A stretch of DNA of 63,720 bases, filler included, from Psammoneis japonica (Eukaryota): NCBI GenBank assembly GCA_008632985.1. It is 3 parts of 3 records of this genome, joined end to end, with 100 filler letters (N's around TTAATTAATTAA, not from the genome) between each part and the next. Parts side by side here need not be neighbours in the genome. Positions count along the whole stretch, not along the records: positions 1 to 22,220 come from QPGO01000441.1; 2 more parts are not named here. The stretch is one strand, 5' to 3'. A program made the position numbers and the translations under genes. Shown piece after piece: positions 1-63,720 of this stretch. Each line of letters starts with the position of its first letter. Positions within the stretch are counted from its first letter, which is position 1. The notes under the pieces are model-generated. The model saw only the letters and a program-made list of their open reading frames with translations, made no database searches and had not been told where the DNA came from.

Positions 1-1229
1 TTGCACTCACTTCGTCAGGCTTGAAGAGAAGGATCGAGGGACTCCCAAGCGCCGAAACAAGACGTCCATCAAGAAAGCAACGGCGAAGAAAACAAAATGA
101 AACGGGCAGTCAGGTTTTTCATAATCAGTTGCACAGAGCGCAATAAAACCATTTTGCAAACCACTGCACAAAACTGTAAGGAGAGACTTAAGACAGCAGC
201 ATTCTAGACGCAGTGACAGCCACCAGCCCATGAGGGCTTTACGACCAATTCAGAACACATCAGTGGCCAATCCTTTAGCAAAATGGCAGACAAGCTGTGC
301 AGCAGAGCTGACAGGCTCAATCTTGATCTCCAAAGCCTCAACCCCAGTGCAAAACCAGTGGCATGGAATGCCGATGGGCTTGGTTCATGGGGACAATTTA
401 GGCATGCAAGCAAGCAGCAGCTTGCACGCACACTGTTGTGCTCCCAAGAATCAGAGAATTTGAGGTGACTTCATGCTGTCATCTTCATCTGCAAGCAGCA
501 ATGACAGTGCAAATGAAGCCATGCCAACAATGGATTTCTTCCTCCCAAAGCAAGCAGGAGAAAAGAGCCCAAGTGTGGTTGGCATTGAGACAGACAGACA
601 AGCCGGCAAAAAAATCAGAGCCAGTCAGTCCTGCTGCCTGTGACATGCTGTCAACGAGTTGTTGCATTGAGTGCTTGTGATGTGTGTGGCTTTCTTTTCA
701 ACTCTGGCAACAAAAAACATGCAACTGCATTTGAAAGAGTGCCAGAAGCAAGAACGCAGTTCTTTGCAGCATGGAAGACAACCACAGTGGGTTGGACAGA
801 CATGGACACTTGGTGCTGCTAGACTCTGCACTTTGGCTCACACCATTGGCTTGAGCACCGCATGGTCCTGGCAGTGTGCAGGGCAATGGGTGAAACAGGT
901 GGATGAGCTTGAGGACCTGGTTGCCTTGCACAAAGATGTGTTGTTTCACCTTGCAATTCTTGCAGGCTGCATGGCACTGCACTCCCTTTGCCTGTGCATC
1001 ATTTTGGCATGAACATCTGAGCCTTTGTCAGCTTTTTTCAGATGCTGCTGACTTTGGATGGAATTTCTTTTTTGCTCAGACAGGAAGAACACATCAGTGG
1101 CAGGCTGCCTCTGGTGCAGAACATCTCTTCACCAAACACAGCAATTTTCTCATTTGGGAAATCTGTGTTGAGAGTTGAGCAAACATTGGCTGTCTCATTG
1201 AGAGAAATGATTTTGACAGATTGTCACAC

Positions 1230-2330
1230 TGCCACAGGTGCCCAGCTTGCAAGGGAAATGAAAAATGTAGAGACAACAGCAGCACTGGGTTGGGCAAACA
1301 AAAGCTCATGCCCTGTGAGCAGCACATCAATGCCACACCACCTTTGCAGGTTTTCTTGACCCACTGACAACTGCTGGAAGGCAAGGCATGCTGTGAAGCT
1401 TGACATCATGGCACTGCAATGACAGGCACATTTTGAGGTTTGTGGAAGACATTTTCAAAGAGAAGCCCAGAAGCATGCAGAAAGCAGTGTTCTGGAGCTT
1501 GGTGATGCAAAAAAAAGCAGCAAATGAGTCTCCTTCAGGGACCACAATTTTGCCTGTTGCAGCTTCCAGGGAGTGTGCGCACTGAAGATGTTGCAACTTG
1601 CTTCAAAAACAAATGCAAAGCAATTGCAGGCATCACAGCAGTGGTTCCACACATTTCCTGATTTTTCAACATCACCATGCATCACCTCTTGACATTTCAT
1701 TGAGAATCAACCAACCGTGGCTCCAAAGCATGTGGTGCTGGGATGGAAATCTAGCAAATGTGCTCTGGGAATGCTGACCATCTTGTTGTGGCAAATGATT
1801 TGACACATTGTTGTGCTGCCATGGGTGGCCAGCTTTCCAGGAAAACAAAACTTGTGAAAATGATGTGGATGCCAGTGGGGTGGGAAATGAAAGCTCACAC
1901 CCTGCATGCAAGCAACATGTCCATGCACAGTTTCTTGCAGGTTTTCTTGACCTGCTGACAACAGCTTGAAGGCTGGACATGCTGTGGAGCTTGGCAGTGT
2001 GATGCTGCCACAACAAACACCTTTTGGCTTTTGCAGAAGTTGTTTCTGAAGTTCAAAGAAGCATGTGAAAGCAACATCCTGGTGTGCTCAGTGTCGTGGG
2101 GAAATTGGCAAATGAATCTCCTTGAAAAAACCCATGACTTTGCCCACTGCAGTTTCTGGTTTGTGCACAGAACATGTTGCATCTCATTCCAAGAACATTC
2201 AAGGCCATTGCAGGTGCCATTGCCTGCCCCTGCATGTTCTGATTTTTCCACATTGCCAGGTGGCACTGCTTGATGTTTCATTGAGAGTCGCCCGACCATG
2301 GCTTCAAAATGTGATGGAACAGAAATCTGA
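1230..2330. repeat. Old tandem duplication, period ~590 bp
   Basis: Shared anchors: ttgcaggttttcttgacc..ctgacaac at ~1344 and ~1935; cctgatttttcaacatcacca at ~1657 vs tctgatttttccacattgcca at ~2238; tttcattgaga at ~1695 and ~2276. Confidence 0.7.
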
Positions 2331-2619
2331 CTCATGTGCTCTGGGAACACATCTCGTGCTGCCACAGAAAGCAAGGATGCCATGGGCTCCAGCCTCTTTG
2401 CTCTGGCTTTGCTTTTTTTTTGGCCCTTTCAGAGACCACCAAAAATGGCAATTGCCATCTCAGATGAAGTGACATGGCAAAAGATCAATTCCACCCTCAA
2501 CACCATTTGCCACACCCTCTGACATCTGGAACAGCACATGGCAAACCCTTTGAATGAATCTTGATTGACTTGCACACATGTTCTTCCAACACAATCCAAA
2601 GAGATGAAAGGCATCAAAG

Positions 2620-3630
2620 GTTGCAGAGCTGAGCAGAAGACCACCCAAAGAATCACAAAGCTGCTGTGGTGAGCAATGAAACATTGAAGAATGTGACTTC
2701 TAAAGCCTCCACTCTGTTCTCACCTGCAAGATCCCTTGCCAAAAAGATTAGAAAGGTTGCTGGATGAAATTGTTGCATGAGAGCAGTGTGCAAAAGCTTC
2801 GATTTGGGCACCCAACTGAAAGACCTGACAAGAGGGGAGCAAAAGGGAAACTCTCAACTTGCAAGAAATCCAAAAACTGGAGGGTTGCACTTCCATGAAG
2901 CTGCATTGGGTTTGAGGATGAAGAACTGTCAAAAAACAGAAACAAGAGACCACCCCAAATCACACAGTTGCTGCAGTGTGAGAAAGACATGAAAGGTCAC
3001 AGAGCTGAGAAACAGACACAGAAGACCACCCAGGATCATAAAGTTGCTGTGGCGCACAATTGAGTGTTGCAGAGTGTGACTTCTAAAGCCTCCATTTTGT
3101 TCTCACCCATGAGATCCCCAGCTAAAAAGATTGGAAAGGTTGCTGGGTGAAATTGTTGCATGAGGAAGGCATGCAGAAGCTTTCAATTTGGGCATCCAAC
3201 TGAACGACCTGAAAGAGGGGAGCAAAAGGGAAACTCTTGACTTGCAAGAAATCCAAAAACTGAAAGGTTGCACTCCCTTGATGCAGCTGTGTTGGGTTTG
3301 ACGATGAAGAGCTGTCAAGAAACAGACACAGGAAACCACCCTGGATGATCACACAGTTGCTGCGGCAAGCAATGAAATGTTGAAGAGCATGCAATGGCCT
3401 TCAAGGCCTCTGCACTGTTCTTGCCTGTAAGATCCCTGGCCAAAAAGATCAGTGGGACAGTTGAGTGAAATTTTTGCATGAGAGTGGTGCATGAAGCTTT
3501 CAATCAGGGTGTCTGACTGGACAACCCAACAAGAGGGGAGCAAAAGGGAACTCTTGACATGCAAAAAACTCAAAACAAAATGATTGGACTCCCGTGATGC
3601 AGCTGCAGTGGGATCAAGGATGAAAAGAGT
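2620..3630. repeat. Three diverged tandem copies, ~320-380 bp
   Basis: Recurrent anchors gtgacttctaaagcctcca (~2693, ~3076) and agaggggagcaaaaggga (~2832, ~3214, ~3532). Confidence 0.8.
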
Positions 3631-3940
3631 GCTTCTTGTGTGGACAGTTGCAGAAAAAGCACAGCACTTGACAGAGCAGATGGACTCCTCCAGTCCATGG
3701 GATGTTGCTGGGTGCCAAGAACACACCACAGAAAATGAGGCACATCACTTGGCCAAGGCCAAAAGGCAAATTGACAGGACCTCACTGGGTGGTCAACTCG
3801 GGACAGCTGATGGGCTGATTGAAGACACTGCAGAAGGCTCCTGAAAAAGCACATCCCTTGGCTTTGCGGACAATCAAGGTAATGGGCATTGCCAGGTGTC
3901 AATTGCAGGACATCTGATCAGCTTGTCAATGGCACCACAG

Positions 3941-5052
3941 AGCTCAAGGTGCAGCCAATGAAAAGGGATTGCAAAAAATGCTGTGTCCAAGTGTGGACAT
4001 TCCCTTGGCTCTCTCTGCAGAAGTGGCTGATGTCAGTGATGGAGTTGGATCGGATTCGGATTTGGCGCAGCAGTCGCAGGACTTGGACTTGCACTCAGTG
4101 CAGCAGCAGGAAAGGTGGAGCAGGTGGGCCAAGCTGATTTGGAAATGAGGAGCAGGGAATGGTGTTGGGTTGCTTGTGTGGCAGGATTGGGCTTGGTGCA
4201 ATGTCGTCAGATCCAACCAATGAACCCTCATCAATCTCAAGGGTTGCTGTGTGGTGCAAGAGAGCTCAAGGTGCAGCCAATGAAAAGGGATTGCTAAAAA
4301 ATGCTACGTCCAAGTGCGGACATTCCCTTGGCTCTCTTTGTCCCAAGCAGAATTGGCCAATGTCAGTGATGGAGTTGGATCGGATTCGGATTCAGCGCAA
4401 CAGTGGGAGCACTTTGATTCGGACTTGGCGCAGTGGTGCAAGAGGCAGAGCAGGTGGGCCAATGGCCGATTCGAAATTGGTGAGCAGGGGATGGTGTCGG
4501 ATTGACTGTGCGGCAGGATCGGGCTTGGCACGCTGTCGTCATGTCCAACCAATGAACCCTCATCAAATTAAGGGTTGCTGTGTGGGACAAGAGAGCTCAA
4601 GGTGCAGCCAACGAAAAGGGATTGCTAAAAAAATGCTACGTCCAAGTGTGGACATTCCCTTGGCTCTCTCTGTCCCAAGCAGAAGTGGCTAATGTCGGTG
4701 ATGGAGTTGGATCGGATTCGGATTCGGCGTAGTAGTGGGAGGACTAGATTCGGACTCGGTACAGCAGTGCAAGAGGTGGAGCAGATGGGCCAAGCCGATT
4801 CGGAATTGGTGAGTAGGGAACGGTGTCGGGTTGTTTGTGTGGCAGGATCGGGCTCAGTACGCTGTTGCCAGATCCAACCAATAAACCCTCATCAAATTAA
4901 GGGTTGCTGTGTGGGACAAGAGAGCTCAAGGTGCAGCCAACGAAAAGGGATTGCTAAAAAAATGCTACGTCCAAGTGTGGACATTCCCTTGGCTCTCTCT
5001 GTCCCAAGCAGAAGTGGCTAATGTCGGTGATGGAGTTGGATCGGATTCGGAT
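3941..5052. repeat. Tandem array of ~330-bp units (3 full + 1 partial, running into an assembly gap)
   Basis: Unit start agctcaaggtgcagccaa(c/t)gaaaagggattgc at ~3941, ~4263, ~4594, ~4923; shared internal ggagttggatcggattcggat. Confidence 0.92.
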
Positions 5053-6752
5053 NNNNNNNNNNNNNNNNNNNNNNNNNNNNNNNNNNNNNNNNNNNNNNNN
5101 NNNNNNNNNNNNNNNNNNNNNNNNNNNNNNNNNNNNNNNNNNNNNNNNNNNNNNNNNNNNNNNNNNNNNNNNNNNNNNNNNNNNNNNNNNNNNNNNNNNN
5201 NNNNNNNNNNNNNNNNNNNNNNNNNNNNNNNNNNNNNNNNNNNNNNNNNNNNNNNNNNNNNNNNNNNNNNNNNNNNNNNNNNNNNNNNNNNNNNNNNNNN
5301 NNNNNNNNNNNNNNNNNNNNNNNNNNNNNNNNNNNNNNNNNNNNNNNNNNNNNNNNNNNNNNNNNNNNNNNNNNNNNNNNNNNNNNNNNNNNNNNNNNNN
5401 NNNNNNNNNNNNNNNNNNNNNNNNNNNNNNNNNNNNNNNNNNNNNNNNNNNNNNNNNNNNNNNNNNNNNNNNNNNNNNNNNNNNNNNNNNNNNNNNNNNN
5501 NNNNNNNNNNNNNNNNNNNNNNNNNNNNNNNNNNNNNNNNNNNNNNNNNNNNNNNNNNCCCGGAAGCCACTCGATTTCGAAGCTCTGAAAATGGCTGGCT
5601 GCTGGCTGGGTCGCCTGTCGCCTGCCTCCATGTCGCCTGTCGCCAACCGCCGACGATGGTGACCTTGAGCAAGTAATCGTTTGCTCCAAACCTTCATTAG
5701 CTTTCGTACACCCACTGCACTTTGTTTCGCGTGCTATGCGGAATTCAGCCTCACGCTCTTGAATCAAAATTTTTGCCTTTTCGTTTCTATTCCCACAATG
5801 ATATGATGTTGCCGGGCTGGCAATGGCAACTAGCGTGCAAAAATAATGACCCTCGTCGTGCCGACAGCCGACAGTATATTGTGACAACGACCATCAAATT
5901 GGTGTTATGTCTAGTCTGGTCTGCTCCATGGGCAATGCGGTGCTGTAGATGGCTAGAGTTGTCGTGGTGAATTCGTCTTGGACGCTTGAACTCACAATAT
6001 TTCCGTGGCGGACGTTGCAACGAGACTACACATTGTCTATCCACCATGTTTCGTGAAGGGTTATCAAGACCAGGGTGGAGACTGGAGTTCATCGTTGTGT
6101 TTGTGGAAATAAGAATGCCAAGTTGGTTCTTTTGCTGTCAGTTGTCGTGAGGACGGTGAGGAGGAACAGAGCGTTGAAAGACGTGGGACGTGGCCAGTCA
6201 CTTGACCTTTGCCGATTCCATTTACATTTGTTCTCAGCCGGCCATACTAAGGAGGCTAACACAAACAGAGCGAAGGTACGAATGATATTATTGAACAAGG
6301 GGGGAGATAGATTTCAACCAAAGCAAGTGGTTTGCTGTTCTGGGTGTTCGCTTGTTGTTTCGTAAGGTTTTCACTCGTACGCAGCTATGCTCACAAACTG
6401 TACTTATAGCTCAAATCTTTTCTCGTTTCAGAATAGATACTTTCCCAAAAATAATGGCGCTCTACTTACACGCATTCAATTTTGCACGCAACGCCTTCTC
6501 GTGATGTCATTTTTGTGATCTAAATTGGCTATTTTGTGGTGCCCGCTTTTAGCTACGGTACCGTACAGTGGTTTGCTCAACTACGACGTCCGACCAGCAA
6601 AAAGATGGCGCTGCTTTGCTCCTCCTGTTGCTCTAGATTCTTCTCTAGCTAGAGCTAGCTAGTCAAAATACCGGTATAATTTATACTTTCCAATTTATTT
6701 TCTTGTGTAGTGAAAACGGTGTCGTTGCAATAGTCGTAGGATTCGAACACAT

Positions 6753-9700
6753 CTATTCGGTCGAAGCAGCCATTTCTGAGAGCCTCTTTTCTTCCTCCCT
6801 CTTCGCCTGTTTGGCCTCTTTCCTTCTCTTTTTGTTTCTTGCGCGTCTCTGTCTCCTGTTTTGTTTTATCCGTTCTTGTTGTTCATCTAAGGGTTCTTGT
6901 CTCTTGAGTACATATGAAGCTGTGTCGTCCTCCTCCATTGGACTTGCTCCCACGGTCGGTTCCACTTGTCTTACAACCTTGTTGGCATCTGAAGAAGTGT
7001 CTTCCTTATCTTTTTGACTTAATGCCGCTGTCGGATCCACTTTCCTTGTGATCTTGAATATGCTGTCGATGATATTTCGCTGATCAAATAACGTCCAAAA
7101 GATCTCTCTGGCTGTCTGTTTCGCGTTGTCGTCTCGGCGATTCAACAACTCCCGATCCCTTTCATCAAGCTTGACATAGGTAAGACGAGGCTGAGTGTCC
7201 ATAAGGATGCCATTCTCTGCAAAATATGCCACTGCGTGTTTGACTTTCCTGCCAACCTCGTCCCAAAAATCAATGATTACAAGATACACGCCCTCTCCTT
7301 TTAGAAGCAATTCCAGTTTACTTTGGTTTTCGTTGTGGCGTAACTTTTGCGCTTCGAATCCTTTACTCTCAAAAAACGGTATGAATTTCTTGGCCGATAC
7401 CCATTCGCGTCTTGGAGCTAATTCGTTTCGAATCGCCAGCTTAGAAATATCTTGTTTCGCTCTCTCCTTTTTGTCCGGAATCATGCGCTTCAGAATACGA
7501 AATGAAGTGTCCGGAATGCAATATCCGACCGGCACGCGCCTTTTGTCGTAACAAAATCCGTGTTCTTTAGCCTCGGCTAGGGGCATAATTCTAGCACCCA
7601 CAACCGCGTTATTTCTTCTGTTCACACGTTCTTTTCTCGACGGTTTGGCAGTTTCCTTGACAGGAGCAACTACCTCAGAGTCCCCGGTCGCAGTAGCAGA
7701 CGGATCCTCCAAGCGTACGCCGCTCAAGTCACCAATTGTAGCTGTTTCGGTATCCTCAGTAGAGACATTGGAGGCTCCTGCCTCGGCGGCAGAGTAGCCC
7801 ACAGTGCTAGCTCCGCGGTCGCCAACTGTCGTGCAGTATCCGGGCGCATTGACTTCTCCTTCCTCTTCTTCATCAGAGTCATAGAGAAACCGCTGCGATT
7901 TATCGTCACCAGAAGATTCATTGCCTATGTCTGTATTCAGCAAATGATCTGAAACTGATTTGCAGCAGATTGCGTCAACAACAATTACGGTCGTGCAAGT
8001 AGCAACAACACGAGATATTCTCTTACCTATAATTCGATTGCGTTTTCTTGCGGGACTTTCTCCGTTCAAGGAGGCCATTGCATCGGATATGTTTGCAGCT
8101 TGTGACGATCTAGAGGCAACACTGTGCACTTGTATCGCTGATTCTGAAATGGCAGAATCTTTGGTGTTGGGCTTGCAGCGGTCATCGACTTCTTCGTTCC
8201 ATCCTCGCTCGGGTCTTGCGTTGGTAATGAGTCCGTGACGGTCACAGCGGTTTCATTTTGTGGACAACATTCACTGTTCTTGCCCTTCGGCATTTCCGAA
8301 TCCAGGGTAAAAACTGATTCTTTCGAAGAAATGTCTGAGAATTTGCTGGTTGGATCCATTGACCCATCGGAGGTAACGTTCTTAGTCGTTCTAGCGGGTG
8401 CCTTCGAAGCAAGGCCACACCCGTCGGACGCTCCTCCAATGAACGAGCTACAGGTACCTAATCCACTAGATTCACGGTCGCCGGCTTTCGCGAAAGGCGT
8501 GGGTGCCTTGGCCTGCTCCTCTCCCTCTTCATGGGAGATAACAAGCAGCCCTTTATTGTCGCAAGAAGATCCATTGTCTGCGTCTATTTGAAACAAAGGA
8601 GAAGGCACTGGCAAGGTATGAAGGAGGTCGTGGCAACAACAATCAATTCGCACAGGCAGCAACAAAAAGCGAGTCGATTTTCTTACCTTGAACTTGGTCG
8701 CGGCTTCTTGCCGAACATGGTCCCTGTAAGTTGGTCATCTCATCAGTTCCGTTCGCAACTTGGGGTACTCCAGAGGCAAGATTGCGCACTCGTGTGACTG
8801 ATGCGGCTATAACGGTGCTATCAACGACTTCTTTATTTGCTTCTTCTTCTCCCTTCACCTCGAACGAATCTGCATCGTACACACTCAATCGAGACATGGA
8901 ACTGTCATTTCTTATAAGATTTTTCCCCGTGTGGTCGTAGTCGTTTGCCGTATCTTCGGTTGGCTCTGCATTGTAATGGGAAAAAGGAGGTATGAAATGT
9001 TTGGTTGGCCCTTCCTTGTTGTGGGCAACAGGAAACTGACGCGGTGAAGCGGATGTCTTCTTGAGGGCGTCCCGTTCTTGTCCATCAGCAGTGGGCGTGC
9101 TTCCTATACCCATGGTTGCACCAATCAAAAAAGTGGCAGAAGGAGATTTCCCACTTCGCACTTCGGATCCACTGGCAACTTGAGTTGTGTCCTCCCTTGA
9201 TGTTGATCCATTGGCGACAACTTCCACTGTCGTAGCAGCCCGGGTGTTGATAGATGCGCCATCTACTAAAGGATAGCAGATTCAAGACAAAAATTGACAA
9301 GAATGAGCATTGGGTAAAGAAAAAACACAAGATGCAAACAAATCAAACCAATGTCTTACCGCGAACATTTGAAACAGTGTGCCCTGACAAGCCACTGTTT
9401 TCAGGACTCTTATTTGCACCTAACATTGAATCTGCGGTGGCTGCAAAGACGTTTTCATTTGTGGCAGGTGTCGCTTTTGCGGAAGGACCACTCCGTTTGG
9501 AGCTGGATTTGTCGAGGCCAGCATCCACTGTCGACGCAGTGCGTACTCTATCAAGTGATGCGGAATTTGCTTTACTGCGGCTGGTAGACCTGACACCTCT
9601 GTTGGGCGGAGCTTTGGACGAAATGCAGTTGACTTTGTTTTGTTCAGCTTCTTGGTTTTCCTTTTCGTTCGTCTCGCAAACACCCGGAATGGGATAGAGT

Positions 9701-10630
9701 GGCCGATGCGTTTTCTTCTTGGGTGGAGTGGCTGCAGAAGAAAATGTCCTTGTCCGAGTTGAATGGTTGCCAGAGGAAGCGCGGCGAAGGCTTTGATGAT
9801 TCGTGCTATTGACAAGCACCGGGCGGCCTCCAGTGCCCCCTTGCGTCTTGAATCTAGCTGGGCTGGTATCACGCTGATTCACAACACCAGACGCGTCCAA
9901 GACAACGGCACTCCCGGCTTTCGTGTCAGACGATAATCCGTTTGCCTCTAGAGCTCTGCTCGATTCCATAGTATTGCTCGAAGTTTGCTTGGGAGTGACT
10001 GCCGGTCGTATCGTTGACAAAATAATGCCAGGCAGAAGGTGCCTTCGCTATTTCTAAATTCAAAAGAAAGAGATGAAGTCGATGAGAAGAAAGTGTCGTG
10101 ATCGCGCTGGCAACAAAATGAAATGCGTGTCGCTTACCTTGATTTCGTTTTCGAATTTCATTACTGGGCCCTTGAAATGGTTTGAAATCGTTGCAAACTC
10201 GAGTCGTGGTCAGAGCTTTCGTTTCTTCTTCCGACAATCCAATCGGCCTCCTAACCAAGTAGGGTCGTTGAAGTGTCGCATTCCCGAGAATAGGCCCTAG
10301 GCTTTTATCAATCTCCGTCCACGTCAGATATTCTTGGTATTGGATAGTTTCAGCGCGGCCCGTCTCACGCGAGCTTTGGCGGGCGCGGAGGGGCTCTGAA
10401 GACCGTTTCGAGTCGAGCTCTCTTTGGTGATTCCTCACCCCGTTTGAATGATACTTTGGAGCTTTGTTCGCTTCATCAGATAACTTCCGTCGCTTAGACC
10501 AATTCCGATCCTTGTCTCGTTTTCCCCTCCTCCTTTTAGATATGTGCGAATCAAGAGTCAGTTTTTCGTAGAGAGGATTTGCCGACGGCGAATCTTCATC
10601 CGATGATGATGGTGCCGTGAATCTCGGCAT
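6753..10630 (-). CDS. Large multi-exon protein: Ser/Thr/acidic low-complexity body and a C-terminal globular domain resembling a papain-fold (Cys-His-Asp) peptidase
   Basis: Chain of minus-strand ORFs (9926-10774, 9343-10020, 8643-9227, 8066-8665, 6753-8129) with GTAAG donors near 10137, 9359 and 8686. C-terminal domain GYCIPDTSFRIL...GEGVYLVII...KHAVAYFAENGILMD, then a basic tail. Exon model approximate, with at least one frameshift. Confidence 0.5.
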
Positions 10631-11403
10631 ATTCAATTCGAACCGCTTCCAGCAGCTGCACAAGAGTTGGATAAGAAAACGAAGCTTGCATGTGAGAGGG
10701 AGACTTGATAGGGAGAAGTGCGAATGAACACAACAGTGATACAAAGCAATTGTTACCTTTTTCAAGCAGGCCAACGGTTTTTCGCGGCGATTTGGATTTG
10801 GAAAGCCGACGTTTCAAACGACGTCCTTTGATTTTGTTGCTTGACAAAGAGCTTCTCCCAACGTTGCTACAAGCAAGGCACGAGACGTGAGATAATGAAT
10901 AAGGATACAAGACGCAAGGAAAACAAGAAGGGAAGGCGAAAGAGCAACACTCACCGATTGCAGGCAAGTCAACAACGATAACAACAAAGAACGCTATGAG
11001 ACTTGATGTCAATGTTTGATGTTCAGTGCTGTGACTTCGAACTCTAGTTCGCGTGTTGAGTCGTCGTTGCAAATATCAAGTAAACGTACATTTGTCTGAT
11101 GACGTCAGGGGTGACGTAGAAGGCATAAATAAGGCCGGCTATTCAGCAGTTCCTCTCAGCCAGATAGAAGAAGAAGAGAAAAGGAAAAGGAAGGAAAAAA
11201 CATTGATGGTTTGAAAGGGTGCACTGCAGCACCGCAGTGCGCACAGTAATGAAGACGGACGCAGACAGGTGCAGATGCGCTGCGTGGAATTTGGTGCGAA
11301 GTTTCATGCGTTTGCGTGCGCAGAAGGATGTGGAGCGCCAATGGCTGGAATGAAGCAGCACACCACACAGCAGTCAGTGCAGCTCTGTCATCACGGCGCT
11401 AGA

Positions 11404-13034
11404 ATGGCGGAGGACAACATCGTTGCGTCTGGCAAAGCAGAGGATGCAGCAGCTCCGGAAGTCATGGCAGAACTCACGGGCGCCGAAGGCGCGGCGGCAG
11501 CTGCCATGACTGCACTTGGCGCCGAGGGAAGTGCCGAGGGTGTGTCCGTCGAGTCCGAACGCGCAAGGATGTCGGAGAAGCCGGCGCAGTCCCAAACTGA
11601 AAAGAGGGAGAAAGCCGTGCCGCCGGAGCCAACCTTTCAAATTTGTGGTTGGAATGAAGCACAGCAGCTGGGTTGCACCGCCGAGCAGCTCCTTGAGGCC
11701 GGTTGCAAGATCGAGTTGGTGGGTGATCAGGCCACCTTTGTGAAACCGGAGGTCCCACCTTTTTGCAGCGGCAAAAGCGAGGAGGCAGCCAAGCCCGCGG
11801 CCAAAGTGGTCGCGAAAGCAACGGCGGAAGAGGAAGAAGAAGGAAAGCAATTTCCGGACCCCAACGATCCGTCATTCGACTTGTGGGACTGGGTGTTGCG
11901 GCACGAAAAATCCGATAAATTCCAGGAGTCCATGTGCCTGATGAAGGATGCGCCGAATGATCCCGACCTCTGGTTCCCCGCGCTGGGAGAACTGGGGTGC
12001 ATCAGGAGCGACCCTGAAGCCGTCGCGAATGCTCACGGCGAACACTGCAAGTGGGTGTGGAGGTGCCGCACGGAAGTCGGCGAGAGGGGCATCCCAGACT
12101 CGATGCCGAAGAGCAACAAAGTGTTCAAGACCGCCGTCGAGGCTTTCGAAGCGGGGTGGTCGCTCGCACTGGTCCATCTCGTGAAGAGAGCAAGTGCAGA
12201 AGTGTGCACATTTGGATGAGGCGCCGTGTCACTTCAACCTGCGTTGTTTTGCCTCGAAAAGTCCGTTCGCTCCGCAGGCCCCAAGGAGGTGGAGGTGGGC
12301 GAGCTGCGCGCATCGCAACGGAGGGGCGCAGGCATTGGTTTTTTTGCTTTGCGCCAGTTCCAGAAAGGCAGTGCGGTTGGAATCTACGTGGGCCCCAGGG
12401 TGCCCGGTACGACGAGGAGCTGCTCGTGGTACGACCACGACAGCAAGTTTGGAGAAGACCACAGCGTGTGCTGCTCCACCATCCGTGACAGCGAGGGCTG
12501 CACGTCACAGTGGAGCCAAAACCGCTTGATTTTAGCGGTCCAGGGAACAAGAATTCCCATCCACTCTACCTCGGAATGCACTGCGTGAACGATGCCACCG
12601 AGTCGTTCAAGGACAAGAAGAAGATCAAGGCAAGCCAACACGCGGACAACAACTGCGAGTTCTACAACGACGGGTGCTTGGCAGTCACGAAGCGAATCAT
12701 GCCCGGGGAGGAATTTCTCTGCAGATGCAACTTGGACGAATCGGAGAAGAAGAAGAAGAAGAGGAAGGCGACGTCGGGTGCCATGAATCGGAAGAAGAAA
12801 TCGCGTCTACTCCCCAAGTCGGGGGGAGAAGCTCTGCGTCTGGCAAAACGTTTGCCGTGTAGTGTGCTCTGTAAATTAGCAGCACAGTGTGTTGGTGTTT
12901 TTCAGCGAAACTGCAGCATTAGTTGGAAAGGCGTAGCCCCAGTTGTGGTTCGAAAAATGGGAACGAGGAAGAACAGAAAGTCGGTAAATTTGCGCAAATC
13001 TGGTGAATTGGTTGGCACCTGCACAGTCGCCTGA
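11404..13034 (+). pseudogene. SET-domain (histone lysine methyltransferase-like) gene, decayed
   Basis: GAGIGFFALRQFQKGSAVGIYVG (SET motif I). After a frameshift near 12505: LYLGMHCVND (NH-motif equivalent) and KRIMPGEEFLCRCN (GEELxxxY motif, with Cys at the expected Tyr). The upstream 316-aa ORF 11269-12219 contains no Tyr. Probable intron ~12190-12277. Confidence 0.7.
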
Positions 13035-13099
13035 GTACAGAAAGTCAGCAAATTTACGCAAATTTAGCAAGTTATTTTGCACTGTCACAGTCGCCTGAG
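12973..13099. repeat. 64-bp tandem direct repeat between the convergent SET and TET/JBP-like genes
   Basis: acagaaagtcggtaaatttgcgcaaat...cacagtcgcctgag (12973-13035) and acagaaagtcagcaaatttacgcaaat...cacagtcgcctgag (13037-13099). Confidence 0.85.
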
Positions 13100-14517
13100 A
13101 ATGGTCTCTTCCTCTAGAGAAAGGGGGATTGAATTGTTGTTCTTGCCCACTGCAGCACTCTTCAGGCAGAGAGACACGCAGAAGAACTCGTCGTTTGAGT
13201 TTGTCCTGCTGGAGATGCAGTGGCACTTGGTGGGGTTAAAAATGATGACATCACCAAGCCGGAGTGCAACGGAGATGCCTTCGGCAGGGAAGCAGAAGTG
13301 CGCCACAATCCCGTCATTCATGGTGTGGCTGCCGGACGGAGGGACTCCCACCACGGTGACTGCTGACAGGAAGAAGTCCTGGTCCCGATGGGCGTTGAGG
13401 AAGACATTGCGCCCAGCCGCCAGAGAGGAGAAAATGCCATCTGACCGCACCAGGGATTTCCAGTTGTGAAACTTTTTGACACGAGCGACACCCTCAAGGA
13501 TGGCACAGTCCACGCACTCATTGACAAGGTGCTCCATGCGTGAAAGAAGTCTGGTGAGGTGGTGAGTGTGTTGGTCGGCTGTGCCAGGCTGCTTGCAAGA
13601 AATTCGAGCGTCCTCGTGGCAGCCAGGCCAATCGTGGAATGCTTGCTCCTGTCCGTCTCCATGAAGGTAACGCGTTGTTTGCCGCGCACGGTGGACTGGG
13701 CGGTGCAGCATTCTAGTGCTTCGAGCGCTCGGCACTGAGCAACCAGTTCTGCTGGGTTGGGGGAGCTGAACACCACAGCAGAACGCGGCAGCAGGGTGCA
13801 GGTGTTGTCGCAGCGGCAACCGTCCAAGCCAAAGAAAGGCTTCAGATCGAGCACAGGGTCACAGACGACCAGAGGAGCCAATTCGGCAAAGTCAATGTCA
13901 GCAAGACAAGGTGGTGCAGGCTGAGTGTAGTCGCCGTTATAAACTGGAGTGCGGTTGGCTATGCAGTGCATGGAGAGACTCTTAGTGGCACATGGTGCGA
14001 GTGGAATGAGGCGAGCAATCTTGGATGTTTTCCTGCTGGCGCGGCTGCGGATTCGCCTGCGGCTGCGGTGGGCCTTGCGAAGTGGCGGTTGAGCCCTCAA
14101 CACGTTCTCATGTGTCCTGGTGCGCATTGACGATGCGGTGTTCGCAGAGAACGTGTGTGCGAACTTGCCGGCAAATGTTCCGCTGCTTGACACTGTCACT
14201 GTCGTCTCAACAGTGCCCAAAGCAGAACTCTGTCGACAGGGACCGGCGGACTCCAGGGGAGTGGGGTCAAAACCCAATCGAGAGATGTGTCTGCTTTCCG
14301 TTGCCTCAAGAGCACCCAAAGCAAAACTCTGTTGACAGGGACCGGCGGACTCCAGGGGAGTGGGGTCGAAACCCAATCGCGAGAAGCATTTGCTTGTTGT
14401 CGGGCTGCGAGCTGCACGTCCCAAACCCCCACACTGTCGAGACCGGCTGTAACTCGATCGCGACAAGTGCTTGTCGTTGGCAGGACGACGCAGCGAGGCA
14501 CGAGGTAGTTGCGACAT
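13085..14517 (-). pseudogene. TET/JBP-like 2OG-Fe(II) dioxygenase (nucleic-acid base-modifying family), decayed/frameshifted
   Basis: IFSSLAAGRNVFLNAHRDQDFFLS (HxD) ... HFCFPAEGISVALRLGDVIIFNPTKCHCISSR (distal His) ... FFCVSLCLKSAAVGKNNN fits the double-stranded beta-helix layout of TET/JBP proteins. ORFs 13318-14529 and 13085-13819 join by a frameshift near 13605. Confidence 0.72.
14206..14395. repeat. 99-bp (33-codon) in-frame tandem duplication in the N-terminal part of the TET/JBP-like gene
   Basis: SRLGFDPTPLESAGPC occurs twice, 33 aa apart; cccaaagca at 14216 and 14315. Confidence 0.9.
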
Positions 14518-14847
14518 GGTGTGTCTCAATTTGAAATGTGTTTCAAAATGTGATGACGGAAGTGTTGTCGCGTTGTTTTTGTCTCCGCGGAGGGAGGATC
14601 ATCCCACGGCAATCTCAGTGCGAGTTCTCGCGTAGAAGTGCGTTGCGTGCCGTGCCAGCTCGTGCGTTTGAATTACACGGACACACAAGTGCGGCAACGA
14701 TGAGAAGCAGGCTGAGATTCAAAACAAATTTTACCGCCTGAAGGCGTCTTGTCATTTCAACGCGTCTGCACATCTGTTTAAAATGACTTCACACGTCGCT
14801 CCATGCGCAGGTAGAGGCAGCACACCGCGTTTGAAAATTTCGCGCGC

Positions 14848-15404
14848 GTGGAGGGCGCGACGGTAATTTTACGCATTCTGCGCACGTCACAGTTTGGTTT
14901 GGAAATGCGACGTCTGGTCGAACCCGCTGCAAGCAAGGTTGATGTTGCCACAAGGTTGGATGCGATGAACCATCGTTGCAGAAGTGTTGGGGAGTTTTGT
15001 CTTCAAACGGCTCCGGACTCCGCGTTCCAGAGCAGGCGTGTCTCCGGAGACGGAAGCGGATCTTCGCACGGCGGCGAAGTTGGCTTCGCTTTGAGCAGCG
15101 AAGTGTTTTTGAACGAACGCCTTCTTGGCGTGAATCACACCTGCGATGCATCTGTCGACATGGGCGGGGGAGTTGCCGGACCCAGCATCGGGCTCAAGTT
15201 ACTTCGTCGCCGTTGCACCGTGGTGAGCATCGAGGCCGACCACGATCGTCACCAAGAGGCTGTACGTTGGGCTCATCGTGCTGGCCTTCGCTCGAACGGC
15301 GGGTTAGAGTTGATCAACAAGTCATTCTTGGACGAGAGGCTGGCTCCTTTGTGGAAAAAGAAAGGACTCAAGGTGTTCTTCAACAACTGCAACTCCCGCA
15401 TGGT
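14848..15404 (+). pseudogene. DOT1-like class I SAM-dependent methyltransferase fragment (truncated by gap)
   Basis: VDMGGGVAGPS (motif I), VVSIEADHDRHQEA (acidic post-I motif), ELINKSFLD (GDFL-like) and KVFFNN (DOT1-type vfxNN) in the expected order and spacing. Runs into the N gap at 15405. Confidence 0.55.
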
Positions 15405-15851
15405 NNNNNNNNNNNNNNNNNNNNNNNNNNNNNNNNNNNNNNNNNNNNNNNNNNNNNNNNNNNNNNNNNNNNNNNNNNNNNNNNNNNNNNNNNNNNNNNN
15501 NNNNNNNNNNNNNNNNNNNNNNNNNNNNNNNNNNNNNNNNNNNNNNNNNNNNNNNNNNNNNNNNNNNNNNNNNNNNNNNNNNNNNNNNNNNNNNNNNNNN
15601 NNNNNNNNNNNNNNNNNNNNNNNNNNNNNNNNNNNNNNNNNNNNNNNNNNNNNNNNNNNNNNNNNNNNNNNNNNNNNNNNNNNNNNNNNNNNNNNNNNNN
15701 NNNNNNNNNNNNNNNNNNNNNNNNNNNNNNNNNNNNNNNNNNNNNNNNNNNNNNNNNNNNNNNNNNNNNNNNNNNNNNNNNNNNNNNNNNNNNNNNNNNN
15801 NNNNNNNNNNNNNNNNNNNNNNNNNNNNNNNNNNNNNNNNNNNNNNNNNNN

Positions 15852-18790
15852 GCTCCATCAAAGAGACAGCCACAATTGGAGGGTCTGACCCAGGCAACAC
15901 CTCATGTTGGTCATGTTGAATTTGTCCAAGAGGAGGAAGGCACAGAGACAACAAACTTGAAAACAGCTGTTGCAATGCTCACCATGCAAAGCAAGATGAT
16001 TTGTCACCTCTGCCAGAAGATGGAAATGCTGCAGAGGGAGGCAAAATGCCGGTGGCTCTTGTTTGAAGGCTGTCACAGCAGAAAAAAGATGAGGAAACAA
16101 ACCTTGCAACAAACAAACACTCTGCAAGCAAAAACACTGTTGAACAGTGCCCAGACCTCATGAGGAATTTTGCTCTCATGCATGCATGAGAACCCAAGAA
16201 ACTTGCCTCCAAAAAGCATCCCATGATCTGTTGCAAGAAGCGTGCTTGTCTGGTCTTCTGTGAATTGCAGACCTCCAGCAGAGTCAATCCAGCATCCAAA
16301 GACAAGCTCAGCTCCAGCACTGTGGATCTGAGATCATCTGCATGTTGGAAATCCAAACAAAGTCCATTGCTTTTGCTCATGTTTGTGAAGGCCTCATTGC
16401 TGCTGCAGCACTTGTTTGCTCAAAAACTCTTGAATGGCCAGACTTCAGCACAGCTGTTGCAGCACTGCTTTGACATGAAACAACAAAGCAAGAAGTTGAG
16501 TTGATCAAGAGCCATTTTGTGGCAATGACGTGCATGCACAACAGCTGATGTTTGGTGCAAGGTGCCTGTGAGATGCTGTTTGATGATCTTGGATTTCTTA
16601 GAAGCAAGGTGCTGAGGCTGCTGATGGTGGCACAAAATGACCAAGATGTTCTAAGTCAGATGTTTGCTCCCACACCATGTGGCTGTCAGCAAACAAAGTG
16701 CAAAGTGAAAGAGTTGAGAAAATGCTCAGTTTGAACAAAACAAAGTTGCCATCTCATTCAAGCTCCTGGCTTTCAACAGAAGACATCAAAGACAAGTTGC
16801 TGGAAGACCAACTAACATCGATGTGCTGCCAGTTTTCTGTTGCAAAATTTGAAAGCTTCCCCCAGTTCTTGGTGGCCTTTGTTCATGTTGGAGCTCTCAT
16901 CTGTTTTGTGTGATGAAGAGAACAGACAATTGGTGAGTTCACGCAAGACAGCCTGCCAGCAGCAAGCAATGTGGGAGCTTTTTTTGCACATGATGAGCCA
17001 AACTTACAATGGAAGAAAAGAGCTTGTGCAAAGTGCAACCTGACAAAGGTGGCAAACACATCAAATGCAAAATTTGAAAATGGTTTTTGAATGGCTGAAA
17101 ATTGCAACAGCCTTGAGTTTCTTTGACTCAAATGCTTTGCACTTGAGGACAGTGCAGCTGGTGACAGCATTTTTGATTTTGGCTCGGGCAGTGCTGGGAG
17201 CACTCTTGAGAATGCAAAGTTGTGGAAAGCCACAGGTGCAATGAAAGAGAAACAGCTTTCAATGGTGGGGCTTTCATTTGAACTTGTGTGTGACTTGGTG
17301 ATTGTGCCACTGGACAACCCTGGGTTTGAGAGCTGTGCCATGGTTGTGCTGGCCAAGACTGAGTGAAAGAGCAGTTGACCAAAACACACTGCAGCTCTTT
17401 GTCATGTGGCACCCATCATTGCTGGTTGCTGGGGTGGAGGCCCCCATTTTTTGTGATTGGAGCACTGACAGCCAAAGTGAGTGCTTTGTGCACTGCACAT
17501 TTTTTCTGTGGCACTGGCAATGGGAGACATTGTTTGTTTGTCAGAGCTTGTCAGCTGGTGCAAAATTTGTGGCCAGCTGAAGAGCAATGAGTTTCTTCTG
17601 TCACATTTCTTCCAGACCATTGATCCTTTTGCAAGAGCTGATTTTCCCATTTCCCATTTGTTCCACGTGCAGGTGGGCTTTGTCACAAATAATTTTTGCT
17701 CCCAATCAAGCACAAATGGGTCACAACAAAGCTGAGTGATCCTGGCAAAATCCAACCAAAGCCAAACCACAACTGGCGCTGCCCTGTTGACAAATGTTTC
17801 ACCACACAGTTTCATGGACATCAGCAAACTGGAGCCCACAATTGGGAAAGTGAGCTCACCCTGCCCAGGGCTGCAAATTTGTTTAAAGTCCACAAATGTC
17901 CCAGGGCTCCATTGACTCAAAAGTGTCATTGCTCAACAACGCGCTCAACACCTCATGAGTTCAGTCAATTTCCAGAATGTGTTTGCCATCTGCAGACCCA
18001 ATGATGCAAAGACCCTTTTGCCGTGTGAGTTTTCACTGTTTGCAAACAGCTCCTGAAATGAGATGATGAAGAACTCCTGGGTTCTCTGCAATGCACCTGG
18101 TCCCACTGAGTGCTTGCAAACAAGGGCGGGGGTTGGGCAAAGGAAAAAACTCAACAGCGCCCCTTTGGCCAGTCATTTGGAAATCATGTTGAAGCCCTGC
18201 CAGTGCAGGGCCCCAGACATGCCATCCATCAAAGGGATGAGTTGTGAGAGACTGAGTGTTTTGTCATGTGCAGCGCTGTCTGTTTCAAACCTGGAAGCCC
18301 CCCATTGCCTTTCTTGTGCTTCTTTGCTGAGGCCAGAGAAGTTGATCTAAGGACACACCCTCATTGTTGCAACAAGCAGCACAGGAGAGCTGAGGCATGA
18401 AACAGCACATCAACAGGAACAAGCAGAGCTCACACTGGCACTGTGCACCATTTTAGTTGGATGATGCAGATGGCGACATGACCTTCCATGCAGCAACAAT
18501 GGAAGCATCATGCATGCCACCCGTGCAATAAAAAGCGAAGTCGAAAACGCAATGAAATGTGCAGCAGCACTGCAAAATGCTGGCCCTTTTAATCAAAACT
18601 GCAAAGCCACGGATAACACAAACAAAGCACGATAACCTAAAAGGAAGATGCTGCAGTGCGAAAATACTTTCTTGTCACATTCTAATTGCAGATTAAAAGA
18701 TGTGACACATTCCACAAAACCAAAGAGAATTCTCCAGGCCTCGTCACTGACACGTGCGACGCCAAAGCGTCAAACCTCCACAAACCTAGG
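15852..18790. mobile_element. Heavily degenerate region depleted in TpA and CpG (probable transposon relic)
   Basis: Same composition as 200-5052. No intact ORF. Composition returns to normal near 18800. Confidence 0.5.
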
Positions 18791-18952
18791 ACATTCCTCT
18801 TGAGTTAGAGAGTGACATCGAAACACTCTGCACCGCTCCATATAACGGTCCTTTGTGTAACAATGGGCGTCATAGCACTTTTCAAAAGTACAAGTATAGC
18901 AAAAGGAGCCTTGTCAGGTCTCACACAATCGACAACGAAAGAGATGAAATGG

Positions 18953-19348
18953 TCACGAACGCATGCTCACCTTTTGACAGATCTGGCATGTCCTATACTC
19001 GTCTTCGTCTGCAATGGTTCGACATGATGGGATGTCGGCTTCTGGTCGTACTTTGGTGAGATGCCTCGGCGAGGAATCTGCCGCATCCATTGAGTTCTTT
19101 CTAAAATTGGTCATTCCTAATTTTTCATTTTTCAATGAGGCGGCAACATCAAAAGTCAGAAATCTTGCGAAATAGAATGCATGGACTAATAGAGATACGA
19201 CGGTGTACCATCCCTCAAGGAACACGATGATGCTGCTCCTCTTATACCCTTCACTCGTCAAACTCGTACCTTCCTCTGCACGAGCAAGAAAACTGATCAG
19301 AAGGATCAGAAGGATGAAAAACAACTGTGCCTGGTGAGCGATCCTCAT
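18953..19348 (-). CDS. Possible small signal-peptide/transmembrane protein (first exon)
   Basis: MRIAHQAQLFFILLILLISFLARA (signal-like), a second hydrophobic segment and a possible GTGAG donor at ~18970. Normal dinucleotide composition. Confidence 0.3.
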   Translation of the reverse strand: MRIAHQAQLFFILLILLISFLARAEEGTSLTSEGYKRSSIIVFLEGWYTVVSLLVHAFYFARFLTFDVAASLKNEKLGMTNFRKNSMDAADSSPRHLTKVRPEADIPSCRTIADEDEYRTCQICQKVSMRS

Positions 19349-19584
19349 TGTCAAACCAGTTTGTTGAAGCAAATACGATACACGAAGCTCGGAAGGGTAG
19401 CTACCGTAGCACAAGTAAGCAAGAGTGTAGGTCGGTCAGCCCAACAATACACTTGCGTTATTTTGCAAGAGGATGATTTTGTGACCGTGTTTTCGATCGA
19501 TGACTCTCCTCTATGTCTTTCAGGACTAAAGATTTAAGCCCCAAAGCTTCAACGCAGAGGGAAATGACTCGATGTAGAAGTACC

Positions 19585-19695
19585 GTACTGTAGCTGGCAT
19601 CTAATTTTGTGCCCTCTACTATACTCTCTCTAGCTAGCTACTCTACTCTAGCTACTACTATTAGAGAGCTCTACTACTAGTAGAGAGAGCTCTAG

Positions 19696-19729
<34 letters not shown>

Positions 19730-19803
19730 CAGTATAGAGAGAGAGCTCTACTCTAGACTAGGTTACACTAGACTTAATTTTTTTAGCTAGCCCTCTAGAG
19801 AGT
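19585..19803. repeat. TAG/CTA/AGAG low-complexity intergenic tract with (AG)n core
   Basis: ctctctctagctagctactctactctagctactacta...tagagagagctctagagtagagagagag. Similar tracts at 6631-6664, 21935-22220, 36420-36452 and 43760-43865. Confidence 0.85.
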
Positions 19804-20335
19804 CTGTGAGATTGAAAGCAATCCGGTAGCACAAGCTGCAGGCCAATCCACGCGTCTATCACAACCAAACTTTTCGATAACATCAAGCATAAATTTCACT
19901 TTTTTCTTTTTTTTGGTACGGCGAAGCATCCACAACAATGAGAATAGTGTAACGCGAAGAAATTAAAGAAAATTGAAAATCTTGACCATCACCACACCAT
20001 TAGTCTGCGAATCGATCCTATGCCAACGCGAAAGTTCAAATGGGATTTGCAAAAAGTTTGATTGAAAACTAGATGAAGATAAAGTGCAAAATAAGTTTGT
20101 TGACGTTGGTTGACTTGCCGTCATGTGATACCATCTTAGCGCGTAGCAATACCGATGATTATTACTGTTTCTTATCTTTCACTTGTACTATTAAGAATTA
20201 AGAAAGGGACATAAGATGTTACCATGCAACAAGAATTAAAAGCATTTCTAGATAGATGTATCTCGCTACATAACCTATATCCTTTCCTATTTCCACCCGA
20301 GACTGTACAACCCGACACTCAACCGCTCTACTTGT

Positions 20336-21717
20336 TTAGAATCCAAAGTCACCATCATCAAACCCATACTCGGAATCGTCGGCAGAGTCGTCATCGCCAT
20401 CGGAGTCACTGTCGTCATGATCCAAATTAGCCGCCTCTTCAAAGTTGTTCAATTCAACAAAGTCTACCTTCCATCGTAAGATGCCGCCAATGCCACCAAA
20501 ACCCTTTACGAATTGCGTGCCTTCTCCACTACGGTCGGTGACAAACTCCAAGTTGCAACCAAAGTTCTTGTAGTTGTTCGCGAACCATTCCACAAGGGAT
20601 TCCTCTTCGACAACCTCCAATTCAACTCCCGTTTCAGGGTCACGGAAAAACGATTCGTTTTGTTCCTGCTCCTTGGTTAGGTGAACCACCTTGTCTTCGC
20701 CGGTGGATGTGTTCCTCAAAACATACCGAGTCACTGCGAGGCTGTCATAGATGATGAGGTCTTCGACTGCACCCAACTCAAGCGCCTTGAGTGTGTCATC
20801 CACCATGAAACAGTACTTGCCCGTGTCTTGAGAGATTTCGTCCATGTATCTCTGGAGCAGCTTCTTTTCCTTCATGAGCTTGACGCTGCTCAAGGTATCA
20901 GCAGCCAACTCAATGGCTTGGTTAAAGCCGTGCTCACCACCATAAGATACGTCCACCATTTTGAGTACAATCTTGGACAGACGCTGGTCAAAGAGATCGG
21001 AACGCATGAGTTCCGCCTTGAAATCGGCGGATCCCGCCAATACCAAGCCTTGCACATTTGGACGCTGTCCGTCCGTAACAAAAAGCTGCGTCGCCAACTC
21101 TGCCACTTTTCGGACATAGTTGTGTCGCTTCTCTAGACGGAGACGAGCAAAACGCAAGGCAGACTGCCCACCACGTCCGTGCTTCTTTGGCAAGTCTACA
21201 CTAAACTTGTGCAGAATCTCGCGATTCGAGCCCTGAACCGTTCCGTAGAGAGTACCATTACCGTCCATGACGATGAACCCAAAGGCTTCGTCGTCCATCA
21301 ACAATTCATTCAGATCTTCGGTATGGAACTTGTTATCGCATAAGTAGAGCGACGTGTTGATGGGCTTAAAGGGCTCAAAGTCAATGTTGACGCGGCGTTC
21401 CTTTCCGTCGTCTGTAATCACGGTCCCGCAATAAATCACCAATCCGTTCTTCGGGCACTTGGAGTACAGCTTCAGACGCTGCTGCGTACTGGTGATGGCA
21501 CCCAACACACTCAAACGATTTACACGACTCTTGATGTTACTAGCTGTACCGTATTCGTCTGAAAGCATCTTGTTCACGCGGCTAATTTGATCTCCGGGAG
21601 GAATAATGAGAGAAATCATCGACGTGCCGTTTCCTCGGGCTTCCTGCAGTTTCTTGATTAATTTTTAACCTTGAAGATTTCAATTTGTTGATCCGTATCA
21701 TCTTTGTTGTTCGACAT
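20336..21717 (-). CDS. eRF1: Eukaryotic peptide chain release factor 1
   Basis: TASNIKS, YLCDNKF and [14 protein letters not shown] motifs; acidic C-tail; intronless. The N-terminus [18 protein letters not shown] joins the main ORF only if one A is added to the A-run near 21662-21666. Confidence 0.97.
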
Positions 21718-21934
21718 GATGTTTGCTAAGCGTCGTTCTCTGTTATATCAAAGGAGGGCGAGGGACTTGAAGACAAATTATGGCAAACGCGAAACACGAT
21801 GCAATGCGGACGTGTTTTTGCGACTGGCTCGGTGTGAATGCAGAAGACGCTCCTGATGAAAGCCGATACCAGAACAGGTTATGAAACCCTGCTGTTACCA
21901 CCACCAACGCAACGATCGTCATGGGTAATGAGCA

Positions 21935-22220
21935 CTACTCCTCTACCTGTAGTCTCTCTGTGGAGAGTAGCTCTCTAGCTAGAGTAGAGAGTACTGTAGC
22001 TACTTAGATCTCTAGAGTATAGTAGCTAGAGTCGTATAGCAGAGTAGAGAGTAGAGAATAGAGTACAGTCGTTTAGACTGGACTCTCTCTAGCTAGAGTT
22101 GTAGTAGTAGACGTATAACACAGCGGGCAAAGGCCCAACAGAGCGAGCTCGAGAAAAAATGGATGCAACCGGCACCTCAAATTCACTCTACCGTCTAAGA
22201 TCTAGTCTCCTCTGTCTCTC
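21935..22220. repeat. TAG/CTA/AGAG low-complexity tract upstream of eRF1
   Basis: tggagagtagctctctagctagagtagagagtactgtagctacttagatctctagagtatagtagctagag... Confidence 0.8.
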
Positions 22221-22320
22221 NNNNNNNNNNNNNNNNNNNNNNNNNNNNNNNNNNNNNNNNNNNNTTAATTAATTAANNNNNNNNNNNNNNNNNNNNNNNN
22301 NNNNNNNNNNNNNNNNNNNN
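22221..22320. other. Artificial 100-nt contig spacer (N44-TTAATTAATTAA-N44)
   Basis: Six-frame-stop linker centred in Ns; identical structure at 44111-44210. Confidence 0.95.
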
Positions 22321-22618
22321 ACGTTGTGCGAAAGAACGCATAAGCAGAAAAGGCAATCGTTAGAAGAGGAAAAGATAATATTCAATTGTAAGTGTCATTT
22401 TTCAGCAGACGAAATTCTGAATCCTTCTGATTTCGGTCCAACTCGTTTCCCGCGTTGTCGGAGGGAGGTTTCAGTTTCAGACACGTGAGCTCTTTTTTTG
22501 TGACGTCGTGGAATCCTACGCGTGGGTCTCGTATGTACTCACATTTTCGATTTTTTCGTTGTCACCAAATTTCTTTGAAAAATTGGCCTTCTCTTGTTTA
22601 ACGACAGAAAAGAATCTC

Positions 22619-25600
22619 ATGGCGGAGGTTGAAAGCAATCGCCCCGAAGAGGACGATGTCTACGCCAGGCGTATGTCGCGGCGAATATCTGAGTTGTCTC
22701 ATCGTCGATTTCCAACTGTTGCGGACTACGTCGACGTGCTGGGCGGCGAAAAGGGCACGGTTATCGAAAAAGTGCTTATAGCCAACAATGGTGTTGGCGC
22801 CGTCAAGGCAATCCGGTCCATTCGAAAATGGGCGTACGAGGTTTTTGGAAATGAACGCGCGGTAACTTTTGTTGTAATGGCCACACCAGAAGATTTGCGG
22901 TAAGTGCCCGCCAGGGAAAACAATAGGGTTGTAATAATTGAATTTTCTTTCACCGCTTTGCTTTTATAAAAATTCTGATTAACCAATAGGGCCAACGCAG
23001 AATACATTCGAATGGGTGATGTTATTGTTGATGTCCCTGGAGGCTCGAACAATCACAACTACGCCAACGTGACTCTCATTGTTGATATTGCGAGACTTCA
23101 CGGTGTCCACGCTGTATGGGCAGGTTGGGGTCACGCAAGCGAAAACCCTGCCTTACCCGACACCCTTTCACAGAGCAAGCCACCGATCAAATTCATCGGT
23201 CCTTCAGGACCGCCGATGCGAGCTCTTGGTGATAAAATTGGAAGCACCATCATTGCTCAATCCGCTGGTGTTCCTTGCATTGGCTGGAACGGTGCCGATG
23301 TGATTGCCAACTACGACAAGAGCGCCGGAACGTTACCAGACGAAGCGTATGACCGCGCTAGTATTTCAAACGCGACCGAAGCCTCTGCAGCCGCGGAGAA
23401 GATCGGATTTCCAGTCATGATCAAGGCTTCCGAAGGAGGTGGAGGGAAGGGAATCCGTATGGTCCACAGCGCTGAGCAGGTCCAAACGGCATACAGACAG
23501 GTCTGTGGCGAAGTACCTGGAAGTCCAATCTTCATCATGAAGTTGTCAACAAGATCAAGGCACCTTGAAGTTCAGCTCCTCGCAGATGAATACGGGACGC
23601 AGTAGCTCTCAATGGCCGCGATTGCTCTGTCCAGCGCCGGCATCAGAAAATCATCGAGGAAGGACCACCTGTTGCCGCGCCTCCAGAAGTATGGGACGAG
23701 ATGGAGAAGGCTGCAGTTTCTCTAGCTAAAGCGGTCGGCTACGCAAATGCTGGTACCGTTGAGTATTTGTACTCGGAACCTGATGAGAAATTCTACTTTC
23801 TGGAGTTGAATCCTAGGTTGCAGGTGGAGCATCCGGTGACCGAGATGATAACACGTGTGAATCTTCCAGCCGCTCAACTCCAAGTGGCTATGGGAATTCC
23901 TCTTCACAATATACCGGAGATTCGGGAGCTTTACGGAAGAAATCGTTTTGAGAACGACCCGTCGTCTCGAAGTACGAAAATCGATTTTGACTCTGAAAAG
24001 GCTGTCGGGACTGCCGGGCACTGCATTGCCGTTCGCATCACTGCTGAGAACGCAGAGGCCGGTTTCAAGCCAACGAGTGGAGGCCTACAAGAAATTAATT
24101 TCCGTTCAACTCCCAATGTTTGGGGCTACTTCAGTATGGACAGTTCCGGTTCCATTCACGAGTTCGCTGATTCCCAATTTGGTCACCTGTTCGCCAATGG
24201 CTCGGATCGCGAGCAGGCAAGACGAAATATGGTTCTTGCGTTGAAAGAGTTATCTATTCGAGGTGATATCAGTACCACGGTGGACTACATTTCTAAATTA
24301 ATTGAGTTGGATGATTTCGTGAACAATAACATTGACACGGGATGGTTGGACGCCCTGATCAAGACAAATGTCGACGGGATGGGCTCCGCCGATTTTGGCT
24401 TAGAGAGAAAGGAGAGTACAGACGAGATGGACAACCTTACATACGTTGTAATGGGAGCTACGATTATGGCTTTTGATGAATGCGATAGCGGTGAAAGTCG
24501 TTTCGTCGAACATCTGGAAAAGGGCCAGCTGCCTGCCCAGTCCTTACTGAACATGGTCCATGACGTTGAGCTCATTCTCTGCGGCGTGAAATATAAGCTT
24601 AAGTGCACTCGCAACGGGCCGAATACGTTCACTATAGCGGTTGCTGGAGATGAGAACGAATGTGTGACCACCCAAGTGAGAAAACTGAGTGATGGTGGAT
24701 ACCTGATCGACATTTGTGGGAAAAGCCGTGTTGGCTACGTGACGAGCAAAGGCGATGCGGCAACTGGAATGCGATTGAACGTTGGCGGTGCCAACATTGC
24801 GTTTTCACCTGATTACGATCCGTCGACACTGCGAACAGACGTGGCAGGGAAGCTAGTGAAGAAGCTTGTTCAAGACGGAGCAACGGTGAAGAAAGGCGAG
24901 CCGTACGGCGAAATCGAAGTCATGAAAATGTTTATGCCACTGAAAGTGGAAGAAGCAGGTGTGATATCTTGGTGTGTCAACGAGGGTGCTGCACTCTCTG
25001 CTGGCGACATGCTCGCCACACTGGAGCTTGCAAATCCAGAAAATGTCGCTCATGTGACGGTGTTTGAAGGCCAGTTGCTGGTGAATCAAATTCAAGACAA
25101 GGGTGAAAGTAGAGTCACCAGTGCCAGCAGACCCCATATTGTCTTTCGTAGTGCTGTCCAGAAATTAATAGGAGGCATGGCTGGGTATGTACTGAGTGAA
25201 GAGGACGTCGAGTTGTGCATGTCTGACGTGGAAGCTGCATCTATGAACCCCATGCTTCCTGTTCTTGAAATCGATGAGCAGCTCTCTGTACTTAGCGGAA
25301 GAATCCCCCAAGATTTGTTTGACGAACTCGCGGGGATGATAAGTGACTTCAAAAGCAGCGTCCAGCCTAGGTGAGACAGTGACCGCTTTTCATGCTGATC
25401 ATGTTGGTTATTCGAAAATGCTAACGATTCTTCGTTATTTTGCTAGATCTTCTAGATTCCCGGCAGAGAAAGTGGTGGAGCTGCTCTCTCAGCAAGCAGA
25501 ATCCATACAGGAACCTTCAGAACGGTCCATGTTCCTTTCTCTTACTGAACCGTTGCTTTCAGCAGCTTCTCCATACGCGAAAAGTCATGCCGCGGGTTCG

Positions 25601-28600
25601 CCGGGATCCGAGCGGGCACTAATCAGTTTCCTTGCGATCCTACGAGACTGGATTGCCACCGAGAGATGGTTTTGTGACGGGAAGTCTTACGCAGACGCAG
25701 TGGACAACCTAAGGAAAGCGAACAAAGAAGATTTCCAGAATGTCCTGAATATTTGCCGTTCTCATGCGCAGTTGAAGTCGACGGCTTCCATAGTGAACAG
25801 AATCATCGGACTGATAGGAGAAGGTTCGAGGGTGGGAACGTTGACGAGCACGACGTCGCACATCGGCAAGAGAGCGTCAATGCTAACAGGAGCTGAAAGC
25901 CTGGCGACCGCCGTTCCGTGTCTGTCGGAAATTGGTGCGATGGGAAATAGCGACGAGTACGCCGATGTAGCTTTGAAAGCAAGGAAGCTCGTGCTGATGG
26001 AAAGCATGCCGGCAATGGAAGATCGAAAAGGAAAAGTTTGGGATGCTGCGGTTAAGCTTGCCGCTGCTCATCCGTCGGAGGGGGCGAAAATTGCGACTGA
26101 ATTTCTGGCGGAGCATTTACCATTGTTTGATACGCTATTTCCCCTCCTCGAAACGCACCCCAACAAGCCTGATGAGATGTCGCTTCTTCAGTTGTATATT
26201 CGGGACCTATACCGAATGTACACAATGAACAATGTTTCCCCAGATTCGGAGAATCGATTGCTAAGCTTTTCATTCTCTAGTAAACCCACCGAAAGCGCCG
26301 TTTTCACGAGGAAGTCTCTGACGAGTTTTACAGAACTCGCGAGTCTTGTGAGCAGTTCGTCGCTGCGGAACATGTCTATGTCTTCTGATACAAGTTTTGA
26401 CACAAGTGTTGACCAAGCTTCCCAGAATGCGCCACGGACAGGCGTCTGCTGCATCGTTGACCGATTAGATGATCTGCAGGATGTGACGAAGTTGAAACGA
26501 TTTTGTCAAGGTTTCCTCAGTTTGTGAGTGACTCGCCGAAATGCCATTCTGGCCCGTCGAATGTTCTTTATTTTGTTGTCGTTGACGATAATGTTGAGCA
26601 TGAATCGATGGACGACATGGGGAAGCGCTGCGAAGCAATTATTTCTCCTCTCAGAAGCCAACTCGCTCAAGCTGATATCCGTCGTGTTAGTTTCACTTTC
26701 AACCGAAATGACAGTGAAGAATTTCCCCTACCTGCCATTTTCACATTCGGAAGTCACCGTAATTTCGCGGAAGATTTCCTTTTCCGCCACATCGAGCCAT
26801 GCCACGCTTTTCACCTCGACTTGGCTCGGGTTGCCGCTAACTTTAGCATACAGACGCTTGGATGCAGGCATACAACGACATGCCAGGTTCATATGTATAA
26901 GGCTACACCTAAGTCGTCAGCATTGTCGAAAGATGCAAAGGCTAACAAGGCTCCACGGGTATTTGTAAGGGCAGTGAGTATCGGACTTGACTTTTACTCT
27001 GCTGGATTTGAAAGAATCCTTGTGGATTCCCTTAACGCATTGGATCTTTCTGAGACGAAAAGTAAATCAGATAATCATCTGTTCATCAATTTCGTGAGCG
27101 ACGTTGAAAAGGTTATTCTTGACCCAGTGGTAGTTGAACAGGTTGTGGCTGATATTCTCAAGCGTCACGCTGAGAGAGTTTCGAGCTTGGGTATTGTTGA
27201 GGTTGAAACTCGCGTTGTTTGCTGCTTGAGTGAGGGGGCGGCACCGATCGCGCTACGTCTCGTTGCTAGTAACCCTACGGGGTATGTACAGGTGATGAAC
27301 ACCTATGTTGAAGCCACTGGTGACGAAAGCACAGAGGTCGTCTTCCAACCAATTGGAGGAACCAAAGCGAGTTTGGCTGGTACCGGCGACAGTTCATGGG
27401 AAAACATGGCTGTCTCCACACCCTACCCGTTGACCAGACCATTCGATGCCCAAAGGAAGGCTGCCCTGAGGGCGTCAGATACGCTATACTGCTATGACTT
27501 ACCGGCTTTGTTTGAAGCGGCTGTAGAGCAGCAGTGGAACGAACATCGTTCAGGTGCACGCCCATTGATGGTTATGTACACTTCTGAGCTGGTGGTTCAG
27601 AAGAAGTCGTCAAACGACACCGCCGGGAACTGGACGATGAAGGACTATCTGAACGGCGACTTAGAGCTGGTACAGATGAGTCGCGGTGCTGGTGCCAACG
27701 ATGTCGGGATGGTGGCATGGCTTATGGTCCTAAAAACAGTGGAGTATCCCGATGTGAGTATCGTGTCGGCGTGGCCTTTTCAATTGTGATCTACCTTTCT
27801 GCTTCGCGTGACTCATACGTTGGCTTTCCATGGTGGATATCCTTTCTTGTCCTTGACAGGGTCGCCAAGTGGTTCTGATTGCCAATGACATTACCCACAA
27901 GGCCGGTAGCTTCGGGACGAGAGAAGACGTAGTTTTCAAATTGGCGTCAGAATTCGCCAGAGAGAAGCGAATTCCTCGCCTTTTCGTGGCTGCCAACTCA
28001 GGTGCACGAATTGGATTGGCTGAGGGAGTCAAGCAAGCGTACAAGGTTGCGTTTAAGGATTCCTCGAAGCCGGAGAACGGCTTCGATTACTTGTATGTGG
28101 CTGAAGATGACTACAAGAAGTTTTCAGAAGGAAAGGAGCTGAAGGCAGAGTTGGTTTCACTTGATGGACAAAATGTTTACAAGATCACTGATATCATTGG
28201 GTCTGAGGCAGATCTCGGTGTAGAGAACCTTAAAGGTTCTGGTCTAATCGCCGGAGAAACGAGTGCTGCGTACGAGGATGTATTTACAATGACAATTGTC
28301 CTCGGAAGGTGAGTCCCCTGCCCACCGTAGTGTCGGTGGTGCTTGTTCTCGATTTATCTCATTTTTCTCTCTGTTTGCGCAGAACTGTTGGTATTGGCGC
28401 TTACCTCGTCAGACTCGGTCAAAGAACAATTCAGAAGACTACCGGGTCGCCCATCATCCTCACGGGATACCAAGCACTGAACAAATTGATGGGTGTTGAC
28501 GTGTATCTGACAAACGATCAGCTCGGAGGACCGGGCATAATGTATCCAAACGGCATTTCTCATATGGTCGTTCCTGATCATCTTCTAGCTGTGAATGCTG

Positions 28601-29970
28601 CCGTGGATTGGCTGTCATACGTCCCGTCCGTCAGAGGCGGCCTCCTTCCCATTGTCATATCGCAGGAGATGACGAGGTTGAACGCCTTATTGATTTCTCT
28701 CCATCTCCCGGCGTCCCGTACGATCCCCGGGTGCTGCTTCAAGGGCGGGAGGACGATAACGGTGTCTGGCAAAGTGGATTCTTTGATAAAGGAAGTTTCA
28801 CTGAAGCACTTGCTGGATGGGCAAAGACTGTTGTTGTTGGTAGAGCCAGACTTGGCGGAATCCCAATGGGTGTAGTCATCACGGAGAACCGTTCCGCTGA
28901 GGCAATTAAACCGGCTGACCCGGCAGATGTCAAGGCATCCGAAGCCGTCATCCAGGAGGCTGGTTGCGTTTGGTTTCCCAACAGCGCGTACAAGACTGCG
29001 CAGGCCATCAATGACTTCAGGACAGAGGATCTTCCCCTCATTGTCTTTGCAAATTGGCGCGGGTTTCAGTGGTGGGCAGAGAGACATGTTCGACGAGGTT
29101 CTGAAGTATGGGTCTTTGATTGTCGATGCTTTTGTTGCCTACGAGCAGCCTGTGTTTGTATTCATCCCTCCTTTTGCGGAGATCCGTGGTGGGGCATGGG
29201 TGGTTCTCGACGCTTCTATCAATGCTTCCGTGATGGAGATGTACGCAACTGCCGGAAGCGCTCGGGGAGGCGTCCTTGAAGCGAACGGTGCCGCTAGCGT
29301 GAAGTACAGAAAGAAGGACTTGATCAAATCAATGCACCGACTGGACAATGAGTTGAAGTCTCTTGACTCGAAGCTATCGATAGCGTCGACCGAGCAGGAG
29401 AAGGACGATTTGGAGAAGTGCATCGAGGCAAGGGAGCGAGCGCTGCTTCCAGTGTACGAACAGATCTCCGTTCAGTTCTGTGAACTCCACGACACCCCAG
29501 GTAGAATGAAAGCGGTTGGAGTAATCGAAAAAGAAGTTGAATGGAAACAGGCACGATCCTTCTTCTACTGGCGTCTACGCAGAAAGCTCGCGGAGTTTGA
29601 TCTTAGGAAGAAGATAATCGAAGCCTCACAAGTTGGCCGCGGCCTGAAGTCACCCACTCCGTTGGAAGCGAGCGCTATTGTCAAGGATTGGTTCTTGCAA
29701 ACTCCGGGAATGACGATAGACCTGTGGCAGAATGATAGCGTCATGCTGTCCTGGATGGCAGAAAACAACCAAGTCCTAGAAGCCAAGGTCGCTGATTACA
29801 CCAAACAGTGTGCCGCCCAAGAAGTTTTTCAGGTGTTAACGCAAGGCGGTAACACCGCACGTATTGGTGCCCAAGGGATTGTAGAAGGCTTGTCTCGTGC
29901 TTGCCAACACCTCGGACCCGAGGAAAGCCAAGCTTTGAAACGAATGCTAAAGGACGCTTTACAACTATAG
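22619..29970 (+). CDS. ACC: Multidomain (homomeric) acetyl-CoA carboxylase, probably the cytosolic isoform
   Basis: BC domain ([35 protein letters not shown]), biotin site EVMKM, CT domains ([37 protein letters not shown]). GT-AG introns at ~22900-22989, 25371-25446, 27754-27859, 28309-28382. 1-bp indels near 23597, 26495, 28656, 29062. No bipartite plastid targeting peptide visible. Confidence 0.96.
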
Positions 29971-30016
29971 TTATAAGCTAATCCGTGTATTTGCATAAAT
30001 CATGAGTTTGCGTCAT

Positions 30017-33000
30017 CTACGGCTGTAAATCGTTCCAGAGTTGATCTAGTTCAGACCAACGCGAGTTCTCGACGAGTTCACGGATCCTTGCTTGGAGTTG
30101 AAGAGCGTTGGATGGCGTCACCTTCATACTCGTGGTAGCATTGTTCAACATTTCATCCTCGAATTTTGAACTGATGACCGCTGCGTTCTCCAGAACTTCG
30201 TCAGGTAGAGCCGCAAGCCGCGCCACGTTGATTCCAAAGCTTTTTGGGCACGCGCCTTGGCCTAGGGTATAAAGGAAGGTGATGTTCTTGTTGCCGCTTC
30301 CGTCTTCATTCTCTTCTTCATTGGTTCCATGTGTCGAGTCTTCCACATCATCACTGGAGACGGTGCCCTCGACGATGCATTCCATGTGACCAAGTCTCAC
30401 ATTCGGAGCGTTCTTCCAATCGTTCAGCAAGGAGTGGTAATGGGTGGCAAACAACGTCAAACAGCGATTCTGTTCGACCAGATGTTTCACTGTGGCACTT
30501 GCGATGGCAGTCCCATCAAACGTTGCTGTACCTCGGCCCAGTTCTAAATACAGGAGTTTTCAAGACGAAACTGTAAGCAATCTCTACGTTACTACAAAAC
30601 ACGATCCAGCCCAAAACAACCTCCTTACCGTCCATAATGACGAGACTGCGTCGTGTTGCACCACGCAACGCCGCAGCAGTTTCTGCGAGTTCCACGAAGA
30701 ACGTAGATTGGCCGAGAAGAATCCGGTCTGTCGCGCCAAGGCGAGTGAAGACTCGATCAATCGGCGTGAGGGCACATTCCTCCGCAGGGACGTAGCATCC
30801 GACCTGAGCAAGAATAGCAATGAGACAAGTCTGTCTAAGAAGAGTGCTTTTTCCACCCTATTTGACGAGGCACAAGTAACGGGTGAGAGACAGGGTGAAC
30901 CGCATTACTAGGGAAACAAACAACGGCAAGCGTACCATGTTTGGTCCACTGAGAAGCAAAACTCTTTCTTGACCTTCAGCATCATCACTTGAGCCAAGGG
31001 AAAGATCGTTTGGAATGAACTCGCCCCCATTGTGCGTATTGTCTACACATGGGTGACGACCTTGGATGACGCGGATGCATGGCTTACCGTCCAGAGGGCA
31101 ATCCAGAATCTGCGGACGCGTGTAGCCGGGGCGGGTGGCCATTTGTGCAAGCGAGCCCAATGCATCGAGCATAGCTGTCGCATGGGCCGCTGCAGCCCAT
31201 AGGTTGCGCATGGAATCGAATTTGGCAAACACGAGTTGCATGCCTTTTTCCTTGCCAACCTTTTGCACGTCTAGCGCATACTCGAGTTCCTCGACAAGCT
31301 ATTAACGGTAGTGACAAGAAACAAACGTTAGACGCAAGAAAGCATCATTACTGGCCAGAGCTGCTCAATCTTGATTCATACCTGTGCAACCACCGGGGTT
31401 CGGTATTTATTCACTTGCTTATCCCCTTTTCCTCTATCGTAAAATAGAAAGAGGCGAGGAGAGAATTACGAATCAGGAAGTGATGCCTCAAAGGTGAGCC
31501 GGATAATTAGAAGAGCAATGTCGGCGACTTTGGTACTCACCGCTTTCCCTTTACATGAAAGTCGTCTGGAACCCGCACTCTTGCGGGAAGTTCAATAAGG
31601 TACTTATCCTTGCTCTCCTCCTTGGTGTTGACGTACTTCCACTGCGACCTTGCCATACTACTTGGACTCAATACCTGGCTGCACATTTCATCCTTGTAGT
31701 CCGCCAGTTGTCGCTTGATCTTTTCAACCGCGTCACACGCATCGTCGTAGCTCTCGTCGGTTCCCCTGCTGGGCTCAAAGGAACCCCGAGCAGCCTGTTC
31801 GCAATCGAAATTGTTAAAGAACCAATCGAGGTCTTCCACCATGTCAGGAAAGCAGCCTCCGTCATTGGTGGTCTGTACAATCTTTTGAAGCATGCCGCTC
31901 TGAATCTCCACGCCTTGAAACAACTCCGGAATCTGCGTGGCATGACGTAATCCCTGTAGAAGTTTGGAAAAGTCTCCCACCTTACGCTTGGTGTGAGTGA
32001 CCGTCTCGTACAATACAGCTCGTTCATTTGGGTGGTAGTTCGCGGTGCCGTCGTCCTGGTTGCCGGCCGTGCCACCCATGCTGTGGACACGGCTCAAAAG
32101 ACGTTCAATATCACCACACTTGCCAAGGACATTGCGCGCCTCCGACATGGCCATGGCTGCCGCACCCGACACCAACTCTTGGACAGCGTCGGCTCGTCGA
32201 TCAATGTCAGCCTTGCGAAACAAGGGGCGGAGCAACCAAGCACGCAAGAGACGAGAACCATGAGGACTCTTGGCGTGATTAATCTTGGACCACAAACTAC
32301 CAGCTCCGGTATGAGAGTGGGCGTTGTAGAGTATCTCTAGATTCTGCAAGGTCGTTCCGTCCAAAGCCAAGTGGTTAATTAGACTTTCATCCGTTGCACC
32401 CGGTGCACCCACAGTCTCCAACTCCATGCTACTTGGTTCAGAGTTCTGTGCTGCTCCAGGAGACGCCGCGCCGTCTTCGAGTCCGTCTTCCATTCGCTGC
32501 TGCTCCCGTACAGCATGCATGAGAGGAGTGGAACCACCCTGGCTAGACGGCGCTTGAGTTGGAGGCATGTATGCCTTGACTTGTCCCATACCCAAAATAT
32601 CTTGATCAATCAGATTGCGTTGAAGGTAAAAGAGCGCCGCACCAAAGCTGGACAAGGCCAACTCCGCATTTCCCTCGACCGCCATGCGCAACACACTGGG
32701 CCATCGACTGGTATCTTTTTCGCCAGTTGCCTTGCGAGACGCACGGGGATAGTACCCGCAACGATGAATCTCATCCAGGGCTTCTTGGACATCCCAGGGG
32801 CGTACGGTGGGACTGGGTCGTTCCATTTTGCGGCGAACGCCAACGTCAATGGCGGTCGATTTGGGAAAGGTCTCCTTGGTATGGATGCGTTCAACGCGAG
32901 CCATGCCGCGGGCCGACTTGAGAAGAGACAGCAAAGTGGGAGAAGCTCCCTCCTCGCCGCCCTCTACCAAAATCTAAATTAGAATGCGCAAAGAGAACAA

Positions 33001-34696
33001 TACGGTTAAGCCAAGGCAACCGGAACGGATAGAATAATCTCAATCAGCATTGTATCCAAAAACATACCTCGGATGGTGAAGCGCTGGTCAAGAGCGTATT
33101 CATACGGCTCCGCAAGACATCATCGGCAAACTGACCAATCGTGACGGTCGCTCGGACAGCATCCACCAGAGTGATTCCGTACTCACAAACGGGTTGAACT
33201 TCATCCGTGTCTTCTTCTTGATGCATAGTATTGCTCTCCATCAAGACTTCACGAATCACCAAGAGCGGTCCGTGACTATTGGTACAACTATCCATGGATG
33301 ACGACGACAATCCATTGACATCATCCAAATAACAAAACGTCCGCGTTCCAGACGTGAGAATGGAACACACTTCCCGATTCACCACCTTGGCGGCAGGCGC
33401 CGACTTGGGTCGGTTCTTGTTTCGTTCTTTGAGTTGTTGTGGCGTTTCCGTTTGTTCAACACGCGCCACCTTGTATCCCGCTTGGACGAGCCGTTCGGCA
33501 AATTGACCGTAGGATACTTCGGGAAAGCCCGCATGTGCCACGTGTCCCTTCATGTAGATAAAGTCCAAGACTTGGACTCCCACGTCGGCGTCCATGTGGA
33601 ACATTTCGTAAAACTTGCCCGTTTTGAACAAGAGGACCGTGTCCATGTATCGTGCTTTCAATTCCCACCATTGACGTGCGGCGGGACTGAGGGCCTTGCC
33701 TTTTCCCGCCTGTAAGCTATCGAGCTCGCGATAATCCACCTTGAGGGACTTGCCGTCGTACAAAGGATCATTTGGAGAGCGGCCGTGGGCGTCTTTGGGA
33801 TTTTGGAGAAACTTGAGGTGATTGTGTACGTGAGAACCGGCGGGGTTCACGGCGCCTGGTGTGTACGGCAGAGGATTGTGTGGTGATTTTGCGCCTGCCT
33901 TCTGTTGAATCGTAGAGGGTGGTGTGGGTGCGGGTGGACGCCTTGTCGCAGAATAGGCCGGAGTCACCTTGTTGCTTTCTGCAGAACTGTTCTTGACGGC
34001 ACTACTAGTTGCAGAAGCCGTACTGGAATTGGTGACAGCTGTAAGGACACGAGGCGTTTCAAAGGACGACTTTTGCTTCTTGTACGGTGGTGTCTTGCTG
34101 CTCAAAGAGGAATGCTGTGTGACCTTCAAGGCTGGCTGCTTCTTCTGCTTCTTGTAAGGATTCTTCTTTTGCACAACCTCGTCTTCATCATCGGTCACCA
34201 TCCACTGAGCTTCCTCCTCTTCCTCCTCCTCTTCATCTTGATGATTATCTTCATACGCAGACTCTTCTGACTCCTCGTTCAAGTCAAATTCTTGTTCTTC
34301 ACCGTCGCTCTCTTCTTCGTCTTCTTGAATACGACGCTTCTTCTTTTTCTGAGAAGAATCATCCTTTATGATTCGAAAGGTTTCTTGAGATAAATCCAAG
34401 CTTTCCATTTCACCATCGTCATAAAAGAGCGTAAAGTGTGATTCTCCACTTTTCTTGGGAATTCTCTGTACCGTGGCGTCGTAGTATTCATCATCGTTGG
34501 GCCAATACACGGAAATTTTAGATCCAACACGGAGTGTTTGCCATGGCTCCTTTTTCAGAGGGGATGCAGCAGCAGCTGGCTTGCTGTTGTTTGCTTCTGT
34601 ACTCTTTGGAGTAGCAGTGGCCGGATTTCTTGAAAAGAAACTAAAGAGAGTCATTTGACCCGGCTTGGCGGCGGCTGCGGCCTTTTTGCTGCTCAT
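30017..34696 (-). CDS. MSH6: DNA mismatch repair protein MSH6 (MutS family)
   Basis: N-terminal PIP box QMTLFSFF, Tudor-like [16 protein letters not shown], mismatch-binding [14 protein letters not shown], ATPase LLLSGPNM(GGKS), [21 protein letters not shown]. About five GT-AG introns inferred. Confidence 0.95.
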
Positions 34697-35163
34697 GGTG
34701 GATAACAACAACCACTAACAAATAATGACACTGCTGTTGTTGTTGTTGCAACGAAAGAGTGTGGTGCGGCCGCCCGAGATAAAAGATGCTTTTGGCGCGC
34801 CCAACCGAAGTGCTACGTAAGTTTCTACTGAGACTGATGTATGTAGAAATCGTATTACATCCAACGTCATGCAGACAATCAGAACACGAGAGTCAGTCAC
34901 AGGACAGAATTCCGAATTCCATCTCTCTCAAAGCTCGTGAGAACTCGCGGCTCGCTGCGCAAATTGTAGCACCGCCGACACACGGACGACGATGACAGAG
35001 AAATCCTTGCCGGCCGTTGCCGCACTTTCTAATGGTAACTAGAAGTACAACAAGCTTACGGCTCTTGCTGATTTGATAATCTCCATAAGTTACCGCTACC
35101 AAGCCCCTACAAGCGATTGATAACAAGGAAGGAACGAGAACGCAGTATTCGTTCAATGCAACC

Positions 35164-36234
35164 ATGACGACTCCTGCAACAACTTCACCTTCTCCAGAAC
35201 GCAAGCCTCGCAGCAGCAAGAACAGCAACAACACTCCGCGTAACAGCAAGCAGCCGTCGACGGCTCCACAGCTCGATACTAGCAGCAGTGACGCCTTGTC
35301 TCAAACCATTGCGTCTCAGGCGTCCGCAGCCTTGATGCATCCCCAAGTCACATTGACCGTGTACATTCCCNNNNNNNNNNNNNNNNNNNNNNNNNNNNNN
35401 NNNNNNNNNNNNNNNNNNNNNNNNNNNNNNNNNNNNNNNNNNNNNNNNNNNNNNNNNNNNNNNNNNNNNNNNNNNNNNNNNNNNNNNNNNNNNNNNNNNN
35501 NNNNNNNNNNNNNNNNNNNNNNNNNNNNNNNNTTGGATTGGTCCTGCAAGGAATGGACTCCCGTGGTGATTCGAGCCGATCCCAATGCGGCCCTTCACGC
35601 CGCCTATCAATTGCAAAAGTTGACCGAAGACAACATTGATGATGTTGTCTTGGATTTGCCCATTTCTCGGACCCGCCATGCGGCGCTCGTGGGGAAGCGG
35701 GGAGTCATTTTGCAAAGTCTATCGGCCGATACAAATGTGCGAATCATGGTGCCGCGCAAAGACAAGCGTCATGATGTTGTACAATTGGAAGGCGAATTGC
35801 GCAAGGTTCAAATTTGTCTTGCTCGTGTTCTCGTCTTGGCGGCCGAAAGCGGTAGTCACAACAAAAAGAGCAGCAAGGCTCAAGTCGCACCTGCTGCTGC
35901 GGCTGCGGCCATACAACAACAAGACTATGCGCTTTCGGAAAACATTACAGTGGCCACCTTGCCACCACAAACCAAGCTTCGTCAGATTGGACGCAAGACC
36001 GATACGGCCACGAAACGCAAAAAGGAAAATGACGAGTGGATTTTAACCGTCATGGGCAATTCGGACGATGATATTCAAGCCGCGATTGTCCTAATTAATA
36101 AGTTCTTAGAGGCGGAGCGTCCTAGGAGGTCGAGGAAACCGACGCGAGGACGAAACAACAAGGGAAGAGGAAGTGGTGGCGGCGGTTCCAACAACAGCAA
36201 CACGGCAGCACCGGCAGAACCTTCGTCGTCGTAA
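35164..36234 (+). CDS. KH-domain RNA-binding protein (spans an N gap)
   Basis: LDLPISRTRHAALVGKRGVILQSLSADTNVRIMVP is a KH GxxG loop; RG/G-rich tail; divergent from MSH6. Confidence 0.75.
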   Translation: MTTPATTSPSPERKPRSSKNSNNTPRNSKQPSTAPQLDTSSSDALSQTIASQASAALMHPQVTLTVYIPXXXXXXXXXXXXXXXXXXXXXXXXXXXXXXXXXXXXXXXXXXXXXXXXXXXXXXLDWSCKEWTPVVIRADPNAALHAAYQLQKLTEDNIDDVVLDLPISRTRHAALVGKRGVILQSLSADTNVRIMVPRKDKRHDVVQLEGELRKVQICLARVLVLAAESGSHNKKSSKAQVAPAAAAAAIQQQDYALSENITVATLPPQTKLRQIGRKTDTATKRKKENDEWILTVMGNSDDDIQAAIVLINKFLEAERPRRSRKPTRGRNNKGRGSGGGGSNNSNTAAPAEPSSS

Positions 36235-36869
36235 TACTTGAAGGGATCAAATCTTAAGAATGCTGAAAGCTGATCAAAACAAAAAGGATGGTATTGTATC
36301 CATCTTGTTTTATGGGGACGAGTTGAATAAAATTTAGTATGTTATCTAATCTTGATCAAGCTAGATTGATCTGTCGAGGATGTCGTCATTGATTTGGCGA
36401 TCTCTAAGGCTGCTTTCCGTAGTCTAGCTGCTCTACTCTACTAGTAGCTCGAGACCCCTGACGCCCTTGGGCGTTGCCTTGGGTGGTCTCCGCCACTGGA
36501 ATAACCATCGAGAATCATCGGCATCGAGGGTTTCTCAGGTTATGAGGGTAAAGCCGCATATGGAAACATTCATGCTCTTATAATACATGAATTATTGACT
36601 TTATTGTGACTTGTATAAACGAAACAGACCGGTTGTGTTTGCCTCACAAAATCGACTCTCAAAAAGCCAAACGCGCAAGATTGGAAGATAAGAAAGAGGT
36701 AACAGCCATCACATGACTTTCAGCCGGAAAAGATTTCTGTCGGATCAACCGTTGCTGACGTTGGTGCTCTCATTGTATCTTAATCGCGGAATGTGTGTCG
36801 GTGCTTCTCTAGTCCAGCAGCTGTCGGGCTAAACAACCACACTGCCATAACACGAAAAATCGGAGCGTC

Positions 36870-38383
36870 ATGAAGCGTTTTAGTTGGTGCATCTTACTTG
36901 CGATCCTTGTGAATACCAAAGGAAGGATTCCTATCTATGTGAAGGGGCAAGCACAGTCCGAGTCTAGTAGGAAGGAGGTACGTGTAACATATAAACGAGG
37001 ATGAGACTCGCTCAGTGGAAGATCGTTTCTAAGCTAATACCTACTGTTTTTGGGTTCCCCCAGGATAGCAACTTTTTTCGACGTGATTTATTGGAAAACT
37101 GTGTCGATGATCCGCCAGGCTTCTATGATGCCGGAGGACGTCTTTTCGACTGTGCTTGGTATGCGGAGGGAAACCGATGCAGCTACTTTGGGCATTTGAA
37201 CGAAAATAACGGACGTACCGCGAATGACGCATGCTGTGTGTGCAACGGTGGGATCACCAAGACTTCACTGCCGACTTTGTCACCAATCCAGTCTCAAACG
37301 CTCGAGCCTACCATGCATCCTACATTTCCACCAACGCTACCTTCGCCGTTCTACCTTCCGACACTGTATCCCACCGCAGGGCCAACCAAACCCGACATTA
37401 CACAAAGTCCGTCAACGAAACCTGCTGATTTTACCTCATCGCCTTCCACCCAACCGTCACAACAACAAGGCCAAAACAAGACTATTATTAGCTTCTTTGG
37501 GCTAGCCGATAGTCCCTACAGCGTGGACGAGCGGTTCTGCTTGAACATGGCATTGCGTGATCTCGATCTTGCCGCTGCTGACGCCTCCCATGTTATTCAC
37601 CTTGGTGACATTAAGAACCGGCAGTCGGCATGCAATGAAGAAGCTTACAATGATATTGCAGAAATATTTATACACCCTTCCAACGCAATCAACTACGACC
37701 CTCGTGATTGCTTCTTTGTGCCGGGAGACAACGAATGGCATGATTGTACAAACGCTTCCGAAGCTTGGGATCGTTGGACAAGGAACTTTGGTATCAACAA
37801 CCCGTATGGTTTTGGCACTCTTTCAGATGGTGAAACAGTCGTCACACGTCAGACGGGTGTGTTACGAGAGCCAGGTGTAGATCGCAGCGAGAACTTTGCC
37901 TTTTTCAAAAACCAAGTTCTTTTCATAGGGCTAAACATGGTCGGCTCCAAAGAACTGATCGGCGATGAGTCAATTCGACTGGCTCAAAATTTTGAATTTG
38001 TAAGAGATCAGCTTGAGGTGTACTCCAACGGAACCTTTGGAATGAAAGCGGCTGTTGTGTTTGGTCATGCAAGTATCGGAAACTTCCGTGCCCAGTATTA
38101 CGGCCAACCCTTCAAGACGTTGTTGAGACAAAAGTATCGAAATCTTTCAGTATTACATCTACATGGAGACGGACACGTATATAACAAGGGTAATCCTGAT
38201 CCGCATAACCTCAACTTGGTGCAAGTTCAGCTCGATTCTGGGAGAAAGGCTCCTCCGGTGTTGGTTTCAGTGATTGAAAAACGTGATGGGAGCCACGAGT
38301 TTCAGATAGATAGGAGGCAAGGTCGATTTGATGGCTTCTGTCCAATGGGAGACAAGGAGAAAACTTGGCTCGCTCCTATGTAG
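36870..38383 (+). CDS. Secreted calcineurin-like metallophosphoesterase with a Cys-rich module and Pro/Thr/Ser stalk
   Basis: Signal-like MKRFSWCILLAILVN; intron 36978-37063; CAWY..C...TANDACCVCNGG module; PT repeats; GLADSPY, HLGDIK, VPGDNEW, VFGH and HLHGDGH metal-binding motifs. Confidence 0.85.
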
Positions 38384-38648
38384 GTGCCCCCAAGCGTAAT
38401 CAAGGACCTCGGTCATCTCGGGCAGATAGGTATCTCGTCGTGGACGAGTTTGTTTGGCCTAGTGCAACCGGTATTTTTTAAAATTGAAAATTTGACGTCG
38501 GGCGTTGAGAGCATACAACAAATCCAAAAGGATGTAATAATACATTGACTGCATTATGAAATATTACATATATGTTCATTCTAAAGAACATTAGTTGCCG
38601 ACCGTTGAGATAGCACAGAAATCAATCAGACGTCCAAAAGGCCACAAA

Positions 38649-39911
38649 ATGAAAAAATCAGTGATTTCAAACATGGGAGGATTAGTCTCTTCGCTCCTGA
38701 ATGAAACTACTCCCGAACCAACAATAAGCCCTACATTTTCGCCGACGCTACCTTCGCCGTCCTACCTTCCGACAACATATCCTACCGATTCTTCATCTCA
38801 TCAACCTACTTCGGCACCGACCCTGTCCCAAACGTTCGAGCCCTCGATATATCCTACATTTTCGCCAACGCTACCTTCGCCGTCCTATCTGCCGACAACA
38901 TATCCTACCGGTTCTCCACCTACGCCCAAGATCACACAAAGTCCATCGATAAAACCTGATTTCACCTCATTTCCTTCGATCCAACCATCACAGCAAGGTC
39001 CAAATAGGACAATAATCAGTTTCTTTGGACTGGCTGATACTCCATATAGTGTCAATGAGAGGTATTGCCTCAACATGGCATTACGAAACCTAGATGCTAG
39101 CTCGGAAACATCCTTCATTGTTCATTTGGGTGACATAAAGACCGGGCAATCGGTGTGTGACGAAGAAGCTTACAACGACATTGCAGAAATATTCACACAC
39201 CCCTCCAATGCGATAAATTACGACCCTCGCGATTGCTTCTTCGTGCCGGGAGATAACGAATGGCATGATTGTGGCAAACGCTTCCGAAGCTTGGGATCGT
39301 TGGACAAGGAACTTTGGTATCAACAATTCATATGGTTTTGGCTCTCTTTCTGATGGTGAAACCGTCGTCACACGTCAGATGGATGTGGTCCGAGAGCCAG
39401 GTGTAGATCGCAGCGAGAACTTTGCCTTTTTCAAAAACCAAGTTCTTTTCATAGGGCTTAACATGGTGGGCTCCCGAAATCTGATCGGTGATGAGTCGAT
39501 TCGCTTGAATCAAAACTTTGAATTCGTGAGAGATCAGCTTGAGGTGTACTTCAATGCAACTTCTGGAATAAAGCGGCTGTTGTGTTTGGTCATGCAAGTA
39601 TCGGCAGCTTCCGTGATGAGCATTACGGGCAACCTTTCAAGACGTTGCTGAAGCAAAAGTATCCAAATCTTCCGATGTTGCATCTACATGGTGATGGACA
39701 CGTTTACAATGAGAAAAATCCTGATCGACGCAACCTCAACTTGGTGCAAGTTCAACTCGATTCTGGGAGAAGGGCACCTCCGGTGTTGGTTTCAGTGCTT
39801 CGAAACAATGATGGGAGCCACAAATTCTCCATTGATAGGAGAGAAGGTGAATACGAAAGCTTCTGTCCGATGGGAGACAAGGAGAAAACTTGGCAGTCGC
39901 CAAGTATGTAG
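38649..39911 (+). CDS. Tandem paralog of the metallophosphoesterase (two 1-bp frameshifts; pseudogene or sequencing error)
   Basis: Same motifs (GLADTPY, HLGDIK, PGDNEW, HGDGH). Long near-identical stretches with the first copy. Indels near 39272 and 39570. Lacks the Cys-rich module. Confidence 0.75.
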
Positions 39912-40085
39912 CTTCCAACCTGTTCAAACGGAAATGCGCGCGTCAACTACCCTTTATTCGTACGACTGCATTTTAACTATATAATATCCATTTTCTCAAA
40001 AGTAGCGCGTTGTGGATTACCAGAGACTGCCGTTGGATGTACTTACGTATTTAAACCATCTTTTGTTTGCTTTTTGTGTGTCTAG

Positions 40086-41082
40086 CTCGAGTCAGCTCCA
40101 AGATAGATCCGTCTCTCTACCAATGGATCTGGCGTCAAATTCGAGACAAGGAGAATCTGAGTGAAGAACAGCGTCGAGAACTGGAAGAGCTGGTTGGTGA
40201 TTTGGATGACTACTCGGGAGAGTACAAGTCTTTTGAAGATCGACTCGATGACATCCGCGCACACAAGGAAGAGCACGGTGACGGTGAGTCGAGCCTGCTT
40301 TCGTGTCTTGAATCCATTGTTTGCAATCTAAAATCCCTTTCTTTTGCTTGTTGTGAGTCTAGCTACAGTCAACCAGACAAACGATCCGTCTCTCTACATG
40401 TGGATCTACAGACAATACAAGAACAAGGAGAATCTAAGCGAAGTGAAGCGTCAAAAGTTAGAAGAGCTAATTGGTGACTTGGACGACTTCTTGAGAAAGC
40501 ACAAGTCACGCAAGTCTTCTGCTCAATTTCCTCTACGTCCGCTACCAGATCATCCTCAGCTGTCTCATCGAATGGTTGGAGCCCACCCGGGCTTGCCTCA
40601 AATTTCCTCTACGTCCGCCACCAGATCATCCTCAGCTGTCTCATCAAATGATTGGAGCCCAGAGTCACGACCAGATCACACCACCACCCTGCCATCCTCT
40701 GCCTCCACCACCACCCTGTGGATATCACCACCATGTTCCACCCCCACCACCACCACTTTGCGATTTGCCAAAATCCCTTTCCTTTCACAAAATTTGCTCC
40801 ACGTGCGGCAAAACACGTGGCGAGCATGGGGAACTGGGTTTTGGCAGCAAGTGCGTCTTTCAAGATTGCGGCAAGTGCGGTGCGGGCGTTCAAATGCATG
40901 TGAGGACAAAAGTGCCCATGGGATTCTTTTGCACTCTGACCGTGGAGCAGGGAGCGACACCCGGAGCGGCCCAAGCCTGTCAGCGCAAGATTCAAAATTT
41001 GGCTGTCCGAGCTCAAGTGCAACAACGATTGAATCATGCGAATGCTTCATCCATTCCACCATTGCGCCTTGTCAAGGTGTGA
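40086..41082 (+). pseudogene. Helicase-associated (HA) repeat protein with a C-terminal Cys/His-rich zinc-binding-like motif; 5' end not evident, 3' half decayed
   Basis: Two units DPSLYxWIxRQ....LSExxRxxLEEL plus FEDRLDDIRAHKEEHGD (HA-like). Intron 40284-40362. Then CSTCGKTRGEHGELGFGSKCVFQDCGKCG after a frameshift at an internal ~64-bp duplication (40522-40661). Confidence 0.55.
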
Positions 41083-41765
41083 CATTGCATGCTACACAAA
41101 TTGCACCAAGGATGCTGTTTCATGCACAGTTGCATTTTACAATGCATGAACGGAGGGAAGAAGAGGGGGGGATCAGATTTTTGAGACCAAGCAAATTCAA
41201 ATTTTGTGGTCAAATGTTTTATACATGGGCACATACAAAATTATCACTGAATGCAAGTTGTTTGTGCATGAAAATCCCCAATGGATTCAATCATCTCACT
41301 GTTGCAAACATTGAGCTAAAATGTTCACATGAACCCCAATGAATGGAGGATGCATGTGAGATGGTGGACTCAGGGTAAAACATTTTTGGAAATTTCCATG
41401 CCTCAAAAAAAGAGGTGACGTACGACGACTGTGGATGCTGTTCAAGAACAGTGTGATGTGAGGAGGTGTGCCTCCCACTTGCTGATGCTGATGTGGTCAG
41501 AAGCGATGAGACTGAGGAAGGAAGAGACTCCTCGAAATCACGAACCGTTGAATTTCAAATTTTGATTTATATTTGTACGGAACGCTGAAGAAAGATATTA
41601 CACGTACACTCGTTGTAGCATTCCACGTACTTTTGTGTCGTCACTTTTTGCGCCTGCCGTTGAGACATTTTCAACGCTCTGTGTGCGGTGAGTTCACTAC
41701 CATAGTCCCTAAAAAGGGCTTTCCAAGTTTATGTGCTAATTATAAGCTAACCAAACTAGGAGAAG

Positions 41766-43596
41766 ATGGAGGAGTGCGATAGGATGCTTGCACACGTGAG
41801 CGACGCAAATGGCAACGAAGCGGTCAAGACGGATACCCAACGATTGCATCACATGTCCGAGCTTGAAGAGATTAACGAGGACCTCAAGAAGGAAAACAAA
41901 CAGTTGCGGGCGCAATTGCTGGAGCAAGATGAGATTATGACAAGAGAGTTTCGCCGCCGTTTGGAAGATTCTGGAATTCACATCCGTAGTCGAGTTGGGA
42001 GCACTGCTCCGCCACAAGAGTGCTTTCAAAAGCATGGAATCTTACCTTCCCCTGAAGGAGACGTGAATCATGGACAAGAAAAGCATGACGACTACAAGTC
42101 TCAGTATGAAGAGGCTCAAGAAGAGCTTTGTAAAGCGCTGACACAAACAGCAACGCTGCAGGAGCAATATCAGCAAGCAAAGGGCAGCCTCCTAAAACTG
42201 GAAAAGATCGTCGAAGCCAACCAATCTGAAATCGAGGGTTTGCAACAAGAGCTCTGTAACGTATCGGATGAGAAAGAGAGCGCTGAAATCATGTTTCGGG
42301 TGGAAAAGAAGAAGACGATTGACTTAACATCTCGAGTAGCCACTGCCGAGGATGAGGTGAGGACCATGGCGGAAGAACGTGAAGTCGAGATTCAAGCTGA
42401 AAGAGACAAGAATTATGAATTGATGAGCCAAATCTCATCGATAGTACAAGAGACAGACATGGAGCAGCTAGAAAAAGATCTAGCGGAGGCTAACAGCAAG
42501 CTTGACTCCTGTCGTGAAGAGCTCGTTGATAAAATTGACCTGATTGCGCAGCTAGAAGAACAGGCGGAAAATTCATTCCCCAAGTCAGATGAGTCTGAGA
42601 TGCTTCGAAAAGTTGAGGATGAAAACGTCAGCTAAGAAAAGATATTCAGTCTCTTCGTGATATCTTGAGCCGTCCGGAACATTCCACAAAGAATGCTTTG
42701 ACTGAGCTCAAGTTGGAGCTGGCAAGAAGCAATCAAGAGTCCTCTGACCTGAGACGTCATAACATTGTGTTGTTAAACAGAGAGCGTGATCAGATGAGAT
42801 TGCTAAAGGAGATGGAGGACGAAAAGAAAGGCCTATTGAATGACTTGAATTCGGTAAAGGGGCAAGTTTACTACGACGAGGCATCCGCTAACGACACAAA
42901 TAGCTTGACAAGCAGGCACACCATGTCCAGTATCTTGGAGTCCATAGCTGATGAAGACTCGTATTTAAGCAGTGAATACTTGAATGCAAACCGAGACCAT
43001 GTATCAGACGCATCCATTAGCCCAAGGAGCATTACAAAGAGGCCATATTCTAGCGAGACCTCAATGACCAACGAGACAAACAGCTTCACGTCGTCACTCC
43101 CCAACGACCGCGAAGTCTTCAGTCCCACAGAATCTTCCATTAGTTTCGATATGGATTCAATTGATTATGCCGCTGGTGAAGCTGCCCTGTGCCAAGATAC
43201 GCCAAGTACAACCACGTCATGCTTGGAAGGTAACCAGAACTATGATATCATTGAGGAGTCAGATGATGACACAGCAGTAGTGCCAAGGATGAAAAATCAA
43301 ATGAGACAGATGAAACTGCTCATATGGATGACGGTGCTGGTGGTGCAGTGGCAGAACTCTTGCAGCTGCCGTCTCTGCAAGACAGTGTGGAGGAGGAAAC
43401 TAGCGCAACCGATACAAGTGAACCCACGAATGAAACAGTCAACTTGGGTGTCTGGCTAACGAACTCCATGGCCCAGTTCAACAGCCCCAAAGTTGATCCC
43501 AAGACCTCGAAAAGTTTAGCTACAAAGAGTACCTTTACAGGAACGAGCAGCGAGGATTCTGAACATGACAGATCAGCAAAAGTGCTCTTCTTGTAG
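41766..43596 (+). CDS. Coiled-coil protein of unknown function (two apparent frameshifts)
   Basis: Consecutive ORFs 41766-42635, 42665-43459, 43324-43596 with heptad E/K/Q/L-rich sequence followed by a Ser/acidic region. Normal composition. Confidence 0.6.
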
Positions 43597-43759
43597 TGTT
43601 TCGATTGTGTCTCCCGTTTAGTAAGCGCTGCAGAGCGATCACCCGATTTGTAGTCCAGGTGTACTTCCCATCCTCTAGAGGGTAGTATTTTGCTCTAGAT
43701 GGGGTCGGTTCGTTTGCGCGTTAAGAACCAAGGCAGTCGTACTTGTAATCGCAACTCCT

Positions 43760-43865
43760 AACTAGAAGTAGAGAGTAGAGACTCTCTTTTCTCTCTACTA
43801 GTAGAGCTACTCTAGAGACTTATCTCTACTCTAGCTAGAGAGTAGAGTACTCTTTGTAGTGAGGT
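43760..43865. repeat. TAG/CTA/AGAG low-complexity tract
   Basis: actagaagtagagagtagagactctc...ctctctactagtagagctactctagagacttatctctactctagctagagagtagagtac. Confidence 0.8.
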
Positions 43866-44110
43866 ACGGTAGGTAAGGTCGGTCGGTCACGGGTCGATGG
43901 TGAGAAGTACAAACACCTAACCACTATAAAGATCCAACGTCAACGTCAACGGTACCACTAAGGTTAACCTATTCACACCTGAAGGAAATATTTAATAGAT
44001 TTACTATCGCCAAGTTTTACCGTTGAATGTGATCTAGGTATAACCATTAATAAGATATATATCGAACTACTTAGCTAATTTTCCATACTTTAGCGTTGAG
44101 ACACGAATGA

Positions 44111-44210
44111 NNNNNNNNNNNNNNNNNNNNNNNNNNNNNNNNNNNNNNNNNNNNTTAATTAATTAANNNNNNNNNNNNNNNNNNNNNNNNNNNNNNNNNN
44201 NNNNNNNNNN
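44111..44210. other. Artificial 100-nt contig spacer
   Basis: N44-TTAATTAATTAA-N44, as at 22221. Confidence 0.95.
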
Positions 44211-47200
44211 AGAATGCACTCATGAAAAGAGCACAAAATGGCAGCTGTGATGAATGTCCATCTGTCCCCTCATTTCCAGCAACACTGACAGAAGACAGTC
44301 TTGAATTTTGTTCAGGCCAAAATGCATCCAAACAACATGAAAAAGAACACAGTGATTGGGGCTCATTGGGCACATCCTTTGGGTCTGCAAGGGTGGCCAG
44401 GCCTCATGCAAGAGATGAGCATGATCCCAGAAGCCATTCTTCCCACTGCTGCTTTGTGGAGAACAAGCCACAAATTGCACAACACACCAGAAAGAGCAGA
44501 GTCAGTTTCAACAGCATCATCAATCAAAGCAAGTCAGCCCATTGTTTGGCCTGCCACCAAAATTGTCAACACATGCAGGTGTCGAGCTCAAAATGCCCAA
44601 CTCCAACAAGAATGCAGCCTTTGAGCACTGCAGAAAAGGGGAGCTGTGGCACAGACAAAAGAGCTGATGATCTTTGCACACACTTCTTTCCAACTGGCAA
44701 CCCCCCATTGATGCACTTTGCTCTGCCACAGAGAAAAAAGCTTTCCAAACATTTCAAACATTTGCTGCAGGAGTGGGGAGCTTCTGTGACACAGTGCAGC
44801 ACAGCATTCTTTGAACTGTCAAAACAATCTCAGCCTTGTGGGCCTCTTCAACAAGCTGCTGATTTTCTGTGCCTTCCTCATGTGTGGCAGAGAACTGCTG
44901 TTTCACCACACAATCAAAGCCGGCCAACTCATGTTGCTCCTCATGCCAGAGCTGCAAAACATTGTCAACCAAGGTTGTGAGTGAGCTGAAGGATGGAAAA
45001 CTTCCAAACTCCATGACCTTGTTTTTCTTTCACACTGGTCTTGATTGCTGTGCATGCAACAAAAAACAATGTTGGTGCTGCGAGACCATGGAGGCAAGCC
45101 TGGTTTGAAATTTTGAGCAAGCTTCCAAGCAGAGCTTGCCAGGTGTTGCATGGAGAGCAACAGTTTGTGCATTGGAGCACAATCATGCTGCTGTTGCAGA
45201 AAGTTTGGAGGTGAGATGAGTTGGGGATGTACTTGCCAATGTTGTCTTTTTGACTGTTCCCCACTGAGCCACCACAACAGCAACCTTTTGTGTTTTGACT
45301 TCATTTCTGCTGTCTCCATCTTTTGCGTGTGTGAGGTTGACAGCTGGGCACAGCACACATCTCCTGCTGCTCATGGGCATTGTTTGGAGCACCTGTGTCA
45401 ACTTCTGATGAATTCTGTGCATCGCTTGTGATTGCTGCTGCCAGCAAATTTCTGTCCTCCCAATCTGTGAGCAGTGCCCAAGACTCAAAGAACACAATTG
45501 TTCCTTCAAGAAGGCATGAAGGCATCATCCATTGAAATGGCAAAGATGTCTTGAAGATTGCAAGGAGCTGGCCAACATCAGAAGGTGTGATGGTCTTTCT
45601 CTGCAGGAATGAGCAGCACGATGATGCTGCCTCTCTTTGACCTTGTCATGTGAAAAAAATGCACCCAACCCCATTTTCCTCTTGAAGATGGCCATCAGCT
45701 GCTGGTGTCTTCAGCAGGTCATGGCATCATCCAAACAAGCCACTGTGCACAAAGAACCTCTCACTCTGACAATTTGACAACCCAAGGAGCATGTTCTTTC
45801 AAGACACAGATCCCAGCTCCACCACAATTTTCTGAAATTAAGGTGCGACAACTGATCTTGATGCAAGAGATGCAGGAGCTGTGCCAGGAAAACCATGTTG
45901 CAATGTGAGCCCTTTTTGGCATGGCTGCCAATGAAAGTCCAAGGGGTTTGAGCAGAAGTGGGCAACACAGCATCATTGACAAACTGCTGCACAACCCCAA
46001 AGTTGAGTTTGCTGGTGCTTGTTGCTTCTTGTGTAGAATGTGTTGCCATTTTTTGCTTGGACCTGCCAGTCTTGAAAGATCATGGCTCATCAATGTGTCA
46101 CCCAGAAGTTCAAAAGAGAAAATGAGTCAGCCAGGAGTCCACTGCAAATGACCCAAATTTCAGAGTGAGGGTTTTGGCTGGGTTTGTTGGTGTTGCCACC
46201 CTTGTTTGACATTTCCATGTGCTTGACTTGGTGCTTGAGAGCATGGCAAACTTTGGTCATCACGCAGCCACAGGAGCTCACTCTGTGCAGCATGCACTTT
46301 TGGCAGCCTTCTTTTTTGACTCATGATCAGTGACTCAGTGTTGTCTGTTCTGCAGCTCTGTTTGTGTGGAGCTTCACAGAGTGTTTGGTCCAGGATGCCC
46401 CCCCTCAAACTGCTGCTGCTCAACTCACTCACAGAATGAAACAAATTTGTTTGTGGGGTGTGAGCCAATGTGTTGAAGTCCTGCAGAGTGATGTGGCACT
46501 GCCAATGCGCATGTTTGGTGCTTGGCACTTGAGCACGTTGACCATCTCATCAGCCAGCAATGGCAGCAGAATTGCTGAGCTGTTGTCCATCACATGTGTG
46601 GAAACTGGCCAGCACAACTTTTGAACTCAAAACCTCTTGTTCCATGCTTGCAAATCTTGACATCAGCTGGCTTGCATGTGAAATGTCACAGACAATGATT
46701 CAAAGATGCTCTGCATCACTTTTGTCATGCAGCTCTCCAATGACAAGCTCTTCTTTGTCATGCCACACTCTTCAGCAGAAGTGCTCTCAGATGCCATCAG
46801 AACACATGCACAAGCAAAAACTCAGCTGGGCCAGGGTGCTGTTTTGGCCTGAGAACATGAACTCAGAGCAGCACTGGAAGTTCATCTGCTCCTTGAAGAA
46901 CTGTCCAGGTCTGCCAGATTGTTGCAGAGCTTGTGCACTCAGCAGGCACTCACCCTTTTCTGCAGATCCCTCTTTTTGCTGGACAACTTCTTCATGGTCA
47001 GTTCTGTGGCATCAGTCTGGCTGACATGCTGCAGCTCTTCAACATCACAGATTTGCAACCTCGCACACCATCATGTGATGGCAACATTTCTTGCTGCGCC
47101 CCATGCCCCAACAGGTGTCAAAATTGAGATGGGCAAAACAAAAGCATTTGTGCAAAGCTCACAAGCCCACTTTGTCCCAAAGTGAGATCTCACAAACAGA

Positions 47201-49700
47201 TGCCAAGTTCCCACTTGTTTGCATTTTAGATCATGTCAAAATTGCAGCTGTTTGCATTTTGTGTTGTGCCCCATGAGCCATGGTCACATGTGTGCTCCAG
47301 ACATCCTTCTAGATTTGCCTTAGTTGGGAGCCACACCCTCCTTGGATGGTGCTTCACAGGCACACCTGAGCAGTGCTGCACTGCTGCACACAAGGGGCAG
47401 CTGCATGGTGTTGCCATGCCGGCCTGTGGGTGCATGCTGTGTGATTGCATTTTTCCTCATTTTTGTGAGAAGAGTGATGGACTCTGTCAACTGGCTGGGA
47501 GCAAGCACTGTCTGCAAATCTACACAGGCTGATGGCCAGCAGACAGGCTGATGGCTTTTGCACTGCTCTGGCTTTTTTCATGACCACATGGACATTTGAA
47601 ACACAGCTTGGTTGCATTGGCTGAACAAAAAAACCCAAACCTGTCATGTGACCCTTCAACCACCAGGGGGAGCAAATCTCCACGGGTGGACATTTGCTCT
47701 GCTTGAGGATTCGTGATGTGTCGTGCACATTTACAATGATGCAATGAGCACATTGTAAAAATGTCACATGGTGCACAATCTGCGTAAAGTGCACCTTGTG
47801 CATTTGCTCGTTGGGAGCAAACATCCACCGGTGGAGATTTGCTCCAAGGGTGTGGTGTCATTGCTCCATTGTTTGTGACAGCAATTCATGACAACCTGCA
47901 TGGTTAAAGGTTGAGATTTAGTTCCTCTCTGTTCATGGATCAAGCTTGCAAAAACCCTGTGGCAAAAGTCGACATTGAACTTTCTAAATTGCAAAAATGG
48001 GTTCCCCCAGATTTTCATTGAGTGCAAGTTCCAAAACAAAATCGTGCAAATGAAATGTTGTTCATGTCTGAAATTGCTTCATTTGCCATGTTTGTGATGC
48101 AAGCAAGCAAATCTCCACCCATGGAGATTTGCTCAAGTCTGGTGGTTGAAGGGTTGAAGTGCTGTCACACCTTTGCCCAGCAAACACCGGGGCATCTCCT
48201 TGGAGATGCCTCGGCAGTGTCATGGTGTCTTCCATCCTGCCAGACAATGAGGGCTTCCTTTGGCTGGCCTTGTTTCTGCTCGTCTCATCCATCCTTCAAC
48301 CCATTTTGCTGCTGCACTTGCGCAGCCACTCTTGGTCCAGCCAAGGAGGTCCTCTCCTTGCTGGGCTTGGAGTCTTGGCTGCAATCCAGTGCACCCTGCA
48401 AGGGGTGTGGCAGAAGTTGTTGCAACTGGCTGGCTGTGGTGCCTCTGGATGGAGACTCCCAATGGAAATGGTCAAAACACAGAACACAACACTCAGAGTT
48501 TTCTGCAGTCTTGCTGGTGACACACATGTTGGTTGTGCCACAACCACAGAGGACAGTTGCATTTGGGAAAAAAATCAATGGGAGCCACAAAGGAAGCCAA
48601 AAGGGATTCTGGAATTTGCTTGAGTGACAGATGCCAACTGGCACAATGAGGCATCTCATTTGCACACCTTGAGGAACTGCAGCAAGAACAGCAAGATCAC
48701 CACTCAAAGCAGCAAGCTTGGTTGGCCAGCAGATGGAAGCAAGGTGGCACAGGACTTGCAGGTGTGAAACAAGAAGCCATGTGGATGGACTTTGTCAGTG
48801 GTCTGAAAAACATTTGTCTCGTGTGGAAACCACCATGCCGGATCCTGCGTGGACACACTGACATGTGCTGCAAAAGGATGGTCATTGCTCAGTGCCAAAG
48901 GAAGACTCACTTTGATGCTCATCAGCACTGCAACAGAGGAGGCACTTTCACAAAATGGAGTGAAGCACTTGATTGGCGGATGGAGATGAAGAAGGTTGTT
49001 GAGGACCAATGGGGGTTGCATGCAAGCAGTTTGGAGCATTGACGCAACAGTCGTCGGCGGGGTTGTTGCTGTCATGCACAGAATTTACACTGGAATCCAT
49101 GCAGAAAATTTCTTGAGTCTGCAGAAAATTGTGAAAAAATTTCAATGAGCATGTGAACCAGTTATTTTCCACTTAGAAGTGCTGCTTGATGTGCTCAAGT
49201 GAGGGTGTGCCGCTGGTTGAAATGGCCAGAATGGCCTTGAGAGACCCAGCGAAATGCCGTCTGAGAAGAAGGGCAACATCAGTGCGGGAGCACACACACA
49301 GAAACACACACAGGTGTTGTTGGTGGGTGGCTGTGACAGATTTGTGCATTGGCTGAACAAGAAGACTGAGCCATGAAAAATGGATTGAGGAAACCACCCT
49401 GACTGGCAAAAAAGCTTTTGTCGTCAAAATGTGTTGCTGAGGCATTTAAACAGGAATTTTTATGGCGTCCATTTTTGAATGCAAAAATCACTCACATTCA
49501 CACTGATTGCACACAAAAACGAGAACATGAAGCACCGTGATCAAAGCACGATGATGACGGCAATGTCGACATTCCTCCAAAATGCAGTGGTCCGTTCTCG
49601 AACATTTGGTGTGTGTGTGTGTGTGACCTTTGACACACAACAAACATGAAATGAATGAGAGTTGGCAGATGGACCACCTCCGTCACAGACTCACATGGAT
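44211..49700. mobile_element. Heavily degenerate repeat region depleted in TpA and CpG (nested transposon relics)
   Basis: Near absence of TA and CG over ~5 kb; dense spurious Cys/His-rich ORFs; contains a TIR element at 47652-48153. Confidence 0.6.
47652..48153. mobile_element. piggyBac-like non-autonomous TIR element (MITE relic), ~500 bp
   Basis: Left end cccttcaaccaccag, right end ctggtggttgaaggg (exact reverse complements). Flanks GTGA and TTGA, consistent with decayed TTAA target sites. Three copies of a ~30-bp palindrome gagcaaatctccac-nn-gtggagatttgctc at ~47670, ~47815 and ~48105. Confidence 0.7.
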
Positions 49701-50575
49701 TGATGTTTTCACCACGTTGCAGCACGGTGAAATTCAGAACAAATCATGCAAATCACGAGCGATTCGGCCAAATTCGAGCTAAAAAAGCAGCAAATGTTCC
49801 CCTAAATTGACAGTCATTTTTGTCAGAATCATCGCCTAATCTGCGCGACCCCATCAGCGAACACGGAAGGCGGACAGAGAGCGAGCAGAGTTTTCATCTG
49901 ATGACCCTGTTTAGGACATAAATGTCCTTAGACAAATGTGTGCTTTTATGAAGTACATTAAAAGTGACACTCGGACGTCTCAACGGCATGGGACACATGC
50001 AAACGGATGGATTTTGTATCATGCAGTTGTGTTGATGATGACATGACCGACAAAACGTTCTGCGAGCACATTGATGTCGTGACAATTCTGTTGTTTCCGT
50101 CCTGTTGCCAGCACCGCCGATTGGCACACCACGAGCTCACACTTCATCCGTTGAGTTTGGTTTCTGTCGTGTCGCTTTGTTGGCACCATTGCCACTTGCG
50201 AACGCAATGCCGTTTCCCAATCCATCTGGCGACGTTTACGATTGGGAATCATTTTTGGCGATGACATGGTCGTAGTTTTTGGTCGCGGGGTCACATTTTT
50301 GTCACCAAAATCGCTCTCACAAAATAAAATTCGTTGCAGCGGATGGTGATGAGAGGACAGCAGCAAGAAGATGAAATGCGCATGGGCAGTTGCTGTGATG
50401 CTGCCTTGCGTTGCGCAGGCTGGGACGAACGGTCATGTGCAAGAAACCCAAGATGCCCAACAGGTGCGTAACTGAAAATCATTCCCACATGCCGTCAAAC
50501 TCTCATTTTCTAACTCTGAACAAATTCTGAAATCCAAACTGTAACATTCTACGCAGACAATCGCCGAGAAAGTAT

Positions 50576-53500
50576 TTGGCATCTTCCGAAGGACCAACAA
50601 GCCTGACAGCAGTGGCAGAGGCATGCCACTTGAAGGACTCAAATGCTGGGACAGATGCGAATGCTCCCAACCATCTTTCGGGGCATGAAGCCGGCAAACG
50701 ACGATGCACGAAGACTCGACACACCAGTGCAGACGCATTGTGTTCCCTTCCCAGAACAGGACTTACTTGGAGACTTTGCCATCCTGAATTCCGCGGCGGA
50801 GCCGCCCGTTCAGTCGATGGTCTCGATCGCCATCACCGCACCAAATACAGAATTTGGCTTGATCACTTTGAAGATGGTTTTGACACGGATGCAACCATTC
50901 CAAATCAGGCTGCGACTCAAATTTGGGGTGACAATGATTGCTCGAATGGCTTCATCCAGATGTTGATAGCTGTTCCGATGGCGACGATGTCTTTGAGCCT
51001 GGAGATGCATTGTCATTCAAGAATCCATCATGACAAACGCAGACGGACAACAAGACACTAGCGCGTGCGCAGCTGGAATTAGTTCCGCATGCCAAGTTAA
51101 CGGAGGGGACAAGATCCAGTCTTCCTTTCCAATTGCAATGACGCGTGGAGGATGCAACGAGGGTGTTGGATCTCCAATGGCAGGTGCTGTTGAAGTTTAT
51201 GACACTGATCTGTGGGGGGGCATTTCATCGTGCCAGTTGGCGAAGATACCATTGACGCAGAAGACGAGCCATTTGAATGCACAGTCGTCTGTGTGACGGC
51301 GTCTCAGGACGGGACAGAAGTAATGCTAAACGGAGACTTGGTTGTCACATTGAATGAAGGCGAGAACCACGTCTTTCAACACGTAAACGAGAATGATCAG
51401 ATCACAGCGACCAAGCCTGTGCAGGCCGATCCAGCTGCCGGTGACATTGATGAGAGCTACGAGATGCAATGGTGTGCTCTTCTGCCGACAGAACTCTGGG
51501 CAAACCAGTGCCACACCCCCGTAGGAACTCAAATGGACCAGAGACGTGGAAGCATGAATAACACGGCTGTGTGGCTCTTCAACCCCTCCTCCGCCCCCCT
51601 TGAAGTTACACGCGAAAGAATCGTCTCAGGAACTGAGATCATTTCTTCCACCGTGTTGGCCGGCAGAGGGGCACGGTTGTCAACGCCATCCCTGCCGGCT
51701 CCGGAGCTAGGTTCAGCGCATCTGATAAGTTTTTCGGCTTGACTCAGACAGACTCGATAAGTGGTTCGCTGCGACATGACTGGGGACACCCCTTGTTGTC
51801 TGCGAACCAACTCACGTTTCAAGCACTGTTGGATGGGGCTTCGCTTGTACAAACAACGACTGCGGGACTAAATCGATGAAAAGCGTTGTGTGGGTGACAC
51901 CTTCCGCGGGATTCGACTGTGTGTGTCGACTGCGACGGGGATGGACTATTTGATAACTCTCACCCTGTTTCGGAGCTCCAGTCTGTCAGAATCTCCGACC
52001 CTGCCGATCAAGATGTGACCGGAGCGACAGCATTTGCTGCTACAGGCGGCCCTGACGACCCAACGGTGGACATCACGGTTGCTTGGGGTCAAGATCCTTT
52101 CGCGTCACATGGCTCTCAGACTTACTCGTTGGACCTTGGAACAACAGTGCCCCCGCCACCTATTCTTTCTGCTGGAAAAACTGCGTCGCTCCTTCACGAT
52201 GCTGACGGAGACAGAAAGGTTGGTTCAGGTGACACTATCTTGTACTCAATTCGAGTCACGAATACTGGAAGAGCCGATGCGCCAAAAAGTGGCTGGAATG
52301 TGATCGACTTCTATCAGCCAATGCTGGATGCCGGAGAGTGCGTGACAGGGACCACCATGTGCAATGATGGAACTGAAATGATCCCCATCCCAGATGACGA
52401 ATCTGGCACTCCTTTCCCTCTTGACGGCGAAGGTCTGGCCAGTCCGTCGACTTTGACTGCGGGAGGGGCACACGAAGTCACATTCGAAGTTGCCATAAAG
52501 CAAAACATTGATGATTTGGAAGCAGGGGTCGATCGAATTTCCAATGCTGGAGAGATCAACGGAAACAAATCCAATCAGTTTCAAACTGCGATGCTTCTTC
52601 ATTTTCATCCCGACGTTGAGATCCAAAAACAGTTTTGGAAGGAGAACGTGACGGCGGTGACTGTCCTGGGTCAGAATCTTTGGAAATCAAGAGAGGCGAT
52701 CCAGTGACATGCTGCCACCACGTGATCAACACGGGAAACACCTGGTTGAGTGGGGTCAAGTCTCAGATGCTGTTGTAAGCCCTGAATTTTCCGAACCACT
52801 GCCGATGGCCTTAAGTCCCGGAAGCTCTCAAATGCTTGCCTTTCCAACCAACATTGATGGCAGTCAATTCAGTGCGGCTACAGTGTCAGGGATCGCCACC
52901 TGCAAAGACGGAGAAACGGTCATTCGTCGATTCCAGGCCCCTGTCACATCTACAGATGCCGCCGGTGTTGATGCACTCTTTGCGCCAATGGCAAATGATG
53001 ACAGCTACACTGCCACTGAAGAGACCCCAATCCAAGCTGCTTCCCCAGGTGTTCTTTTGAATGACAGTGATGCAAACAATGACGTTTTGACGGTGACTCT
53101 ATTGACGAATCCAGCTCATGGATCTCTTTTACAAAATGCAGACGGCAGCTTCACACACACACCAGAAAAGGACTTCAATGGATCGGATTCCCACACATAC
53201 AAGGCCTGTGACCACATTGGTCTATGCGATGAAGCGAAAGTCACGATCGACGTCACTGGAGTGAACGATCCACCATTGGCTGTTGACGACTCAATCACGA
53301 CAAAAGAGGACACTCCCGTGATGATCGATGCCAGACCCAACGATGGTGACGTTGACGGCAACATGGACTCGACTAGTGCCACGATACATTCTCAGCCAGC
53401 TAACGGAGTGGCCGTTAGGAATGAAGATTGCACCTTCACTTACACACCGGAATCCAACTTCCATGGAACCGATTCATTTGAGTACATCATTTGTGATTCT

Positions 53501-56500
53501 GAAGACGAGTGTACAAAAGCAACCGTGTTTGTCACAGTCATCGGTGTGAACGACGCACCTGCCACAATGGACGACACCACCAACACTTTGGAAGACACTC
53601 CTGTCACAGTTGACGTTGCAGAAAATGACATCGACATTGAAGGTGACCTAGACCCCAGTACAGCCGAGGTTCTTTCGCCACCATCCAATGGACAAGTGGT
53701 CAACAACGGCGACGGTACTTTCATGCACACTCCTGCTCCAGACTTCAACGGCGACGATTCTTTCGCGTACAAAGTGTGCGACATTAGCGGAGCATGTGCT
53801 TCGGCCACCGTCAATGTCACTGTTGTCGGCGTGAACGACGCACCTGTCGCTACAGGCGACACCACCAACACTTTAGAAGACACTCCTGTCACAGTCGACG
53901 TCGCAGAAAATGATCTCGACATTGACGGTGACCTAGACCCCAATGCAGCTGAGGTTCTTTCACCACCATCCAACGGACAAGTGGTCAACAACGGCGACGG
54001 TACTTTCACGCACACCCTGCTCCAGACTTCAATGGCGACGATTCCTTCACATACAAAGTGTGCGACATTGGCGGAGCCTGTGCCTCGGCCACCGTCAACA
54101 TCACTGTAGTCGGCGTGAACGACGCACCTGACGCTTTGGACGATGCCGTGACTGCGCCGGAGGAGACGCCAATTACGATCGTCGCCGCAGAAAATGATCT
54201 CGACATTGACGGTGACATTGACACCAACACAGCTGAGGTTCATTCGCCACCATCCAACGGACAAGTGGTCAAAAACGGCGATGGCACATTTACACACACT
54301 CCCGAAAGAGACTTCAATGGCGACGACACCTTTGGCTACAAGATCTGCGACACCAGCGGAGCTTGTGACACGGCTGTCGTCATCATTGCTGTTGTCGGTG
54401 TGAATGATGCACCTGCCGCTAAGGACGACAACACCAATGCTTTTGAAGACACTCCTGTCACAGTCGACGCCGCAGAAAATGATCTCGATGTTGACGGTGA
54501 CCTCGATCCTAGTGCAGCTGAGCTTCTCTCTACACCGTCAAACGGACAAGTGGTCAACAACGGCGACGGTACCTTCACGTACACTCCGGTGCCAGACTTC
54601 AACGGCAACGATTCTTTCACCTACAAAGTGTGCGACATTGGCGGAGCTTGTGATGCGGCTGCCGTCACCATTGCTGTTGTCGGTGTGAACGACGCACCTG
54701 ACGCTGTGGACGACACCACCAACACTTTCGAAGACACTCCTGTCACAGTCGACGTTGCAGATGATGATCTCGACATTGACGGTGACCTTGACCCCAGCAC
54801 AGCTGAGGCTCTTTCACCACCATCCAATGGACAAGTGGTTGACAACGGCGATGGCACTTTCATGTACACTCCTGCTCCAGACTTCAACGGCGACGATTCT
54901 TTCACTTACAAAGTGTGCGACAATGGCGGAGCATGTGCTTCGGCCACCGTCAATGTCACTGTCGTCGGCGTGAACGACGCACCTGACGCTTTGGACGATG
55001 CCGTGACAACGCCGGAGGAGACACCAATTACGATCGTCGCCGCAGATGATGACCTCGATGTTGACGGTGATGTTGACCCCAGTACAGCAACTGTTATTTC
55101 GCCGCCATCCAACGGACAAGTGGTCAACAACGGTGATGGCACTTTCACTTACACTCCAGAAAAAGATTTCAACGGCGACGATTCCTTCAGCTACGACATC
55201 TGTGACATTTCCGGAGCTTGTGCTGCGGTTGTCGTCACCATTGACGTCGCAGGTGTCAACGATGCCCCAGACGCCTTGGACGATGCTGTTAGCACTCCAG
55301 AAGAAACGCCAATCACAGTCAATGCCCAGAAAAACGACCTCGATGTTGACGGTGACCTAGACCCTAGTGCAGCGGAGGTTGTCTCTCCACCATCCAATGG
55401 ACAAGTGGTCAACAACGGCGACGGAACCTTCACTTACACCCCCGAACAAGACTTCAACGGCGACGATGCTTTCAGCTACAAGATCTGCGACACTAGCGGA
55501 GCTTGTGATGTGGCCACTGTGATCATTGCTGTGGTCGGTGTAAACGACGCGCCTGTCGCATTGGACGACACCGCCGACACTTTCGAAGACACTCCCGTGA
55601 CAATCGACGTGGCAGAAAATGATCTCGACATTGACGGTGACCTAGACCCCGGCACAACTGAGGTTGTCTCTCCACCATCAAACGGACAAGTGGTTGACAA
55701 CGGCGACGGCACTTTCACGTACACTCCGGCACCTGACTTCCACGGAGAAGATTCCTTCACGTACGAAGTGTGCGACATTAGCGGAGCCTGTGCTACGGCT
55801 GCCGTCTCGATTTCTGTTGTCGGTGTGAACGACGCACCTGTCGCAATGGACGACACCACCAAAACTTTCGAAGACACTCCTGTCACAGTCGACGTTGCAG
55901 AAAATGATGTCGACATTGACGGTGACCTAGACCCCAGTACAGCCGAGGTTCTTTCACCACCATCCAACGGACAAGTGGTCAACAACGGCGACGGTACTTT
56001 CACGTACACTCCTGCTCCAGACTTCAACGGCGACGATTCTTTCACGTACAAAGTGTGCGACATTAGCGGAGCATGTGCTTCGGCCACCGTCAATGTCACT
56101 GTTGTGGGCGTGAACAACGCACCTGTCGCTATAGAAGACACCACCAACACTTTAGAAGACACTCCTGTCACAGTCGACGTCGCAGAAAATGATCTCGACA
56201 TTGACGGTGACCTAGACCCCAGTGCAGCTGAGGTTCTTTCACCACCATCCAACAGACAAGTGGTCAACAAGGGCGACGGTACTTTCACGTACACCCCTGC
56301 TCCAGACTTCAACGGCGACGATTCTTTCACGTACAAAGTGTGCGACATTAACGGAGCATGTGCTTCGGCCACCGTCAATGTCACTGTTGTCGGCGTGAAC
56401 GATGCACCTGACGCTTTGGACGACGCCGTGACTGCGCCGGAGGAGACGCCAATTGCGATCGTCGCCGCAGACAATGACCACGATGTTGACGGCAACATTG

Positions 56501-59500
56501 ACACCAGCACAGCAGCCGTTGTCGCAGAGCCATCCAAGGGATTTTTGGCAAACAACGGCGATGGCACCTTCACATGCACTCCCGAAAGAGATTTCAACGG
56601 CGACGACACCTTTGGTTACAAGATCTGCGACACCAGCGGAGCTTGTGACATGGCTGTCATCATCATTGCTGTTGTCGGTGTGAATGACGCACCTGCCGCT
56701 AAGGACGACACCACCAATGCTTTCGAAGACACTCCTGTCACAGTCGACGCCGCAGAAAATGATGTCGACATTGACGGTGACCTCGATCCTAGTGCAGCTG
56801 AGCTTCTCTCTACACCGTCAAACGGAAAAGTGGTCAGCAACGGTGACGGTACCTTCACGCACACTCCGGTGCCAGACTTCAACGGTGACGATTCCTTCAC
56901 CTACAAAGTGTGCGACATTGGCGGAGCTTGTGATGCGGCTGCCGTCACCATCACTGTTGTTGGTGTGAACGACGCACCTGCCGCTGTGGACGACACCACC
57001 AACACTTTCGAAGACACTCCTGTCACATTCGACGTCGCAGAAAATGATCTCGACATTGACGGTGACCTCGACCCCAGTGCAGCTGAGGTTCTTTCGCCAC
57101 CATCCAACGGACAAGTGGTCAACAACGGCGACGGTACTTTCATGTGCACTCCTGCTCCAGACTTCAACGGCGACGATTCTTTCACGTACAAAGTGTGCGA
57201 CATTAGCGGAGCATGTGCTTCGGCCACCGTCAACATCACTGTTGTCGGCGTGAACGACGCACCTGACGCTTTGGACGATGCCGTGACTGCGCCGGAGGAG
57301 ACGCCAATTACGATCGTCGCTGCAGATGATGACCTCGATGTTGACGGTGATGTTGACCCCAGTGCAGCAACTGTTGTCGTGGAGCCATCCAATGGACAAG
57401 TGGTCAACAACGGTGATGGCACTTTCACTTGCACTCCAGAAAAAGATTTCAACGGCGACGATTCCTTCAGCTATGACATCTGTGACATTTCCGGAGCTTG
57501 TGCTGCAGCCATTGTCACCATTGACGTTGTTGGCATAAACCAAGCCCCAGAGGCCTTGGACGATGCTGCCAGTGCTCCAGAAGAAACGCCAATCACAATC
57601 GATGCCCAGAAAAATGACCTCGACATTGACGCTGACCTCGACCCGAGCACAGCGGAGGTTGTCTCTCCACCATCCAACGGACACGTGGTGAACAATGGCG
57701 ACGGAATCTTCACTTGCACCCCCGAAAAGGACTTCAACGGCGACAACACTTTCAGCTACAAGATCTGCGACAGTGGCGGAGCTTGTGACATGGCTGCCGT
57801 GATGATTGCTGTGGTCGGTGTGAACGACGCGCCTGTCGCATTGGACGACACCACCAACACTTTCGAAGACACTCCCGCGACAATCGATGCCGCAGAAAAT
57901 GATCTCGACATTGACGGGTGACCTAGACCCCGGCACAGCCGAGGTTCTTTTCTCCACCACCAAATGGACAAGTGATCAACAACGGCGACGGCACTTTCAC
58001 GTACACTCCGGCACCTGACTTCCACTTAGACGATTCCTTCACGCATGAAGTGTGCGACATTGGCGGAGCCTGTGCTGCGGCTGCCGTCTCAATTGCTGTT
58101 GTCAGCGTGAACGACGCACCTGTCGCTGTGGACGACACCACCAACACTTTAGAAGACACTCCTGTCACAGCAGAGAAAATGATCTCGACATTGACGGTGA
58201 CCTCGAACCCAGTGCAGCTGAGGTTCTTTCGCCGCCATCCAACGGACAAGTGGTCAACAACGGCGACGGAACCTTCACTTGCACTCCCGAAAGAGACTTC
58301 AATGGCGACGATGCCTTTGGCTACAAGATCTGCGACACCAGCGGAGCTTGTGATGCGGCTGTCGTCATCATTGCTGTTGTCGGTGTGAATGATGCACCTG
58401 CCGCTAAGGACGACACCACCAACACTTTCGAAGACACTCCAGTCACAGTCGACGCCACAGAAAATGATCTCGATGTTGACGGTGACCTCGATCCCAGTGC
58501 AGCTGAGCTTCTCTCTACACCGTCAAACGGACAAGTGGTCAACAACGGCGACGGTGCCTTCACGCACACTCCGGTGCCAGACTTCAACGGCGACGATTCT
58601 TTCACCTACAAAGTGTGCGACATCAGCGGAGCTTGTGGTGCGGCTGCCGTCACCATTGCTGTTGTCGGTGTCAACGACGAACCTGTCGCACTGGATGACA
58701 CCACCAACACTTTCGAAGACACTCCTGTCACATGTGATGCAGCGGAAAACGACCTCAATGTTGACGGCGACCTCAACCCGAGTGCAGCGGAGGTTGTCTC
58801 TCCACCATCAAACGGACAAGTGGTCAACAATGGCGACGGAACCTTCACCCACACTCCGGCACCAGACTTCAATGGGGATGATTCCTTCACGCACACAGTG
58901 TGCGACACCAGCGGAGCTTGTGCTGCGGCTGTTGTCGCGATTGCTGTTGTCGGTGTGAACGACGCACCTGACGCTTTGGACGACGCCATCAACACTTTCG
59001 AAGACACTCCTGTCACAGTCGACGTCGCAGAGAATGATCTCGACATTGACGGCGACCTTGACCCGACGACAGCAATTGTTGTTTCGGAACCGGCAAACGG
59101 TGAGGTGGTCAACAATGGAGACGGAACCTTCACGTACACTCCAGACGGCGACTTCCACGGTGCAGATACCTTCACTTGCCAAGCATGTGACACTGGCCAA
59201 ACATGCGCAATGGCAACGGTCAACATTGTTGTTGGCGGTGTCAATGACGCGCCAGTCGCTGTTGCGGATGCAGTGACAACCCCCGAGGACACTTCGGCAC
59301 AAGTCAACGCCATGGCCAATGACCTTGATGTTGATGGCGATCTCAACCCAACTACGGCAACGATTGCTGCGCCGCCTGCGAGCGGTGAGGTTGTCAACAA
59401 CAGTGATGGAACCTTTGCGTGTGCTCCCGAGCCAGACTTCAATGGCAAAGATGCCTTCAGTTGCCGTGTGTGTGACAGCAATGATGAATGTGCGACAGCT

Positions 59501-60748
59501 GCCGCAACGATTGTTGTCGAGCCTGTCAATGACCCTCCCGCAGCACAGAATGACAATTTCGTCATGGAGGAAGACGCTGCACTCGACATTTTGATTGGCG
59601 CAATCTTGGAAAATGACAGTGACACGGATGACAACCTCGAGCCAGCCTCGTTCACTCTTACGTCAAATGCGACGAACGGAGCTGTTGTGAATCAAGGAGA
59701 CGGAACACTCCAGTGCACTCCCAACCCCAACTTCAATGGAGTTGACCAATTCCCATGCACCATCTGCGACACGGCTGGTCGCTGTGATGATGCCATTGTT
59801 GCAATCACAGTGAACTCTATCCTAGACCCACCTGCTGCCCAGGACCTTGGATTTGTCATTGCTCAGGATACAGAGTTGTTTCTTCCCGACAGGGCTGGAA
59901 TTAAGCAACCTCATTCATGCGAGAACGGCACCTTTGGATGCGCCAACGGTTCGAGCGCTGGTGTTTCCGACCCGGACTCGCCACTCGACGAGTTGATCAT
60001 TGCCCTGAAGGATCAGAAGAGTCAGTTTGGTGGGGATGCTGATGCCACAGCCAATGGCGAATTTGCGTGTGAACCCGCGCAAGGCTTTGCCGGCATGGAT
60101 TACGCGGAGCATTCGGTTTGTGATCTCGACAATGTGTGTGACACCGGAATGATTGAGATTACGGTCATGCCAGCAACCGAGCGTGATGTTTCCGTTTGCT
60201 GGGGAGACTGGACTCAGGTGGAGTGCGACTCGGAAGAATCCATTGTCGGTCACTTTTACGTCTCAAATGATTCGGCTGGAGACAGTGTTCAGATTCAATC
60301 CTTTTCTATCGCGTTCGAGTACCTGATCAGCGGTGGAACACGAGGTACCAGCACTTGGGCGCCATTTGAAGTGGTTGGCTGCGTTTTTGACGAAACCACC
60401 AGGACCATGCTTTGCTCGAACGACTTGGTTGTCGAATTTGAACAGTGTGAAGCGAACGAATGCATCCCACCAGGCACAGAGATTCGTGCCACGGTCTCGG
60501 TTGATATTTTCGGTAGCATGTCGAATGACCCAATCAAGACGGCCCTCTCGGATAGCAAATCTGCCGTGAAGGGTGTGTTCCGTGATCCAAAGGAACCGGA
60601 CGGTCGTGTCACCCAAGGCAGATGCTCGGATGCTCCCGACGCTCCCTCTCGTGGCAAAGGCTGTAAAGGTGGAAAGTATAATTCTCCCACCCCGGCACCT
60701 ACCCGCGGAAAGGGCGGAAAAGGAAATCGAACAAGAGCTCGCAAGTAA
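50576..60748 (+). pseudogene. Giant secreted adhesin-like protein: N-terminal bacterial-type domains (DUF11-like), ~25 tandem 95-aa Ig/cadherin-like (Big_9/tandem-95) repeats, basic GKGGKG tail; many frameshifts
   Basis: Repeat consensus VNDAPxAxDD...EDTPVTVDVAENDxDxDGDLDP...PSNGQVVNNGDGTFTYTPxxDFNGDDSFTYKVCD. DUF11-like LSAGKTA..DADGDRKVGSGDTILYSIRVTNTG. Frameshifts near 54015, 57918, 58170 and several upstream. True start not located. Confidence 0.8.
52990..60170 (+). repeat. 285-bp coding tandem repeat (~25 units) with 2280-bp higher-order periodicity
   Basis: Diagnostic unit variants recur at +2280: 54121/56401, 54421/56701, 55021/57301, 55561/57841. Confidence 0.93.
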
Positions 60749-61323
60749 GATATCCCTAGCTTTTGTCGGATTTGCACCAACATAACTTTAGAGAGAAGTA
60801 TATAAAAGCATAGGCCTTTACATACAAGTCGACATGAACATCCCAACCATAGTAGCTTATTGTGATTTGTCAGTTTTCAGATGAGCTTTGGTGGGCGCGT
60901 GCTTATAGCGCTCCTGCGTGGAAACCGGTGCGTGATTGCTCTACATTGTTGAAAACAGTTGTGGAGTCCTCAACATCAATAGCTCAGACAAATCAGAAAG
61001 AATCCCGGTTCTTGCAGCCCATTACAAAAAGGTCGAGTGACAGAAACTCAAGGATAGAACCATGCGACAGCGTGCCGACTCTGGTGTACTCAGGACAGTT
61101 GTTGTGAGTAGCGAGGCAAAGCGAATCTGGAATCCGAAAGGAGATACAATCGAGTGCTCATGAGCAAACGTTTCGATCAGCGCTTTCAAACCCACCGGAA
61201 CGATCTGAGCCATACGGAGTATCAGGAGAGTCCCAACCTGTGAATTTACCGCCCGTTCAGATAAGCAGACCGACTCGGAACGAAGCTGTCATGGAGTCCG
61301 TCCAACACAGGTGACACATACGA

Positions 61324-61632
61324 ATGCCGGAACCTCCCCCAAGTCAAGAAAGTAGCAGCAAGAAAAGAAAAGCTTCCGCTCGTCAGGCGCAGTGCTGTTT
61401 CCGTTGTGGTGGGAAGCGAAAGGGAGAGCACCACAGTAGACGGGCCAAGCCAAACACCGCTGAGTACTGCACTGTGCCGGATGCCAACAGGGTACCACAC
61501 TGGGAGGTGCCACATGGATACAGCATTGGAGATGACACGAAAGAGATAGGAACTCACACCATGCAACGCAGGTGGAAAAAGATTCGAATGAAGAAGGGCG
61601 TTGCAGTCGACCCCGAGTTCCCGAATTGGTGA
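61324..61632 (+). pseudogene. Gene fragment with a CxxC..H..C zinc-knuckle-like C-terminus (possibly transposon-derived)
   Basis: RQAQCCFRCGGKRKGEHHSRRAKPNTAEYCTVP; upstream coding-like sequence (60860-61320) is broken by stops. Confidence 0.3.
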
Positions 61633-62449
61633 TGGAGAACTCATCAACGATAAATATAGCCCTGTCATCACCATAGTTTGTTCTCCCCATTTCCCCTCTT
61701 TTCGGCATTGCAATGGATCCCGAGTCGCAAGAGTTGCAGTAGTCGCAACAGTTGCAGCAGCAGCAGTACTTGCGTGCCCTATAGAACACGCTGTTAATGA
61801 CCGAAGTCAGAAACAATGCCACAGAGATGAGCTCTCTAGGACAAAAGTAACAAAAGCAACGCAACAAAATCACGAGTAACTACTCCAACGCCGCCGACTC
61901 CCGACTCCCATGCTACATAGCTGCTACAGAGCCACCTGCTCTTGTAGATTGCCACCAATCGCGCATCAACAGCGCTAGCGGCACCACCATGCTCCAAAAT
62001 GCCAATGCCCCTTGAAAGAACATTCCAAATACGTTTATGCTGACTATAACACCGCCTTCAAACGCCGACTACGTCAAGCAACGCCGGTCTTGCAGATGCC
62101 AGTATGGAGTGTGGCAGCGGCGGCAAAGTGAAACAACGGCGCTCTCGAGGGTTTTTTTTTTTTTTTTGCGCCATCAGAAGGAGTTTTAGTCATTACTCTT
62201 TTTAACAAGAAAAGGTTCTGTACTCGTCAATCTGTCGAGCACAAACAGAAATTGAAACGCGCAAGCTGTGAGAATGGATCACCAAAAGCAGCAATGTTAA
62301 CAGAAGGGAGTTTTTATCCATTTTTGGATTTTCTCTTGCCTCTCTTTTAGTGCATACACTTATCAGAGAAAAATATAGAATGTTATGCATTCAAATTTGT
62401 TGTGGTAAAAGGTTTGGCAACAACATCGAGCAGCGGCTGTTGCTGCCGC

Positions 62450-63720
62450 CGTGGCTTTTTTGTGTCGCACGCATCGCACAACATCGAACAACAATGGCAC
62501 CGATTCATTCGACCGACCGCGCGCGGCGGGCGGGTTAATCGTCTGGGCGTCATGCGTGCGCGTTGATCTTCAATCTCTCTCGTCTCCCCTCCTCCTTTTC
62601 CTCCTCTTTTTCTTCATAAACTCGGAGCTGCCTGCGTGACCGGACACATGCCCATTGTTTTCCGCATTCTTCCACATGGCCTCGTTCTTGTTGATGAGAT
62701 TCGTGAAGGCGGGGCAGTCTTGTTCCAACATGGCTTCGACTGCACTCACATCGCACAGCACCACTCTCAACCGAGTTGCAAGAACAGATGAGGAATGACC
62801 TCGAACAAAGGGGTGGGGGGTGAAGAGCTTGAAAAGCACCAGCAGTTGAGAGAAAACAGACCATGCCACCAAACATGGAAGAAGGATGTTGGCGACACTC
62901 GCGGAGGAAAGCAGCAAAGATTTCTTGACACCCCATTGTTTTGGCATCGCACCAGGACGGGTTCCAGTCCTGGGTGGGACTTTTTGTGACATTGGGCCCA
63001 CAGAATTCTGCGTGCAAGCTCAGCAGTAAAATTGGCAGGCAAAGGACACATGAATGATTGCCAACAGAAAGAGAGGCAATTTTGCGGGCGCATCTCCTCC
63101 TCCACACTTGAGGTGCATTCTTTGCAGTGTGCCCGGATGCGACGGGTTCCAGTCCTGGGTGGGACTTTTTGTGACATTTGCCCCATAGAATTCTACGTGC
63201 AAGCTCTGCAGTTTGTACTCTGGTCAATGGACATGTTTGTCTTTGACATGAAACAAACGGCCAAGTTTGCAGCACACACATCTGTGTGCGCACTCAAAGT
63301 TTTGGACAATGCGCCTGTCCTGTGCCATTCTTAAGACACTCAAGAATGGCACAGAAGAAAAAAATGTTAAAAGTTGTTGAATGGATTGCGCGACAATTGC
63401 ACTATAAAATGATAAAAAATTTTGCCAAAATCACATGGAAATGTGCGTGCGCGACATGCGAAGTGATTCAAAAAACTGTCGATGTCACAGTTCAGCAGTG
63501 CGAGGTCCCACCTGGACCTGGAACACGTCATGCATTCTTCAGACATTAAAGAACACACCCAGCACATTTTCATTGACATAAATTTAGATGACAGAAAGCC
63601 TTTGGCTTTGCAAAACAGGCAGTGTGGAACAATTTTTTGCAATGGAGCACGCAGAAATGTGCTCGCAAAACACACGGCGGATGACAAAAAACAATTGTGT
63701 CACAGTTCAGCAGTGCGAGT
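62450..63720. mobile_element. TpA-depleted degenerate region with internal direct repeats
   Basis: 72-bp direct repeat at 62956-63027 and 63141-63212; gtcacagttcagcagtgcgag at ~63484 and ~63698. Confidence 0.45.

Follow-up and report, generated by a model that had tools for sequence, protein, structure and literature searches.

Kilobase-scale islands nearly free of TpA and CpG in a diatom genome: probable in situ conversion of both steps to TpG and CpA

Introduction

A tandem array of 329-bp units in Psammoneis japonica (assembly GCA_008632985.1) raises the question of why neighboring copies of one repeat differ chiefly at TpA and CpG steps, and by what route the differences converge on TpG and CpA. 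The array was analyzed within a window of 63,720 nucleotides, which is the whole stretch of DNA under study and consists of three parts joined end to end; the eRF1 gene identifies the host as a diatom. The evidence for the islands described below comes from this one window. Experimental evidence of hypermutation specific to TpA has so far been reported once, in 2026, from the rhizarian alga Bigelowiella natans.

A tandem array at the edge of an island

Tandem Repeats Finder reported a 329-bp unit with 3.4 copies and 87% matches at 3939-5052. The array was annotated as follows:

3940..5052, no strand assigned: tandem array c1-c4, lying across the right-hand boundary of island 1 and extending to the N gap at 5053-5558

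The array was cut into c1 (3940-4261), c2 (4262-4592), c3 (4593-4921), and c4 (4922-5052; 131 bp, truncated by the N gap 5053-5558), and the pieces were then aligned, giving 65 variable positions among 320 gap-free columns. An earlier note on this DNA had claimed that the copies differ mostly at TA and CG and converge on TG/CA, and all five pairs of strings that it quoted are present in the alignment. Its claim that the copies nearest the gap are the least changed agrees with the TA/CG counts per copy, which are 0/5 in c1, 3/14 in c2, 11/15 in c3, and 3/5 in the 131 bp of c4. With c3 as the reference, taken as the least-changed state, all ten aligned TpA steps were changed in c1, the innermost copy (6 to TpG, 4 to CpA). 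Counted by base, A/T>G/C changes affected 10/20 positions in TpA and 8/133 (6%) of the other A/T positions (Fisher p=3e-6). CpG was changed at 12 of 15 sites in the same comparison (by base, 12/30 versus 5/137, or 4%, of other C/G; p=5e-7), while between c3 and c2 the changes affected 8/11 TpA and 5/15 CpG steps. All of these changes were deduced by paralog comparison, not from observed new mutations. Since the array sits on the island edge, its copies record successive stages, and at this edge TpA loss appears to precede CpG loss; the array may serve as a natural time series.

The earlier note had also stated that the same TA is seen as TG in one copy and as CA in another. Two such TA/TG/CA three-state sites were found across three copies (columns 97-98 and 268-269), along with two CG/TG/CA three-state sites (columns 132-133 and 165-166), and adjacent double differences of CA versus TG occur at four array sites. 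Parsimony and composition would make TA the state that was lost, a polarity drawn from the base composition, the four three-state sites, and majority rule. Columns 168-169 (TG, CG, TA) do not fit one-way loss and need a reverse step.

Three islands depleted in both TpA and CpG

The claim that the changes are restricted to a domain was borne out on a larger scale. The array lies at the margin of an island of 4 kb, and the window contains two further islands with sharp edges:

251..4250, no strand assigned: island 1, 4.0 kb near-free of TpA and CpG, built from old, degenerate tandem repeats with units of ~310-590 bp
15852..18500, no strand assigned: island 2, at least 2.6 kb, its left end being the N gap 15405-15851
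44211..49000, no strand assigned: island 3, 4.8 kb plus a weaker tail to ~49500, its left end being the N/linker gap 44111-44210

Island 1 contains 12 TA, 25 CG, 455 TG, and 442 CA, with observed/expected ratios (O/E) of 0.044, 0.111, 1.90, and 1.73, respectively. Island 2 contains 8 TA, 15 CG, 308 TG, and 291 CA (O/E 0.043 for TA and 0.104 for CG), with ordinary composition returning at ~18500-18800, and island 3 contains 13 TA, 29 CG, 570 TG, and 550 CA (O/E 0.040, 0.105, 1.89, and 1.86). The flanks have O/E values of 0.58 for TA and 1.00 for CG. Across the intervals 1001-4000, 16001-19000, and 44001-49000, TA O/E ranges from 0.00 to 0.31, and TG and CA O/E from 1.42 to 2.02. When the three islands were pooled (11,439 bp), 33 TpA were observed versus 444 expected (binomial p=1e-146), and 69 CpG versus 668 (binomial p=1e-201), the expected counts being derived from the frequencies in the flanks. 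The edges are sharp to ~250-500 bp, TpA and CpG losses have common boundaries at four edges, and the genes that adjoin the islands are normal.

The pooled counts of TG (1333) and CA (1283) indicate that both strands were hit about equally, each product standing at ~1.8-1.9 times expectation. The number of YpR steps per bp is 0.2377 in the islands versus 0.2359 in the flanks, and the combined TA and CG deficit (~1010) is matched by the TG and CA excess (~1030; arithmetic on the pooled counts). As the YpR total is unchanged, TA and CG steps have undergone conversion rather than avoidance. A simulation in which 93% of TA and 90% of CG in flank sequence were converted gave CA and TG at 1.67 and 1.61 times their flank levels, compared with 1.69 and 1.61 observed. 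Some dinucleotides outside the YpR class departed from the simulation (GC, 1.27 observed versus 0.98 simulated; TC, 0.73 versus 0.94), so that the island ancestor was not flank-like in every respect, or further processes acted. The order of TG and CA along the islands is random (runs-test z of 0.98, 0.55, and 0.01), and strand-coordinated mutation bursts were ruled out by these tests (z 0.0-1.0).

Change after duplication

Self-BLAST of island 1 yielded internal repeat pairs that are 67-81% identical, in which CA<->TG double mismatches are the dominant class of adjacent doubles. The pair 1205-1771 and 1793-2347 has 25 of these in 536 aligned bp, and three other in-island pairs have 7-9 each, compared with 5 in 1088 bp of an ordinary control pair. 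When all YpR states were collapsed, in-island pairs gained 5-10 points of identity, versus 3.6 for the control. These comparisons indicate that the repeats were changed after their duplication. No repeat partner for islands 2 and 3 was found within the window by self-BLAST, also after YpR collapse.

Island 3 carries an insert of a different kind:

47651..48154, no strand assigned: foldback, MITE-like unit, 504 bp, inside island 3

The unit is bounded by a perfect terminal inverted repeat of 16 nt, contains a 32-nt palindrome in three copies, and has 56-nt arms of 87.5% identity. It retains 6 TA and 8 CG in its 504 bp, versus 7 TA and 21 CG in the remaining 4286 bp of the island. This partial depletion was counted in favor of a process that would depend on age.

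A flank rule for surviving TpA

The TpA steps that survive in the islands are concentrated in the context YTAR, which accounts for 21/33 of them versus 215/1095 in the flanks (p=8e-8); if the survivors had arisen by back-mutation, the expected YTAR share would be 0.228. Survival by flank class, given as observed/expected, is 1/128 for RtaY, 3/115 for YtaY, 8/114 for RtaR, and 21/87 for YtaR, and these values fit a multiplicative two-strand model (arithmetic). Survival of TpA thus depends strongly on its flanks, ranging from 0.8% to 24%, whereas that of CpG (7-15%) does not. The concentration of survivors in YTAR suggests that the TpA process prefers the A of 5'-T-A-Y-3', which on the opposite strand corresponds to the T of 5'-R-T-A-3'. 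An excess was also seen among the products (RCAR plus YTGY, 406, versus RTGR plus YCAY, 162), with TpA-derived and CpG-derived changes mixed in both sums.

The repeat at 10673-15404, with a TA O/E of 0.25 and normal CG, was considered as a further candidate for TpA editing and rejected, its surviving TA being free of YTAR skew (12/59, p=0.87). Its low TA was treated as compositional, like that of the cadherin-like gene. Three ORFs of this repeat and one overlapping frame gave no Pfam match above threshold.

Assembly support, protein content, and a metagenome survey

Contigs of 441, 424, and 4075 bp, built by another assembler from the same reads (three runs of one sample, possibly the source sample), reproduce the islands with 1-3 differing letters. 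The 4075-bp contig spans 15860-19688 with 3 differing letters; it bridges island 2 and its normal flank, and both are thus one molecule. Loose ends rich in TA/CG at 3782-3870, seen in the same comparison, suggest that some repeat families are represented both inside islands and in ordinary DNA. A Pfam scan (E<=0.1) of 103 island ORF pieces (stop-to-stop, at least 70 aa) found none that reached the gathering score, nor any recognizable protein remnant of a transposon, a virus, or a reverse transcriptase. Rfam searches of the whole window at gathering thresholds gave 0 matches.

Multi-kb islands were found at 0 of 80 metagenome eRF1 loci, a set of 361,133 bp with many diatom-like members and mostly 1.5-2 kb transcript-like contigs, which is too small for absence of the trait elsewhere to be concluded. 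Two 350-bp low windows in this set were rejected as islands, one (L011, 101-450) as a mild case and the other (L041, 6201-6550) as a coding simple repeat.

Alternative explanations

Both losses might stem from one pathway, either a TET/JBP-type dioxygenase that oxidizes the two 5-methylpyrimidines standing before a purine (5mC in CpG, T in TpA), C>T and T>C then following from mispairing or incorrect repair, or an ADAT2/TadA-type deaminase acting on A and C in DNA. 5hmU or 5fU would give T>C. The two losses end together within ~250-500 bp at four edges, and both palindromic YpR steps, and nothing else, were erased, as one pathway would have it. The accessible text of a dinoflagellate study describes a TET/JBP enzyme as the source of 5hmU, a mark that is enriched on repeats, serves to silence transposons, overlaps with 5mC, and favors TA and TC in C. 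cohnii (PMC11572971), and the B. natans authors cite ADAT2 enzymes with deaminase activity on A as well as C (10.64898/2026.01.13.699255, as far as its text was accessible). However, the losses are uncoupled at the array edge, where c2 has 8/11 TpA but 5/15 CpG changed; survival depends on flanks for TpA (0.8% to 24%) but not for CpG (7-15%); and B. natans exhibits TpA hypermutation without a raised GC>AT rate, according to the same portion of the preprint. A single pathway is accordingly considered improbable. The TA loss could instead have been imported, if the RNA of a retroelement had been A-to-I hyper-edited as double-stranded RNA and then reverse-transcribed. The near equality of strands (TG 1333, CA 1283) is what double-stranded RNA predicts, and a 5' U beside the edited A is a known ADAR preference (cited in the accessible part of 10.64898/2026.01.13.699255). 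Editing before integration is nevertheless very hard to reconcile with tandem copies that differ in place by position, along a gradient over 1.1 kb, with in-island paralogs whose shared sites became CA in one paralog but TG in its partner, and with the Pfam scan of 103 ORF pieces, in which no reverse transcriptase remnant was found. TA with a 3' purine is, moreover, the resistant context in the islands. The 3' preference of ADARs is for G, and to our knowledge these enzymes are limited to animals.

The composition might also have been inherited, the islands deriving from a source that never held TA or CG, such as a virus or an RNA in which CpG and UpA were selected against. Joint suppression of CpG and UpA, with CpA/UpG compensation, is described for RNA viruses and cytoplasmic RNA in the accessible text of PMC3829696. 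The depletion in the islands is extreme (O/E 0.04 for TA and 0.11 for CG), however, and its edge crosses one tandem array; the paralogs differ by CA<->TG doubles, YpR totals are conserved, the islands are physically joined to the DNA of the host, and the 103 ORF pieces gave no viral protein signal in Pfam. Inherited composition therefore has scarcely any claim to belief. Least credible of all is a sequencing or assembly artefact. Two islands adjoin assembly gaps, the third ends in one, and the supporting contigs all come from source-sample reads; against this, the islands were reproduced by an independent assembler from the same reads (441, 424, and 4075 bp), and the adjoining genes are normal. 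We know of no chemistry that turns TA and CG into TG/CA in kilobase-sized blocks.

Comparison with known systems

The closest precedent is the chlorarachniophyte B. natans, in whose mutation-accumulation lines TpA to TpG/CpA hypermutation of integrated viral DNA arises de novo (Mettrop et al., bioRxiv 10.64898/2026.01.13.699255, 2026 preprint). In the accessible text of that preprint, two viral regions carry 231 mutations, of which 230 are A>G or T>C changes, every one of them in a TpA step; the genome has 124 TpA-depleted, CpA+TpG-enriched clusters; the GC>AT rate of hypermutable regions is not raised; and certain lines have a de novo TpA rate of ~1e-7 to 1e-6 per site per generation. The earlier note had proposed a TpA-specific T:A>C:G process, beside CpG decay, that it did not recognize as described. 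Such a process is supported, but the same spectrum is found in the preprint, so that its novelty does not stand. The diatom case resembles B. natans in the A:T>G:C change at TpA that yields TpG/CpA (here by paralog comparison, c3 to c1 10/10 and c3 to c2 8/11), in its kb-scale domains with normal flanks, and in its TpA-poor, CpA+TpG-rich footprint; all three diatom islands pass the cluster thresholds given in the accessible text of the preprint. It differs in host (a stramenopile versus a rhizarian) and in degree, TpA O/E being 0.04 here, near-complete, compared with a Rho of 0.45 in the NCLDV region. The ten-fold, co-extensive CpG depletion sets it further apart, the term "CpG" being absent from the preprint text, and CpG loss in the islands was read as a second, separate process. 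The targets in B. natans are integrated NCLDV and virophage DNA, whereas here an old tandem repeat and a MITE-like unit were found, with 0/103 matches in Pfam and 0 in Rfam. A flank preference of TAY over TAR is deduced here, and mutations were observed in real time in B. natans, whereas the diatom case is known from sequence alone.

Deamination of 5mC, as in vertebrate and plant repeats, matches the CpG O/E of 0.11 with TG/CA gain and the CG/TG/CA three-state sites, but it covers only ~60% of the conversions (599 of ~1010) and cannot remove TpA. Diatoms methylate transposons, with CG methylation, and have a DNMT4 related to RID, according to the accessible text of PMC9998398. RIP in Neurospora and other fungi is likewise a domain-restricted transition hypermutation with a dinucleotide context that leaves degenerate repeats; it converts CpA to TpA, however, creating TpA and lowering GC, whereas here TpA was destroyed (O/E 0.04) and CpA/TpG were gained (O/E 1.8-1.9), the direction opposite to RIP that the earlier note had described. 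ADAR and APOBEC, which act on animal retroelements and viruses, share deaminase-driven clustered transitions against selfish nucleic acids and, for ADAR, the 5' U preference (from the accessible preprint text), but here chromosomal DNA would be changed in situ, the TG/CA order is random, and TA with a purine is resistant. Dinoflagellate 5-hydroxymethyluracil, the repeat-enriched, transposon-silencing mark made by TET/JBP, overlaps 5mC and favors T in TpA by older C. cohnii work cited in PMC11572971. It is similar as a base modification of the SAR lineage that favors TpA and lies on repeats, and it differs as a modification, not a reported mutation process; the accessible text of PMC11572971 claims no TpA depletion. 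A literature search returned no report of TpA depletion in diatoms or stramenopiles, and none of co-extensive CpG loss or of the flank rule; a search combining hydroxymethyluracil, dinoflagellate, and TpA found no paper, and a term search of PMC11804724 gave no passage on mutation spectra.

Proposed mechanism

The array and the three islands are likely to be diatom nuclear DNA in which two context-specific transition processes have come near completion in situ. Both would act inside sharply bounded intergenic domains. One, CpG>TpG/CpA, would most simply be 5-methylcytosine deamination in CG-methylated silent DNA; the other, TpA>TpG/CpA, would turn a single base pair of each TpA step from A:T into G:C, with the B. 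natans-type signature. CpG decay and TpA editing would thus both be aimed at the same silent islands. As each site resolves independently to TG or CA, the YpR total would be kept while TA and CG vanish and TG and CA nearly double. A role for methylation, the action of an enzyme, and a possible function in defense are inferences in this reading.

A broader proposal, to be taken as speculative and on balance doubtful, is that TpA-directed editing or modification of silent DNA belongs to an old chromatin-defense pathway shared across the SAR supergroup. One system would then underlie the islands of the diatom, the hypermutable regions of Bigelowiella, and dinoflagellate 5hmU at TpA on repeats; in diatoms it would act on CG-methylation domains and eventually erase both palindromic YpR steps, and the TAY/RTA flank rule would reflect which sequences its enzyme prefers. 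A saturated footprint of this signature in a diatom would mean that the process extends beyond Bigelowiella. It would allow lineages to be compared for deaminase or dioxygenase genes that are common to island-bearing lineages and missing elsewhere, and it would move the question to a group in which many genomes and transformable model species are available. The flank rule, TAY being mutable and YTAR resistant, would offer a concrete specificity for candidate enzymes.

Consequences for annotation

The footprint also affects annotation and the dating of repeats, through spurious ORFs and through hidden repeat homology, of which YpR collapse recovers 5-10 identity points. With the stop codons TAA and TAG lost from such islands, long spurious ORFs arise. 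Island 3 has five stop-to-stop frames of 155-201 aa, plus a 255-aa frame at 44213-44977. The latter is rich in Cys, His, and Gln, as expected of TG/CA-rich DNA.

Extent and composition of the depleted islands

A dinucleotide profile of the whole window revealed three domains (islands) that are nearly devoid of TpA and CpG.

Islands poor in TpA and CpG
Island 1: 251-4250
Island 2: 15852-18500
Island 3: 44211-49000, with a weaker tail to about 49500

The islands sum to 11,439 bp and contain 33 TA and 69 CG steps, whereas step frequencies in the ordinary flanks (28,292 bp) would give 444 and 668 (binomial p = 1e-146 and 1e-201, respectively), the evidence base being one 64-kb window. Observed/expected ratios in the islands were 0.042 for TA, 0.107 for CG, 1.89 for TG, and 1.78 for CA, versus 0.58, 1.00, 1.13, and 1.09 in the flanks. 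At every island edge, TA and CG counts rise again jointly, within one or two 250-bp bins, and the right-hand edge of island 1 is the exact position of the tandem array from which the earlier note had read TpA to TpG/CpA changes alongside CpG decay. That observation was confirmed, and extends from the array to all three islands. Partial TA/CG depletion with raised TG/CA was also seen in a 200-bp patch (41201-41400) and in roughly 1 kb at the window end (62750-63720); these may be small or young islands, the latter possibly extending past the window.

The islands are intergenic, and their neighbours are ordinary genes encoding eRF1, a multidomain acetyl-CoA carboxylase, a MutS homologue, and a large Big_9/cadherin-like repeat protein. 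All 103 island open frames of at least 70 aa stayed below the Pfam gathering score, and Rfam gave no match anywhere in the window. Island 1 consists of stacked degenerate tandem repeats; islands 2 and 3 had no partner within the window, even with the YpR steps (TA, CG, TG, and CA) collapsed. Assembly gaps touch or end all three islands.

Array copies as stages of change

Tandem Repeats Finder placed the array at 3939-5052 (329-bp unit, 3.4 copies, 87% matches). The array was split at its conserved start, and the copies were then aligned.

Copies of the 329-bp array, with TA and CG counts
c1: 3940-4261, TA 0, CG 5
c2: 4262-4592, TA 3, CG 14
c3: 4593-4921, TA 11, CG 15
c4: 4922-5052 (131 bp, cut off by the N gap at 5053-5558), TA 3, CG 5

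All string pairs cited in the earlier note were found in this alignment, in which 65 of the 320 gap-free columns vary, and the TA/CG counts bear out its statement that the copies nearest the gap are least altered. With c3 as the reference, assumed to be the least-changed state, all 10 aligned TpA were altered in c1 (six to TpG, four to CpA), as were 12 of 15 CpG. Transitions of these kinds affected 8/133 other A/T and 5/137 other C/G positions, an enrichment at both TpA (Fisher p = 3e-6) and CpG (p = 5e-7). The proposal had been said to fail if T>C/A>G changes were no commoner at TpA than in other contexts; at 10/10 versus 8/133 they were strongly enriched there, and it thus passed this test. 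Relative to c3, 8/11 TpA were altered in c2, but only 5/15 CpG. Four array sites exist in three states (TA/TG/CA twice, CG/TG/CA twice), four carry adjacent CA versus TG double differences, and one (TG, CG, TA) requires a step in the reverse direction.

Conversion in place

The density of YpR steps was unchanged, at 0.2377 per bp in the islands versus 0.2359 in the flanks, and arithmetic on the dinucleotide counts gave a TA+CG deficit of about 1010 and a TG+CA surplus of about 1030. In silico conversion of 93% of TA and 90% of CG in flank sequence yielded CA and TG at 1.67 and 1.61 times flank (observed, 1.69 and 1.61) and a GC content of 0.467 (observed, 0.475), with misfits among the other dinucleotides at GC (1.27 versus 0.98) and TC (0.73 versus 0.94).

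Old repeat copies of island 1 differ mainly by CA versus TG at the same two columns. There were 25 such doubles in 536 aligned bp (1205-1771 versus 1793-2347) and 7, 9, and 9 in three further island-1 pairs, compared with 5 in 1088 bp of a control gene pair of ordinary composition (37271-38369 versus 38805-39894). Independent resolution of an ancestral TA or CG in the two copies, following their duplication, would produce this pattern. When all YpR steps were recoded to one state, identity rose by 5-10 points for in-island pairs (e.g., from 72.5 to 82.0%) and by 3.6 for the control. The control pair is a tandem duplicate with 81% identity over 1.1 kb and long open frames; 36995-38383 had no Pfam match.

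Within island 3, a foldback unit of 504 bp (47651-48154), whose 16-nt terminal inverted repeats match perfectly, is only partly depleted, with 6 TA and 8 CG, versus 7 and 21 in the remaining 4286 bp, a pattern that a later insertion would give. Reads of the source sample, put together by another assembler, gave a 4075-bp contig that spans 15860-19688 with three differing letters and bridges island 2 and normal flank, which are therefore on one molecule. Taken together, these sequence comparisons indicate that the change arose in place, after local duplications, to an extent that depends on position and probably also on age.

The region 45-3119 holds 39 of the 40 shown rows of contig-versus-window letter differences (716 in all). 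Among the shown rows there, 21 are switches between YpR states, with contig CG or TA against window TG/CA in 12, the reverse in three, and CA/TG doubles in three. These differences could reflect alleles or paralogs within the same sample. At 3782-3870, contigs from one sequencing run (X2) that fit island 1 run on into TA- and CG-rich loose ends, which by eye resemble adjoining island sequence with TA or CG replacing the window's CA/TG; less-mutated relatives of the island-1 repeats may therefore exist elsewhere in the genome.

Influence of flanking bases

Surviving TpA steps were concentrated in Y-TA-R (21/33 in islands versus 215/1095 in flanks; Fisher p = 8e-8), a share also above the 0.228 that back-mutation of local TG and CA steps would give (binomial p = 6e-7).

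TpA survivors in the islands by flanking bases
R-TA-Y: 1 versus 128 expected
Y-TA-Y: 3 versus 115 expected
R-TA-R: 8 versus 114 expected
Y-TA-R: 21 versus 87 expected

These classes fit a model in which the two base pairs of the step are struck independently, the pair with A before a pyrimidine (T-A-Y; on the other strand, R-T-A) about three times as readily. The product excess over flank expectation lay in the predicted direction (406 for RCAR+YTGY, 162 for RTGR+YCAY, with CpG-derived products inseparably included). Reading of the copy alignment showed four asymmetric TpA sites that obey the flank rule and one that breaks it. CpG survival was nearly flank-independent (7-15%). TG and CA were randomly ordered within the islands (runs-test z of 0.98, 0.55, and 0.01), and thus gave no sign of long strand-coordinated bursts.

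Precedent and mechanism

The earlier note had proposed a TpA-targeted transition process and deemed it undescribed. The process stands; its novelty does not, given a 2026 preprint on Bigelowiella natans (Mettrop et al., bioRxiv 10.64898/2026.01.13.699255). In the mutation-accumulation lines of that study, 231 of 302 nuclear point mutations fell within integrated giant-virus and virophage regions, and 230 of these were A>G or T>C, every one at TpA. The hypermutation affects some lines only; 124 clusters of windows poor in TpA and rich in CpA+TpG are present in the genome, and the authors proposed an ADAT2-like adenine deaminase as the candidate enzyme. The diatom islands fall within that paper's own cluster thresholds, and extend this phenomenon, first reported in 2026, to a second lineage. 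They differ in losing CpG co-extensively, whereas no rise in GC>AT accompanies TpA hypermutation in B. natans; the words "CpG" (count 0), "diatom", "context", and "other species" do not occur in the preprint text. No report of TpA depletion in diatoms or stramenopiles was found in the literature covered, which excluded most subscription journals and is not proof of absence. As far as was found, the saturation, the co-extensive CpG loss, and the TAY flank preference suggested by the survivors are new.

According to passages of PMC9998398, diatom transposons are methylated, a state abolished by loss of DNMT5a, and DNMT4, a relative of the fungal RIP factor RID, is present in many diatoms. Passages of PMC11572971 describe a dinoflagellate TET/JBP enzyme producing 5hmU that is repeat-enriched, silences transposons, and overlaps 5mC, and cite older work in which 5hmU of C. 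cohnii favours TA and TC.

We consider it likely that two processes target the same silent chromatin. CpG would be lost through ordinary 5mC deamination, and TpA through an alteration of the B. natans type to one base pair of the step, with TAY preferred. Two processes are favoured because TpA and CpG loss are uncoupled in c2, because flanks influence TpA loss only, and because GC>AT changes are not elevated in the B. natans hypermutation. Sequence alone cannot separate deamination of adenine in DNA from oxidation of thymine, since both strike the same base pair. The coinciding boundaries of TpA and CpG loss, and the fact that 5mC and T are both 5-methylpyrimidines, make a single pathway performing both steps attractive, yet no observation here demands it, and we regard it as rather unlikely. 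The in-place gradient, the double differences between paralogs, and the bridging contig are poorly accommodated by editing of RNA before integration, which is improbable, by an inherited composition, which is more improbable still, and by an artefact, the least credible of the three. For the two processes favoured here, a role in defence against foreign DNA may be considered by analogy, an idea taken over from the B. natans precedent.

Host and genomic setting

The eRF1 frame, on the minus strand at 20336-21664, is 85-93% identical to sequences from diatoms, with named matches in Ditylum, Odontella, Rhizosolenia, Attheya, Phaeodactylum, Fragilaria, and others, and 61-68% identical to named non-diatom matches. 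Joints in one run skip 72-153 bases with CT..AC ends, corresponding to short GT..AG introns on the minus strand. By these sequence criteria, the window belongs to the nuclear DNA of a diatom and not to Bigelowiella. No island was found in 361 kb of other eRF1-bearing contigs, a sample too small to gauge the frequency of the trait.

Ahead of island 2, 10673-15404 (pile-up noted at 10673-15341) has a summed word depth of 1127-4167 versus 64-351 elsewhere, depth not being equivalent to copy number; this heavy contig pile-up makes a repeated family probable. TA is scarce in this stretch (O/E 0.25) and CG normal (0.98), and no Pfam match was obtained for its ORFs (334 and 426 aa) or for a 196-aa open frame entering the N gap. 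By eye, a Gly-rich and an FFNN stretch of the 196-aa frame may resemble those of SAM-dependent methyltransferases.

cDNA-like X2 sequences lie at 6671-10031 (minus strand) and 18877-19269. One X2 record of 3119 bases leaves out segments of 72, 79, and 94 bases with CT..AC ends, marking short introns of an unannotated gene that had no Pfam match. The 100-base spacers at 22221-22320 and 44111-44210 each consist of 44 N, TTAATTAATTAA, and 44 N, an artificial six-frame stop linker joining contigs, so that adjacency across both points is not assured. Low-complexity blocks rich in CTAG/TAGAG/GAGA (19600-19760 and 43760-43850) occur near two island-bearing intergenic regions, and a metagenome contig (L011) of another diatom-like organism has a comparable CTAG-rich block at 720-830, some 2.6 kb away from eRF1; these blocks are extremely TA-rich, the opposite of the islands. 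At 53541-59142, within a gene region of about 51900-60750, 19.7 copies of a 285-bp unit (77% matches) encode about 20 Big_9/Cadherin_5/Cadherin_4 domains of a very large protein, placing bacterial-type adhesin repeats within a diatom nuclear gene.

Follow-up and report, generated by a model that had tools for sequence, protein, structure and literature searches.

At a probability that we put at about 0.75, the stretch at 11170–12300 represents the left end of a block that extends at least as far as 15404 and was subject to locus-confined hypermutation at TpA, a process separable from CpG decay. Within the window (the whole stretch of DNA that was analysed, 63,720 nucleotides including filler), the change has a defined direction, affects both strands symmetrically, is confined by sharp edges and is independent of CpG decay. 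The features are collected in Table 1.

Table 1. Features of the window, with positions counted along the whole stretch (o/e, observed/expected; both-lost, depleted in TA and CG)
Feature	Position	Strand	Remarks
Both-lost block	246–4290		
Tandem array, copies c1–c4	3939–5052		~322 bp per copy; spans the edge of the both-lost block; runs into gap at 5053
Left edge of TpA-poor block	11166–11201		GA-rich polypurine tract; drop in TA density
Nearly TA-free, CG-normal stretch	11170–12300		TA 3, CG 89; TG o/e 1.42, CA o/e 1.20
TpA-poor, CpG-normal block	11200–15404		HMM state 1; TA o/e 0.20, CG o/e 0.96
ORF, ATG to stop, 314 aa	11275–12219	+	No Tyr; coding-like codon-position composition
SET/PR-like relic in two frames	12220–13031 (12220–12588 and 12489–13031)	+	Weak, lead only
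257-codon ORF, candidate TET/JBP-like dioxygenase relic	13088–13858	-	Tyr 0.4%, Cys 5.1%, His 6.2%
Assembly gap closing the TpA-poor block	15405–15851		
Both-lost block	15852–18518		TA o/e 0.04, CG o/e 0.10, TG/CA 1.74–1.90
Small composite	40621–41497		TpA-poor 40621–41067 beside both-lost 41068–41497
Both-lost block	44211–49456		TA o/e 0.05, CG o/e 0.13
TpA-poor, CpG-normal block	49457–60614		TA o/e 0.26, CG o/e 1.01
Bacterial-type tandem-95 repeat (Big_9/cadherin-like) gene	51898–60745	+	285-bp units, 22 or more; several frameshifts
Further TpA-poor stretch at window end	62415–63719		
ORF in this stretch	62553–63293	-	Tyr 0.4%, Cys 7.7%, His 4.9%

In 11281–12300, where the GC content is 0.593, TA occurs twice (o/e 0.05) and CG 84 times (o/e 0.96), exactly as an earlier note on this DNA had it, with two TA amid abundant CG. 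The TA sites are crowded up to 11165 and then appear only at 11247, 11400, 11916 and 12385, leaving TA-free gaps of 516 and 469 bp between the last three, and the counts fall from 26 in 10452–11165 to 3 in 11166–12384; the sharp boundary that the note had placed at about 11170 is therefore real, with the abrupt drop after 11165. TA is under-represented throughout the window, with an o/e of 0.54–0.60 in normal sequence. Nevertheless, unaffected sequence sampled in 507 overlapping 1020-bp windows has at least 24 TA in each (median 37), and the 17 of these with a GC content of at least 0.53 contain at least 26, with an o/e of at least 0.46, so that the depletion goes far beyond that of GC-matched sequence. 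Unaffected sequence has 1286 gaps between TA sites, the longest of which measures 171 bp. Extrapolation of the TA o/e to a GC content of 0.593 gives 15.3 expected TA in 11281–12300, and the Poisson probability of two or fewer is 3e-5. A self-BLAST found no paralogue of 11170–15404 within the window, and nothing convincing in the way of terminal repeats was found around 10900–18800. Since 11170–12300 has neither a paralogue nor a homologue, mutation in place at this stretch itself would follow by analogy with the other blocks of the window.

The window was segmented using a seeded HMM and an HMM with random starts, both of which converged on one solution with a normal state (TA 4.0%, CG 5.7%, TG+CA 13.9%), a TpA-poor state (TA 1.25%, CG 6.8%, TG+CA 17.5%) and a both-lost state (TA 0.37%, CG 0.67%, TG+CA 22.8%). 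The BIC was 93782 for one state, 92328 for two, 91992 for three and 91887 for four, and was worse for five; the sole addition of the four-state model is a small AT-rich state. The three states proposed in the earlier note were thus recovered from random starts, with segment limits within about 100 bp, and the block holding 11170–12300 was delimited as 11200–15529. No state combining low CG with normal TA emerged from the HMM solutions for the window: all four both-lost blocks are also depleted in TA, and each touches a TpA-poor segment on one side, in the case of 15852–18518 across the assembly gap. The CG o/e is bimodal, lying at about 1.0 or about 0.1. The block at 11200–15404 is uneven, with near-zero TA at 11166–12385, 13237–13668, 13983–14450 and 14870–15200 and with 18 TA retained over about 730 bp at 12385–13115; residual TpA amounts to 41 sites in 11170–15404 and 158 in 49700–60700.

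TA, CG, TG and CA together make up 0.236 of normal and 0.239 of both-lost sequence; with this sum constant, the gain of TG and CA equals the loss of TA and CG. No block shows a strand skew of TG versus CA (values from -0.08 to +0.05), and the depletion is strongest in ATA/TAT contexts and weakest in GTAC. Internal repeats of 246–4290 differ chiefly by TG-versus-CA double mismatches, and self-BLAST found no similarity among the three both-lost blocks. A Pfam scan of 62 ORFs from the both-lost blocks and two other stretches gave nothing at the curated cut-off (best E 0.003, 17.4 bits versus a cut-off of 24.3), and the ORF lengths in 15852–18518 are not above chance.

The direction of change can be read from the tandem array that crosses the edge of the first both-lost block, in which copy c1 has lost TA and CG, c2 has lost most of its TA, and c3 and c4 retain both. 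At all ten aligned TA of c3, copy c1 has TG (six) or CA (four), with no change in reverse, and 12 of 15 CG have become TG or CA, with one in reverse, against a background mismatch of 17 in 240 sites. A duplicate in normal sequence, taken as a control, gives similar counts in the two directions (TA 15 versus 12, CG 18 versus 18). Copy c2 has lost 8 of 10 TA versus 5 of 15 CG, and TA loss is hence more complete than CG loss where both act on one array.

The TpA-poor block at 49457–60614 provides a second case, as it contains a gene for a tandem-95 repeat protein (NF012211; Pfam Big_9, Cadherin_4, Cadherin_5) that scores above the curated cut-off of NF012211 (966.3 bits versus 90, with 14 stretches in one ORF) and matches Big_9 at 892.8 bits. 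Among its best 120 homologues every one with a named organism is bacterial, and no PDB homologue of the repeats was found at E 1e-3. In the 22 units, codon column 60 is TAC in ten, CAC in six and TGC or TGT in six, so that Tyr is replaced in 12 of 22, whereas in 1930 repeat domains of the 120 bacterial homologues the same column is Tyr in 1703 and Phe in 195, and never His or Cys (Fisher p about 1e-25). At column 74, 18 units have Tyr, two have His and two have Cys (4 of 22 replaced), compared with Tyr 1751, His 0 and Cys 5 in the bacterial repeats. The suggestion in the earlier note that Tyr had given way to Cys and His is in principle borne out by these units. The four columns with a consensus TA hold only mixtures of TA, TG and CA, plus three other cells, and some TA survive, as at codon column 34, where seven of the 22 units have CTA. 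The transition fractions at A and T within TpA are 0.295 and 0.227, compared with 0.078 and 0.098 for A and T elsewhere, indicating that TpA sites change about three times faster than other A/T sites; CpG shows no excess (0.146 and 0.051 versus 0.090 and 0.085). The loss of TA in this gene postdates the amplification of the repeats.

The ORF at 11275–12219 is probably a mutated relic gene. Read from stop to stop it extends over 11215–12216 (334 codons), with the first ATG at 11275; the complete lack of Tyr reported previously is correct and both quoted peptides, with Cys and His at putative Tyr-like positions, are present, the length from the ATG being 314 rather than 316 residues. It contains 13 Cys and 10 His and is devoid of ATA, GTA, CTA and TTA codons. 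At the three codon junctions, TA is observed 0, 0 and 3 times versus 15.1, 13.2 and 10.7 expected, and the lack of Tyr is an arithmetic consequence of the lack of TA. Tyr amounts to 2.5% in housekeeping ORFs, which would give about eight here, and Cys plus His exceed the housekeeping expectation by about 11 residues. The six frames of the region contain 2 TAA, 2 TAG and 25 TGA. No homologue of the 11215–12216 ORF was found by a word-index search, and there was no match by exhaustive phmmer with a query that continued past the TGA into the following ORF or by Pfam with 11275–12219. For the candidate ORFs at 12220–13031, there was no Pfam match at E ≤ 10, the best PDB matches were PR/SET proteins at E values of only 0.49 and 0.92, and the C-terminal piece matched nothing in the PDB; a SET/PR domain is therefore not assigned, given the lack of a significant profile or structure match.

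In the mechanism that we propose, A:T would be converted to G:C at TpA on either strand, turning TA into TG or CA with CpG untouched, which would erase Tyr codons, NTA codons and the stops TAA and TAG. The product at 11170–12300 would be a Tyr-free, Cys/His-enriched relic ORF together with several overlapping chance ORFs, and the same process would have acted on the bacterial-type tandem-95 gene at 49.5–60.6 kb. A second, separable process, most likely the deamination of 5-methylcytosine and hence presumably methylation-dependent, would convert CpG to TpG or CpA in a subset of the blocks only. The blocks of this subset are depleted in TA too and hold no recognisable genes, and their pyrimidine–purine steps would end up nearly all TG/CA. 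The agent of the first process may be an adenine deaminase that acts on DNA and is directed to foreign or silenced sequence, as suggested by a preprint on Bigelowiella natans (10.64898/2026.01.13.699255), which names an ADAT2-like candidate.

This preprint describes how giant-virus and virophage DNA integrated in the genome is hypermutated at TpA, with a de novo mutation rate raised about 1000-fold in mutation-accumulation lines. Of the 231 de novo mutations that it reports for two such viral regions, 230 are A to G or T to C, all of these on TpA. As in B. natans, TA changes here only to TG and CA, on both strands and within confined regions: A:T to G:C changes at TpA giving TpG or CpA are seen in the array (10 of 10) and in the tandem-95 columns, both strands are affected in the skew values and in c1, and confinement with unaffected neighbours is seen in the HMM segments and at the edge at 11165/11166. 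TpA-poor clusters occur genome-wide in B. natans, and the long-term TpA-poor, CpA+TpG-rich clusters are enriched in unannotated and foreign-type genes; according to the abstract the pattern also occurs in sequences derived from non-eukaryotes. Among the targets here, a foreign origin is supported for the bacterial-type gene at 49.5–60.6 kb; the 11275–12219 ORF has no homologue, and only weak SET/PR and TET/JBP leads lie nearby. The normal state here (0.0403 and 0.1386) coincides with the CDS-wide means of B. natans (TpA 0.041, CpA+TpG 0.137). When the cut-offs of the preprint (Rho TpA ≤ 0.43, Rho CpA+TpG ≥ 1.52) were applied to 1-kb windows, with a pooled Rho formula that is our interpretation of the one in the preprint, 12 of 12 both-lost, 1 of 17 TpA-only and 0 of 31 normal windows passed. 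A term search of the main text of the preprint gave no occurrence of CpG, 5mC or Tyr, and a literature search on cytosine methylation in Bigelowiella found nothing.

The loss of CG resembles the 5mC-driven decay of transposons and endogenous viral DNA, for example in Amoebidium (PMC11244446), in the change of CG to TG/CA (12 of 15 sites in c1), in the silent gene-less blocks and in a CG o/e of about 0.1 (0.10–0.13 in three blocks), and differs in that it always accompanies near-total TA loss. Fungal RIP (PMC2621366) likewise disables repeated or foreign DNA in place by context-specific transitions; however, it changes C:G to T:A mostly at CpA and makes TpA, whereas here TpA is destroyed, in single-copy sequence as well, and a TA o/e of 0.04–0.26 in the affected blocks, being the opposite direction, rules it out. 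Editing by ADAR, which the preprint describes as favouring U 5' of the edited A, or by APOBEC shares deamination as a defence. In contrast, the change here is symmetric between strands, follows a gradient across the copies of a chromosomal tandem array and also occurs in a bacterial-type gene, which suggests that the substrate was DNA at the locus and not an RNA intermediate; retrocopies of ADAR-hyperedited RNA are ruled out by the symmetry and the gradient.

The earlier note had proposed two separable processes, and this is upheld by TA o/e values of 0.05–0.26 at a CG o/e of about 1.0 and by the lack of CpG hypermutability in the tandem-95 gene. Its further proposal that TpA loss is earlier or faster fares less well, since the bimodal CG o/e fits separate targeting, with the TpA process aimed at a wider set of sequences, at least as well as it fits a time series. 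It is improbable, although not negligibly so, that one deaminase of dual specificity, acting on A in TpA and on C in CpG with a strong preference for TpA, caused both losses, with the TpA-only blocks young or lightly hit and the both-lost blocks old or heavily hit. Such an enzyme would account for the concurrent TA loss in all four both-lost blocks, the missing CG-only state, the adjoining TpA-poor segments and the lead of TA over CG in the array, and ADAT2-type enzymes are reported to be active on A and C in DNA (cited in 10.64898/2026.01.13.699255). However, it would be expected neither to leave CG o/e bimodal and CpG stable in the tandem-95 gene nor to remove about 95% of the expected TA from 11170–12300 with zero loss of CG, and the hypermutable regions of the preprint, with all but one of their mutations at TpA, also argue against it.

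Less probable still is a modification of T, in which a TET/JBP-type oxidation at TpA would yield a 5-hydroxymethyluracil-like base whose mispairing gives T to C, read as TA to CA on one strand and TA to TG on the other. Because TA is its own reverse complement, this would leave the same pattern as A to G, and the pattern observed is symmetric. The block itself may hold a TET/JBP-like relic, the 13088–13858 ORF, for which 22 of 30 Atlas feature matches belong to a single set; in the clusters of this set, 19% of the members have PF12851. This lead is itself a mutated ORF, as its Tyr content shows, with nothing found in Pfam, PDB or sequence searches and with a single-sequence AlphaFold model that is unusable (pLDDT 32.5). 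That no special mutation is involved, the block being an ordinary GC-rich gene or natively low-TA foreign DNA shaped by codon usage or by UpA selection in RNA, is very improbable, because, even though TA is low everywhere in the window and the ORF has coding-like periodicity and exceeds the length obtained in 97.7% of dinucleotide-preserving shuffles, GC-matched sequence has far more TA, Tyr is absent from 334 codons and the lack of TA extends to every frame and both strands, which produces overlapping ORFs, and for the tandem-95 gene it is already largely refuted by loss after amplification, with frameshifts, at a Tyr (column 60) that is never His or Cys in the 1930 bacterial repeats.

Locus-confined TpA hypermutation may form part of a broader scheme, which we offer as a speculation that is on balance unlikely: a nested two-tier mutational defence against foreign DNA, or alternatively a single dual-specificity deaminase. 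The first tier would be a TpA-directed editor acting on all DNA recognised as foreign, including bacterial-type genes that still have long ORFs, and the second would be CpG destruction in a core subset, with the TpA domain extending 300–500 bp beyond the CpG-loss core and with an 'ash' containing almost no TA or CG as the end product. In either case, published screens in which strong CpA+TpG enrichment is a requirement would fail to separate the tiers and would miss most targets of the first.

In conclusion, the first report of TpA-specific hypermutation of foreign DNA dates from 2026 and concerns a single alga, B. natans (10.64898/2026.01.13.699255); this study adds a target gene of bacterial type, a preference for flanking bases and a protein-level read-out, in which a conserved Tyr becomes only His or Cys and which dates the process after repeat amplification. 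The clean separation of TpA loss from CpG loss would change how genomes are screened for such regions, and, if the source is not B. natans, the window would represent a second lineage with the TpA process.

The stretch between 11170 and 12300 forms the left end of a block (11200–15404) that is poor in TpA but normal in CpG. The count in the earlier note of two TA dinucleotides amid abundant CG in 11281–12300 proved exact (TA observed/expected, o/e, 0.05; 84 CG, o/e 0.96; GC content 0.593), and the sharp boundary that it placed near 11170 was confirmed: up to 11165 successive TA lie a few tens of bases apart, and beyond this position TA occurs only at 11247, 11400, 11916 and 12385. The resulting TA-free gaps of 516 and 469 bp compare with a longest gap of 171 bp in unaffected sequence, where each of 507 overlapping 1020-bp windows holds at least 24 TA and the 17 with a GC content of at least 0.53 hold at least 26. 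When TA o/e is extrapolated to a GC content of 0.593, the probability of two or fewer TA in 11281–12300 is 3e-5. Together, the GC-rich windows, the gap lengths and this probability argue against a TpA o/e no lower than that of GC-matched genes, an outcome that the earlier note had named as refuting its claim. The TpA-poor block also contains two tandem duplications, 96 nt twice at 14201–14395 (86% identity) and 64 nt twice at 12970–13097 (77% identity), the latter retaining several TA.

A hidden Markov model (HMM) on four symbols (TA, CG, TG/CA and other) gave an identical solution from seeded and random starts and recovered the three states and the segment list that had been proposed by eye: a normal state (TA 4.0%, CG 5.7%, TG+CA 13.9%), a TpA-poor or TpA-only state (1.25%, 6.8% and 17.5%) and a state in which both are lost (0.37%, 0.67% and 22.8%). 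The BIC improved with each added state up to K = 3 (93782, 92328 and 91992) and was worse at K = 5, while K = 4 merely added a small AT-rich intergenic state. This separate state comprises short, very TA-rich, CG-poor intergenic patches at 19501–20300, 21951–22300 and 43651–44200, in which TA makes up about 14% of dinucleotides. No state with low CG and normal TA appeared in the HMM of the window. Normal and both-lost sequence have nearly equal sums of TA, CG, TG and CA (0.236 and 0.239); the losses of TA and CG are therefore the gains of TG and CA.

The window is eukaryotic nuclear genome sequence with housekeeping genes and seven assembly gaps; its features are collected in the table. The two ORFs in the 1.1-kb duplication (36995–38380 and 38595–39350) matched no Pfam family. 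A weak match to a helicase-associated (HA) domain (E 0.017) at 40055–40474 (+) lies directly left of a small composite of TpA-poor and both-lost sequence.

Features of the window and the basis of their assignment
Feature	Position	Strand	Basis or remark
SET/PR-like relic (weak lead), frameshift-split	12220–13031	+	PR/SET proteins as the top two PDB matches, E 0.49 and 0.92
Possible TET/JBP-like relic, Tyr-poor, Cys/His-rich ORF	13088–13858	minus	Atlas features
eRF1	20339–21664	minus	
Acetyl-CoA carboxylase	about 22.4–30.0 kb		
MutS/MSH6-type gene	31.5–34.7 kb		
1.1-kb direct duplication in normal sequence, 81% identity	37271–38369 and 38805–39894		Control for substitution spectrum
Bacterial-type tandem-95 repeat gene (Big_9/cadherin-like)	51898–60745	+	NF012211, Pfam Big_9

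The direction of change can be read from a tandem array, each copy about 322 bp long, that spans the right edge of the both-lost block 246–4290. One copy (c3, 4583–4905) retains TA and CG. In the copy within the block (c1, 3939–4260) all ten aligned TA are changed, six to TG and four to CA, as are 12 of 15 CG, and 17 of 240 other sites differ; in the middle copy (c2) eight of ten TA are changed and just five of 15 CG. Reverse cases were absent for TA in both comparisons with c3 and numbered one (c1) and three (c2) for CG, while the control duplication is symmetric (TA 15 versus 12, CG 18 versus 18). Among repeats within 246–4290, no other adjacent double mismatch is nearly as frequent as TG opposite CA (8/16, 31/79, 13/38 and 12/28, compared with 5/48 in the control), an excess that is expected if each copy independently resolved one ancestral TA or CG.

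Most of the TpA-poor block 49457–60614 is occupied by the tandem-95 gene, which is very large and lies on a eukaryotic scaffold with housekeeping genes nearby. The gene matches NF012211 with 966 bits (cut-off 90) and Pfam Big_9 with 893 bits; its best 120 homologues are 33–56% identical, and every one with a named organism is bacterial. It was probably acquired horizontally. It is also probably decaying, because its reading frame is broken by several frameshifts (near 54050 and within 57900–58250), provided that these do not stem from faulty assembly. Twenty-two of its 285-bp units (it has at least 22) were aligned. At the four columns with consensus TA the units read TG 10, CA 6, TA 5 and GA 1; TA 10, CA 6 and TG 6; TA 18, CA 2 and TG 2; and TG 8, TA 6, CA 6 and TT 2. 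The fraction of cells with a transition is 0.295 at the A and 0.227 at the T of TpA, compared with 0.078 and 0.098 for A and T elsewhere, with no such excess at CpG (0.146 and 0.051 versus 0.090 and 0.085). TA per unit tends downward towards the 3' end.

The suggestion that Tyr had been replaced by Cys or His, made in the earlier note for another ORF, finds its support in this gene. Codon column 60 reads TAC in ten units, CAC in six and TGC or TGT in six, whereas the same column in 1930 repeat domains from all 120 bacterial homologues holds 1703 Tyr, 195 Phe and neither His nor Cys (Fisher p about 1e-25). Column 74 has 18 Tyr, two His and two Cys, compared with 1751 Tyr, no His and five Cys in the bacterial domains.

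The ORF for which the replacement was proposed (11215–12216; 334 codons from stop to stop, 314 residues from the first ATG) lacks Tyr and the codons ATA, GTA, CTA and TTA because TA has been lost. The six frames of the region together contain two TAA, two TAG and 25 TGA stops, and long ORFs therefore overlap on both strands. Dinucleotide-preserving shuffles gave a longest ORF of 215 ± 47 codons, with 334 reached by 2.3% of 300, and 45% of first codon positions are G; the ORF was therefore probably once a gene. A word-index search of 5.8 billion proteins found no homologue, Pfam gave no match, and the ORF extended past its TGA to 12588 had no hits in an exhaustive phmmer search of 1.84 billion representatives. 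It has 23 Cys and His residues versus about 12 expected from housekeeping ORFs, an excess near the roughly eight Tyr expected, which is consistent with Tyr conversion but not decisive. In the neighbouring SET/PR-like relic, Cys stands at what we take to be sites of conserved SET-domain Tyr. For the TET/JBP-like ORF, 22 of 30 Atlas feature hits fall in one set, and its language-model features are nearest to clusters that partly carry Tet_JBP (PF12851); Pfam, PDB and sequence searches gave no match, and a single-sequence model (pLDDT 32.5) was unusable.

TpA loss is thus a real, directional and locally bounded process, separable from CpG loss as the earlier note had held, and the more complete of the two where both act. 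Two processes with overlapping targets are the favoured reading, since about 95% of the expected TA but none of the CG is gone from 11170–12300, the CG o/e values of the blocks fall into two modes, and CpG in the tandem-95 gene is not hypermutable. Less probably, a single agent of dual specificity lies behind both losses: TA is also lost in all four both-lost blocks, each of which is placed between a TpA-poor segment and normal sequence, and at two edges TA loss extends 300–500 bp beyond CG loss. The same three observations that favour two processes count against it. Action through an RNA copy is disfavoured, as the balance of TG and CA in every block and the gradient along the chromosomal tandem array speak for a process acting on the DNA of the locus itself. 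In the both-lost blocks ORFs do not exceed chance expectation and none of the Pfam matches attains its curated cut-off, whereas gene-like ORFs are still present in TpA-only blocks. Any roles of methylation and chromatin are ones that we infer. Across all TpA-poor and both-lost blocks, the most depleted TA have a 5' A or 3' T flank (0.05–0.23 of normal density), led by ATAT, ATAC, ATAA and ATAG, and the least depleted contexts are GTAC, CTAA and GTAA (0.44–0.64), a bias which may mean that the target extends beyond the dinucleotide or that some motifs are protected.

A TpA-targeted process is already in print, in one preprint on one species, Bigelowiella natans (10.64898/2026.01.13.699255). Its mutation-accumulation lines carried 302 nuclear point mutations, of which 231 lay within two integrated viral regions; 230 of these 231 were A to G or T to C, all on TpA; 324 low-TpA coding sequences (CDS) and 124 clusters of TpA-poor, CpA+TpG-rich 1-kb windows were reported, and an ADAT2-like DNA adenine deaminase was proposed as the agent. 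CpG, 5mC and Tyr are absent from its main text. Averaged over the CDS of that species, TpA is 0.041 and CpA+TpG 0.137, the same as in the normal state here. With its cut-offs, and the pooled Rho formula as we read it, 12 of 12 both-lost, one of 17 TpA-only and none of 31 normal 1-kb windows pass; on this window the cut-offs thus mainly detect blocks whose TG/CA excess is owed more to CpG than to TpA loss, and miss blocks such as 11170–12300. The additions made here are the separation from CpG decay, the read-out as Tyr to His or Cys, a bacterial-type target and the flanking preference.

Follow-up and report, generated by a model that had tools for sequence, protein, structure and literature searches.

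The known kinds of context-specific hypermutation directed at unwanted DNA, namely RIP, the APOBEC enzymes and the decay of 5mC, work by C-to-T chemistry. Adenine is the target in the A-to-I hyper-editing of double-stranded RNA by ADARs, enzymes that to our knowledge occur in animals only and whose 5′ neighbour preference is U, A > C > G. Diatoms carry DNMT4 enzymes related to fungal RID, whose function is left unassigned where they are described (PMC9998398). The 5hmU of dinoflagellates, which like diatoms are SAR protists, is a TET/JBP thymine modification that prefers TpA (TpC is also preferred), is enriched on repeats and helps to silence transposons, and the account of it describes no mutational outcome (PMC11572971). 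Hypermutation directed at TpA did not come up in full-text literature searches, whether for diatoms or for other eukaryotes. Here we describe a locus in the genome of Psammoneis japonica (GCA_008632985.1) at which, we think it probable, a regional, context-specific transition process, TpA → TpG/CpA, erodes a bacterial-type tandem-95 gene in a diatom genome.

The window, by which we mean the whole stretch of 63,720 nucleotides that was analysed, filler included, contains an array with a TRF period of 285 and 19.7 copies; unit alignment shows units 1, 2 and 23–25 to be divergent, and a 2280-bp higher-order repeat lies within the array (windows offset by 2280 are up to 95–97% identical). The ~95-aa tandem units score above the curated NF012211 cut-off of 90 bits (936.6 bits in 13 stretches for a 1287-aa piece, and 398.9 bits for an 847-aa piece), which makes this a tandem-95 gene, and Pfam PF17963 (Big_9) matches the array with E = 4.7e-267. 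The predicted fold of one unit is an Ig-like beta sandwich (pLDDT 90.7), and the closest solved folds to this model are Ig/cadherin-like domains. A search of 1.84 billion representatives gave the C-terminal domain only six relatives with E ≤ 1e-3, two of which (P0079, encoded by an Anaerolineales MAG, L001, and P0242) have a tandem-95 array and then the same domain. No similarity to P0079 was found in the N-terminal ORF, and Pfam gives a weak DUF7507 match (E = 0.005) for the non-repeat ORFs upstream of the array. The gene, whose stop codon is at 60746–60748, shares its diatom scaffold with eRF1, ACCase and MSH6; a homologue search with the 1287-aa piece, covering proteins of 707–2253 aa, gave only bacterial-type matches of ≤56% identity and no diatom orthologue among the 120 listed of 3583. 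Judged from its sequence, what the first-pass annotation called a protein-coding, non-transposon gene appears to be just that, a tandem-95 gene of bacterial type whose dN/dS stays below 1 (0.26–0.87 between sister units). Table 1 lists the features of the locus and its surroundings.

Table 1. Positions of the features discussed, counted from the first letter of the window
Feature	Position	Strand	Details and basis
25-unit array, ~285 bp (95 aa) each; tandem-95 repeat / Big_9 / Cadherin_5 gene	52976..60172	+	TRF, NCBIfam, Pfam, unit alignment
Tyr61 codons, 25; motif anchor +12 to +14	53156..60070	+	10 TAC, 7 CAC, 6 TGC, 2 TGT
Tyr75 codons, 25; 42 nt beyond Tyr61 codons	within array	+	19 TAC/TAT, 3 CAC/CAT, 3 TGC
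Tyr75 codon of unit 24: window TGC (Cys), second X1 version CAC (His)	59756..59758	+	59756 T>C, 59757 G>A
C-terminal domain, unique part of gene	60152..60748	+	rare relatives, array + domain architecture
Non-repeat ORFs upstream of array, within same TA-poor zone	51209-51742, 51898-52707, start of 52661-54109	+	ORF calling
1-base gap, unit 4, frame shift in window	54015	+	ORF calls, unit alignment
Two extra bases, unit 18, in GGG run and TTTT run	57916..57951	+	unit alignment
Net 7-base deletion, unit 19	58165..58180	+	unit alignment; no indel listed there for run X1
TA-poor, CpG-normal zone, whole gene inside	49501..60500	.	TA rho 0.08-0.42, CG rho 0.78-1.22 per 500 bp; ends near the gene's stop
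Transposon-like block, TA and CG nearly gone, directly upstream of gene	44211..49500	.	composition per 500 bp
Second TA- and CG-depleted block	1..4500	.	TA rho 0.03-0.28, CG rho 0.04-0.56 per kb
Third TA- and CG-depleted block	16001..18500	.	TA rho 0-0.08, CG rho 0.04-0.16 per 500 bp
Second TA-poor, CpG-normal, GC-rich (0.51-0.61) zone, adjoining third block	11501..15400	.	TA rho 0.05-0.35, CG rho 0.61-1.38

Each unit carries a motif of the GTFTYTP type, the G of which lies at 53144, 53429, 53714, 53999, 54283, then 54568 + 285i (i = 0–11), and in the further units at 57990, 58268, 58553, 58838, 59123, 59408, ~59702 and 60056 (residues of units 24 and 25 were taken from the printed sequence). 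The first-pass annotation held that the tyrosine of this motif, a family consensus residue, had changed to His or Cys only, and exact counting bears this out: there are 10 Tyr, 7 His and 8 Cys in the 25 units and nothing else. We aligned 1840 units from 120 bacterial homologues, and position 61 in them is Y 1663, F 165, L 5, I 3, G 2 and V 2 with neither H nor C, so that Tyr is indeed the consensus, and homologues tolerating C or H, which the annotation had named as the observation that would speak against it, were looked for among these units and not seen. H and C together make up 15/25 of the window's units vs 0/1840 bacterial units (Fisher p = 4e-31), and nine bacterial arrays taken as DNA gave 155 Y and no H/C among 170 units. 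Phenylalanine, the sole accepted substitute in bacteria, is absent from the window's 25 units. Position 75 of the same 1840 bacterial units is Y 1667, C 5 and H 0, and 6/25 codons are H/C there in the window. Among the 19 in-frame units Tyr61 is retained in 9 and Tyr75 in 16, and the other 18 of the 20 positions that are ≥80% conserved in bacteria are retained in 17–19. Since Tyr75 has the same local context as Tyr61 (CGTACA) and is kept in 17/20 core units, selection must filter what the mutations leave behind, and the constraint on Tyr61 in this gene must be weak.

Smaller observations of the annotation hold as well: the site agtaca also appears as agtgca and agcaca (the column pair is TA 3, TG 10, CA 6 and GA 1 in 20 core units), and ACG has become ATG (FM for FT) in three units (53714, 54853 and 57133). 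The string ttt-gcg-tgt-gct is present, but it starts at 59414, not 59411, and reading it as three TA → TG changes presupposes TTT and TAT intermediates, the other units having ttc-acg-tac-act. As TTTGCGTGTG is found in unit 25 (60062) as well as at 59414, those two units need not be independent. We also looked for strand polarity, in the form of successive units sharing a TG or a CA outcome, and saw none.

Changes among the units were counted pairwise, after polarisation by column majority and on trees, polarisation resting on column majority and sister pairs rather than on an outgroup. With the units aligned and a tree built, as the annotation had proposed, mapping by dinucleotide context shows that TpA is hypermutable: A>G changes (or T>C on the other strand) on the 20-unit tree number 3.33 per column at TpA vs 1.30 at CpA, 0.97 at ApA and 0.30 at GpA, so that transitions outside TpA, which would have spoken against the annotation had they been equally frequent, are 2.6 to 11 times rarer. 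Third codon positions alone give 3.25 transition changes per column at TpA vs 0.86–2.0 in other contexts. The majority-TA dinucleotides, a class of only 12 columns (6 dinucleotides) of a single alignment, have a mean of 4.17 changes vs 1.68 overall, a value reached in 0/20,000 draws of a permutation matched for codon position; column 105 (CTA), which belongs to this class, changes from A to T or C and never to G. All three states, TA, TG and CA, also occur in columns 114, 240, 171 and 255, where the sites are synonymous or variable; CpG columns are not hypermutable (1.85 vs 1.68 changes overall), and in 9/9 bacterial arrays the top transition class is other than TpA. A simple pairwise measure does not discriminate (array TA 0.279 vs AT 0.250), and by the same measure TA is also top in a normal duplicated gene pair (0.274 vs up to 0.25). 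A union-based site test was dropped as biased by site ascertainment, and codon usage confounds any preference for flanking bases (NTAN). The counts of recurrent change could be raised by gene conversion between units.

The changes are recurrent and run towards loss of TA. The Y/H/C label requires at least 12 changes on a 23-unit tree that was built without both Tyr codons; the annotation's caution that units share ancestry through the 2280-bp duplication was right about the repeat, yet these 12 or more changes leave more independence than it feared. Its direction, TA loss, agrees with the Tyr consensus, with the sister units U05/U13 being H vs C, with 17 cases in which a TA of U05–U12 stands opposite TG/CA of its sister unit vs 2 of the reverse, and with TA being depleted, not enriched. 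Adjacent TG<>CA double differences number 19 among the 195 differences of eight sister pairs and 5 among 197 in the duplicated gene pair elsewhere in the window. The cause of the Tyr loss thus looks mutational and TpA-specific.

Loss of TA is regionally limited and is not confined to tyrosine codons. The array has a TA rho of 0.26 vs 0.57–1.14 in 40 bacterial arrays and is depleted in all three codon phases (O/E 0.37, 0.17 and 0.28 vs 0.58–1.31 in 9 bacterial arrays), and the O/E values by codon phase are 0.35–0.80 in the window's eRF1, ACCase and MSH6; the array lies below both bacterial arrays and host genes, so its composition is neither inherited nor host-wide. All 10 conserved Tyr of eRF1 are retained. 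The TA rho of the array is lowest at 57–60 kb (0.08–0.20) and highest at 55–56.5 kb (0.35–0.42), where the surviving Tyr (U06–U12) falls. Since the gene has a normal CpG content and no hypermutability at its CpG columns, loss of TpA can be told apart from loss of CpG. The block directly upstream of the gene has, per 500 bp, 0–7 TA (rho 0–0.19) and 1–10 CG (rho 0.04–0.40) with a TG/CA rho of 1.74–2.05; TG/CA rho is ~1.8–2.0 in the three depleted blocks, which have sharp bounds and other dinucleotides at normal content, and their loss of TA is read from composition alone, with no outgroup. Pfam gave no match in 15/15 ORFs of the block at 44.9–49.1 kb and none in 9 of 10 other ORFs, including 11215–12216, 13318–14595 and 14815–15402. 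ORF 13085–13855(−) has an Atlas score of 0.96 to a cluster with PF12851 in 19% of its members, a weak TET/JBP lead; sequence comparison gave a TET/JBP identity no support (no Pfam match in the ORF or its three relatives, no PDB profile match), and the single-sequence fold of the ORF has a pLDDT of 31.9. The 1-kb gene duplicate of 81% identity at 37271–39869 is not TA-poor, so the process appears not to be simply repeat-triggered.

Run X1, which may be the sample from which the window was assembled, carries a second version of the locus that is 5–7% different and has independent outcomes (the comparison covers 8 of 156 records listed, and 44 records fit two places in the stretch). The 34 events in this version (from 40 of 217 differences listed) include at least 5 TA losses, at least 10 CG losses and at least 6 TG<>CA doubles, and TA opposite a window TG/CA was never seen among those 40 differences. 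The His codon at Tyr75 of unit 24 is from one X1 contig of 352 letters with 17 differences. Two other runs, X2 and X3, gave nothing that could be placed on the window.

Could selection account for the pattern instead? Cys and His are typical metal ligands, and they might be favoured or freely tolerated at position 61, as ligands or in new disulfides. The remainder of the domain is under purifying selection (the dN/dS values above, with motif residues invariant), and constraint at position 61 is relaxed, as Tyr61 changes as fast as synonymous TpA sites and Tyr75 is mostly kept. However, one and the same position has become H in one copy and C in the other, both between sister units and between the two versions of a single unit; F, accepted in 165/1840 bacterial units, is never seen; TpA at synonymous sites and at junctions is just as hypermutable; and TA is depleted in the non-repeat parts of the gene too (O/E 0.13–0.56 by codon phase in the upstream ORFs). 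Position 61 also lies in strand 58–63 of the unit model, beside the invariant F59, and is probably a buried core residue. We therefore regard selection for the new residues as unlikely.

Ordinary decay or amelioration, in which a dying or horizontally acquired gene drifts to host composition under the usual transition excess and H and C are simply the transition neighbours of TAC, seems to us an equally poor prospect. The window copy does have frame breaks (54015, 57916–57951 and ~58170), host genes are moderately TA-poor, and transitions make up 139/195 of the sister-pair differences, at which rate the chance of 12/12 changes being transitions is 0.017, which is not extreme. However, transitions outside TpA are far rarer per column, the conserved residues other than Tyr are intact, and the gene's TA value is below that of host genes and also below the rho of 0.75–1.19 reached by several 500-bp windows that lie outside the long ORFs listed, and so overshoots any host equilibrium. 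X1 contigs contradict at least three of the frame breaks, which have the look of homopolymer errors: window and X1 differ by homopolymer-type indels at 52624, ~52758, 57948 and probably 57917. For unit 18, X1 is one T shorter at 57948 (depth 33.7 of 33.7), a loose end lies at 57917, and the extra bases look like homopolymer-length differences between the assembly and X1; for the unit 4 gap, one X1 contig, which could be a misplaced copy of unit 12, inserts a T at 54015 (depth 42.4 of 72.4).

GC-biased gene conversion or concerted evolution in the array might mimic recurrent TpA mutation by passing A:T → G:C changes from unit to unit, since the higher-order repeats, of 2280 bp and others, mark the array as recombinogenic, GC content is higher in the TA-poor zones (0.51–0.61) than in the remainder of the window, and neighbouring units tend to share the H or C state (runs test by hand, z = −1.3, not significant). 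We consider it very improbable, because there is no general weak-to-strong excess (CA>CG 1.30 vs CG>CA 1.26, AA>AG 0.97 vs AG>AA 0.72, and GA>GG 0.30 vs GG>GA 0.48 per column), conversion is unable to make both CAC and TGC out of TAC, and TA depletion reaches the unique sequence that flanks the array. Systematic errors of base-calling or assembly where TpA (and CpG) is modified, or chimeric repeat collapse, are hardly credible, for although the assembly is not error-free (the homopolymer-type indels, and seven N runs totalling 1291 N), the errors seen are indels and not substitutions, the blocks are sharply bounded with other dinucleotides normal, and there are X1 contigs with 0 differences from the window over 225–426 letters, among them the TGC codons of U13 (at 56398–56646) and U17 (at 57477–57871).

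The reading we favour, regional TpA → TpG/CpA erosion, would work by A:T → G:C change at TpA on either strand. Tyrosine (TAY) would be exposed as the sole sense codon family obliged to contain TpA, other TpA being removable by synonymous or mild changes, so that the protein-level trace would be almost only Tyr → His (CAC) or Cys (TGC). The same process, together with CpG loss, would be near completion in the three transposon-like blocks, one of which adjoins the gene. It would most likely be the mutational side of a silencing of foreign or repeated DNA that reaches over the neighbouring gene, and the chemistry may be adenine deamination, or modification or oxidation of the TpA thymine. More tentatively, and with odds that we would put against it, there may be a dedicated DNA-level hypermutation defence, an enzyme-driven TpA → TpG/CpA change on both strands of silenced or foreign DNA with a chemistry new to genome defence. 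Such a defence would use adenine deamination in DNA, or TET/JBP-type oxidation of TpA thymine followed by mispairing, and with CpG deamination would drive its target DNA to a TA- and CG-free state, so that the tandem-95 gene would be seen early on, with TA loss only, and its second version further along.

If true, removal of TpA by A:T → G:C, near complete in kilobase blocks, would be a different chemistry from that described for other hypermutation of unwanted DNA, and diatoms have not been known to show such a signature before. With the family consensus as its internal ancestor, the repeat gene supplies the direction, rate and independence of changes, unlike the blocks. For such genomes there would also be a warning: what looks like adaptation in Tyr → His/Cys changes, in losses of TAA/TAG stops or in a seemingly high allelic divergence close to silenced DNA may instead be the footprint of mutation.

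The locus resembles fungal RIP (in Neurospora and others) in having dinucleotide-specific transitions on both strands, with the target step nearly eliminated in transposon-like DNA and a spill-over that affects a neighbouring gene and a gene made of tandem repeats. It differs in that RIP is C:G → T:A, mostly CpA → TpA, and enriches TpA, whereas here A:T → G:C removes TpA (TpA rho 0–0.4) and TG/CA is enriched; as to the duplication trigger of RIP, the array is repeated, yet the unique gene flanks are equally TA-poor and the 81% duplicate is not. Decay of 5mCpG by deamination has the same TpG/CpA end products and strand symmetry, and co-occurs with TA loss in the three blocks (CG rho 0.04–0.56) and among the events of the second version, but its signature is absent from the gene as it stands in the window (CG rho 1.08 in the array), and methyl-CpG deamination cannot remove TpA. 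ADAR editing likewise makes A → G changes on both strands with a strong 5′ T/U preference, but 5′ A is not favoured here (0.97 vs 3.33), and ADARs act on RNA, so that genomic fixation would need reverse transcription, a poor fit to an array that lies in place with its flanks; an RNA route is thus unlikely. Dinoflagellate 5hmU differs in that TpC (read as GA>GG, 0.30) is the least mutable context here, and mutation would be an indirect read-out of the modification. The gene itself is like the bacterial tandem-95 proteins (NF012211; Big_9, Cadherin_5, Cadherin_4) in unit length, motif and fold, and has the architecture of array plus C-terminal domain in common with the Anaerolineales protein; what sets it apart from them is its diatom scaffold, its eroded tyrosines and its low TA rho.

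The array whose units carry the FTYTP motif codes for a tandem-95 repeat protein (NF012211 score 936.6 bits, cut-off 90), in which Pfam recognises Big_9, Cadherin_5 and Cadherin_4. The predicted fold of one unit is an Ig-like beta sandwich (pLDDT 90.7), and the solved structures closest to it are Ig/cadherin-like domains from phage collars, dystroglycan and bacterial adhesins. The gene is of bacterial type: the 120 homologues listed of 3583 are at most 56% identical, every named one among them is bacterial, and homologue searches found no diatom orthologue. Two of the six relatives of its unique C-terminal domain are built alike (array, then C-terminal domain), one of them encoded in an Anaerolineales MAG. 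Within this domain (60152–60520, + strand) the diatom protein has V-G-H-F and two bacterial relatives have S-G-Y-F, a further Tyr to His change at a conserved site, seen in one alignment. The window is of diatom origin and carries eRF1, acetyl-CoA carboxylase and MSH6; its eRF1 is 90–93% identical to diatom proteins (best named, Ditylum brightwellii 92% and Odontella aurita 90%).

Coordinates of the repeat gene and of the TA-depleted regions of the window
Feature	Position	Strand	Basis and remarks
Tandem array, 25 units of ~285 bp	52976–60172	+	TRF period 285, 19.7 copies; unit alignment
Unique C-terminal domain of repeat gene	60152–60748	+	6 relatives among 1.84 billion representatives
TA-poor, CpG-normal zone around repeat gene	49501–60500		TA rho 0.08–0.42, CG ~1; stops at gene 3' end
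Block with TA and CG nearly absent, directly upstream of that zone	44211–49500		0–7 TA and 1–10 CG per 500 bp
Second TA-poor, CpG-normal zone	11501–15400		Dinucleotide composition
Block depleted in TA and CG	16001–18500		Dinucleotide composition; adjoins zone 11501–15400
Block depleted in TA and CG	1–4500		Dinucleotide composition

The first-pass annotation had claimed that the FTYTP tyrosine (Tyr61 of the unit) changes only to His or Cys, and its tally is borne out exactly: 10 TAC, 7 CAC and 8 TGC/TGT codons, with no others. A second conserved tyrosine 42 nt further on, Tyr75 (SFTYKVCD), obeys the same rule with 19 Tyr, 3 His and 3 Cys (n = 25; 23 units from the alignment, units 24 and 25 read directly off the sequence). 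The annotation had allowed that homologues might naturally tolerate Cys or His at position 61, and they do not: neither H nor C occurs there in the 1840 units aligned from bacterial homologues, 120 in number (Y 1663, F 165, L 5, I 3, G 2, V 2), compared with 15 of the 25 window units (p = 4e-31). At position 75 the same bacterial units have Y 1667, F 72, V 50, I 41, C 5, L 4 and T 1.

The effect tracks TpA, not tyrosine as such. In the 20 core units, a set without the too divergent U01, U02 and U23, the 12 columns in majority-TA dinucleotides average 4.17 tree changes compared with 1.68 over all 285 columns, a value attained in 0 of 20,000 draws of a permutation matched for codon position. Equally frequent transitions outside TpA, the other outcome that the annotation had considered, are not found: there are 3.33 per column at TpA and 0.30–1.30 elsewhere (CA>CG 1.30, CG>CA 1.26, AA>AG 0.97, TG>TA 0.96, AG>AA 0.72, GG>GA 0.48, GA>GG 0.30). 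The TpA excess is present at third codon positions (3.25 versus 0.86–2.0) and likewise at the first two (3.38 versus 0.18–1.12). Array TA O/E (observed versus expected) by codon phase is 0.37, 0.17 and 0.28 (0.23, 0 and 0.19 in U13–U23), and the shortage includes codon junctions, which do not depend on amino-acid content. Several columns hold TA, TG and CA without CG, namely AGTACA (TA 3, TG 10, CA 6), ATTAGC (TA 6, TG 7, CA 5) and, in the core units, Tyr61 (TA 9, CA 6, TG 5); additional columns are two-state TG/CA, with both TA and CG gone.

The direction agrees with the TA loss that had been proposed: across eight sister pairs, 17 TA sites of U05–U12 lie opposite TG/CA in the partner, compared with 2 in the opposite sense. 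Adjacent TG<>CA doubles number 19 in these pairs (38 of 195 differing bases), and 5 are present among the 197 differences between the copies of another, duplicated gene of the window. This control pair consists of tandem duplicates (37271–38344 and 38805–39869) that are 81% identical over 1064 bp and normal in TA content; the product is rich in Pro/Ser/Thr in its N-terminal part and conserved in its C-terminal part. A region-limited process speeds the transition from A:T to G:C at TpA, whichever strand is involved, and TG and CA outcomes are about equally common (8 and 7 at Tyr61). TAY is the sole sense codon family obliged to contain TpA, and the protein footprint is therefore Tyr to Cys/His; elsewhere TpA vanishes via synonymous or mild changes. 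The TpA rates, the direction and the bacterial baseline support the reading of the tyrosine changes as TA loss, and we consider a TpA-specific regional mutation process their probable cause.

Gene conversion between units could inflate our homoplasy counts, but it is incapable of yielding both CAC and TGC out of TAC. The transition classes of the 20 core units have no overall bias from A:T to G:C, which speaks against biased gene conversion. Host genes within the window have TA O/E of 0.35–0.80, and 10 of 10 conserved tyrosines are kept in eRF1. A number of 500-bp stretches that lie outside the long ORFs listed have TA rho 0.75–1.19, so the repeat gene did not merely drift to host equilibrium. 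Nor is low TA usual for such arrays, since TA rho is 0.57–1.14 in 40 bacterial tandem-95 arrays (GC 0.31–0.63) versus 0.26 here. The same analysis was applied to the 9 of these with at least 10 full units; TpA is the top transition class in none of them, and Tyr61 is Y in 155 of 170 units and H/C in 0, although saturation limits this control, the bacterial arrays being more diverged (mean identity 0.46–0.63). Finally, the kinship between units about which the annotation had worried accounts for almost none of the Tyr61 pattern, as at least 12 switches between Y, H and C are required on a tree of the 23 units that could be aligned, made without the two Tyr codons, and sister units are unlike (U06 Y/U14 H, U07 Y/U15 C, U08 Y/U16 C, U09 Y/U17 C, and U05/U13 H versus C).

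Some results fit poorly. In column 105 (CTA) the A changes to T or C and never to G. Tyr75 is mostly kept despite a local context like that of Tyr61, so selection filters the mutational input, and the diatom protein is surprisingly permissive of change at position 61. A simple pairwise measure gives TA 0.279 with AT close at 0.250 because of synonymous GAT/GAC sites; it ranks TA first in the normal duplicate too and so does not discriminate. No strand-polarity runs of outcomes were seen along the array.

The repeat gene shows no general decay. Among 20 positions that are at least 80% conserved in bacteria, 18 are kept in 17–19 of 19 in-frame units (a set that excludes U04, U17, U18 and U19, which have indels, and the too divergent units 24 and 25); the outliers are Tyr61 (9/19) and Tyr75 (16/19). 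Sister-unit dN/dS is 0.26–0.87, nearly unchanged without the Tyr codons. The frame breaks in the window are weak evidence for a pseudogene. Single-base indels separate the window from all or most contigs of X1, the sole public DNA run with the locus (share 0.61), at 52624, 52757–52759, 54015, 57917 and 57948. The X1 indels would mend the frame at 52624, ~52758, 54015 and 57948, and most of these sit in homopolymer runs; taking them as right would fuse ORFs 51898–52707 and 52661–54109 and clear two or three frame breaks. The window assembly probably has small indel errors at these 52624–57948 sites, and a 7-base deletion in unit 19 is the only frame break that X1 does not contradict.

Some X1 contigs equal the window (0 differences over 225–426 letters, U13 and U17 Cys codons covered), and at similar depth X1 also has a version that is 2–7% different (52815–53581, 59540–60504), 5–7% in unique parts (16/225, 24/336, 17/352). 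The two versions could represent highly diverged alleles, or else one of them could be a second copy. The 40 differences listed of 217 make up 34 events, of which 10 are CG in the window versus TG/CA in X1, 5 are TA versus TG/CA and a further 6 are TG<>CA doubles at adjacent bases, and none has X1 TA opposite window TG/CA; X1 is possibly the source sample of the window, and some in-array rows are possibly mis-laid paralogous units. One double is the unit 24 Tyr75 codon (window TGC, X1 CAC); thus Cys and His were reached independently in the two versions.

Within the array, TA peaks at 55–56.5 kb, where Tyr persists (U06–U12), and is lowest at 57–60 kb; TA per unit is 3, 6, 2, 5, 6, 6, 6 and 8 in U05–U12 and 1, 5, 3, 2, 2, 3, 2 and 3 in U13–U20. 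The block directly upstream of the zone has TG/CA rho 1.74–2.05 and is otherwise complex in sequence; Pfam recognised no domains in depleted blocks (15 ORFs at 44.9–49.1 kb). At the edge of the first block, just ahead of an N gap, lie three tandem ~330-bp copies (4133–5052, 74–94% identical). TA falls again at 62501–63720 (rho 0.08–0.24), with CG down to 0.67 at the window end, which may be the onset of another depleted block. The second TA-poor zone contains an ORF (13085–13855, – strand) with an H-x-D ... H pattern (near-)invariant in 3 database relatives; by protein-language features it adjoins clusters with 19% Tet_JBP members (score 0.96), it drew no support from Pfam, from a PDB search with its profile or from a single-sequence fold, and we regard it as a weak lead to a candidate thymine or 5mC dioxygenase beside hypermutated DNA. 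Another ORF (14815–15402, + strand), which reaches an N gap at 15405 and has no Pfam match, contains VDMGGGVAG, which by eye resembles motif I of SAM-dependent methyltransferases.

One process may strike the gene as well as the TA/CG-free blocks, the stage or dose differing between them; it would be part of silencing foreign or repeated DNA and would extend to the gene next door, presumably acquired horizontally. In this view the second version, with CpG lost as well, would be at a later stage. Adenine deamination in DNA is one candidate chemistry, from which the signature would follow directly; modification of the thymine of TpA is an alternative.

In dinoflagellates, 5hmU made by a TET/JBP enzyme occurs preferentially at TpA and TpC, is a mark of repeats and contributes to transposon silencing, and that study reports no mutagenic outcome (PMC11572971); in the window array TpC is the least mutable context. 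CpG decay is separable from the TpA process in the window, and ADAR hyper-editing resembles it in signature only. Diatoms possess RID-like DNMT4 enzymes that have no known function (PMC9998398). The window process acts like RIP leaking into neighbouring genes, but RIP changes C to T at CpA and enriches TpA; the window process is without that defining feature and is therefore not a RIP-family member. Full-text literature searches turned up no description of hypermutation directed at TpA, whether in diatoms or in other organisms. We rate the process as context-specific hypermutation of putatively silenced DNA in a new, TpA-directed form, and there is a substantial chance that its chemistry is categorically new.
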